Shown here: positions 1 through 24,000 of the stretch, piece after piece
How the letters are laid out: each line of letters opens with the position of its first letter
Position numbering within the stretch: position 1 is the first letter of the stretch
Assembly: GCF_000585395.1 (NCBI RefSeq)
Contig: NZ_KK073875.1
Location: 1,058,407-1,082,406 of the forward strand
Length of the DNA: 24,000 nt
Reading direction: 5' to 3'
Origin: Saccharibacillus sacchari DSM 19268
GTDB taxonomy: Bacteria; Bacillota; Bacilli; Paenibacillales; Paenibacillaceae
Notes under the pieces: model-generated
Databases searched by the model: none
What the model saw: the letters and a program-made list of their open reading frames with translations, nothing else
What the model was told of the DNA's origin: nothing
Translations under genes and position numbers: made by a program

Positions 1-81
1 TTTTTCGATCTCCAACGATAATGAGTTAACGGCAGCACGGCCGTCGCCATACTTTTTGGTCACATTTTCAAAAAGGATCAT
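1..81 (-). CDS. ABC transporter ATP-binding protein, N-terminal fragment (continues off the left edge)
   Basis: Minus-strand ATG at 81-79 is preceded by GGGAGA with a 6-nt spacer. It translates MILFENVTKKYGDGRAAVNSLSLEIEK, the typical N-terminal beta-strand region of ABC ATPases just before Walker A. Only 27 aa are visible and the ORF is not in the ORF track because it is short. Confidence 0.45.
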   Translation of the reverse strand, partial: MILFENVTKKYGDGRAAVNSLSLEIEK

Positions 82-192
82 ATGTAGTCTCCCAGCTCGC
101 TTGTCGTGGAATTGGTCTGTCATTCTTCTCTATCAATACCCGATTGCGGCGGCTTGGTACCACCGGGAGAGAAAAACAAACTTTTGCTACGT

Positions 193-369
193 TCTAAAAA
201 TTACTGTTGTGGGGGGAAGCGAGAAAACTGCGAGAAAAATTCGTTCAAGACGCTGTCTCACTCGGAAAATGGATTCGATTTAACTAAGGAATTTTCCGAG
301 TTCAAAGGCGTCTTTCACTGAATTTTTCTCTCCGTTTTCTCGCTTCCAGGTATGTTTGGTTTTTGGATA
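193..369. repeat. Long palindromic (hairpin-forming) intergenic repeat, copy A
   Basis: Core 215-347. Arm GGAAGCGAGAAAAC(215-228) pairs perfectly with GTTTTCTCGCTTCC(334-347). Further pairs: GAGAAAAATTC/GAATTTTTCTC, AAGACGC(247-253)/GCGTCTT(308-314) and ACTCGGAAAAT(260-270)/ATTTTCCGAGT(291-301). Highly similar to the reverse complement of 21081-21284. Confidence 0.8.
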
Positions 370-370
370 G

Positions 371-401
371 AGAAAAAGCCCCGGAATTTGTTTTCCGGGG
401 C
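371..401 (-). terminator. Rho-independent terminator of the alkaline phosphatase gene
   Basis: GCCCCGGAA(378-386)/TTCCGGGGC(393-401) forms a 9-bp GC-rich stem with a 6-nt loop. On the minus strand it is followed by TTTTTCT and lies 23 nt after the stop codon at 424. Confidence 0.75.
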
Positions 402-423
402 TGCGTAATTTATTTTTATACGT

Positions 424-2082
424 TTAAGGGAGCAAATCTACTGCGTCTTGCGGGACGAAGAATTGTTGGCCGTTGTGGATGACGTTGCCGTTCAATTGAA
501 CGGCTTGGCCGTTCCATTCGGCTACGCTTTTGAATACGGACAGGCGCAGCGTGTTGTTGCCTTTGGTAACAACAAGTACAGGGTTGGACGCATCGCTATC
601 GTCTGTTGCGACTTGAGCGCCTTTGGCTTTGAACGCGGCTTCGGCCGGGACGAATAATTGCTTCGTTACGGCTTCAAGATCGACGCCGAGCGCGGAAGCC
701 ATTTCGCGAGCAATGTCCGTATTTTCCAGTACGCCGCTAAGCTTCTGGCCGTTCGGGGCATAGGAATACAAGACGACGTCTCCGCCCGTATGGCCGCCGG
801 ACGTCCAGCCGATATGCGCGCGTTCGCTGATCATCGGACCGATCACGCCGTTCAATCTTCCTGTGTCCGCGCGGCGGATGGCTTCGACTTCCTTGTTCGT
901 CAGGTCGGAGATTCCGTAGTATTCGGCCATGACCTGCTTGATGTTATTATTCGTGCGCGGCGTCGCAAGCTTCGCTTCCACGCCCTCGCCCGTCAGTTTG
1001 GCTTTGAGCAGCGGGGCGATGAACGTCTCCAGCGGCTCCGTGTCGTACGTGCCCGTCGTCGCGCGGTCGCCGATCGAGATGCCGCCGTTGGCGTGGTCCG
1101 TCACCGCGATCACCATCGTATTGCCGTCTGCTTTCGCAAATTCAAGCGCCTCGCCTACTGCATTGTCGAATGCGTTCACGTCGCTAATGATGCCGATCGG
1201 ATCGTTCGCGTGTGCCGCCCAGTCGACTTTGCTGCCTTCGACCATCAGGAAGAAGCCGTCTTCGTTGCGATCCAGCACGTCAATCGCTTTTGAAGTCATC
1301 TCCGCCAAACTCGGCTGTTCGTCCGGATTGCGGTCCATCTCGTAGCTCATGGCGCTATCCGCAAACATTCCCCACAGCTTATCCGAGTTGGATGCGTTCA
1401 GTTCCTCCGGATTTTTGACCAGGTCATAACCCAGGTCTTCGATAACGGCTTGCAGATCCTCGCCGTCCTCGCGTTCCTCGGCCGTAAAGTATTTCGCTCC
1501 GCCGCCCAGAACTACGTCGATGCCAGCGTACACTTGTTGTTCGCTCAGCGCGTCGTAATTGCCGCGATCCGGATAATGGGCGCTGAAGGCTGCCGGAGTC
1601 GCATGCATGATTTCGGAGGTGGCAATAATGCCCGTCGATTTGCCTGCCAGACGCGCAGCTTCAAGCACGTTCGCGACCGGCTTCTTCTCGTCGCCGGACG
1701 CGATGGCTTCAAGACCCGGCATCGTGTTCTTGTCCGGCAATACGCCCACGTAGCCCGTATGCGACTTATGTCCCGTCGCGAATGCCGTGCCAGCCGGAGC
1801 CGAGTCCGCAATAGCCGCGTCGGCGGAGTATGTACGCACGAGTCCGCTCGCCATCTCGTCCATGGCCAAGGCTTCGCCGCCGTTATACCAGCGCGCCAAC
1901 GTCGTTCCGTCCATGCCCATTCCGTCCGGAATCAGAATGATGACGTTCTGAGCTTCGATGTCCGGCTGTTCGGCGGCAATCGCCGATTGTGCGCCGGTTC
2001 CGAGCAGCATGGCTGCCGATAAAGCCCCCGCCATCCAAGCCGCTGCCTTGTTCTTTCCGCGTGCAGATTCAAGCTTTCGCAA
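424..2082 (-). CDS. Secreted alkaline phosphatase (PhoA family) with C-terminal copper-amine-oxidase-N-like stalk domain
   Basis: 552-aa ORF with a TTG start behind AGAGGAGTGGAG and a signal peptide (AAWMAGALSAAMLLGTGAQSAIAAE). Motifs IILIPDGMG and the active-site-type ADSAPAGTAFATGHK, plus metal-site-like VTDHANGG and GGHTG. The C-terminal about 60 aa (LVVTKGNNTLRLSV...NGQQFFVPQDAV) resemble the stalk domain. Confidence 0.9.
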   Translation of the reverse strand: MRKLESARGKNKAAAWMAGALSAAMLLGTGAQSAIAAEQPDIEAQNVIILIPDGMGMDGTTLARWYNGGEALAMDEMASGLVRTYSADAAIADSAPAGTAFATGHKSHTGYVGVLPDKNTMPGLEAIASGDEKKPVANVLEAARLAGKSTGIIATSEIMHATPAAFSAHYPDRGNYDALSEQQVYAGIDVVLGGGAKYFTAEEREDGEDLQAVIEDLGYDLVKNPEELNASNSDKLWGMFADSAMSYEMDRNPDEQPSLAEMTSKAIDVLDRNEDGFFLMVEGSKVDWAAHANDPIGIISDVNAFDNAVGEALEFAKADGNTMVIAVTDHANGGISIGDRATTGTYDTEPLETFIAPLLKAKLTGEGVEAKLATPRTNNNIKQVMAEYYGISDLTNKEVEAIRRADTGRLNGVIGPMISERAHIGWTSGGHTGGDVVLYSYAPNGQKLSGVLENTDIAREMASALGVDLEAVTKQLFVPAEAAFKAKGAQVATDDSDASNPVLVVTKGNNTLRLSVFKSVAEWNGQAVQLNGNVIHNGQQFFVPQDAVDLLP

Positions 2083-2213
2083 ATCGCTCCACTCCTCTTA
2101 TATGATTTCCAAACCTCTCCCAGTTTAGGAAGAGAGCGTTTGCGCAGTATTAAGAACAGTTACGATTTGTGTAAAAAAACCCCCCCTTGCTAACTACTAT
2201 GACTTACTTTTGC

Positions 2214-5200
2214 TTAATGATTCACTTCAGCTTGGAAATCATCTTTGTACGATTTGTCGGCATTGTAGAAGACAATATCGCCGTCCTGGACAGAAAATGT
2301 GTTTTTCCAGGAATCTTGCACGCTGTGCTTGAACCCTTCCAGTGTCCATTGGTTCATGAGCGGAGCGTTGATGTACTGCAAATGCGGCGCGTTCAGATTG
2401 CCGTTGCGAATGCTCTCGATATTGAAATTCAAGATGATATAGCCGTCCCGCAGGAAGATCGGATCGCGTTTGGTCAGCCCTCCGTGTGTGCGTCCATATT
2501 CGGCCAGGTTGGTTCCTTTGACGACGACATACGGATCGCCGGGCAGCGTATAATGTCCATACCACTTCTGCATCGCTGCATTGGCACGCGCAAAATCGAC
2601 CGAACCGGGAAGGTTGGCCTTGGGTCCGATTAACGTGCGGGTTTGCTCCGGCAGCAACAGGAGGTCAAAACCGCCAATCGGCGTTTTTTCTTTGGTAAAG
2701 CGGCGGATGTAGTCGGCGATAAACATGTCGCGACTGACGCCGTTCATTTCCGAAAACGTATAATAGTTGTCGTACTTATATCTGGCGGTATCGGTCAATT
2801 CCTCCTCGGGTACGTTGCGCAGACGGTCGTTTAGAATGATGTAGCGCTCTTCCGTGTCTTCCGGCGAGCCGACCTTGATGAACGTTCGGTGGTCGTCGTT
2901 GTAGTACAGATCAACAGGCGTTTGGGTCTTGCCGTCTTTGCTGACGAACGTGAAGCTTGGGGTGATGCGGATGCCGTCGGTTTTGCCGAACATATTGCCT
3001 TTGGTTTTCAGATCGAACTTGATGTGGTAGCCGGTTTTGACCGTGATGTTTTTCATGCCTTCAAGCGGATTGCTGCCGGGCAGAATCGGGAGGGTGAACG
3101 GCGGATTGTTGCCGCGCGCGGCTCCGTCAATGCCTTGCAGTCCGGTCCAGTAAGTGTTGCCCGTGTGGACGGCGCTGCCTTCTTGGGTGCGGAAGACCAT
3201 TTCCCAGTTGTAATCGGCGATATCGGTGATGTGGAAATCGTACAGCCGGCCAATGACTTCAACGTCAACCGTGTCACTTGCTACGTGATTGATCAGATCG
3301 AAGTTCGCATCTTGCTGCGTGGGTTGAATCCCCGGCGCATTCTCGGCGGTATTCCGGAACGTGACCGTATAGTCGCCTTCATCAACCCAAACGGGAAGGA
3401 AAAATTCCGTGACGATCTGCCCAACCGGGATGTTGATCCAGGTCCCTTTCGGATAGAAAATCGATCGATCGGATGAATACGTATCAAACGGGAAGTAGAC
3501 TTCTTTACTTCGGAAATACTTCGCGTAATCGCGATTGCCGTACCCCGGATAGTTTTGATGCTGCCCGCTGGTTGGCATCGTGATTGTAAACGGCCGATCT
3601 AAGATGAACGCTTGACGACTGTAGTTCGGCGTCGTTTTTTGGTTGTGCGCGGCATCATCGGATGTGGACGAATAGTTGACGACCGGCGTGTGCACCGTAA
3701 CCGGGTTGATGCCCGGGATTGGATACGTGTCGCCGTCTTCGACGTCGTAATTGTCGCTTAGCCCGGCATACGTGACGGTACCCATGCTCGGAGCCGCCAT
3801 TCGGTTAGTCTTCGTTCGTGGAATCATATGATTCGGACTATAGAGTACGTCTCGGCTGATCATGGTCCCGTTTGGTATTTTGCTCGGGACTGGCGTTTGG
3901 ACTTCGGCTTCTTGGTCACTCATAATCGTTTGACCGTTGAAGATGACTTTGTCGTTTTTGCCTGTAATTTGACCGACGACTTTCTCCAAGTATCCTTGTG
4001 CAATATCGATATCGTTGGTTGGCGACGGTCTTGATGTTCCACCATTAACGACAATCGGGGGATGTGGTGCGACAAAAGGTGCCGGTGTTTCGGGTTCGGT
4101 ATACGAGCCATCTTTTTGAAGGACTAACGTTGGCGGTGTATACCCTTCGGGGTAGATCGTAATGCTTTCGCCCTCAAACGCATAGTTTTTGAGTTCGGCG
4201 CTATCGATTTGATAGATCCCTAGCTTTTCCACGGTCCAGTAGGAGAATAATCGTTCCGTTCGTACGGGATACGGAACCTCATCCGGTTCTTCTTGAGGGT
4301 CAGGGAGTTTAGCTGGAATCGGTGGTGTTGCCGGATTGTCTTTACCGGGGTCCCACTTGAGCGTGTATTGAAGCGTCACGGGTACCTCATAGATGCAAGT
4401 AACCTTGTGTTCCAAGAATTTGTACTGATTGAGATAATTTTTCGTTAGGACATTTCCGTATAGGCTTTCCGATGTCGGGATGCCTTGCAGGACGTCAAAG
4501 ATTTCACGATCGCGCTGATCGGCTTTGATCATTGCGCTTGGCGTAGGTTGCATGTCTTCGCCTTCGATGGTGCGCCCTTCGCGTACGTTGCAGAATCCGA
4601 TCGGGCCTTGAGTGTCACCTTTTTCGGTGTAGACCCAGTAGTGATCGGGGTATTGGTACGTAAAGGATTTCATGGCGAATTCATACGCCGCGTAGTAGAA
4701 CGTCATGGCTTGAGCTTGTTTGGTCGTGTATGGAACCATAGGCCCGTTATCTTGACGAAGGTTATACTTAGCGCCATCGGGACCATGTTCTTGTGTAAAT
4801 TTGATCGTAGCATAATCTAAGTTTCGAACAGCCGCATCTGGGTTTCCGTTTGGTTCTACGCCCAGTGTGAAACTTACAATTTTAGTTGAGTCATCATTTC
4901 TTCCTGTTATACCAAGATCGCCAGTTCTGACGTCAACTTGTTTGTTAACTACTACATTTGGATTATTTGTTTCTGGGTTTTCAGCTTTAATTGTTTCTTT
5001 GCTGTCATCGATAAAAGGTGTTGTAATTTGAAGTTTTTCCTCTCCGAATGATGCATAGTAGTTTGATGTTCTTGGGTATTTAACGGTTAGCTCAACTTTT
5101 TTATAGGGATATGTTTTGTAGTTAAATTCGTAAGGTGTCCCATTATTTACGGTTCTAATTCTTTCTGTTTCAGCACCTGGCATGTTTCCTAACTCTTGCC

Positions 5201-5642
5201 AATTATCATTTGCTCCGGCAGTCCATTCGGTCGATGTAATTCCTCGCGACCATGCGAACCACGATCCGGCTGAACCGTTTTCTTTGGATATTACAGGTAT
5301 AGCTTTTCCTGTAAAGGTTTCTGTTCCTGTGTAACGTTGTGCGTTGACGTTAATTGTTTTAATTTCTTCGGTTCCGCGATAAAAAACAATCTTTTGAATT
5401 TTGTTGTTGGTACCTGCATTTTCGTTGATGGCTACTGTTGTTGCTGTTTTCTTTTTACCGAAACTCCAAGCGGTTCGTTGGGGTAGTGGTTTGACTCCGG
5501 ATTCTGATGTGTAGTTTAGTTGTTTTTTCTGAACTGCCGCTTCAATGTTTCCCTGATTCGGAAAAAAAACACTCAGCACGCTGCCCGCTAGGAGTAGTGT
5601 GCTGAGTCCGACAATGGTTAAGCGTTGCCGGGTTTTATTCAT
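2214..5642 (-). CDS. Large secreted protein of unknown function (1142 aa)
   Basis: Long uninterrupted ORF with an N-terminal signal peptide (MNKTRQRLTIVGLSTLLLAGSVLSVFF...EAA). Its ATG overlaps the stop of the upstream SLH gene (TAATG). I recognise no catalytic motif. Confidence 0.85.
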   Translation of the reverse strand: MNKTRQRLTIVGLSTLLLAGSVLSVFFPNQGNIEAAVQKKQLNYTSESGVKPLPQRTAWSFGKKKTATTVAINENAGTNNKIQKIVFYRGTEEIKTINVNAQRYTGTETFTGKAIPVISKENGSAGSWFAWSRGITSTEWTAGANDNWQELGNMPGAETERIRTVNNGTPYEFNYKTYPYKKVELTVKYPRTSNYYASFGEEKLQITTPFIDDSKETIKAENPETNNPNVVVNKQVDVRTGDLGITGRNDDSTKIVSFTLGVEPNGNPDAAVRNLDYATIKFTQEHGPDGAKYNLRQDNGPMVPYTTKQAQAMTFYYAAYEFAMKSFTYQYPDHYWVYTEKGDTQGPIGFCNVREGRTIEGEDMQPTPSAMIKADQRDREIFDVLQGIPTSESLYGNVLTKNYLNQYKFLEHKVTCIYEVPVTLQYTLKWDPGKDNPATPPIPAKLPDPQEEPDEVPYPVRTERLFSYWTVEKLGIYQIDSAELKNYAFEGESITIYPEGYTPPTLVLQKDGSYTEPETPAPFVAPHPPIVVNGGTSRPSPTNDIDIAQGYLEKVVGQITGKNDKVIFNGQTIMSDQEAEVQTPVPSKIPNGTMISRDVLYSPNHMIPRTKTNRMAAPSMGTVTYAGLSDNYDVEDGDTYPIPGINPVTVHTPVVNYSSTSDDAAHNQKTTPNYSRQAFILDRPFTITMPTSGQHQNYPGYGNRDYAKYFRSKEVYFPFDTYSSDRSIFYPKGTWINIPVGQIVTEFFLPVWVDEGDYTVTFRNTAENAPGIQPTQQDANFDLINHVASDTVDVEVIGRLYDFHITDIADYNWEMVFRTQEGSAVHTGNTYWTGLQGIDGAARGNNPPFTLPILPGSNPLEGMKNITVKTGYHIKFDLKTKGNMFGKTDGIRITPSFTFVSKDGKTQTPVDLYYNDDHRTFIKVGSPEDTEERYIILNDRLRNVPEEELTDTARYKYDNYYTFSEMNGVSRDMFIADYIRRFTKEKTPIGGFDLLLLPEQTRTLIGPKANLPGSVDFARANAAMQKWYGHYTLPGDPYVVVKGTNLAEYGRTHGGLTKRDPIFLRDGYIILNFNIESIRNGNLNAPHLQYINAPLMNQWTLEGFKHSVQDSWKNTFSVQDGDIVFYNADKSYKDDFQAEVNH

Positions 5643-6856
5643 TAGCGTGTACCACGCAGGCGAATAATGTCTTGATTGAAGAACAGTGATCCACTTGCAG
5701 GTGGTTGCAGTTTGATTGAGATGTCACTTTTTTGAACCCACCCCGTTTTCGGGATAATTACGCCTGGAATATCAAACCAGTTGTTTCGGTAAATCATAGC
5801 TGTTTGATTAAATTTCCCCGCAGAAAAGGCATCATCATTTGGTGAATCGAAACCTGATACTTCAAACTGCACGCGATTCCGTTCCGTGTATCTCTTCTTG
5901 TCTTTGTTGAAGACTTGACCGCCATCGAAATACAGCACGTAGCTGTTCAGGTTGTCCTTAACCATCAGATTCCCCATCGACAGTCGGTTATTCGACCATT
6001 TCAACGTATTCACATTCCCCAGCAGCGCGCGGTTCGGATCGTTCGGATCGGCCAGGTCGATCGCGATCAGGGCGTCAAGCTTGCCTTGATACAACCCGTC
6101 TTTCGACGTGATCGTCATGTTCTTTTCATTCCACATTTCCTCGATCGACGACTCGCCTTTATTCTTCCAATCCGAATCCGGTGTGACGAACATTTCCGGC
6201 ATCACCGTGAAGATGTTCGTGCCGTGCCAGAGGATTTCGGCGGCGCCGGTTGCGTACAGGTCGGAATCAAGTTCGCTGCCCGTGTTGACGCTCAGGATGC
6301 GCTCGATGATCACGACCGATTGGGCACGCGTCGTGAGGCCTTGCGGAGCCAGTTGTCCTTTACCGACGCCTTGGATCAGTCCGGACTTGGTGGCGAGGTA
6401 CATCCATTTGTCGTTCTCCGATGTTTTCTCGCCGATCGCACGTGCCGCGACGCGGGCCATTTCTTCGCGCGTCATCGTTTTGTTCCAACCCGAATCGTTG
6501 TTTGCGAAGTCGCTGCCGGCATACAGCCCGGCTTTCGTTGCGGCGTTGACGTATTGCGTGTACCATTTGCCGCTTGCCGGCGTGGTTTCCAGCTTCATTG
6601 CCGCGACAACCATCTTCACGAACTCGGCGCGGCTGACCGATGTGTCCGGCTTGAACGTCCCGTTGGTGTAGCCGTCGACGTAGCCCTTTGCTACGGCCTT
6701 CTGTACGGCGCTGTACGCCCAGTGACTCGACTTCACATCCGAAAAAGACGTACCTGCGGCTTGGACGCCAGAGGAGGCTCCGCTCCCCCAAAAGGCCCCC
6801 GCCAGAATTGCCGATGCTGCTGTAGCTTTCATCCATGTACTCCAAATCTTTTTCAC
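5642..6856 (-). CDS. S-layer homology (SLH) domain cell-wall-anchored protein
   Basis: Signal peptide, then SLH repeats (FSDVKSSHWAYSAVQKAVAKGYVDGYTNGTFKPDTSVSRAEFVKMVV; a second around TREEMARVAARAI and TRAQSVVIIERIL). The ORF track starts at ATG 6874, but GTG at 6856 has AAAGGGGA 6 nt upstream and gives MKKIWSTW..., so I prefer 6856. The start is uncertain. Confidence 0.85.
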   Translation of the reverse strand: MKKIWSTWMKATAASAILAGAFWGSGASSGVQAAGTSFSDVKSSHWAYSAVQKAVAKGYVDGYTNGTFKPDTSVSRAEFVKMVVAAMKLETTPASGKWYTQYVNAATKAGLYAGSDFANNDSGWNKTMTREEMARVAARAIGEKTSENDKWMYLATKSGLIQGVGKGQLAPQGLTTRAQSVVIIERILSVNTGSELDSDLYATGAAEILWHGTNIFTVMPEMFVTPDSDWKNKGESSIEEMWNEKNMTITSKDGLYQGKLDALIAIDLADPNDPNRALLGNVNTLKWSNNRLSMGNLMVKDNLNSYVLYFDGGQVFNKDKKRYTERNRVQFEVSGFDSPNDDAFSAGKFNQTAMIYRNNWFDIPGVIIPKTGWVQKSDISIKLQPPASGSLFFNQDIIRLRGTR

Positions 6857-7016
6857 TTCAAGTCCCCTTTCCATTCTTTGGTTTTAAATGTTCAGCATCC
6901 AGGCCTCCTCAATATGAACACACCCTTCTATTGTCGCTTGGTTGTAACTATTGGGAAAGTCCCATTTTTTTGTTTTCAAAGAACAATTTTATCTGTCGAT
7001 CTCTTCGGAAACACGC

Positions 7017-7061
7017 AAAAAAGCGGACGTGTCCCTTCCTTAAAGGAAAGAATGCGTCCGC
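7017..7061 (-). terminator. Orphan terminator-like hairpin in the leader of the SLH operon
   Basis: GCGGACG(7023-7029)/CGTCCGC(7055-7061) with inner TTCCTT/AAGGAA pairing. On the minus strand it is followed by six U (plus-strand A-run 7017-7022). No minus-strand CDS lies upstream of it. Confidence 0.45.
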
Positions 7062-7325
7062 GTGCTTCGCGAGTATAAACGATACCTCTTTAAACTAATT
7101 GTTTTATAGATAGAAAGCAAGCTTTTTGAATTTATTTTCTGGAATTTTGTCTAACCCTTTCTATTTGCAATTTTTAAAAGTGGAAATTTGCTTGACCACT
7201 GCTGCAGCAACCTGTACACAAAGTTGAAACAATCTCGCCGGAAACGCATAATAGAAGAAGGCTCGTCGCTTCAATCGAAGAGCCTGCTCATTGAATTTTC
7301 AGGATCGATATAGATGGAGGGTCAC

Positions 7326-7970
7326 ATGAATCAATCCAAGCTCATTGCCGTGATCGGCGGAACCGGCAGCGTGGGTCGTTATGTCGTCAGCTGCGCGCTG
7401 CAACAGGGCTATCGGGTGCGCATGCTCGCGCGCAGCGTAAGAAGCATGCAATTGCCGCCGGAAATGGCAGCCCGGCTTTCTGTCATTCAAGGCGACGCGA
7501 CGCGCTTCGATTCGCTGCGCGATCTGCTGAACGGCTGCTCCGCGGTGATCAACACCTTCGGACGTCCCCCGCAAGAAGAACCTCTATACAGCAGCGTCAC
7601 GCGACGGGTACTCGAAGAAATGGAACGAGCCGGAGTTCGGCGCTACATCGGGGTTACCGGGTTGTCCCTGAAGCTTCAGGGCGACCATAAGTCGATCGGC
7701 GGACGCGTAGTCTCGCGCATGCTGCGTTCCCTGCATCCTCAGTTTGCCCAGGATCGCTTGGCCGAACTGGCCGTCCTTCAGAGCAGCTCCGTGGAATGGA
7801 CACTCGTCCGACTGCCGGTCGTCAAGGAAGGTCAGGGCGGCTGCGCGATCAAAGCCAACGCGGATCGAATGACGGGAAACCGGATCTATAACGGAGACGT
7901 CGCCCGTTTCCTCGTCAACCAGATCGACGAAGCGGAGTATGTGCGCCGCTGCCCGTTTATCGGAAACTAA
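7326..7970 (+). CDS. NAD(P)-binding oxidoreductase (NmrA/atypical SDR-like)
   Basis: Rossmann motif IAVIGGTGSVGRYV at the N-terminus and a length of about 214 aa. ATG 7326 has GGAGGG 6 nt upstream; the ORF-track ATG at 7314 overlaps that RBS. Confidence 0.75.
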   Translation: MNQSKLIAVIGGTGSVGRYVVSCALQQGYRVRMLARSVRSMQLPPEMAARLSVIQGDATRFDSLRDLLNGCSAVINTFGRPPQEEPLYSSVTRRVLEEMERAGVRRYIGVTGLSLKLQGDHKSIGGRVVSRMLRSLHPQFAQDRLAELAVLQSSSVEWTLVRLPVVKEGQGGCAIKANADRMTGNRIYNGDVARFLVNQIDEAEYVRRCPFIGN

Positions 7971-8123
7971 ACATTTTAGTGCATCGGCTCGTACCCATAA
8001 ACAAATAGACTTAGGCGCGTGCGCAAGCCGATCTTTTCCGATGCCGCTCCGGACGGAAGCATGTAGATCCGTTCGAAGCGGCGAGTTTGCGTCCGCGCCG
8101 ATAAAAGGGGAGGAATCGGAGTC

Positions 8124-9143
8124 ATGGACTTTGTGGCAATCGACTTCGAAACGGCCAACTCCAAACGGGCAAGCGTCTGTGCGGTAGGCCTGGTCGAGGT
8201 GCGCGGCGGACGCATCGTCGACGAATATTACACGCTCGTCAATCCGCACGATGATTTTGATTATTTTTGTATTGCGGTGCATGGCATTACGCCCGATCAG
8301 GTCGAGGATGCGCCTTCATTTGCTGAGATTTGGCCTGAAATGCGAAGCCGGATCGAAGGCCGCGTGCTGGTCGCGCACAACGCTTCGTTCGATATGAGCG
8401 TATTGCGCCGCAGCGCCGAAGAATACGGTCTGGAACTGCCTCATATCCAATACATGTGCTCCTTCCTGATGGCGCGCAAGATCTGGCCGACGATGCCGAA
8501 TCATAAATTGAATACCGTAGCGAGCCAACTGGGTCTCAGCGCATTCAAGCATCACGACGCGATCGAGGATGCGCGAACGTCGGCCAAGATCATGCTGCGT
8601 TGTTCAACGGAAGGCGAAGCTTCGGATTGCGATGCCCTCGCGGCGCGTTACGGCTATCGCATTGGACAGATTACGCAAAATGGCGAGCATGTGACGTTCT
8701 CGGCTTCGGCTCCGAAAAGCAATCGGGGACGCGCCGGACAAGGCAGCTCTGCTGCTGCGAACGGTTCCTCAACGTCCAAAAAAAAGCCGCTTCCCGCATC
8801 CAATCGCGATGCTGACCCAACCAACCCGCTCTATGGAAAACGGATCGTATTCAGCGGCCGGATGAGCAGCATCAAGCGCGAAGAAGCGCTGCGACGTACC
8901 GCCAATCTGGGCGCATTCTGCACGGATTCGGTCGAATGGAAAACGGATTACCTGGTCGTGGGGCGCAACGATTATACAAAATACAGAGCGGGCAGCTACT
9001 CCAGCAGCAAGACGCAGTCGGCCGAAAAGCTGGCAGCCGGCGGCAGCACCATTCAAATCCTGTGCGAAGACGACTTCACGCCTCTGCTCGAAGAATTGGA
9101 ATTCGACGCCATACGGGTTGCGAAGGAGCGCCGCGATGGATAA
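8124..9143 (+). CDS. DEDDh (DnaQ-like) 3'-5' exonuclease fused to a C-terminal BRCT domain
   Basis: Exo I FVAIDFETAN, Exo II LVAHNASFDMSVL, Exo III HHDAIEDARTSAKI. A low-complexity linker precedes a BRCT-like GKRIVFSGRMSSIKREEALRRTANLGAFCTDSVEWKTDYLVVG. RBS GGGGAGGA lies 9 nt upstream. Confidence 0.8.
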   Translation: MDFVAIDFETANSKRASVCAVGLVEVRGGRIVDEYYTLVNPHDDFDYFCIAVHGITPDQVEDAPSFAEIWPEMRSRIEGRVLVAHNASFDMSVLRRSAEEYGLELPHIQYMCSFLMARKIWPTMPNHKLNTVASQLGLSAFKHHDAIEDARTSAKIMLRCSTEGEASDCDALAARYGYRIGQITQNGEHVTFSASAPKSNRGRAGQGSSAAANGSSTSKKKPLPASNRDADPTNPLYGKRIVFSGRMSSIKREEALRRTANLGAFCTDSVEWKTDYLVVGRNDYTKYRAGSYSSSKTQSAEKLAAGGSTIQILCEDDFTPLLEELEFDAIRVAKERRDG

Positions 9144-9393
9144 TCGTAAACTTCAGATGCGTTTGCAGCAAAAAATGTTTTTCGACGTCGTGTTCGTAGC
9201 GCTGGCGATTGCCGCGATTTTCTACTTCGAGTTGTACACGCCGCTCGGGATTTTGCTGCCGCTGCTGCTTGCGGCGCTTCGCACGTATACATTCGCGATG
9301 AATATCAGGCGGTTTCGCCGGATTTCGGCGGAGATCCGAAAAGAACAGCCCAAGAGTCGGTTATATCAGCAGGAAGAAGACGATGAGCCGTAG
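9136..9393 (+). CDS. Small two-TM membrane protein (hypothetical)
   Basis: ATG 9136 has AGGAG 7 nt upstream and overlaps the exonuclease stop (ATGGATAA). There are two hydrophobic segments (FFDVVFVALAIAAIFYF and LGILLPLLLAALRTY) and an acidic tail. Confidence 0.55.
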   Translation: MDNRKLQMRLQQKMFFDVVFVALAIAAIFYFELYTPLGILLPLLLAALRTYTFAMNIRRFRRISAEIRKEQPKSRLYQQEEDDEP

Positions 9394-9480
9394 TCGTGCG
9401 TGGCGCTGCGGGTTGAATTCGTTTCGGCCGCGTGTTGACTTGGGGAAGCCTGATTAGAATGGATATAAGGAAGCAAATAG

Positions 9481-9525
9481 AAAAAAAGAACCAGATCCTT
9501 TCTCGAAAGGGCCTGGTTCTTCGTT
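9481..9525. terminator. Hairpin terminator between convergent genes (best fit to the minus strand)
   Basis: AGAACCAG(487-494)/CTGGTTCT(513-520) with inner CCTT/AAGG pairing. The plus-strand A7 run at 9481-9487 gives a U-run on the minus strand. The plus-side tail TCGTT is weak. Confidence 0.65.
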
Positions 9526-9609
9526 GGTTGTGAATTATTTGTTTTCAAACACATCAGCACGTTGGGCTCGATGGACATACGGTTGGCATCCTTTTACAGC
9601 TTCAAGAAA

Positions 9610-10242
9610 TCAGGCTTCGCCGATCGATACCGGAACGCCGTCTTCCGTCGCATCCGGATCGCCGTAGATGAAGTGTTCGACGCTAATAATGTTCTCTTCG
9701 AGCGTCCCTTGCGAATTGTCGAAGTACAGAACCGAACGGCCCGGTAGCTCCCATTGGACTTCGGTGCGCTGCATGCGCTGCACGAATTCGTCCCAGTTCG
9801 CCAGTTTCCATTCGTCGGCTTTATGTCCGCGGTCTTCAATGCGTTTTTTGTACTGAGCCATGTCTTCCAGATAGACGTAAACGACTTTGACTTCAACGTC
9901 GTTCACGGTCGCGCCGATCTTGGCCAGTTCTTCATGAATCCAGTTCGGGTTGCGAATCTCGCTGGTGAACGGGCCGACCGCGAATACGTCGGAACCCAGT
10001 TCCAGGTTCTCCAAAGCCGAGTCCATCGTCAGACGATAACCCAAATCGCGGCACAGCAGCTTGTATGCGGCCGAATCTCGGTCATGCGGATCATGTCCCA
10101 TCAGCTCCATGATCTTCTCGCTCGCCGGACGGGAAGCGGTGTCCATGTCCAGAAAGACCGGATGTTCCTTGATCGTAATGCCTTTGGCGATCGTCGTTTT
10201 GCCGCTTCCGGCTCCCCCTACGAAAAATACCAGTTTGCGCAT
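9610..10242 (-). CDS. P-loop NTPase / putative kinase (AAA_33-like guess)
   Basis: Walker A FFVGGAGSGKTT sits immediately after the start, followed by FLDMDT, a candidate catalytic Asp strand. The start is ambiguous: GTG 10263, ATG 10254 or ATG 10242. AAGGGGA precedes the last one by 11 nt. Confidence 0.65.
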   Translation of the reverse strand: MRKLVFFVGGAGSGKTTIAKGITIKEHPVFLDMDTASRPASEKIMELMGHDPHDRDSAAYKLLCRDLGYRLTMDSALENLELGSDVFAVGPFTSEIRNPNWIHEELAKIGATVNDVEVKVVYVYLEDMAQYKKRIEDRGHKADEWKLANWDEFVQRMQRTEVQWELPGRSVLYFDNSQGTLEENIISVEHFIYGDPDATEDGVPVSIGEA

Positions 10243-10300
10243 AGCGTCTTTCATCCCCTTCACTTGCCTGCTTCACGGCTGATTTTTGTCATAAAGAAGC

Positions 10301-10334
10301 GCGTTTCATATTGAAATACGCGCTGCGAATTGAT
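10301..10334 (-). terminator. Terminator/attenuator-like hairpin between tatD and the P-loop gene
   Basis: The minus strand reads AGCGCGT-A-TTTCA-ATA-TGAAA-ACGCGCT (12 bp total), followed by TCTTTAT. It lies 130 nt after the tatD stop and 45-65 nt before the P-loop gene start. Confidence 0.5.
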
Positions 10335-10462
10335 GTGTATTGGATAATTTTCATTTTAACATACTCATTTCGAAATGTTTAATGTTCGTCGAGAAAATGT
10401 TTATTCTTTTACCTATTGTATCGCGGATTCACCTTGCACTTGATTAGAGCCGATCGGATTTT

Positions 10463-11260
10463 TTAAAGTTTGAAAAAAGCTTTCGCCGTCTCTGTCGTCT
10501 GTTCCATGACTAATTCTGCGCTTCTGCCCGTGCATTCCGCGACAGCACGCGCAATATGCGGCAGATAAATGGGCTCGTTCCGTCCGTCTTTCGGCTTTGG
10601 CACCAGATCGCGAGGCGTCAAAAACGGCGCGTCCGTCTCGATCATGAGCCGATCCGGCGGGATCAGGCGCACCAGCTCGCGCAGATGTTTGCCGCGGCGT
10701 TCGTCGCAGATCCAGCCCGTGATCCCGATATGCAGACCCATATCCAGATAAGCGCGCAGTTCCGCTTCCGTGCCGGTAAAACAATGCACCACGGCCGGAA
10801 GTTCGGCAGGCTTCATCCGGCGGATGATCCGCGCGAAGTCCTCGTGGGCGTCCCGTTCATGCAGGAACAGCGGCATCTCCAGCTCCTCTGCCAACTCGAC
10901 CTGCTTCGCGAACCATTCCAGCTGCGTGTCTCGCGGCGAGAAGTCGCGATTGTAATCCAGTCCGCATTCGCCGATCGCCACCACTTCATCTCCTGCTGCC
11001 AGGTCGCGGAGACTTTGCAGCGTGCGTTCGCCGCAGCTTTTCGCGTCATGCGGATGCACGCCTGCGGTTGCATAAAGCTGACCGGGATAACGTCGGGCAT
11101 AATCGGCGGCCGCTTCGCTGCTCCGCACGCTCGTCCCGGTGATAATCATGGGAGATACCCCCGCTTCAATCGCGGCTTGCACCACTTGCTCGCGGTCGTA
11201 ACCGAACGAGCGGTGCATCAGATTGATGCCGATATCGATTGTCTGTCGCAAAGATGACAT
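10463..11260 (-). CDS. tatD: TatD-family metal-dependent nuclease
   Basis: Collinear with my memory of E. coli TatD: IDIGINLMH, AGVHPHD, IGECGLDYNRDF, LFLHERDAHEDF, VVHCFTGT, IGITGWICDERRG, IETDAPFLTPRD, RNEP..LPHI. ATG 11260 has AAAGGAG 8 nt upstream; the ORF-track GTG at 11269 overlaps the RBS. Confidence 0.9.
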   Translation of the reverse strand: MSSLRQTIDIGINLMHRSFGYDREQVVQAAIEAGVSPMIITGTSVRSSEAAADYARRYPGQLYATAGVHPHDAKSCGERTLQSLRDLAAGDEVVAIGECGLDYNRDFSPRDTQLEWFAKQVELAEELEMPLFLHERDAHEDFARIIRRMKPAELPAVVHCFTGTEAELRAYLDMGLHIGITGWICDERRGKHLRELVRLIPPDRLMIETDAPFLTPRDLVPKPKDGRNEPIYLPHIARAVAECTGRSAELVMEQTTETAKAFFKL

Positions 11261-11319
11261 ATCCAACACTCCTTTTGCTGTTCATTGATCTGTACCTGAA
11301 TACGTCCAGCCTTATTCGT

Positions 11320-12021
11320 TTAACGCTTCGAGCGCGGCTCCGGCTTGTCTTCATAGGTCTCGTCCAGTTGGATCAGGTTGGGAGGAATACATTCAGCCAA
11401 CCAAACTTCGCTGCCCGCATCGTAAAAAATAATGCCTTCGTTCATTGCCGACGCGGAATCGATACGCAGCATGATGAGCTTACCCTTACGCCGTCCTGCC
11501 AATGCGGCAAAAGACGTTTCCGCCGACAGATGTACGTATTCCCGGCCCATGGGCAGCAGCCCGTGTTCTTCGATAGAAGGCAGCGCCTGTCGTCCCGTGC
11601 CGTGATACAGGACGGTCGGCGGCGTGCCTTGCGGATAAGTCACGCGTCCGAAACTATGACCGTAACGGGCGCGTATACGCGGCTCGGGCGCTTTTTCGGC
11701 CGATGCTCCCTTTTCCGCTTCGTCCACAGGCTCCAGGATTTCGAAACGCTGCTTGTCCGAACGACGCACCACGCCGCGAATGTCCTCTTCGGTCGTATCC
11801 GCGTAGCCGGTCCGGTTGCGGACGGCCGCCAATAGCTCGTCGAGTCCGCAAGATCCGTCTTCCGGATCAAGCGTCAGTCCGAAATCTTCCGGCGAATGCC
11901 GCAGCATCATGGACATCAGCTTGCTGATTTTTTTGTCCTGCTCGGCGGTCGACAACTTCGGTTCCCGGCTTTGTCCCCGGTAAGGATTGCCTCCGCCTTT
12001 GTTTTTATTGTTTTTGCTCAT
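11320..12021 (-). CDS. kptA: RNA 2'-phosphotransferase (Tpt1/KptA family)
   Basis: KISKLMSMMLRHSPEDFGLTLDPEDGSCGLDELL, then RFEI, RARYGHS, VLYHGT and VHLS motifs typical of Tpt1/KptA. RBS GAGGAGAA lies 8 nt upstream. Confidence 0.85.
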   Translation of the reverse strand: MSKNNKNKGGGNPYRGQSREPKLSTAEQDKKISKLMSMMLRHSPEDFGLTLDPEDGSCGLDELLAAVRNRTGYADTTEEDIRGVVRRSDKQRFEILEPVDEAEKGASAEKAPEPRIRARYGHSFGRVTYPQGTPPTVLYHGTGRQALPSIEEHGLLPMGREYVHLSAETSFAALAGRRKGKLIMLRIDSASAMNEGIIFYDAGSEVWLAECIPPNLIQLDETYEDKPEPRSKR

Positions 12022-12316
12022 TGGTCATTCTCCTCGTTTCTTCTTGCCTTACGCCGGGCATACGCAGCCAACTGGCATACTCATTGCGGAGCCACGGGTC
12101 GCTTGCGGTAGCGATCTTCCGATGCAGCTCTTCGATCAAGTTCGAAGACGCGTTTTCATTAATCGCCATAGGGATGAAATCCGTAAGATCGTGCGCACCT
12201 GCACACGCCGAAGCCTTCGCATACAAATCAATCAACGCGAGTACGGCCCATTCTTCGTCCAAATGTTCGGTCAGCCGATCCAGACATTTGTACAGCTCGT
12301 GAATGTCCGATTCCAT
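12005..12316 (-). CDS. Hypothetical 103-aa protein embedded in the RNA-repair operon
   Basis: ORF between rtcB and kptA whose 3' end overlaps the kptA start by 17 nt. ATG 12316 has GGGAGG 11 nt upstream; the longer ATG at 12385 has no RBS. Predicted helical and acidic, with no motif I recognise. Confidence 0.55.
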   Translation of the reverse strand: MESDIHELYKCLDRLTEHLDEEWAVLALIDLYAKASACAGAHDLTDFIPMAINENASSNLIEELHRKIATASDPWLRNEYASWLRMPGVRQEETRRMTNEQKQ

Positions 12317-12424
12317 GAACCCGAACGCCTCCCTGCTATCTATATCAACGCAAATACAACCCCGTTTGTTTCCCCGGAGCTGCATTTTTGCTTTTTTCGT
12401 ATCGCTGCGTTCGTCCGCTTCCGT

Positions 12425-13651
12425 TTAATCTTTATACGGATCAAACTCGTTCGCCCCTGCCATCGCGACGCCGATCGGCTTCAAGGTATGCAGCACGTCG
12501 ATCGTTTCCGAATGCGCGTCCAGCACCTCTTGAAGCTTCCGATATACAAAAGGACTCTCGTCCGTGCCCGCGCCTCTCAGCTCGACATCGAACTGCTTGA
12601 CCGCTTTCATCATGCGCTCTTCGGTAATCTCGCCGCCGATTCGCACACGCGTTTTCCAATTCATTTTCCCTGCGGCCTGCGTTCGGCTCATAATGCGACC
12701 TGCTCCATGCACCGTGCTGTAAAAGGACTCGCCGTTCTCCGCCGTGTTTTTCCCGCGCACGATCACCGAAATATCCGCCATGCTGCCTCCGATAAAACCG
12801 AGCTGACCCGGAGCCGAAGGCGTCGCTCCTTTGCGCACGACAATGCAGTCTTTGCCTTCGTGCTTTTCTTTCCAGGCGAAGTTGTGATGGTTGTGCACCT
12901 CGAAATCGCTTGTCGCGCCCAAAATACCCAACACCTGCTCGATGACGTAATCCCGCCCCGCATACGCGTAACGTCCGGCCAGCTTCATCGCGCGGTAGTA
13001 CATGTCGCCCGTCTCGCTATCGAGATCGAATAGTACAGGGGGCTGATCCATGCTTTCGCCCGGCGCTTTGCCCAAGAAATCGCGGCCCGCCGCCACGTTC
13101 AGGAACCCGCTCGCCGTTTTATGACCGAAGCCCCGGCTGCCGAAATGGTTTCCGATCCAGATCCGCCCCGTCGACGGCTCTTCGAAAATATCGACGTAAT
13201 GGTTGCCGCTGCCGACTGTGCCGAGTTGATCGCGCGCCAGCTTTTTCAGCTTGTCGTGCACATTGCCGCCGATCTGCCGATACACCGACCAGTCGGGATC
13301 GTCGAACAGCTCGTGATCCACCTTTTTCTGATTGACGCGGCCCACACCGAACTCCACGCTACGGGCGATCTGATCCATGACGGACTTGATGCGCGGTTTG
13401 ACGTCTTCGGCCATCAGGTTCGTGCGCACCGCTTTGTTGCCGCAGCCGATATCATAACCGACGCCGCTCGGGGAAATTTGCCCTTCGTACGCGAGGACGC
13501 CGCCGATCGGCTGGCTGTACCCTTTATGATGATCGGCCATCAGCAGCGCTTGCACCACGTTCCCATGGTATGCGCAGGTTTGAGCCTGCTTCAGCGCGCT
13601 TTCGTCCACTTTTCCCCATACCCTTACCTTATCTATCGTTTCGTAACTCAT
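12425..13651 (-). CDS. rtcB: RNA 3'-phosphate/5'-OH ligase RtcB
   Basis: 408 aa with MADHHKGYSQPIGGV, VGYDIGCGN, GSGNHYVDIF, GNHFGSRGFGH, HNHHNF and STVHGAGR (guanylyl-His region). The ATG overlaps the rsr stop (ATGA). Confidence 0.93.
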   Translation of the reverse strand: MSYETIDKVRVWGKVDESALKQAQTCAYHGNVVQALLMADHHKGYSQPIGGVLAYEGQISPSGVGYDIGCGNKAVRTNLMAEDVKPRIKSVMDQIARSVEFGVGRVNQKKVDHELFDDPDWSVYRQIGGNVHDKLKKLARDQLGTVGSGNHYVDIFEEPSTGRIWIGNHFGSRGFGHKTASGFLNVAAGRDFLGKAPGESMDQPPVLFDLDSETGDMYYRAMKLAGRYAYAGRDYVIEQVLGILGATSDFEVHNHHNFAWKEKHEGKDCIVVRKGATPSAPGQLGFIGGSMADISVIVRGKNTAENGESFYSTVHGAGRIMSRTQAAGKMNWKTRVRIGGEITEERMMKAVKQFDVELRGAGTDESPFVYRKLQEVLDAHSETIDVLHTLKPIGVAMAGANEFDPYKD

Positions 13652-15171
13652 GATGTTTCATTCCCTTCTTTTTCGTCCGCTAACCGATCCAAATCCATTC
13701 TCGCGACATGCGCACTCATGGAATCGAACCCGCGCGCCGCCGCCGAGATATAAGGCAGCACCTGATCGCTCCAGCCGTAGACGTAATGCGTGTTCAGGTC
13801 TTCCTTGGGCACCATCGCTCCGCGATACGGCGACAAATCGACGATGAACGCTTTGGCGTCGCGGTTGATTTTGGAACGATAACGCTGAAGTTCGGTATAA
13901 AAAGGACTGCCTTCGTTCTGCTGCTCGTCCGTCACGATAATGATCTGGTCGACGTTTTCCCGCAGCTCGTTCAGACGCCGCACCGGCAGGCCCGTATCCG
14001 TTCCGCCTCTGGCTTTGATCCGCGATGCTTGTCCCATGATGCTCGCGTTTCGCGAAGGCTGCGGGTCGTGCACTTCATGGTCAAAAGTGAGAAAAATCGA
14101 GCGTCCGCCCGTCTTTTTATACAGAGCCAAAGCGAAAACGGAACCCGTCCGCAAATAATCGCCTTCCATCGAACCCGAAATATCGAGCAGAATCGCGGTA
14201 CGGCCCGGCAGATCCGGCAGGCTGGCGAAGGTCAGATCGACGGCTTCGGCCAATGCTTCCTTGATGACCGGATGTTTCACCTGACCGTAAGCCGTGGCGA
14301 ACCGCAGCGGCAAAATCTTCGATTTGCGCAGCGCCGCCGCATCGTTCAGACGCTCGACCGCGTAGCGCAGATGCTGCGGATGCTCGAACAATCCTTCGCG
14401 CTCGAACGTGTTTAGATGGCGCAGCAGCGCGAAGATCGGCATCTGGTACAGCAGCGCTTCCCAGATTTTTTTGTTCGCCGTTACCGCTCCGGTCACCGTC
14501 TCGTACGGCAGCTTGCCTTCGCGGATCAGGCGGATGCGCGTTTTGTCTTTGCTCGCCTTTTTCAACTGTTCGACGGCTTGGATCTGCGGCAACCCTTCGA
14601 GCGTCGTCTCATGGCCGCGCAGATAACGGAACAGCGCCTGCTGGCGTTCGTCGGTTGGAATCGGATGCGCGGTCGCGATCGCGTCTCCCAAATTATACCC
14701 CCGACCGTGGCCGCCGTATTTGATCGCCCAATATTCCGACGTTTTTTGCAGGAAAGCCGCGATTTGCCGCTTAACCGCACGGCCTCCCTGACCCCGTCCC
14801 ATGCCGCGCAGAATCGTCAGGAAGTCGGACAGGTCGGGCGGAATCAGAACTAAGTGCAGGAATACTTTGCGGAATAGGTCAGGGCGCGCTTTGGACAGTA
14901 CCGCCAACCCGTAAATCGGCTGCAAACGCATAAAGCCTTTTGTTCTCGCGAACACCAGTGCCTTGGCCATGAATTCCGGGTTCAGCTCGACCATCGCTTC
15001 GTGCGTATCGGCAGCTTGAGCCAGCAGATCGTGAGCGTCCGCATAAAAGGTATTGCCGAGCGTGTTCGTCAGCAGCATCTGCACGTATTCTTCTTCGAAG
15101 CTGCGATTATGGGCACGGTACCCTTCGGCGTTGAACAGGGATTCGGTAAAACGTTGCACGGCACGACTCAT
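13648..15171 (-). CDS. rsr: Ro60-related protein Rsr (TROVE domain + vWA/MIDAS domain)
   Basis: TROVE-like LGNTFYAD, RTKGFMRLQPIYGLAVL, LRGMGRGQGGRAVKRQIA, WAIKYGGHGRGYNLGDAIATAHPIP. C-terminal vWA with the MIDAS motif LLDISGSM and RGGTDTG. RBS GAAGGAGG lies 8 nt upstream. Confidence 0.9.
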   Translation of the reverse strand: MSRAVQRFTESLFNAEGYRAHNRSFEEEYVQMLLTNTLGNTFYADAHDLLAQAADTHEAMVELNPEFMAKALVFARTKGFMRLQPIYGLAVLSKARPDLFRKVFLHLVLIPPDLSDFLTILRGMGRGQGGRAVKRQIAAFLQKTSEYWAIKYGGHGRGYNLGDAIATAHPIPTDERQQALFRYLRGHETTLEGLPQIQAVEQLKKASKDKTRIRLIREGKLPYETVTGAVTANKKIWEALLYQMPIFALLRHLNTFEREGLFEHPQHLRYAVERLNDAAALRKSKILPLRFATAYGQVKHPVIKEALAEAVDLTFASLPDLPGRTAILLDISGSMEGDYLRTGSVFALALYKKTGGRSIFLTFDHEVHDPQPSRNASIMGQASRIKARGGTDTGLPVRRLNELRENVDQIIIVTDEQQNEGSPFYTELQRYRSKINRDAKAFIVDLSPYRGAMVPKEDLNTHYVYGWSDQVLPYISAAARGFDSMSAHVARMDLDRLADEKEGNETS

Positions 15172-15251
15172 GTCGATGGCCTCCTTCGGATGTTGGACTG
15201 CTTATATTGGATTGTTGGTAAGGGAAACGGATCGTTGTGCTGCTCACACGT

Positions 15252-15292
15252 GAGACGTTCATGTTTTTGCGCGACGACATGGATGAACGTCT
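15252..15292 (-). promoter_or_regulatory. 10-bp-stem hairpin in the rsr 5' leader, adjacent to CTCAC-N2-GTGAG
   Basis: AGACGTTCAT(15252-15261) and ATGAACGTCT(15283-15292) are perfect inverted repeats with a 21-nt loop. The inverted repeat CTCACacGTGAG at 15243-15254 abuts it. It lies 80-120 nt upstream of the rsr ATG. Confidence 0.4.
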
Positions 15293-15436
15293 TGCGTTTA
15301 AACAGCAGAGAATAGATGAACACGAATCGCCGGCGAAGAAAAACGGAGAAGGTCACGCGGGGCTCGAAACCCTTTACTGCCGTTTTGGTTCTCTTTTATG
15401 GTCGAAGGAACCCTCTCCCGCGCCTCGTCGGCGTTA

Positions 15437-15604
15437 CGTGTTCGGTTAGTACTAGGGCATGTCCGAAGAAAAAGGTGGAAAGGAACAAGCTGCTCTACCG
15501 CTGAGCTATTCCGCCGCGCATGGCGGAAACCGGATTCGAACCGGCGACCTGCCGATTAAAAGTCGAAGTAACCCTTCCTGGCGCCTCGGACAATTCCGAT
15601 CACG
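15437..15604 (-). ncRNA. yrlA: Bacterial Y RNA (YrlA-like) with permuted tRNA-like module
   Basis: Reading the minus strand:
- Basal stems: CGUGAUCGG(15604-15596) pairs with CCGAACACG(15445-15437); UGUCCGAGG(15592-15584) pairs with CUUCGGACA(15468-15460).
- Variable loop: AGGUC.
- T-arm: GCCGG-UUCGAAU-CCGGU(15545-15529).
- Acceptor-like stem: 7 bp, UUCCGCC/GGCGGAA, closed by loop AUGCGC(15528-15509).
- D-arm: UA, then GCUC-AGCGGUA-GAGC(15506-15492).
- Position: 265 nt upstream of rsr on the same strand.
- Ends are approximate. Confidence 0.75.
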
Positions 15605-15815
15605 TTCAAAGCCGTTTGGCCTCGCCGCTCTCGTTTGCCTGGGTTCATCTTCGCATGGCCGGAGGGACTTCAACAGGGCGAAAGTATGGCAAACGGCAAA
15701 AATGCAGGGAAGATCCATTATTTTTGGACAGCGGTAACTTAACTCGATCGGATTGCGTTCAAGAAATAATCATTCGAATTTTGACCTTGATCTTCAATAA
15801 AGGGATGTGTATACC

Positions 15816-16196
15816 ATGTTCAAAAAGAAACGTCTCGCCTGGACAACCGCCATTCTTCTCGCCGTGATCCTGAGCGGCATTTTGGTTTTTCGTTCGGTGC
15901 TGGACATGAACGAATCCGAACTGTCGACAGCCGAAATCGCGTTCAATCAGGTGGAATTGACGCCTAATGCTCTGAGAATCAGCGGAACGCTGGTGGCCAG
16001 CGCATTGAGCTATCGGGATTGCGAATACGAACAGGACGGCAGCAATCTGTACATCACGCTGCAAGGCGGATTGGTCACGAAAAAACATCCCGACGGCGAT
16101 TTCGACATTTCGATCCGAAACGACGATTTCTCGAAGGTCGACCGTGTCTATCTCAAGCACGGGGAAGATCATGTTCTGATTTACCCGCAGCGCTGA
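15816..16196 (+). CDS. Small membrane-anchored/secreted hypothetical protein
   Basis: MFKKKRLAWTTAILLAVILSGILVF is an N-terminal TM/signal anchor, followed by a beta-rich region of about 100 aa. AAGGGA lies 10 nt before ATG 15816; the ORF-track GTG at 15807 abuts the RBS. Confidence 0.6.
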   Translation: MFKKKRLAWTTAILLAVILSGILVFRSVLDMNESELSTAEIAFNQVELTPNALRISGTLVASALSYRDCEYEQDGSNLYITLQGGLVTKKHPDGDFDISIRNDDFSKVDRVYLKHGEDHVLIYPQR

Positions 16197-16308
16197 AAAG
16201 ATCATGCACGAAGCCGATCAAGCCATACGTCTTCCGTTCGCCATACTTGCGCCCTTTCCCCCACCCTCCCTTTCCGTTTAAAATATCCGTACCTGCAACA
16301 CCCGGATT

Positions 16309-16337
16309 TTTACAAACCCGCTCCCTCTGTCTACAAT
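16309..16337 (+). promoter_or_regulatory. SigA-type promoter of the WYL gene pair
   Basis: TTTACA(16309-16314), an exact 17-nt spacer, then TACAAT(16332-16337). It sits 30 nt before the GGAGGA RBS and ATG at 16368. Confidence 0.6.
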
Positions 16338-16367
16338 GGAGAGTGACGAGAAACGGAGGAAAGACCT

Positions 16368-17654
16368 ATGGCCAAAGAAAGTTTCGACAAAGAGATCCAG
16401 TTCCTGCGCCTGCTTGCCCTGACCGGAGGCGGTTATGATCGGCAGCAGTTCGCGGGACGCCTCGGCATCTCGGTACATACCTTCGACAAAACGGTCCGCA
16501 AACTGCGCGAGATCAGCGGAGACGCGGATTTTGCCGACCTGTTCCGCTACGGATATGCCGATTCGGCCGAGCCGGTGCTGCTGTTCTTGTACCGCGCCAA
16601 GTCGATGAAGGAATCGGAAAGCCGCCGCCTGCCGCTCATCCTGACCGCGCTCAAAGGCACGCCGCAGACCGCCGCCGAGCTGCTCGACGCCTGCTGCGAG
16701 CGCCTGCCCCTGGATGCCGCCATGCCGGACGAGAAAACGATCCGTTCCGACCTGCGTTATCTGGAAGAGATCGGCGTCGTGCGGCGCGAACCAGGCGGTC
16801 GTCCATACCGATATGTGTTGAACAACGACCTGACCGACTGCCTGTCCCAAAAAGAACTGATCGATCTCTACGAGTTCGTCGATATCATGGCTAACACGCA
16901 GATTCCTTCCGTTCAAGGATACCTACTGCGCGACAATCTCAAAAAAGCGCTCAAATCCGCCGTACCCGAAGAAGAGTGGGACGACGGTCTACTGGAGCCT
17001 TTTTCCTATAAATATCATTACGACGCGCGCATTCTGGACGAAGCCCATCTGTACACGCTGCTTCGAACCATCCATCTGCGCAAACGCATCTCGTTCCAAT
17101 ACTTTTCGCCGAAAAATCGCAAAAGCTACTCGGCCAAAGAAACCAATCCCCTGTTCGGCCGCGAAACGGAGGTTCGACGCGAAAGTACGCTGCCGCTTAA
17201 GGTCGTGTACGATCATCAATACGGCAGATGGTATCTGATCGGTGCCGCCGCCAAAGGTCGTTTCGTCAAGTTCCGCATGGAGGGCATGATCGATATTGCG
17301 GAAGAGCAGGAAGCGCCGGACGAATATTTCGCGCTCAAAAAGCAGCAGCTCGACGAACAAATGCGCCACAGTTGGCTGATCGATACCGGCGAGACCGTCA
17401 CGGTACGCGCCAAGTTCTACCGTCCTCGCGGACAAGCCGACTTCATCGCGGAACGCGTGCGGCTGCAGGGCCAATGGGGGCAGATCGTGGAGGAGAACGA
17501 AGACTTCTTCATCTATGAGATTCAAGTCAACGGCGTAACGGAAATCCGGCCGTGGCTGCGGGGGTTCGGGTCGAGCTGCGAAGTGCTGGCACCCGCGGAT
17601 TTGAGACAGTCGTTCATCGACGAATGGAAGGAGATCGGAGACTATTATGAATAA
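16368..17654 (+). CDS. HTH + WYL + WCX domain transcriptional regulator (PafB/PafC-like architecture)
   Basis: N-terminal HTH-like segment (LGISVHTFDKTVRKLREI) and a winged-helix-like segment (TAAELLDAC...IRSDLRYLEEIGVVRREPGGRPYRYVL). WYL core ISFQYFS...LKVVYDHQYGRWYLIGAAAKGRFVKFRMEGMIDI. C-terminal WCX-like IRPWLRGFGSSCEVLAPADLRQSF. Confidence 0.75.
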   Translation: MAKESFDKEIQFLRLLALTGGGYDRQQFAGRLGISVHTFDKTVRKLREISGDADFADLFRYGYADSAEPVLLFLYRAKSMKESESRRLPLILTALKGTPQTAAELLDACCERLPLDAAMPDEKTIRSDLRYLEEIGVVRREPGGRPYRYVLNNDLTDCLSQKELIDLYEFVDIMANTQIPSVQGYLLRDNLKKALKSAVPEEEWDDGLLEPFSYKYHYDARILDEAHLYTLLRTIHLRKRISFQYFSPKNRKSYSAKETNPLFGRETEVRRESTLPLKVVYDHQYGRWYLIGAAAKGRFVKFRMEGMIDIAEEQEAPDEYFALKKQQLDEQMRHSWLIDTGETVTVRAKFYRPRGQADFIAERVRLQGQWGQIVEENEDFFIYEIQVNGVTEIRPWLRGFGSSCEVLAPADLRQSFIDEWKEIGDYYE

Positions 17655-18585
17655 TCCTTTCGAAAAAATATTCAACTACCAGCTCTCCTCGCGGCTTGAA
17701 GAAACGGGCGTCTACACGCTCACGTCGCAAGAACGCTCCTGGCTGAAGTCGATGCTGGAGCATCCGGCGGCGCACGAAGCTCTGGAGCCGCGCACGATCG
17801 CCAAACTGCAAGAGTGCGTGCTGGACGACGAAATCTCGAATCTGCTGGACGGACTGGAGCAAAAAGCGGGCAGCCTTGAAACCCAAATCGTCCATCCGCT
17901 GCTGTCTCCGATCCGCCGCATCCTGCGCAACCGTCAAGGAATGACCATCCAATGCCGCACCAAGAAAGGAAAGCTCAACGAGCCTCAGCCGGGCATTCCG
18001 TACAAGCTGGAGTATTCGATGGTCAAACGCGAATGGTATCTGCACTGGTACAATTCGTCGACGCGCTCGATCCTGCATACGCGGCTGTGCCATATCGTGT
18101 CGGTGGAGCAGTCGCGCGTATCCCGTACCTCTTACGAAGAACAAACGGTTCGCGCGCAGAAGCTGTTCGAAGCGCCGCGGCACGAAGCCGTCGTCGAGGT
18201 GATCCGCACGTTTAACGCCGAACTGACGCGGATTCTGCATGCTTTTTCCTGCTTCGATAAAAAGGTCGAGTTCGACGAGGAAGAACGGACCTACCGGATT
18301 CACCTGACGTTTACCGATAGCGAAGGCCAATTCGTGCTGACCAAGCTGCGTTTTCTGGGCAAGCGGGTCCGCGTCGTGGAGGGAAATTACCTGAAATACC
18401 GGATGCGGGAAACGGCGAGGAAGGCGTTGGCGCTGTATGGAGTGGAAGGAGCGAACGCGGTCGAAACTTCGGACAGCGATCAAAGCAAAGCAGCCGAAGG
18501 CTCGGCGGATGCGCAAAAGGCGGAGCAATCTTCGAACTCGAAAAACGCTGCCGATATCATCGCTCGAACGAAAATTCCGGGCTGA
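17647..18585 (+). CDS. WYL + WCX domain protein without an obvious HTH (partner of the upstream regulator)
   Basis: The ATG overlaps the upstream stop by 8 nt (ATGAATAA), with GGAG 6 nt upstream. WYL-like PYKLEYSMVKREWYLHWYNSSTRSILHTRLCHIVSVE and WCX-like KLRFLGKRVRVVEGNYLKYRM. Ends in a low-complexity Ser/Ala/Glu tail. Confidence 0.65.
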   Translation: MNNPFEKIFNYQLSSRLEETGVYTLTSQERSWLKSMLEHPAAHEALEPRTIAKLQECVLDDEISNLLDGLEQKAGSLETQIVHPLLSPIRRILRNRQGMTIQCRTKKGKLNEPQPGIPYKLEYSMVKREWYLHWYNSSTRSILHTRLCHIVSVEQSRVSRTSYEEQTVRAQKLFEAPRHEAVVEVIRTFNAELTRILHAFSCFDKKVEFDEEERTYRIHLTFTDSEGQFVLTKLRFLGKRVRVVEGNYLKYRMRETARKALALYGVEGANAVETSDSDQSKAAEGSADAQKAEQSSNSKNAADIIARTKIPG

Positions 18586-18651
18586 TCACCGAACAAGATC
18601 GGAAGTCCATGCGTTCATATGTTGTAGATCCATCACGAAAGGAGCTTGCGG

Positions 18652-19233
18652 ATGAACGTTTCTTGGATCAAAAAATCGTTGCTTGCCGCTATCGCTTCGG
18701 CGCTTCTGCTGAGCATTCTGCCTTATCCCGATGCTCACGCCGAACCTTCGCTGCGAACGCGCGCCGAAATCGCCTACTTCACGGACATCGACGGCATTTG
18801 GCTGCATCGGCTGGGGAGCGACTTCACGCCGGAAGAAGCGCAAACGGGCACGTTTTACGACAGTCGCTACGTCCCGGTCAAAGACCTGTTCGGCGGTCAG
18901 GTTGAAGCTATCCGTTGGAACGCGGCAGCCAAGACCGTCTTGATCGCAAACGAAGGGCGCACGGCGATTCTGAATTTTTCCGGTAAAAAGATTATAGCCA
19001 AAAAAGGAGAAGTCGTGCTCCCAGCCACTTGGTCGAAGATGGAGAACGGCAAAGCGCTGATCGATCTCTATACGCTGACATATGTGCTGGATCGTTACGG
19101 CGACGCGTTCGATGACGCGGAGCGCGCGGCCTGGGGCAAGAAGCTGGATTTCTTGGGCATTCAATACGCGGAGACCCTCCCGGTGATCCGCAGCTCGGAC
19201 GTGATGATTTATGTGACGTTCGAAGATAAGTGA
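18652..19233 (+). CDS. Secreted copper-amine-oxidase-N-like (stalk) domain protein
   Basis: Signal peptide MNVSWIKKSLLAAIASALLLSILPYPDAHA. Stalk-like VKDLFGGQVEAIRWNAAAKTVLIANEGRTAILNFSGKKII...ENGKALIDLYTLTYVLDRYG. AAAGGAG lies 7 nt before ATG 18652. Confidence 0.65.
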   Translation: MNVSWIKKSLLAAIASALLLSILPYPDAHAEPSLRTRAEIAYFTDIDGIWLHRLGSDFTPEEAQTGTFYDSRYVPVKDLFGGQVEAIRWNAAAKTVLIANEGRTAILNFSGKKIIAKKGEVVLPATWSKMENGKALIDLYTLTYVLDRYGDAFDDAERAAWGKKLDFLGIQYAETLPVIRSSDVMIYVTFEDK

Positions 19234-19253
19234 TTGGAACATAAACGAGTATG

Positions 19254-19297
19254 AAAAAAGGACGCCTGCGCAAATTTCGCGCACGGCGTCCTTTTCG
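19254..19297. terminator. Bidirectional terminator between convergent genes
   Basis: AAAAGGACGCC(19256-19266)/GGCGTCCTTTT(19285-19295) with inner TGCGC/GCGCA pairing. An A-run precedes it and a T-run follows it. Confidence 0.8.
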
Positions 19298-19314
19298 AAT
19301 TTTCACCTTAGAGA

Positions 19315-20106
19315 TCAAACGAACTTAATCTCCCGCTCCGTCCACTCTGTCTCTTCGTAAGCCTGCGCAATCCCGACTTCGCGAATCCGCGCTTTCGGCA
19401 CATGCTTCTCGCGCAGCATCCCGACAAACTCGCCGTCAAACGGCGAAGGATCGGCCTTGACCGTCTTCTCGTCGATCCAGCTCAGCTGCACCAAGCCGCC
19501 ACCCCCGAACGGCTCAGAGCCCGGTACGCCGTCTTTGAACCAAGGATGTTCCTCTTCCTTATCGATCCCCGGCGCATTGAGGCAGACATACAGCGACAAC
19601 CCGTCACAGGTCTGCAAAATCTGGCGGTGGAGCACCAACGTCTCCTGTTGCACGCCGGTATATTTTTGACTGATTCGCTGTTGGCGTTCTTCCTCGTTAT
19701 GCACGAACGCCACGCAATCTTCGCGCTCCGACGTCTGCAAATCTTCGAACACGCTGTAATACAGACTGCTTAGCAGCGCGGCATACGGATGCATCTCTTC
19801 CAATTCGTCGATTCCCATACGATAAAAAGTGACCTTCGGCAGCAGCGGGTACTCGTTGAACGAATACGGCGCATGCAGATGGTCGTCCCAGATCGGCGTA
19901 TCGTCGGGACGAATCCAACCCCGGTCATGCTCCGTTACGCCGAGCACGATCGCTTCCTTCGTGACCGCGGGCATGCCCGGTGATTCCTCGACCCTCTCCA
20001 TCATATAAAAACGATCCTGAAACCGAGCCGCGGCTTCTCCTGAAAACGCGGCGTGGTCATGCTGTTGGACAAGTACGAACGAATCTTTCGTTTCGCGTAT
20101 AATCAT
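19315..20106 (-). CDS. Hypothetical protein (N-terminus recalls the DUF3891 family; from memory, unverified)
   Basis: MIIRETKDSFVLVQQHDHAAFSGEAAARF... ATG 20106 has GGGGGA 7 nt upstream. The ORF-track start at 20166 lacks an RBS. Confidence 0.6.
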   Translation of the reverse strand: MIIRETKDSFVLVQQHDHAAFSGEAAARFQDRFYMMERVEESPGMPAVTKEAIVLGVTEHDRGWIRPDDTPIWDDHLHAPYSFNEYPLLPKVTFYRMGIDELEEMHPYAALLSSLYYSVFEDLQTSEREDCVAFVHNEEERQQRISQKYTGVQQETLVLHRQILQTCDGLSLYVCLNAPGIDKEEEHPWFKDGVPGSEPFGGGGLVQLSWIDEKTVKADPSPFDGEFVGMLREKHVPKARIREVGIAQAYEETEWTEREIKFV

Positions 20107-20277
20107 CGACAAATCCCCCATTCTGATCGGCGCGGCGGGTGAAAACCTACTGATCTTACGCCGCATTGCTTTTTCTGTGGCTATAATCCCTATTACCCGA
20201 ATTGCAAGTTGACCGTAACGAATAGCTTAGCCCGAACGTTTATAAACTGCAATGACTATTGAGAAAGGAGACCTGAT

Positions 20278-21006
20278 ATGAACCTGGAATCTACCGCCCG
20301 CACGTCTCCCAAAGCAACGCCGTGGATTCGCGATCCCAAGCGTTTCCGAAAAGCCATGATCCTAACCGGCATCCTGACGCTTCTATCGATCCGATATCCC
20401 GGCGTCAGACCGTTGTACGAGGAGGCACTGCTCCTGATCCGTTTACCCCTAACGATTCCGATCCCGGGAAACGGCAGTATCATGTACGCTAACTTCATCT
20501 TCATCGGCTTTGCGTTTCGCGCTTTGTATCTGATCTGGGACTCGCTCAACCGTCACCGAATCATTTTCTGTCTGGCTTTGCTATGGCTGCTGCCCATGCT
20601 CGGAAAATCCGCACTACTCGGCTATCAGGCCACCATTCCGCCAGGCGTGTATGCCGTAGCCGTCGATCAGGAACAAGCCGCTTGCAGCGTTAACCTTGAA
20701 AAAGGCGTAGCAACAGGCAATTGTAACTTTGTCGTCACCAACCGCGGCAGCCAACCGATCGATCTAAAATCCACAATCACGTTCGATATCGAGCTATCTC
20801 CGCGAGGCACATACACAATCGACGTCCCGCTCCAAGATACGCACATCGATACGCGCAGCATCGAAGTCATCGGAGCTCATTTTACCGAACCGATCCCCGA
20901 ACTAGCCGATATCACAAGCAACATGAGCTGGAGACACGCACTTGATACCGAAACACTGAAGTTAACCATGAACGACGGCAAACGCGAACGCGTATGGGGC
21001 AATTAA
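20278..21006 (+). CDS. Hypothetical membrane protein
   Basis: AAAGGAG lies 7 nt upstream. Several hydrophobic segments (MILTGILTLLSI, ANFIFIGFAFRALYLIW, IIFCLALLWLLPML) are followed by a soluble beta-rich C-terminal half. Confidence 0.6.
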   Translation: MNLESTARTSPKATPWIRDPKRFRKAMILTGILTLLSIRYPGVRPLYEEALLLIRLPLTIPIPGNGSIMYANFIFIGFAFRALYLIWDSLNRHRIIFCLALLWLLPMLGKSALLGYQATIPPGVYAVAVDQEQAACSVNLEKGVATGNCNFVVTNRGSQPIDLKSTITFDIELSPRGTYTIDVPLQDTHIDTRSIEVIGAHFTEPIPELADITSNMSWRHALDTETLKLTMNDGKRERVWGN

Positions 21007-21036
21007 AAGACGGGATAACCCCGTCTTTATTTATTT
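21005..21036 (+). terminator. Rho-independent terminator
   Basis: GACGGG(21009-21014)-ATAAC-CCCGTC(21020-25), followed by TTTATTTATTT, immediately after the stop at 21006. Confidence 0.75.
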
Positions 21037-21080
21037 CTTCCCGATTTACCCGATTTGATCTATTCCCTCTTCCTTATTTA

Positions 21081-21284
21081 ATCGTTTCGAAAAACGCCAA
21101 CGTAGCTGGAAGCGAGAAGACGGAGAGAGAAATTCAGTGTAGGAGCGATAGCGTTCGCCTTTGAAATCGAGAAAAACCTATAAAAGTTTCAATCTATTTT
21201 CTCGATTTCAACACGCGACCGGAACGAATTTCTCTCGCAGTCTTCTCGCTTCCCCACCTGTGTAACTTTTTTTCGAAAACGATT
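21081..21284. repeat. Long palindromic (hairpin-forming) intergenic repeat, copy B (inverted relative to copy A)
   Basis: Core 21108-21253. GGAAGCGAGAAGACGGAGAGAGAAATTC pairs with GAATTTCTCTCGCAGTCTTCTCGCTTCC. The inner perfect 13-bp pair is GAAATCGAGAAAA/TTTTCTCGATTTC, and the outer pair is ATCGTTTCGAAAAA(21081-)/TTTTTCGAAAACGAT(-21284). Its reverse complement aligns along the whole length of 193-369. Confidence 0.8.
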
Positions 21285-21317
21285 TCCGAACATTTTATGT
21301 CGTTTGTCCGCACCCTA

Positions 21318-21346
21318 TTGTAAACCGCTTACATCCCGATTATACT
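21318..21346 (+). promoter_or_regulatory. Candidate SigA promoter of the cellobiose phosphorylase gene
   Basis: TTGTAA(21318-21323), a 17-nt spacer, then TATACT(21341-21346), about 50 nt before the start codon. Confidence 0.45.
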
Positions 21347-21394
21347 CGAGTTGTTTATGACCAATCGAGGGTTAATTTGAGAGGAGTTCACACG

Positions 21395-23830
21395 ATGAAA
21401 TTCGGTTACTTCGACGACGCTAACAAGGAATACGTCATTCAAACGCCTAAAACGCCTTACCCGTGGATCAACTATCTGGGGAACGAGCAGTTCTTCGGCC
21501 TGATCTCCAACACGGCGGGCGGCTATTCGTTCTATCGCGATGCCCGACTGAGACGTCTCACCCGTTATCGGTATAATAATGTTCCGCTCGACAACGGCGG
21601 CCGTTACTTCTATGTGCATGACGAAGGCGATTACTGGACACCGGGCTGGATGCCGGTTAAGCGCGACCTCGACTTTTACGAATGCCGCCACGGTCTCGGT
21701 TATACGTCGATTACCGGCGAACGCAATGGCCTACGTGTCAATCAACTGGCTTTCGTCCCGCTCGGATTCAATGCCGAAGTGTATCGCGTAAAAGTCAGTA
21801 ACGTCAGCGATTCTCCGAAAAGGGTTTCGTTATTCTCCTATCTGGAATTCTGTCTGTGGAACGCGCACGACGACATGACTAACTTCCAACGCAATTTGAG
21901 CATCGGCGAAGTCGAGATCGAAGACTCCGTCATTTATCATAAAACGGAATACCGCGAGCGCCGCAACCATTACGCTTACTACTCCGTGAACCGCCGGATC
22001 GACGGCTTCGACACCGACCGCGATACGTTCCTCGGCGCGTTCAACGGACTGGATACGCCGCAGGTCGCTTCGGAAGGCAAGTCCGGCAACTCCGTCGCCA
22101 GCGGCTGGTCTCCGATCGCTTCGCACGGCATCAACCTGGAACTCGCTCCGGGCGAAGAACAGTCTCTCATCTTCATGCTCGGCTATGTCGAAAACCCGCA
22201 GGAAGAGAAATGGGAAAGCTTGAACGTAATCAACAAAAAGCCGGCCAAAGCGATGATCGAAGCCTTCGCGACGGATGCGCAGGTCGATTCCGCGTTAGCG
22301 GATCTGGCTGCTTATTGGGACGGACTGCTCGGCAAATATTCGATCCAAAGCAGCGACGACAAGCTCAGCCGCATGGTCAACATCTGGAATCCATATCAGT
22401 GCATGGTGACGTTCAATATGTCGCGTTCGGCGTCGTACTTCGAATCCGGCATCGGCCGGGGCATGGGCTTCCGCGACTCCAACCAGGATCTGCTCGGCTT
22501 CGTGCATCAGATTCCGGATCGCGCCCGCGAACGGATCATCGATATCGCCTCCACGCAATTCGATGACGGCGGCGCCTATCACCAATACCAACCGCTGACC
22601 AAGCAGGGCAACAACGAAGTCGGCAGCGGCTTCAACGACGATCCGCTGTGGCTGATTACCGGTACGGCCGCTTATATCAAAGAAACGGGCGATTACGGCA
22701 TCCTTGACGAGGACGTGCCGTTTGATAGCGGACGCCAAGGCAGCGCGACGTTGTTCGAGCACTTGAAACGTTCCTTCGATCACGTGACCAACAATCTCGG
22801 CCCGCATGGCCTGCCGTTGATCGGACGCGCCGACTGGAACGACTGTCTCAACCTGAACTGCTTCTCCAACGAACCGGGCGAATCGTTCCAGACGACCACG
22901 AACCTGGACGGCAAAACGGCAGAGTCCGTCTTCATCGCCGGATTGTTTGTATTCGCCGGACCGGACTACGCGGAACTTGCACGCAGACGCGGTCTGGAAG
23001 ACGAAGCAACGCGCGCCGAGCGCGAGATCGAGAACATGCGCAAAATCACCATCGAGCACGGATTCGACGGCGATTGGTTCCTGCGCGCTTATGACTACCA
23101 CGGCGAAAAGATCGGCAGTCATGAGAACGAGGAAGGCCAGATCTTTATCGAGCCGCAAGGCTTCTGCGTCATGGCCGGTATCGGCGTCGAAGAAGGACTG
23201 GCGGAAAAAGCACTCAATTCCGTCCGCGACCGTCTGGAAACGGATTACGGCATCATGCTCCAGCAGCCTGCATATTCGAAGTATTATCTGAACCTCGGCG
23301 AAATCTCCACGTACCCGCCGGGCTACAAAGAAAACGCGGGGATCTTCTGCCACAATAACCCGTGGGTAACGATTGCCGAGACGGTGATCGGACGCGGCGA
23401 CCGCGCGTTCGAGACGTACGCCAAGATCGCTCCGGCTTATCTGGAAGACATCAGCGAAGTACACCGCATGGAGCCTTACGTCTACTCGCAAATGATCGCG
23501 GGCAAAGACGCCGTGCGCGAAGGCGAAGCGAAAAACTCCTGGTTGACCGGCACGGCGGCCTGGAACTATGTCGCGATCACGCAGGCAATCCTCGGCATCC
23601 AGCCGGATTACGACGGTCTGCGTATCGATCCTTGTATCCCGCAAGCTTGGGACGGTTACAGCATTTCGCGTTCGTTCCGCGGGGCAGAGTATAAGATCGA
23701 GATCCGCAATCCGCATCACATCTCGAAAGGCGTGAAATCCGTGACCGTGGACGGGAAAGCGGTGGAAGGCAATGTGCTGCCGGTGTTCGAGGCGGGGACG
23801 AGCCATGAGGTTGTTGTGGAATTGGGTTAA
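21395..23830 (+). CDS. Cellobiose phosphorylase (glycoside hydrolase family 94)
   Basis: [73 protein letters not shown] is near-identical in pattern to characterised clostridial/Cellvibrio cellobiose phosphorylases as I remember them. Length is about 811 aa. GAGAGGAG lies 8 nt before ATG 21395. Chitobiose or cellodextrin specificity cannot be excluded. Confidence 0.9.
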
Positions 23831-23852
23831 AAAATTCTTTAACAACGACGTT

Positions 23853-23884
23853 AGACTGCTGAATTTCTCGGCAGTCTTTTTTTG
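23853..23884 (+). terminator. Rho-independent terminator
   Basis: AGACTGC(23853-59)/GCAGTCT(23871-77) with an 11-nt loop, followed by T7. Confidence 0.75.
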
Positions 23885-24000
23885 TTCACAGAAAAACTCC
23901 GACAAAATATGCCGGAGTTACGTAAAAGTTCTTTAATTTTTTATAACTAATCAGCGTGTATTAAGAACTAAATCCACCCATTCTTCCAGCTTTTCTTTCT

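Follow-up and report, generated by a model that had tools for sequence, protein, structure and literature searches.

Bacterial RNA repair was described as modular, with Ro/TROVE proteins as a scaffold, by Burroughs and Aravind (2016, NAR 44:8525), as represented in later papers (PMC7790460; PMC7824862; PMC12776372). In Mycobacterium smegmatis the Y RNAs yrlA and yrlB precede rsr, which encodes the Ro60 orthologue, on one precursor (PMC4201824). Tpt1 of Clostridium thermocellum takes off terminal 2'- and 3'-phosphates (PMC6573784), and it has been proposed that RNA-repair pathways are controlled by WYL and CARF regulators acting as sensors (PMC9503650; for general background on the WYL domain see PMC4012209).

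Here we analyse a window of 24,000 nucleotides (the whole stretch of DNA studied) from Saccharibacillus sacchari, on the minus strand of which two tandem Y RNAs are followed in order by rsr, rtcB, a 103-aa open reading frame (ORF), kptA and an E. coli-type tatD. The array, from a Saccharibacillus-like bacterium, is a genuine Ro60 (Rsr)/Y-RNA RNA-repair operon. Its kind, the Ro/Y-RNA-associated RNA repair operon, is already known, and the Saccharibacillus locus is a variant of it. It is one lineage-specific form of a modular Paenibacillaceae system whose constant part, made up of the Y-RNA promoter, the Y RNAs and rsr and usually accompanied by two adjacent WYL genes, is joined to interchangeable repair-enzyme cassettes. 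An earlier note on this DNA had the gene set and its direction right but counted one Y RNA instead of two; its family assignments for rsr, rtcB, kptA, tatD and a neighbouring P-loop gene are all upheld by Pfam and NCBIfam profile searches. It called the gene content 'non-canonical', which is too strong, as the shuffling of RNA-repair modules around Ro/TROVE proteins was already an established idea (Burroughs and Aravind, 2016, as represented in the later papers).

The conserved core: promoter, Y RNAs and rsr

A conserved box, ATACTTnnGCCnTGTT, lies ahead of the Y RNAs. The window copy, a candidate promoter/operator (ATACTTTCGCCCTGTT; 15672-15687, minus strand), is followed by a -10-like GAAGAT at 15647-15652, and each of the first eight loci compared has one exact copy 5' of the first Y RNA. 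Among 78 sequences there are 38 distinct instances (at most one mismatch), every one on the rsr strand; 36 of the 38 stand ahead of Y RNAs, with the Y-RNA 5' motif 83-102 nt downstream. The box is predicted to span the -35 region of a dedicated Y-RNA promoter.

Y RNA 1, of the YrlA type (15461-15591, minus strand), has 8-bp and 7-bp basal stems plus a tRNA-like module with a D arm, an anticodon-like arm, a T arm and a 7-bp acceptor-like stem. At the Rfam gathering score no Y RNA was matched in the window; a local search with the YrlA model gave 42.5 bits at 15459-15590 (E 1e-07), under the cut-off of 69, and the Rfam tRNA model scores Y RNA 1 at 24.9 bits. The fold is backed by covariation in an alignment of nine homologous Y RNA units (A1), where 35 pairs, 14 of them with compensatory changes, leave 98.4% of cells paired; none of 500 shuffles did as well, and slid controls reached at most 58.5%. 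The 5' motif occurs twice without mismatch in the window, where 0.03 such matches are expected. Y RNA 2, which is YrlB-like (15331-15430, minus strand), shares this motif and the basal stems and has beyond them only a T-arm-like hairpin. It is the weaker candidate in the S. sacchari genome: in the window copy an A.C mismatch interrupts the closing stem, the fold is no better than that of shuffles (z +0.53), and its counterparts in loci L002 and L006 have the canonical fold.

Between Y RNA 2 and rsr lies a long leader hairpin (15238-15307, minus strand; -33 kcal/mol, z -3.59, 0/200 shuffles as good), which is kept in L001, present with altered sequence in L006 and missing in L002. It may serve in processing or attenuation; transcription of rsr is assumed to pass through both structured Y RNAs and this strong hairpin. 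The rsr gene itself (13648-15171, minus strand) matches TROVE (3.8e-10) and vWA_Ro60 (4.1e-07) in Pfam/NCBIfam, and the DxSxS motif of its vWA domain is intact, with D330, S332 and S334 invariant in alignment A7. Orthologues with 60-66% identity occur throughout the Paenibacillaceae, and dN/dS is 0.12-0.14.

The enzymes behind rsr

The first gene behind rsr is rtcB (12425-13651, minus strand; Pfam RtcB 4.8e-71; dN/dS 0.03-0.07), by family an RNA 3'-phosphate/5'-OH ligase. Aligned with P. horikoshii RtcB it keeps the motif residues, including GYDIGCG, GSGNH, HxGSRG and HGAGR. The 103-aa ORF (12005-12316, minus strand) starts at ATG 12316 behind a GGGAGG ribosome-binding site, the mechanically called ORF being 126 aa, and encodes a helical orphan confined to Saccharibacillus: a search of 5.8 billion proteins gave 5 clusters, one of 1.84 billion gave 3 representatives, and S. 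deserti lacks it. Its AlphaFold model has six helices (pLDDT 73.8) and found no fold match in the PDB; dN/dS is 0.18. The kptA/tpt1 gene (11320-12021, minus strand; Pfam PTS_2-RNA 3.9e-37) encodes by family an NAD+-dependent RNA 2'-phosphotransferase, which is extended at the N terminus by low-complexity sequence and carries a 17-aa insert. Its closest solved relative is the C. thermocellum Tpt1 (3e-33), with which the LRHSP, KQRFEI and IRARYGHS motifs align. Last comes tatD (10463-11260, or to 11269 with a GTG start; minus strand; Pfam TatD_DNase 1.9e-73), a homologue of the E. coli-type 3'-5' exonuclease, whose best NCBIfam model, TatD 3'-5' ssDNA/RNA exonuclease, scores 313 bits against a cut-off of 395.

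These genes are tightly coupled. As the earlier note had it, rsr and rtcB overlap by 4 nt (ATGA, 13648-13651), the 103-aa ORF and kptA by 17 nt, and kptA and tatD are about 59 nt apart (59 nt from ATG 11260, with an AAGGAG site, or 50 nt from GTG 11269). The intergenic gaps of the array hold no terminator-like site; five such sites were found, all intragenic, against 10.2 expected by chance. The hairpin at 10301-10334 that had been proposed as the terminator exists (-12.1 kcal/mol, z -2.45), but it is not clearly the operon's, because it is downstream of a conserved promoter of the P-loop kinase-like gene (9610-10263, minus strand; AAA_33 1.1e-07, Pfam). This predicted promoter, TAAACA-17-TGTTAAAAT at 10353-10381, is invariant in four Saccharibacillus loci, and the hairpin sits in the gene's 5' leader and is missing in L002. 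The P-loop gene adjoins the operon, lies within the coordinates given in the earlier note and has no counterpart at related loci outside Saccharibacillus; it is probably a separate transcription unit.

At related loci the content behind rsr is a swappable cassette. Besides rtcB-orf-kptA-tatD, one of at least eight alternatives, we found RlaP-RtcB, Hen1-Pnkp, RlaP-KptA-TatD and RlaP-Hen1-Pnkp-RtcB, all known RNA-repair enzymes, or nothing at all. The earlier reading of a 'self-contained' module is not supported: what is conserved is the box promoter, Y RNAs and rsr, usually with the divergent WYL pair, and the downstream enzymes vary. The full rsr-rtcB-orf-kptA-tatD order is found only in Saccharibacillus; the KptA-TatD pair does recur. 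That the genes are neighbours by chance and do not work together might be argued from this restriction to one genus, and from KptA standing alone in L009 and without rsr in L008 and L010. Such a view is scarcely credible, and already disfavoured, given the overlapping start and stop codons, the conserved promoter, the repeated linkage of Rsr to RNA-repair enzymes in many genera and the recurrence of KptA with TatD.

Of 11 loci with KptA, 9 have TatD behind it, and in S. deserti, the one genome from which the fusion is known, KptA and TatD form a single fused protein. The recurrent pair and this fusion suggest that KptA and TatD act jointly on RNA ends; in the literature searched we found no link between KptA/Tpt1 and TatD. 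The same pairing, suggesting consecutive steps on one substrate or product, could instead mean that TatD is here no nuclease but a partner of KptA in NAD+/ADP-ribose chemistry, for which its TIM-barrel metal-dependent hydrolase fold could support phosphodiesterase activity. An ADP-ribosylglycohydrolase follows KptA-TatD in L010 and L025, and in other systems KptA comes with 2H, Macro or Nudix enzymes, by which its ADP-ribose product is processed (PMC9503650). We regard this as highly doubtful: the alignment with E. coli TatD (1XWY, 4PE8; E 2e-78), a characterised exonuclease, covers the whole protein, and the activity is without precedent in the searched literature.

A divergent pair of WYL-domain proteins

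Upstream, on the plus strand, lies a candidate regulator of the locus with HTH-WYL-WCX architecture (16368-17654; WCX 1.7e-11, WYL 1.1e-04, a weak HTH_23 match; PADLOC WYL 6e-27), 58-65% identical across genera. PafBC, DriD, BrxR and CapW are HTH-WYL-WCX regulators, and PafB and PafC are tandem paralogues. The gene overlaps by 8 nt that of a second WYL-domain protein (17647-18585; PADLOC WYL 5.8e-13) in which no HTH is recognised. This protein has no Pfam match, is 44-50% identical across genera with a KLEYS..REWYL.WY motif, and is the invariable companion of the first at related loci. Among 30 loci with Rsr at least 56% identical, 23 have the pair (16368-18585 in the window) divergent from rsr; 13 more distant rsr loci have neither the pair nor the box. 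Pair, box and swappable cassette had all been overlooked by the earlier note.

The link between box and WYL pair is correlative, since the box also occurs at loci without adjacent WYL genes (L002, L006, L015 and L020-L024), and an alternative sigma factor could instead own it. A degenerate copy, ATACTTGCGCCCTTTC (16243-16258, plus strand), lies 110 nt 5' of the WYL gene and has a TAAAAT at the corresponding spacing; it has two mismatches to the box, and 0.43 such matches per window are expected by chance. In L001 and L013 the same variant again precedes the WYL gene by exactly 110 nt, and this spacing is seen at the three loci where another gene separates the WYL gene from the Y-RNA promoter.

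A regulator of this type also bears on whether DNA rather than RNA is repaired. PafBC/DriD-type WYL regulators respond to single-stranded DNA, TatD cleans 3' ends of damaged DNA (DNA repair being the best-documented role of the E. coli enzyme), RtcB can ligate DNA 3'-phosphate ends, and enzymes of the KptA type are able to ADP-ribosylate DNA 5'-phosphates. The TatD here is of the E. coli type, its NCBIfam name covers ssDNA as well as RNA, and within Saccharibacillus a gene for a DnaQ-BRCT exonuclease is conserved next to the locus. A DNA-damage repair module is nevertheless distinctly unlikely. The DnaQ gene is convergent and linked in this one genus only, the Y RNAs mimic tRNA, and the Hen1-Pnkp, RlaP and RtcB cassettes behind the same core are RNA-specific repair enzymes (PMC12776372). 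A search of solved structures recovered no PafBC/DriD-type relative of the WYL proteins, because these have no sequence-detectable relative with a solved structure.

WYL regulators often govern defence systems (PMC4012209), and the PADLOC WYL models match here. The locus might thus be mainly a counter-measure in conflict with microbes or phage, mending tRNA or rRNA that toxins or anticodon nucleases have cleaved, and not a general stress response. Extensive shuffling of RNA-repair cassettes is what conflict predicts, and a tRNA-like Y RNA could serve as a decoy, as suggested in PMC7790460. Neither a defence island nor mobile-element genes could be recognised in the window, the locus, which is chromosomal, keeps its synteny within the genus, and every gene is under strong purifying selection (dN/dS 0.03-0.18); we consider a conflict role unlikely, if worth keeping in mind. 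It overlaps our main explanation, the trigger being the sole difference.

Proposed mechanism

Our preferred reading, held with moderate confidence, is a Paenibacillaceae-type Ro60/Y-RNA RNA-damage response operon, WYL-controlled and with an end-processing cassette. The WYL pair would most likely sense a signal of nucleic-acid damage and control the box promoter, from which the two Y RNAs, rsr and the lineage-specific cassette of RNA-end enzymes would be co-transcribed. Rsr and the Y RNAs would form a ribonucleoprotein that catches structured RNAs, for instance tRNA and rRNA, when they are damaged or misfolded. RtcB could then join 2',3'-cyclic-phosphate or 3'-phosphate ends back to 5'-OH ends. 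KptA would take off 2'-phosphates, terminal or internal, at the expense of NAD+, and possibly 3'-phosphates as well; such phosphates would be unusable for RtcB and an obstacle to an exonuclease. Where RNAs cannot be rejoined, TatD would trim or degrade their unblocked 3' ends. KptA leaves 2'-OH/3'-OH ends, and RtcB is unable to join these; there may therefore be two separate branches, repair through RtcB and decay through KptA-TatD, instead of a single pathway. The 103-aa protein probably acts as an accessory factor specific to the genus. The locus offers a testable context for bacterial Tpt1 and for the role of Rsr and Y RNAs in repair.

Comparison with known systems

Like the Salmonella enterica rsr-yrlBA-rtcBA operon with RtcR (PMC7790460), the locus brings together a Ro60 orthologue, two Y RNAs (one of them tRNA-like) and RtcB in what is apparently one damage-linked unit, with a divergent ligand-sensing regulator that in Saccharibacillus is a candidate only. 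The enzymatic make-up differs, as had been claimed, because RtcA, the CARF/sigma-54 activator RtcR and a sigma-54 promoter are all missing: profile searches of the window bore out the absence of both proteins, and no sigma-54 promoter was matched upstream of rsr and the Y RNAs or elsewhere in the window. KptA, TatD and the orphan protein are added, and the Y RNAs lie upstream of rsr instead of between rsr and rtcB. The WYL pair, if a regulator, would fill the place of RtcR in enterobacteria, with a different conserved box.

Tandem Y RNAs upstream of rsr on the same strand are shared with M. smegmatis (yrlA-yrlB-rsr) and Deinococcus radiodurans (Yrn-rsr; PMC4201824), as are a tRNA-like first Y RNA with a 7-bp acceptor-like stem and a second with a T arm only; the related locus L005 has, as in Deinococcus, tRNA genes among its Y RNAs. 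The Saccharibacillus Y RNAs differ in scoring under the Rfam YrlA cut-off, and repair enzymes stand directly behind rsr. In Deinococcus the partner nuclease is PNPase, tethered by the Y RNA; for Saccharibacillus tethering of that kind is not known.

KptA belongs to the same family as the Tpt1 of the fungal and plant tRNA ligase pathway (PMC6573784), with catalytic motifs intact, but no fungal-type ligase making an internal 2'-phosphate is present and RtcB leaves none. The candidate regulator shares its architecture with PafBC, DriD, BrxR and CapW, its tandem arrangement with PafB/PafC and, as predicted, a damage- or infection-responsive role; the partner lacking a recognisable HTH and the want of sequence similarity to solved structures set the pair apart. 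In the modular systems of Burroughs and Aravind, as later papers represent them, ligase, end-modifying enzymes, the RlaP nucleotidyltransferase and the Ro/Y-RNA scaffold are likewise shuffled between operons, and KptA is ranked among the end-cleaning enzymes. The Pnkp/Hen1 system is absent from the S. sacchari window and has an end chemistry opposite to that of RtcB (kinase-phosphatase healing, then 5'-phosphate/3'-OH sealing with 2'-O-methylation). It occupies the same slot behind the Y-RNA/rsr/WYL core in Brevibacillus and other relatives, and is therefore suggested to be equivalent in role to the Saccharibacillus cassette.

Composition of the array

The array is compact and lies on the minus strand, where it spans 10463-15687 of the window. 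An earlier note, made from sequence alone, had read it as a self-contained RNA-repair operon of Ro/Y-RNA, RtcB, Tpt1 and TatD, and its family placements were borne out by profile-HMM searches with Pfam and NCBIfam models (TROVE, RtcB, PTS_2-RNA and TatD_DNase), the two collections agreeing on each gene. The first protein gene, rsr (13648-15171, -), matches TROVE at 3.8e-10 (40 bits, cut-off 23) and vWA_Ro60 at 4.1e-07 (30.5 bits, cut-off 27.7), and its DxSxS motif is invariant in the alignment. Against the NCBIfam Rsr equivalog it scores just 82.6 bits, where the cut-off is 900, and the Rsr described here is therefore a divergent subfamily. The ligase gene rtcB (12425-13651, -) matches RtcB at 4.8e-71, and its metal-binding and GMP-histidine motifs (GYDIGCG, GSGNH, HxGSRG and HGAGR) align with those of P. 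horikoshii RtcB.

The two enzymes downstream are equally recognisable. KptA (11320-12021, -) matches PTS_2-RNA at 3.9e-37 (128.4 bits, cut-off 26) and falls below the NCBIfam equivalog cut-offs (158 vs 231). Alignment with Tpt1 structures covers its LRH, RF and IRARYGHS motifs, so that the Arg-His-Arg-Arg catalytic residues can be placed, and its best solved relative is Tpt1 of Clostridium thermocellum (3e-33). TatD (ORF 10463-11269, -) matches the TIM-barrel domain TatD_DNase at 1.9e-73 (247 bits) and E. coli TatD over its full length (1XWY, 4PE8; 2e-78), with 313.2 bits against the NCBIfam equivalog NF007745, under the threshold of 395. At its N-terminus DIGINL aligns with DIGVNL of the E. 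coli protein, giving the GxN motif under the type I/II motif definition (PMC13434339). Judged by these alignments, the catalytic motifs of RtcB, KptA and TatD are intact. Every gene of the array is under purifying selection when compared with two Saccharibacillus genomes, with dN/dS of 0.03-0.14 for the enzymes and 0.18 for the small ORF, which encodes a real protein.

The tight junctions described earlier were also confirmed. A shared ATGA at 13648-13651 forms the 4-nt overlap of rsr and rtcB, the small ORF overlaps kptA by 17 nt, and the kptA-tatD gap is 59 nt if tatD begins at ATG 11260, its most likely start, which is preceded by an AAGGAG site. A consensus scan found no terminator-like site in the intergenic gaps of the array.

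The small ORF (mechanical ORF 12005-12385, -) likely starts at ATG 12316 behind a GGGAGG site, giving 103 aa. It has no significant family match, and searches of Pfam, NCBIfam and PADLOC gave nothing meaningful. Its distribution is narrow, with 5 clusters among 5.8 billion proteins, 3 representatives among 1.84 billion proteins in an exhaustive profile search, and two genome loci in a scan of genome collections; it is restricted to Saccharibacillus and does not occur in S. deserti. The AlphaFold model consists of six short helices (pLDDT 73.8) and matches no PDB fold with E <1. An archease-like RtcB cofactor was considered for this protein and rejected, as the model is all-helical and no Pfam family, Archease included, gives a significant match.

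Downstream of tatD lies a P-loop gene (9610-10263, -; Pfam AAA_33 1.1e-07, NCBIfam in agreement), whose product has only marginal kinase P-loop matches in the PDB. It is preceded by an extended -10 promoter at 10353-10381 (-), TAAACA-17-TGTTAAAAT, which is invariant and kept even in the divergent locus L002. The hairpin at 10301-10334 (-), previously taken for the first visible terminator, does exist, but a role in terminating the operon is not demonstrated: it lies downstream of the P-loop promoter, in the 5' leader of that gene, and three loci retain it, whereas L002 has it deleted. It could be a regulatory element of the P-loop gene. We also considered the P-loop gene as a conserved third member with KptA and TatD and rejected this, the 216-aa protein that occupies its position in P. 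donghaensis being unrelated; among the loci compared, no counterpart stands beside KptA-TatD outside Saccharibacillus. The P-loop gene is probably a neighbouring unit outside the array. Convergent to it, at 8124-9143 (+), is a gene for a fusion of a DnaQ-type DEDDh exonuclease with a BRCT domain, which matches the PADLOC candidate family PDC-S48 and is kept as a neighbour in all complete Saccharibacillus loci (L001, L002 and L013).

Y RNAs and the leader

At gathering or curated thresholds Rfam gave no match in the window, and in seven related loci the gathering thresholds returned only three true tRNA genes, all in the Cohnella soli locus (L005). Y RNA identification was therefore based on local search and covariation. 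A local search with YrlA (RF02553) gave 42.5 bits at 15459-15590 (E 1e-07; cut-off 69), overlapped by a sub-threshold tRNA match, and the YrlA threshold was reached by none of the seven related loci. This unit, Y RNA 1, is on the rsr strand, 290 nt upstream of the gene. Its 5' motif, GAGGCGC-N6-GGGnTnCTTCG, has two zero-mismatch matches in the window, where 0.03 are expected, and each of the first seven related loci has two or three copies of the motif ahead of rsr.

An alignment was made of nine tRNA-like units, drawn from eight loci. They share an 8-bp closing stem, a 7-bp second stem, an anticodon-like hairpin, a T arm, a 7-bp acceptor-like stem and a D arm. Compensatory changes occur at 14 of the 35 pairs, the share of paired cells is 98.4% and does not exceed 58.5% with the partners slid, and no shuffle out of 500 was as good. 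This architecture is that of YrlA as described by Chen et al. 2014 (PMC4201824), and the M. smegmatis locus is laid out alike, with a tRNA-like YrlA followed by a YrlB with the T arm alone, both upstream of rsr (PMC4201824). Compared with the published 5' motif GNCGAAN0-1G (PMC4201824), the units here read G-N-C-G-A-G-G (e.g. GGCGAGG), and an exact GGCGAAG is found in one unit only, the third Y RNA of L005. On these structural grounds, and although it stays under the Rfam threshold, the locus can be assigned to the bacterial Ro60/Y-RNA type, with binding of the RNAs by Rsr predicted.

Y RNA 2 (15331-15430) carries the same 5' motif as Y RNA 1, a matching 3' strand and a T-arm-like hairpin. In the window it contains an A.C mismatch and its fold is not better than shuffles, so we treat it as probable rather than certain. 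Between it and rsr lies a strong hairpin at 15238-15307 (z -3.59).

Several features of Y RNA regions may be mentioned separately. In the Y RNA 2 counterpart of S. endophyticus the T-loop-like hairpin is interrupted by about 105 nt (L001:4932-5037), an insertion that is not seen in the window, folds as a long hairpin and may be a small mobile or structured insert. The three genuine tRNA genes of Cohnella soli (Pro-UGG, Ile-GAU and Asn-GUU; L005:7222-7483) lie between a first box promoter (6339-6354), which precedes a 57-aa ORF and not a Y RNA, and the cluster of box and Y RNAs upstream of rsr; the layout recalls the Yrn2-tRNA-Yrn1 precursor of Deinococcus. L044, whose Rsr is 51% identical, has ten matches to the 5' motif within 1.7 kb upstream of rsr, and these may represent an expanded Y-RNA array. 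A search of phages with the Y RNAs gave only a 43-nt tRNA-like match: the anticodon-like and T arms of Y RNA 1 (15530-15572, -) are 93% identical to unannotated sequence in 11 Xanthomonas/Xylella phage genomes, probably phage tRNA genes.

A promoter box and a divergent WYL pair

In every locus of the initial set from this clade, a 16-nt box, ATACTTnnGCCnTGTT, stands upstream of the first Y RNA; in the window it lies at 15672-15687 (-), with a -10-like GAAGAT at 15647-15652. With up to one mismatch allowed, 78 sequences contain 38 distinct instances of the box, every one on the rsr strand, and in 36 of them the Y-RNA 5' motif begins 83-102 nt downstream. The consensus promoter reads TCGnCATACTTnCGCCnTGTTCG, about 15 nt, then GCGAAGATAA, a spacing that puts the box over the -35 region. 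The -10 of this promoter is weak, as would be typical of activator-dependent promoters. A search for sigma-54 promoters (TGGCAC-N5-TTGC) gave four weak matches against 9.35 expected, none of them near the operon.

A candidate regulator is encoded upstream of rsr on the opposite strand, as a pair of genes. The first (16368-17654, +) specifies an HTH-WYL-WCX regulator, with Pfam matches to WCX (44.7 bits, cut-off 23.9) and WYL (22.6 bits, cut-off 21.8), a PADLOC WYL match at 6e-27 and a weak HTH_23 match under the cut-off (16.5 bits). The second (17647-18585, +) overlaps it by 8 nt and is recognised by the PADLOC WYL model (5.8e-13) and a REWYL motif, without a Pfam match. Cross-genus identity is 58-65% for the regulator and 44-50% for its partner, and neither has sequence relatives among solved structures.

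Counting only loci with at least 3 kb of upstream sequence, and dividing these by Rsr identity to the window protein, the divergent WYL pair is found in 23 and the box in 29 (all but L036) of the 30 loci with at least 56% identity; neither occurs in any of the 13 loci below 56%. In the window (16243-16258, +), L001 and L013 the WYL gene is preceded, at a distance of exactly 110 nt, by a variant box, ATACTTnCGCCCTTTC, with TAAAAT at the equivalent spacing. This would fit autoregulation and supports the box as a candidate WYL operator, a link that is correlative since the box also occurs in several loci with no WYL pair beside it.

The three loci with the variant box, namely the window, L001 and L013, have a gene for a 129-aa membrane protein between the Y-RNA promoter and the WYL genes. 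The product (15807-16196, +) has an N-terminal membrane or signal segment, no family match and a dN/dS of 0.09, and is present in only some Saccharibacillus loci (the window, L001, L011 and L013).

Cassettes behind rsr

Orthologues of Rsr with 60-66% identity occur throughout the Paenibacillaceae. Eight contexts were examined individually, together with 67 metagenomic rsr loci, and neighbours were tabulated by tblastn. The S. endophyticus locus (L001) is fully syntenic with the window. In the window a 1142-aa DUF5704 protein gene and a 410-aa SLH-domain protein gene (2214-6874, -) sit between an NAD-binding gene (7314-7970) and an alkaline phosphatase gene (424-2082); the latter two are only about 250 nt apart in L001, a locus otherwise syntenic, which suggests an insertion in the window.

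The earlier note had asked how far the order rsr-rtcB-orf-kptA-tatD is conserved. It is confined to Saccharibacillus, and other cassettes take its place elsewhere. RtcB-orf103-KptA-TatD is found in Saccharibacillus only (the window, L001, L002 and L013), and in S. deserti (L006) RtcB is followed by a KptA-TatD fusion. RlaP-KptA-TatD follows rsr in P. mucilaginosus (L003), Hen1-Pnkp in Brevibacillus (L004 and L014), RlaP-RtcB in L005, L016 and L020-L024, and RlaP-Hen1-Pnkp, with or without RtcB, in L025, L027/L061 and L058. RlaP occurs with distant Pnkp-like (usually also Hen1-like) genes in L032-L034, L037 and L062, and alone in L028, L029 and L035; RtcB stands alone in L030, and nothing recognisable follows rsr in L007, L018 and L036. 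As the genes after rsr vary by locus, the operon first proposed is one lineage-specific combination within a modular system.

The RtcB matches behind RlaP in L020-L024 (metagenomic Paenibacillaceae, e.g. L020:5840-8840) span about 3 kb rather than 1.2 kb, which suggests intein-containing RtcB genes.

The KptA-TatD pair

TatD directly follows KptA in nine of the 11 loci with this KptA type, five of which are Saccharibacillus and so not all independent. P. donghaensis and Cohnella sp. AR92 have the pair at loci that lack rsr. S. deserti encodes both domains in a single 520-aa protein, PTS_2-RNA occupying residues 17-224 and TatD_DNase residues 263-519. No box was found upstream of the pairs without rsr, and these are thus probably regulated differently. 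An ADP-ribosylglycohydrolase gene follows KptA-TatD in Cohnella sp. AR92 (L010:9369-10256) and L025 (19937-20821).

The papers searched contained no link between KptA/Tpt1 and TatD. Tpt1 of C. thermocellum strips terminal 2'- and 3'-phosphates off RNA, and the role of bacterial Tpt1 has been termed a 'longstanding mystery' (PMC6573784). We favour the reading that KptA would unblock phosphorylated 3' ends, which TatD would then trim, so that the pair might act as a clearing or trimming branch beside sealing by RtcB. A rival reading has TatD process the ADP-ribose cyclic phosphate by-product of KptA.

A broader scheme, to which we give tentative and rather doubtful standing, is a family-wide Paenibacillaceae RNA-damage regulon. 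A heteromeric WYL pair would sense broken nucleic acid and activate box promoters that fire the Y RNAs, Rsr and the repair cassette, and KptA-TatD would be an unrecognised two-enzyme module within it, KptA stripping 2'- or 3'-phosphates using NAD+ and TatD trimming the unblocked end or processing the ADP-ribose by-product. If true, this would be the first physiological role for a bacterial Tpt1, and Ro60/Y RNA would gain a mechanistic connection to RNA end repair.

Other neighbours of these genes were seen. In distant lineages (L047, L052 and L071; Rsr 44-46% identical) rsr is followed at 0.3-3 kb by an ADP-ribosylglycohydrolase gene, and these placements, with the two after KptA-TatD, hint that Ro60 loci and ADP-ribose chemistry are more widely connected. 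A sequence like a shortened box (TCGCATACGCCCTGTTGA; L025:18590-18615) precedes the distal kptA-tatD-ADP-ribosylglycohydrolase genes of L025 by about 260 nt, which could mean that this cluster and the rsr operon, 7 kb apart, are regulated together. A very large DUF4132/DUF5724/DUF7737 protein is encoded directly before the corresponding cluster in Cohnella sp. AR92 (L010:3064-7983), and one adjoins the WYL pair in P. hunanensis (L007:1-1786).

Comparison with known systems

Of the Rtc system, RtcB is present in the array. A scan of 18 long candidate ORFs in the window gave no match to RtcA, the Pfam-annotated related loci likewise show none, and the window holds no CARF/AAA+ sigma-54 activator RtcR; the absence of both, as first noticed, thus stands within the window. 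Because RtcA, RtcR and a sigma-54 promoter were looked for and not found, the locus is not a strict member of the Rtc system. It points to WYL-type proteins replacing the CARF-type sensor RtcR before equivalent repair machinery. WYL and CARF regulators have been suggested, in general terms, as sensors of repair pathways (PMC9503650).

Much of the setting is familiar. Ro60 and Y RNAs adjoin RtcB in Salmonella and 'diverse bacteria' (PMC7790460), there is precedent for tRNA-like Y RNAs lying upstream of rsr (PMC4201824), and Burroughs and Aravind 2016, as far as their proposal is relayed in PMC12776372 and PMC7824862, envisaged the shuffling of RNA-repair modules, including RlaP and KptA, around Ro/TROVE. 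[quoted passage not shown] As far as could be checked, three features seem new: the conserved WYL pair and its box promoter before the Y RNAs, the recurrent KptA-TatD pair and its fusion, and, within a single bacterial family, a clear exchange of cassettes behind a constant core.

Two questions become testable, namely what Tpt1/KptA does in bacteria without a ligase that makes 2'-phosphate junctions, and what Rsr and Y RNAs contribute to RNA-repair operons. The locus and its relatives offer a compact conserved promoter with a candidate sensor-regulator, and the natural cassette swaps behind a common core and the natural KptA-TatD fusion provide experimental handles. Current ideas are not overturned by the locus. 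The general principle, that Ro/Y RNA stands beside RNA ligases and that repair modules are shuffled, is already established, and the advance is therefore a well-defined variant rather than a new kind of system.

Follow-up and report, generated by a model that had tools for sequence, protein, structure and literature searches.

A probable YrlA-class Y RNA carrying a permuted tRNA-like domain, encoded upstream of rsr in Saccharibacillus sacchari

The stretch of Saccharibacillus sacchari DSM 19268 DNA analyzed here (24,000 nt; referred to below as the window) contains a segment that is very probably the gene for a Saccharibacillus Y RNA of the bacterial YrlA class, a reading to which we assign a probability of roughly 0.9. 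An earlier note on this DNA had proposed that the minus strand between positions 15437 and 15604 carries a YrlA-type Y RNA with a circularly permuted tRNA-like domain, located upstream of rsr, and this proposal is upheld by a match to the Rfam family YrlA (RF02553), by covariation, and by synteny. All of the motifs listed in that note are present on the minus strand within this span, each in its place. The reading is carried by the sequence features of the element, its family similarity, its conserved synteny, and the covariation seen in all helices as well as in one tertiary pair.

The conserved core of the RNA, which consists of two basal helices (P1 and P2) and the tRNA-like domain, spans 15594 to 15458 on the minus strand and is supported by RF02553, by our own covariance models, and by covariation. 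P1, with 9 bp including one G-U pair, joins UGUCCGAGG (15592 to 15584) with CUUCGGACA (15468 to 15460), and P2, with 7 bp including one G-U pair, joins GGAAGGG (15578 to 15572) with CCUUUCC (15483 to 15477). The long-range pairing of GGAAGGG had been recognized before, but the bulge drawn into it is dispensable, the 7-bp helix with CCUUUCC needing none. The 5' strand of P2 is followed by UUAC (15571 to 15568), which is identified by motif conservation as the YUAY of YrlA RNAs; among the 33 copies aligned in this study, UUACUU occurs in 21 and [ACU]UACUU in 27. Farther along the minus strand, the 5-nt variable loop AGGUC (15550 to 15546), with the equivalent of C48 at 15546, leads into the T arm, GCCGG-UUCGAAU-CCGGU (15545 to 15529), whose loop reads UUCRARU in all 33 copies and whose stem covaries in three of its five pairs. 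The closed acceptor-like stem UUCCGCC-AUGCGC-GGCGGAA, with a 6-nt loop (15528 to 15509), shows double changes in all seven of its pairs, with 98.6% of the alignment cells paired. It is followed by a U8-A9-like UA (15508 and 15507), present in 32 of the 33 copies, and by the D arm GCUC-AGCGGUA-GAGC (15506 to 15492), which has a near-invariant stem and keeps a GG in its loop. The permuted order of T arm, capped acceptor stem, UA, and D arm can be read directly from the DNA, and the arms are conserved and covarying, in agreement with the earlier description. The equivalent of the Levitt pair, 15:48, covaries, being G:C in 26 and A:U in 4 of the 33 copies, and U8:A14 is found in 32 of 33. The apical permuted tRNA keeps the nucleotides on which the L shape depends, namely, U8:A14, G15:C48, G18G19, and the T loop. 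On the 3' side, a U-rich internal loop and the 3' strand of P1 form the stretch ACCUUUUU-CUUCGGACA (15476 to 15460, minus strand), in which a UUUUCCUC-type block is conserved in the homologues.

At permissive thresholds, the top Rfam match of the element was YrlA (RF02553), with 42.5 bits and an E value of 4.3e-8 over the full length of the model (positions 1 to 114). The covariance-model search proposed in the earlier note thus returned a full-length family match, but one below the RF02553 gathering score of 69 bits, which is a curated annotation cutoff rather than a biological feature; at this score, the element is left unannotated by default, and a scan at Rfam gathering thresholds gave no match in the window. 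The relatives tested against RF02553 scored 32 to 54 bits, with 38.8 to 53.9 bits for the Paenibacillaceae relatives, all below the gathering score. In the Rfam YrlA alignment, 15 extra nucleotides of the element are inserted after the 5' strand of the stem and ahead of the T arm; this insertion corresponds to the V arm described by Chen et al. (2014). The Y_RNA model (RF00019) gave no match at an E value of ≤10 between 15200 and 15800. The expectation that tRNA finders would overlook the locus was correct, as ARAGORN reported 0 tRNA genes in the window. The Rfam tRNA model gave 24.9 bits, under its gathering score of 29, in a match that takes the 15-nt insertion as an anticodon arm and omits the D arm. 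Identity as a genuine tRNA gene fails on the permuted arm order, the capped acceptor stem, and the negative ARAGORN result. The single-sequence folding energy (z = -1.36) was not significant, and the single-sequence fold was dropped as evidence because this value is uninformative.

A covariance model built from nine Saccharibacillus copies (R1) gave full-length matches of 54 to 171 bits in Paenibacillus, Cohnella, Brevibacillus, and Gorillibacterium and on metagenomic and viral contigs, with one or more matches per locus, all upstream of rsr and on the same strand, in loci whose Rsr identity goes down to about 25 to 35%. The window core itself scores 153.5 bits with R1 and 140.9 bits with a second model, R2. 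In every related locus examined, the Y RNA precedes rsr and shares its strand. A scan of the genome collection with one protein returned only Saccharibacillus; scans of metagenomes and viruses, together with exact-protein look-ups, supplied the wider relatives. The congener locus L005 carries a disrupted copy, which indicates that the Y RNA is dispensable, at least in L005.

Across the 33 copies, 97.0% of cells are paired with standard pairs, compared with 74.3% in shuffles, and double changes affecting both sides occur in 31 of 37 pairs. The covariation score is 0.613, compared with 0.176 in shuffles, with none of 500 shuffles reaching the observed value, and controls with slid partners gave 0.065 to 0.122. 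In P1, seven of the nine pairs show double changes, G8 and G11 and their partners being invariant; in P2, six of the seven pairs show compensatory changes, such as that from GGAAGGG/CCUUUCC to GAGAGGG/CCUUCUC. Because the 33-copy alignment had been fitted to the model, the analysis was repeated with 16 diverse copies aligned simply by MAFFT. The named structure is 95.6% paired there, with a covariation score of 0.625 versus 0.185 in shuffles, and RNAalifold, run on this structure-blind alignment, recovers P1, P2, the T arm, the acceptor-like stem, and the D arm in a fold whose 32 pairs include 20 that covary. The comparison of rsr-upstream homologues, which the earlier note had named as a check, therefore supports P1, P2, and the tRNA-like arms in both alignments.

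These data bear on two explanations in which the element would have no function as an RNA. A chance resemblance of intergenic DNA to tRNA and YrlA motifs, for which the folding z of only -1.36 and the lack of an Rfam match at the gathering threshold could be cited, is extremely improbable and is refuted by the homologues and the covariation: against it stand not only the E value of the YrlA match but also E values of about 1e-33 with our own models, homologues in dozens of loci, and the failure of every shuffle to reach the observed covariation. Very improbable too is a functionless, decayed pair of tandem tRNA pseudogenes. Tandem tRNA genes do match the tRNA-like part of the model, with 53.7 bits in L059 (1858 to 1941), in Cohnella and Gorillibacterium the Y RNAs are closely preceded by tRNA clusters, and BLAST matches the element to real tRNA-Asn and tRNA-Lys genes. 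Against such decay, compensatory changes keep P1, P2, the capped acceptor stem, and the hairpin between loci in which Rsr is only about 25 to 60% identical, and such changes across lineages indicate selection on the specific permuted fold; the acceptor strands, moreover, are joined by a mere 6-nt loop, and ARAGORN finds no tRNA. The pseudogene explanation is effectively refuted by the covariation. Partial matches that have no P1 and P2 (L059, 1858 to 1941; L060, 1259 to 1319; and L012, 1287 to 1363) were considered as free-standing permuted tRNAs and rejected, since each falls where ordinary tandem tRNA genes adjoin; matches to such junctions were warned of by Chen et al. (2014; PMC4201824).

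The outermost helix of the earlier description, CGUGAUCGG (15604 to 15596) paired with CCGAACACG (15445 to 15437) on the minus strand with one A-A mismatch, is present in the window but lacks conservation. In L001, the closest relative, two substitutions within this helix are left uncompensated, and the flank duplex energies of the 33 homologues are mostly no better than those of shuffles (median z, -0.37). On these two grounds the outer helix was rejected as part of the conserved RNA, and it is lineage specific only. Within the core, the invariant 5' block is GAGGCG, and its 3' counterpart is UUUUCCUC. GAGGCG (15587 to 15582, minus strand), a putative Rsr-contact motif, occurs in 29 of the 33 copies. 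The earlier note had likened GUCCGA to the conserved Ro-binding strand of metazoan Y RNAs; this sequence is unconserved because those of its positions that precede CGA/UGA covary with partners in the 3' strand. By analogy with characterized Y RNAs, we infer that the conserved Rsr-binding motif is probably GAGGCG and not GUCCGA. The 5' motif is UCCGAGG in the window and YGAGGCG in the clade consensus, and its likeness to the GNCGAAN0-1G of YrlA RNAs is approximate, only the CGA core being common. The asymmetric internal loop that separates P1 from P2, with GAGGCGC on its 5' side and the U-rich UUUUCCUC-type sequence on its 3' side, may be the docking site of Rsr.

Between UUAC and the variable loop lies a further hairpin, CGA-CUUUUAA-UCG (15565 to 15553, minus strand), which is supported by covariation, corresponds to the V arm of the literature, and was absent from the earlier note. 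Its 3' strand is directly continued by GC (15552 and 15551), which pairs with GC (15490 and 15489) past the D arm. Both the hairpin pairs and the two long-range GC pairs covary, in the 33-copy as well as the 16-copy test, and together they form a split 5-bp stem with a 7-nt anticodon-like loop, the 5' strand of this stem being nicked at the exit of the Rsr-binding stalk. The loop has 7 nt in 25 of the 33 copies, and these 25 loops have U at position 2 in 24 cases, a purine at position 6 in all, and A at position 7 in all, which in tRNA numbering corresponds to U33 in 24/25, R37 in 25/25, and A38 in 25/25. The middle three loop bases vary, so that the "anticodon" differs even among close relatives (UUU, UCU, CUU, GUU, and others). 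A BLAST comparison of the element with phage and plasmid sequences matched it to genuine tRNA-Asn and tRNA-Lys genes with 92 to 95% identity over 36 to 43 nt; in these alignments the hairpin falls on the true anticodon arm, and the UUU of the window falls on the tRNA-Lys anticodon. The earlier note had the anticodon arm replaced by long-range pairing. The long-range pairs are indeed there, but the replacement is incomplete, a local, covarying hairpin with a 7-nt loop being retained, and the anticodon arm is not wholly replaced in the window YrlA.

ARAGORN calls on domains de-permuted in silico were considered as additional evidence for the anticodon arm. Of the 33 domains, 26 were called, that of the window as tRNA-Lys(UUU), and with the hairpin shuffled 72% (237/330) were still called; as shuffling barely lowers the rate, these calls were rejected as evidence, and the point rests on the pair and loop statistics and on the BLAST alignments to real tRNAs only. 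A more far-reaching interpretation, which we regard as tentative and rather doubtful, is that the V arm is a retained anticodon arm, with the stalk leaving at a nick between positions 28 and 29, so that the RNA would be a complete four-arm tRNA mimic with a functional loop. The anticodon-like arm is in line with the model, quoted in Wang et al. (2018), of a dimeric-tRNA origin. Should the interpretation be true, the retained anticodon arm would be direct sequence evidence for an origin of YrlA from a tandem tRNA transcript, and a four-arm mimic placed before RtcB and Tpt1 (and Hen1-Pnkp in relatives) could serve as a decoy for anticodon nucleases, a sensor, or a sacrificial substrate.

The Y RNA is embedded in a locus with a recurrent gene content. 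rsr (13648 to 15171, minus strand) encodes a 507-amino-acid (aa) Ro60 orthologue with the Pfam domains TROVE and vWA_Ro60, which matches NCBIfam Rsr (E = 2e-23), aligns over nearly its full length with the Rsr of Deinococcus radiodurans (PDB 2NVO; E = 1.4e-20), and has 96% identity to the Rsr of Saccharibacillus endophyticus. Its start lies 265 nt downstream of the span from 15437 to 15604, on the common minus strand. Downstream of rsr and on the same strand follow rtcB (12425 to 13651), a Tpt1/KptA 2'-phosphotransferase gene (11320 to 12021), and a TatD-family nuclease gene (10463 to 11269), all assigned with Pfam, and this set of rtcB, Tpt1, and TatD genes recurs downstream of rsr in related loci. 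In nine named loci from Paenibacillus, Brevibacillus, Cohnella, and Gorillibacterium (L056 to L064), rsr is followed by varying combinations of RlaP, RtcB, Hen1-Pnkp, Tpt1, and TatD. Divergent from the Y RNA-rsr unit, the plus strand of the window carries a pair of genes for WYL-domain proteins of 428 aa (16368 to 17654) and 312 aa (17647 to 18585), with Pfam matches to WYL and WCX and, for both proteins, a PADLOC WYL assignment. A WYL/WCX gene is likewise divergent from rsr in all nine named loci, and in most related loci the divergent WYL/WCX gene is followed by a gene of ~270 to 300 aa. The WYL pair is likely to be the regulator of the operon. A 148-aa minus-strand open reading frame (ORF) at 15759 to 16205 was considered as an upstream operon gene and rejected, as it has no Pfam match. 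The plus-strand ORF that overlaps it, from an ATG near 15822 to 16196, encodes a putative small signal-anchored protein and has a candidate ribosome-binding site.

A second, tandem Y-like RNA, absent from the earlier note, lies at 15328 to 15433 on the minus strand. It scores 25.2 bits with R2 (E about 1e-4 in the window), in a match that runs through P1 and P2, and its P1/P2 module consists of GCCGACGAGG paired with CUUCGCCGGC and of GGAGAGG paired with CCUUCUCC. The element has a weak T-arm-like hairpin and has neither an acceptor-like stem nor a D arm; the copy in the window is weakened in its T arm and in one pair of P1. Orthologues occur in eight other Saccharibacillus. In the "CCGGCGAGG" type to which it belongs, 12 of 24 pairs, including those of the T arm, covary among 12 copies from across genera. 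Its position between YrlA and rsr, its Rsr-type basal stem, its T arm, and the lack of a D arm make it YrlB-like. Related Paenibacillaceae loci have up to three tandem Y RNAs, and in arrays the P1/P2 module is repeated two to seven times, the array of seven being on one viral contig.

Upstream of both Y-like elements, the minus strand contains a putative promoter/operator (15693 to 15647) composed of TTTGCCATACTTTCGCCCTGTT (15693 to 15672), a ~16- to 17-nt spacer, and an extended -10-like TGCGAAGAT (15655 to 15647). The TTTGCCATACTTTCGCCCTGTT block is conserved in eight Saccharibacillus, and the whole pattern recurs in eight further Saccharibacillus loci and in Paenibacillus hunanensis (L062); this conservation suggests that TTTGCCATACTTTCGCCCTGTT and TGCGAAGAT form a promoter with a predicted start near 15640. 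A generic sigma-70 scan flagged no promoter for the Y RNA, and the minus-strand interval from the Y RNAs to rsr yielded no terminator-like site. Transcription most likely begins from the promoter-like block about 48 nt upstream of the Y RNA and would yield a precursor carrying the two Y RNAs and the RNA-repair genes rsr-rtcB-tpt1-tatD under the control of the WYL pair.

Such an arrangement would also suit a cis-acting structured leader of the rsr-rtcB mRNA, acting as a tRNA-like sensor or as a processing or stability element. We consider this explanation unlikely, even though it could account for the lack of a terminator-like site before rsr, the predicted promoter upstream of both elements, and the constant placement of the elements directly upstream of rsr on the same strand. 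The Y RNAs of Mycobacterium smegmatis and D. radiodurans are cut from polycistronic precursors and bind Rsr separately (PMC4201824), the homologous RNAs of Salmonella lie downstream of rsr (PMC7790460), and each unit here is closed independently by P1/P2 and repeated two to seven times, which fits discrete RNPs better than a leader. If the element is a YrlA-class Y RNA, as we prefer, the two Y RNAs would be cut out of the precursor as in the characterized systems (PMC4201824 and PMC7790460), after which they would bind Rsr by way of the P1-loop-P2 module; the Y RNA may tether or gate Rsr while the conserved elbow of the L-shaped tRNA mimic recruits a tRNA-binding effector.

These results, backed by covariation, extend YrlA to Saccharibacillus and to Paenibacillaceae more broadly. 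At these loci, two to three Y RNAs are arrayed in tandem, with a maximum of seven on one viral contig. The Rfam gathering threshold misses every Paenibacillaceae copy tested, which leaves genome annotations without them. In the named Paenibacillaceae loci that were checked, the Y RNAs adjoin a divergent WYL regulator and not RtcR. A clade that keeps an anticodon-like arm bears on the evolution of YrlA from tRNA and on what the effector recognizes. The picture of what Y RNAs are is unchanged; the window RNA belongs, as an ordinary representative, to a class already known.

Chen et al. (2014; RNA 20:1715; PMC4201824) defined YrlA RNAs by a Ro60 gene within 4 kb on the same strand and by a 5' GNCGAAN0-1G, a YUAY that opens the V region, an optional V stem-loop, a T arm, a closed acceptor stem, UA, and a D arm. 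The window RNA has the proximity to rsr and the common strand, the T arm before the D arm, the capped acceptor stem followed by UA, and the YUAY followed by a V hairpin. It further resembles YrlA RNAs in keeping the nucleotides of tRNA tertiary interactions, including the covarying 15:48 pair, in belonging to an operon with rtcB, and in having a basal stem with a CGA-containing 5' motif. It departs from them in the putative Rsr motif, which is GAGGCG in the window clade and GNCGAAN0-1G in YrlA, and in the likely regulator, a WYL pair rather than RtcR. In Salmonella YrlA, whose crystal structure is PDB 6CU1 (Wang et al. 2018; bioRxiv 10.1101/312249), there is no anticodon loop, and the anticodon stem leads straight into the Rsr module, whereas the window RNA has a local hairpin: only 2 bp of its 5-bp stem are long range, the other 3 bp and the 7-nt loop coming from that hairpin. 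The position of the Y RNA differs as well, being upstream of rsr in the window and downstream in Salmonella, as the operon name rsr-yrlBA-rtcBA implies (PMC7790460).

In M. smegmatis, a YrlA and a T-arm-only YrlB are located upstream of rsr in one precursor (PMC4201824), an order shared by the window, where a full tRNA-like Y RNA (15458 to 15594) is followed by a T-arm-only one (15328 to 15433) and then by rsr. The YrlA of M. smegmatis is cleaved by RNase P and gains CCA (PMC4201824), whereas the acceptor-like stem of the window RNA is capped by a 6-nt loop. Circularly permuted tRNA genes, known among others from Cyanidioschyzon merolae (cited in Wang et al. 2018), likewise have the 3' half first and a closed acceptor stem. 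These genes are precursors of functional tRNAs, whereas the window domain is set in a long, putative Rsr-binding stem, has no CCA end, and has a freely variable anticodon. With the metazoan Y RNAs (RF00019) and the Yrn1 of D. radiodurans, the window RNA shares a long terminal stem and, by analogy, a putative association with Ro60/Rsr. The window copy also has GUCCGA in its 5' strand, a sequence that is unconserved in the homologues, whereas metazoan Y RNAs have a conserved bulged helix with GGUCCGA. Metazoan Y RNAs have no tRNA-like module.

The YrlA RNA is followed immediately on its 3' side by a second tandem Y-like RNA (15328-15433, minus strand). This second RNA has the basal P1/P2 helices in common with YrlA and carries a weak T-arm-like hairpin, and it lacks both a D arm and an acceptor-like stem. 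Compared with the other Saccharibacillus copies, the second Y RNA of the window is degraded in its T stem and in one P1 pair (A-C). Tandem arrangements are also present in other loci. In Paenibacillus hunanensis, one full YrlA copy (1630-1767 of its locus) is followed in tandem by another (1834-1970). A 224-kb viral contig has seven tandem Y-like RNA matches (836-2361) upstream of a viral Rsr gene, and full tRNA-like domains are present in three or four of these matches. In Cohnella soli (1722-1983), Gorillibacterium (1133-1453), and a metagenomic relative (939-1410), three to five ordinary tRNA genes per locus are clustered shortly upstream of the Y RNA array, on the same strand, and the junctions between these clustered tRNA genes score as partial YrlA matches.

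The Y RNAs of two relatives carry mutually related insertions of about 100 nt, at ~2712-2820 in the Saccharibacillus endophyticus locus and ~2597-2700 in that of Saccharibacillus sp. CPCC 101409, with the common core TACGCCCGTCTGA(A/T)TC. In S. endophyticus, the second Y RNA is interrupted within its T-loop. The insertion of CPCC 101409, which forms a long and nearly perfect hairpin (-63.9 kcal/mol; z = -9.3), stands in place of the 5' strand of P2, the anticodon-like hairpin, the T arm, and the acceptor-like stem of YrlA, so that nothing is left of this YrlA except its D arm and 3' strands. These insertions resemble a small mobile element of palindromic structure for which the Y RNAs of these loci would be a target or a tolerated site; the window lacks this insertion.

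A conserved block on the minus strand upstream of YrlA (15647-15693) consists of TTTGCCATACTTTCGCCCTGTT, a spacer of ~16 to 17 nt, and TGCGAA(G/T)AT. This arrangement is common to Saccharibacillus and Paenibacillus hunanensis (the window and loci L001, L002, L004-L009, and L062), and it may comprise a promoter and a regulator site. The block is followed by a small conserved hairpin, GGCC-NNNN-GGCY (15620-15609, minus strand). Two overlapping ORFs lie on opposite strands at 15759-16205. The minus-strand ORF (148 aa) has no Pfam match. The plus-strand ORF (129 aa), which starts at an ATG near 15822 and begins MFKKKRLAWTTAILLAVILSG, is probably the real gene of the two, in divergent orientation to the Y RNA unit; it looks as if it had a ribosome-binding site and encoded a small membrane-anchored protein. 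On the other side, beyond the second Y RNA, the 3' region is conserved only among close relatives. The rsr 5' leader contains a 10-bp hairpin, AGACGUUCAU...AUGAACGUCU, with a loop of ~19 nt (15243-15282, minus strand) and no U-tract 3' of its stem.

Two overlapping genes encoding WYL-domain proteins (16368-17654 and 17647-18585, plus strand) are oriented divergently to the unit of Y RNAs, rsr, and rtcB. Most related loci likewise have a WYL/WCX gene with a partner of ~270 to 300 aa. The tandem WYL arrangement of the window calls to mind the PafB/PafC pair. In Salmonella, the position that the WYL pair takes in the window is occupied by RtcR.

Follow-up and report, generated by a model that had tools for sequence, protein, structure and literature searches.

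A coupled WYL gene pair as a very probable switch for RNA repair in Paenibacillaceae

To our knowledge, RtcR is the one characterised regulator of bacterial RNA repair, and years passed until its signal was identified. It is a CARF-AAA+ activator of a sigma54-type promoter, encoded by a dedicated gene beside an Rsr/Y RNA/RtcB operon. Its ligand-sensing domain is of a class for which binding of nucleic-acid fragments is predicted (PMC7790460, PMC4012209). Among WYL regulators, PafBC from Actinobacteria comprises two different WYL-WCX proteins that are encoded by adjacent genes, act as one asymmetric unit and control a DNA-damage regulon. PafBC acts at promoters without a -35 element, one ligand strand spans both of its WYL domains, and it is not activated by ssRNA (PMC11804915). 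The Caulobacter activator DriD senses ssDNA, controls DNA-damage genes and binds as a homodimer to the pseudo-palindrome ATACGAC-N7-GTCGTAT. Promoters that depend on DriD also have no -35 element, its place being taken by the activator box (PMC13004042). CapW and BrxR are homodimeric HTH-WYL-WCX repressors of the CBASS and BREX phage-defence systems, encoded beside the conflict-related operons they regulate. Wherever a nucleic-acid ligand of a WYL transcription factor is defined in the literature consulted, it is ssDNA.

A comparative-genomics study by Burroughs and Aravind from 2016 reportedly predicted, in general terms, that WYL transcription factors regulate RNA-repair pathways; its catalogue is said to comprise Rsr/Y RNA, Band-7 with tRNA-like RNA, RlaP, RtcB, and Pnkp-Hen1, matching the modules described below. 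In PMC9503650, WYL, like CARF, is proposed to sense RNA with cyclic-phosphate ends, and some such factors are said to regulate RNA repair. No published description was found of a two-gene long/short architecture with an HTH-less partner, of its promoter geometry or of its regulon, the 2016 study being represented here by the papers that cite it. Nor did the literature searched yield experiments on a regulator of this kind. The Aravind laboratory had thus already anticipated WYL regulators of RNA repair in outline; the partner without HTH, the box and its regulon are new as far as could be found.

The window, i.e., the whole analysed stretch of 24,000 nucleotides from Saccharibacillus sacchari DSM 19268, encodes a Ro60 orthologue, a Y RNA (at sub-gathering score) and RtcB together on the minus strand. 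The probable Y RNA (15459..15590) is YrlA-like with a tRNA-like module; it matches Rfam RF02553 with 42.5 bits (E 9e-8), under the Rfam gathering score of 69, and here the tRNA model reaches 24.9 bits. Neither Rfam, run at its gathering threshold, nor ARAGORN gave a hit anywhere in the window. The RNA is followed by rsr, a divergent Ro60 orthologue (13648..15171; Pfam TROVE 3.8e-10, vWA_Ro60 4.1e-7; NCBIfam Rsr 2e-23, under the cut-off), and by the RNA ligase gene rtcB (12425..13651; Pfam RtcB 4.8e-71). A 126-aa protein, p126 (12005..12385), has no significant family match and recurs in two of the related loci (L004 and L006). Further downstream lie the RNA 2'-phosphotransferase gene kptA/tpt1 (11320..12021; Pfam PTS_2-RNA 3.9e-37; NCBIfam 1.3e-46, under the cut-off) and a tatD-family 3'-5' nuclease gene (10463..11269; Pfam TatD_DNase 1.9e-73; NCBIfam TatD 1.1e-93, under the cut-off). 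A P-loop kinase-like protein (9610..10263; Pfam AAA_33 1.1e-7), syntenic in L004 and L012, may be the product of the operon's terminal gene. An RtcA family match in Pfam or NCBIfam was found for none of the six operon genes; with the gene order rsr-rtcB-kptA-tatD and without rtcA, the operon is therefore, strictly speaking, not of the enterobacterial rsr-rtcBA type.

On the plus strand, wylA (16368..17654) encodes a 428-aa regulator with an HTH-like helical N-terminal module, a winged helix, a helical linker, WYL, and WCX, and wylB (17647..18585) encodes a 312-aa partner with WYL and WCX and without HTH. A known protein of S. sacchari matches WylA with 100% identity. The overlap of 8 nt claimed in the preliminary description is exact (17647..17654, plus strand, ATGAATAA), and both peptide strings that it quoted as WYL cores are present in the translations. 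The GGAG ribosome-binding site of wylB lies inside wylA, and the stop/start overlap suggests translational coupling. The arrangement is invariable, as wylA lies immediately 5' of wylB in all 79 homologous species loci, with overlaps of 8 to about 29 nt. BLASTP detects no significant similarity between WylA and WylB, so that the pair is not a recent duplication.

The same description had assigned WYL and WCX to both proteins and a recognisable HTH to the first alone. For WylA the assignment holds in Pfam, with 44.7 bits for WCX (1.7e-11; cut-off 23.9) and 22.6 bits for WYL (cut-off 21.8), and the PADLOC WYL profile matches at 6e-27. Residues 10-53 match HTH_23 weakly in Pfam, and HTH_11 is annotated in many homologues (precomputed annotation). 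The AlphaFold2 model of WylA, moderately confident (pLDDT 67.5) and poor over the first 80 residues, places a confident winged helix at 82-151, WYL at 239-315 and WCX at 343-427. WylB has no Pfam match, and here the assignment stands at the profile and fold level: a PADLOC WYL-WCX profile covers residues 76-261 (5.8e-13), and the model (core pLDDT >90) contains a WYL beta-barrel (98-156), a putative WCX domain (179-263), assigned from model and fold match, and no HTH. In profile searches, canonical HTH-WYL proteins align to WylB only from their own residue about 80-100 onwards. The remainder of WylB comprises a conserved N-terminal peptide, a helical bundle and a low-complexity, disordered tail (266-312). 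Among the YafY-type features, HTH was thus found in WylA alone, and WYL and WCX in both proteins. CARF and AAA+ domains are absent from both in Pfam and NCBIfam.

Structural comparison relates the pair to the known WYL regulators. The best Foldseek match of WylA is DriD (8.5e-13 over about 370 columns), with the common order of wHTH, three-helix bundle, WYL, and WCX, followed by PafB (7e-12); the best matches of WylB are PafBC, DriD, BrxR, and CapW. PafBC is therefore among the best matches of both proteins, and for the pair as a whole DriD and PafBC, both activators, rank higher than CapW and BrxR, the repressors with which the pair shares the HTH-WYL-WCX fold and the location beside a neighbouring operon. 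As in PafBC, the two WYL-WCX proteins differ from each other and come from adjacent genes, and they may form one asymmetric unit. In contrast to PafB and PafC, each of which carries an HTH, WylB has none, whereas WylA has about 100 additional N-terminal residues; wylAB belongs to Bacillota and PafBC to Actinobacteria, and the DNA box of PafBC is different. The likeness is at the fold level only, with no sequence-profile similarity of PafBC to WylA or WylB detected. Profile searches with both proteins against all PDB sequences gave no match at E <= 0.01.

The lack of any HTH raises the question of what WylB does. It might be a negative modulator, i.e., a decoy that draws WylA into complexes unable to bind DNA and so weakens the response, and a lone HTH-less WYL relative does occur beside a type III CRISPR locus (L088). 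The strict 1:1 coupling, with the stop/start overlap in 79/79 loci, however, suggests an obligate partner, and the WYL core and the N-terminal peptide of WylB are strongly conserved. A two-WYL sensor also has a precedent in the single ssDNA strand that lies across both WYL domains of PafBC (PMC11804915), and we consider a decoy clearly unlikely. Most likely, WylA and WylB are co-made from the overlapping genes and act as one complex, in which WylA would bring the DNA-binding domains and WylB a second WYL-WCX sensor module.

The YrlA-like RNA has its 5' end 778 nt from the wylA start codon, close to the previously given distance of about 760 nt, and the start codons of wylA and rsr are 1197 nt apart; one small gene (15807..16196, plus strand) lies between the pair and the operon, as had been noted. 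The near-consensus promoter TTTACA-17-TACAAT reported ahead of wylA is present (P1, 16309..16337, plus strand) with 10/12 consensus positions matched, yet the region holds two such sites against 1.6 expected, so that the match alone is not significant. Its -10 element is conserved, since TACAAT, mostly as TGyTACAAT, occurs 5' of wylA in most homologous loci.

A conserved, oriented, asymmetric box of 23 bp, TCGyMATACTTyCGCCmTGTTCg, lies 5' of the repair operons; no published description of it was found. In the window, box 1 (15670..15692, minus strand, TTGCCATACTTTCGCCCTGTTGA) points to the Y RNA-rsr operon and lies over the -35 position. It is a candidate binding site of WylAB. Exactly 17 nt past it is the -10-like hexamer GAAGAT (15647..15652, minus strand), which predicts a transcription start of the operon near 15640 on this strand. 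Box 2 (16238..16260, plus strand, TCGCCATACTTGCGCCCTTTCCC), inverted relative to box 1, points to wylAB as a candidate autoregulatory site; a -10-like TAAAAT lies 18 nt past it (16279..16284, plus strand) and may form a box-dependent promoter, P2, with a predicted start near 16291 on the plus strand. Loci L004-L012 of Saccharibacillus likewise have an inverted box 5' of wylA, with TAAAAT or TAAGAT at a similar distance past it. The two exact box-core matches in the window compare with 0.02 expected by chance.

The box occurs in the divergent intergenic region and before second repair operons unlinked to the pair, in constant orientation. A GAnnAT hexamer lies exactly 17 nt downstream of 142/146 copies against a background of 6.4%, the criterion being an A as second and a T as sixth base at the 17-nt spacing. 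The -35 position is taken up by TGTTCG of the box itself, a hexamer that matches TTGACA in 2/6 positions, and the -10 GAnnAT matches in 3-4/6; both are fixed within the conserved unit. Given the predicted start and the predicted binding, the geometry would fit that of DriD-dependent promoters, although the box is asymmetric and oriented rather than pseudo-palindromic; these sigma-A-like promoters differ from the sigma54-type promoter of RtcR. ATACT in the box was first considered as a -10 element with a downstream operator. The hexamers upstream of it match a -35 in 3.1/6 positions on average (background, 2.4), and with no conserved -35 and GAnnAT fixed 17 nt past the box this idea was set aside. 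A sigma54 reading on the wylA strand (TGGC-N-TTAC), by comparison with the general consensus, was rejected as well, as the -12 G is variable and the direction is away from the operons.

Whether the box belongs to the pair at all can be judged from its neighbourhood. The box could belong to another factor, the pair being a mere neighbour, e.g., as an ECF-type promoter GAAC-N15-CGA on the opposite strand: CGAACATGGCGAAAGTATTACGAC, the box on the wylA strand, superficially resembles the ECF promoter consensus AAC-N16-CGT. In this case, however, the most conserved bases (ATACTT.CGCC) would be spacer, the reading would be directed away from the repair operons in every copy, and box 2 would fire antisense into the small gene; the ECF reading was rejected on these grounds. 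No other regulator gene recurs near the box, and ownership by another factor in general appears highly improbable.

In a genome scan, 388 matched stretches encode a WylB relative, of which the best 80, with one locus per record, were analysed; these 80 are all from Paenibacillaceae or Bacillota MAGs. A core RNA-repair gene lies divergently upstream of the pair in 71 of 79 species loci, within 1 kb in 51 of these, and the pair is thus not found mostly apart from rsr and rtcB; the opposite outcome would have spoken against the earlier proposal. In the other 8/79 loci, no repair gene was found within 10 kb. The repair operons beside the pair have 18 gene orders (of Rsr, RlaP, RtcB, Hen1-Pnkp, KptA, and TatD), a highly variable content that makes plain inherited synteny an unlikely explanation, although the loci all come from one family and the counts are inflated by shared ancestry. 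No defence genes were found beside the pair in the Paenibacillaceae loci, and in 81 loci no RtcR-type sigma54 activator with a GAFTGA motif was found adjacent to the repair operons. Long/short WYL pairs that are more distantly related (L085 and L086) are in unrelated contexts, where neither repair genes nor a similar box was found; together with the lone relative of L088, they indicate that the architecture itself is not specific to RNA repair.

In the genome loci, 71/85 box copies are followed by Rsr, RlaP, Hen1, RtcB, or wylA within 1.5 kb, and some of the remaining copies precede Band-7 with a tRNA-like stretch; Rfam and ARAGORN found nothing on the noncoding stretch of L060. As an independent test, 241 million metagenome records were scanned for the box only, which gave 66 copies. 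Where at least 1 kb follows, the box precedes Rsr, Band-7, RlaP, RtcB, Hen1, or Pnkp in 42/53 copies, and where enough upstream sequence is available, wylA is divergently adjacent in 20/46. The genes wylA and wylB are the only regulator genes repeatedly found beside the box, and upstream of stand-alone boxes no other gene family recurs. The box, the association in 71/79 loci and this exclusive recurrence support the earlier proposal that the pair regulates the neighbouring operon, and wylAB very probably acts as the RNA-repair switch of Paenibacillaceae, in a role like that of RtcR in enterobacteria. Like the rtcR gene, wylAB lies beside an Rsr/Y RNA/RtcB operon, but no domain is shared; WylAB lacks CARF, AAA+ and GAFTGA, and no RtcR-type activator lies beside the operons, so that it is an analogue and not a homologue. 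The suggestion of an RtcR-like regulator not built from CARF domains is thereby supported.

The position of the box over a weak core promoter favours activation over repression by the predicted complex. WylAB might instead be a repressor of the CapW/BrxR kind, released by a ligand, as the box overlaps the -35 position and CapW and BrxR are among the fold matches. The Saccharibacillus loci also contain additional palindromic copies of the box core, ATACTTCCGCC-AA-GGCGCGAAGTAT, which are operator-like. Promoters under repression are usually strong, whereas the one here is weak and fixed as such within the conserved unit, and the top fold matches are activators. Repression is common among WYL regulators of conflict systems (PMC9503650, PMC11888443), but on balance we regard repression by WylAB as rather unlikely. 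For activation by WylAB, the whole explanation, i.e., a complex that acts through the box and, triggered by a ligand, activates an RNA-repair regulon, appears likely; we infer that the heteromer binds the box at about -53 to -31 of promoters that have no usable -35. Binding of a single-stranded nucleic-acid damage signal to the WYL domains would then enable the complex to help the sigma-A polymerase start, as modelled on DriD and PafBC. Box 1 would drive Y RNA-rsr-rtcB-p126-kptA-tatD(-AAA_33), and box 2 would provide positive feedback on wylAB on top of a constitutive P1. The regulon would consist of the Paenibacillaceae operons for RNA repair (Y RNA-Rsr, Band-7 with tRNA-like RNA, RlaP, RtcB, and Hen1-Pnkp).

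The most probable signal would be broken RNA or RNA ends, with ssDNA as another possibility. WylAB could, like PafBC, DriD, and SiwR, be a sensor of ssDNA, the repair genes forming part of a DNA-damage regulon; these three regulators all bind ssDNA, PafBC is unresponsive to ssRNA, and PMC9879122, by its title, connects the SOS response and prophage genes with how the RNA repair operon of enterobacteria is expressed. All recognised gene classes behind the box, however, are RNA-acting or RNA-repair scaffold, and neither recA, uvr nor any other DNA-repair gene was found behind a box. WylA and WylB are beyond the profile reach of the solved structures and of PafBC and DriD, and therefore ligand specificity need not be conserved; an ssDNA sensor seems doubtful to us. 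A specific form of the RNA-damage reading is possible, albeit tentative: the DNA-binding and the HTH-less subunits might form a two-WYL channel that would bind broken RNA instead of ssDNA (e.g., pieces of tRNA or rRNA ending in a 2',3'-cyclic phosphate or a 5'-OH), and might recruit the sigma-A polymerase to the -35-less promoters of a multi-operon RNA-repair regulon that includes an uncharacterised protein of ~520 aa, a RING-like protein of 695 aa and a tRNA-like RNA of ~480 nt.

If so, WYL regulators would cover RNA damage in addition to DNA damage and phage defence, with an added architecture in which one of two WYL subunits alone binds DNA. The locus would offer a second, unrelated switch for RNA-repair operons in a large group of soil Firmicutes. 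With a defined box, a predicted promoter geometry and a list of the regulon, the choice between broken RNA and ssDNA is directly testable in vitro, and the box is a handle on new RNA-repair components among the uncharacterised genes behind its copies.

As for the box itself, an RNA leader or riboswitch was considered and rejected, as RNAalifold gave no consensus structure for 57 diverse copies and single sequences had a z-score of -0.03 on average. The 5' edge of the box, GTCGTAAT, resembles GTCGTAT, the half-site of DriD, a resemblance noted here as a lead only.

The overlapping genes wylA (16368-17654, plus strand) and wylB (17647-18585, plus strand) encode proteins of 428 and 312 residues, and their 8-nt overlap (ATGAATAA) is located as in the preliminary description, which had also assigned WYL- and WCX-like regions to both products and a helix-turn-helix (HTH) to the first one alone. 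The analysis is computational throughout; these assignments are borne out by profile matches and structural models. WylA, identical (100%) to an entry from S. sacchari, a Paenibacillaceae species, scores above the Pfam cut-off for WCX and just above that for WYL, has a weak Pfam HTH match at its N-terminus, and matches the PADLOC WYL-WCX profile at 6e-27. In its AF2 model (mean pLDDT 67.5), a poorly modelled helical N-terminus is followed by a confident winged helix (residues 82-151), a helical linker, a WYL barrel (239-315), and WCX (343-427). WylB has no match in Pfam but is recognised by this PADLOC profile (5.8e-13); its model (core pLDDT >90) comprises a helical N-terminal part, a WYL barrel (98-156), WCX (179-263), and a disordered tail, with no DNA-binding domain. 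In a profile search with WylB against 1.84 billion representative proteins, ordinary HTH-WYL-WCX proteins of 320-340 residues match only from their own residue ~80-100 on, and the homologues of WylB begin with a short, almost invariant peptide, MNxFEKIFNYQ. Judged from these alignments, WylB is a YafY-type protein in which this peptide has taken the place of a lost DNA-binding domain. BLASTP detects no similarity between WylA and WylB, and the sequence profiles of neither reached a solved structure; the closest fold neighbours of both are DriD and PafBC, after which come CapW (for both proteins) and BrxR (for WylB).

The gene pair (wylAB) is closely associated with RNA-repair operons. The WylB alignment was used to scan GTDB at one genome per species, which revealed 388 matched stretches encoding WylB relatives, the best 80 of which all belong to Saccharibacillus, Paenibacillus, Cohnella, Brevibacillus, or Bacillota MAGs. 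In all 79 complete loci among these best 80, wylB is immediately preceded by wylA, with a stop/start overlap and a GGAG inside wylA. Repair genes were sought by tblastn with the window proteins and RlaP, Hen1, and Pnkp from Brevibacillus: in 71 of the 79 loci, the pair has a divergent core repair gene no more than 10 kb upstream, and in 51 of these the distance is at most 1 kb. The nearest repair gene is Rsr (36 loci), RlaP (30), RtcB (4), or Hen1 (1); the expected co-occurrence of the pair with RNA repair holds. The neighbouring operons display 18 different gene orders (e.g., RlaP-RtcB; Rsr-RlaP-RtcB; Rsr-RlaP-Hen1-Pnkp-RtcB; Hen1-Pnkp-RtcB; and, in Saccharibacillus, Rsr-RtcB-KptA-TatD), and no sigma54-type activator was found beside them. 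A constant regulator pair next to shuffled, related genes is a classic sign of a functional link rather than of frozen synteny. Since the genome loci all come from one family and their counts are non-independent events, the argument is carried by this variety of operon orders and by the stand-alone copies of a 23-bp DNA element, the box.

The box is a conserved oriented element found by aligning the regions upstream of wylA; read toward the repair operon, it is gTCGyMATACTTyCGCCmTGTTCg, followed by 9-10 variable bases and aaaTnaGc-GAwGAT. It occurs between wylAB and the divergent operon and, always in the same orientation, before second repair operons in the same loci (Hen1-Pnkp in L057, L058, L062, and L081; Rsr in L031, L064, and L067). 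In some loci, the box is followed by a conserved noncoding stretch of ~480 nt, a Band-7/SPFH gene, RlaP, and RtcB. The noncoding stretch (L060, 8123-8600, minus strand; also L045, L069, and L075) contains a perfect T-arm-like GGGGTTCGATTCCCC and, in L060, yielded nothing from Rfam or ARAGORN; it is probably a tRNA-like RNA accompanying SPFH-type repair systems. A repair module of SPFH and a tRNA-like RNA was reportedly described by Burroughs and Aravind, and we take the present layout to match it. In the genome loci, Rsr, RlaP, Hen1, RtcB, or wylA follows within 1.5 kb of the box in 71 of 85 copies. The eight loci without a repair gene within 10 kb of the pair include one (L053) in which the box is immediately followed by a fragment of RtcB; in others of the eight, boxes precede unknown genes.

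As an independent test, a metagenome collection was scanned with the box alone, which gave 66 copies on 64 contigs. Downstream sequence of 1 kb or more was available for 53 copies; a repair-system gene follows in 42 of these (Rsr 17, Band-7 14, RlaP 6, RtcB 3, Hen1 1, Pnkp 1), while seven of the other 11 precede one shared unknown protein of 695 residues and four precede nothing recognised. Where upstream sequence suffices, wylA is divergently adjacent in 20 of 46 copies; the remaining 26 stand alone, and no other gene family was seen to recur upstream of them. The genomic and metagenomic contexts indicate that the box marks a putative multi-operon RNA-repair regulon, with wylAB as the sole regulator recurrently accompanying it. 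The 695-aa protein, encoded directly behind a stand-alone box in L065 (11704-13791, minus strand) and in the metagenome loci L094, L098, L124, L131, L132, L133, and L144, matches the NCBIfam MXAN_6230/SCO0854 RING-domain family at 6.5e-147 (491 bits, below the cut-off of 600) and could be an unexpected member of this regulon.

The window contains two exact copies of the 14-nt box core, where chance would give 0.02. The Y RNA-rsr operon is faced by box 1 (15670-15692, minus strand), and wylAB by the inverted box 2 (16238-16260, plus strand). Box 2 precedes the near-consensus promoter TTTACA-17-TACAAT (16309-16337, plus strand) by 48 nt; this promoter had been noticed previously and is indeed present. 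The operon lies on the minus strand, directed away from wylAB; a probable YrlA-type Y RNA (15459-15590, minus strand; E 9e-8, below the Rfam gathering score) is followed by rsr, rtcB, a gene for a 126-aa protein, kptA/tpt1, tatD, and an AAA_33 kinase-like gene, with rtcA absent from this operon. The inverted copy before wylA is kept in Saccharibacillus loci, where, to judge from the sequences, insertions parted wylAB from the operon and a box copy was retained on each side. In the window, a small gene for 129 residues (15807-16196, plus strand) lies between the operon and wylAB, and between the two boxes. Its product has no family match and an N-terminus resembling a signal peptide or membrane helix; among the loci examined, only the closest relative, L004, shares this gene, which looks like an insertion splitting an ancestral divergent promoter region. 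The other genes of the window are ordinary chromosomal genes.

The box was rejected as a structured RNA: RNAalifold gave no consensus structure, and its folding was no better than that of shuffled sequences. Its geometry appears to be that of a promoter. Exactly 17 nt past the terminal TGTTCG, 142 of 146 distinct copies show a hexamer whose second base is A and whose sixth is T (typically GAAGAT, GATGAT, or GAAAAT), the background frequency of which is 6.4%; with this hexamer at a fixed distance, the box would span about -53 to -31. At the -35 position, the box itself supplies the hexamer, which resembles TTGACA poorly; the -10 is weak. PafBC-dependent promoters have a similar layout. The same arrangement, with a box at the -35 position and no recognisable -35 element, is found in DriD-dependent promoters (PMC13004042), and the WYL activator SiwR binds close upstream of the -10, in the -26 region (PMC10693628). 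WylAB might be a repressor occluding the -35 region, which is a serious alternative; the DriD-like promoter layout, together with the fold ranking headed by DriD and PafBC, favours ligand-dependent activation of the sigma-A polymerase. In such activation, ligand-bound WylAB would act on the polymerase at box promoters, with a predicted operon transcription start near 15640 and a second, autoregulated wylAB promoter (TAAAAT, 16279-16284) with a predicted start near 16291. From the strict gene coupling, the strong conservation of both WYL cores, and the precedent of PafBC, whose two different WYL domains are spanned by a single ligand strand (PMC11804915), we infer that WylA and WylB form a heteromer. 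RNA fragments are a natural guess for the ligand, given the RNA-repair content of the putative regulon; in all cases met in the literature consulted, the defined nucleic-acid ligand of WYL transcription factors is ssDNA, and PafBC does not respond to ssRNA (PMC11804915).

WylAB belongs to the broad class of YafY/WYL regulators and stands outside the PafBC family, since WylB lacks an HTH and sequence-level homology is absent. The preliminary description had proposed an analogue of RtcR built from WYL instead of CARF domains; the association with repair operons agrees with a like role, whereas the two have no domain in common and are not relatives, and the mechanism probably resembles that of DriD and PafBC. 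In general terms, the Aravind laboratory described WYL and CARF transcription factors as possible sensors of cyclic-phosphate RNA, and some of them as regulators of RNA-repair pathways (PMC9503650). In the literature searched, the 2016 source paper excepted, the two-gene architecture, the box, and the regulon are nowhere described, and experimental work on WYL regulators controlling RNA repair was likewise not found. Distant pairs of a long (431-450 aa) and a short (268-284 aa) WYL protein (L085, 8544-10686; L086, 8662-10807) adjoin unknown or NERD-domain genes in unrelated, partly defence-like contexts, and a lone HTH-less relative (L088, 10001-10816) adjoins a type III CRISPR-Cas locus. Their contexts suggest that the long/short architecture is wider than RNA repair and older than its use there.

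Several further features were observed in these loci. Additional box-core copies, forming a near-perfect palindrome (ATACTTCCGCC-AA-GGCGCGAAGTAT), lie just upstream of the wylA-facing box in Saccharibacillus L006 (~8480-8600), L007, L008, L011, and L012. A core with one mismatch (CCATGCTTTCGCCC, 13048-13061, plus strand), antisense within rtcB, is probably a chance match. Between the YrlA-like match and the rsr ATG (15172-15458, minus strand), a second T-arm-like element (GGGUUUCGAGCCCC) occurs in a region predicted to fold into long helices, for which Rfam reported nothing and which may be a second Y-RNA-like RNA. The 126-aa protein between rtcB and kptA (12005-12385, minus strand), the gene of which overlaps the kptA start, has no significant family match and is kept in L004 and L006. 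Just past the operon end, on the opposite strand, an RNase_T-family exonuclease fused to a BRCT domain is encoded (8124-9143, plus strand), with no box before it. A protein of ~520 residues, without a match in Pfam or NCBIfam, is encoded in L079 (6919-8493, minus strand) and 14 other loci (e.g., L015-L021, L047, and L072); its place between RlaP and RtcB in most of these 15 loci suggests an uncharacterised component of the RNA-repair operons.
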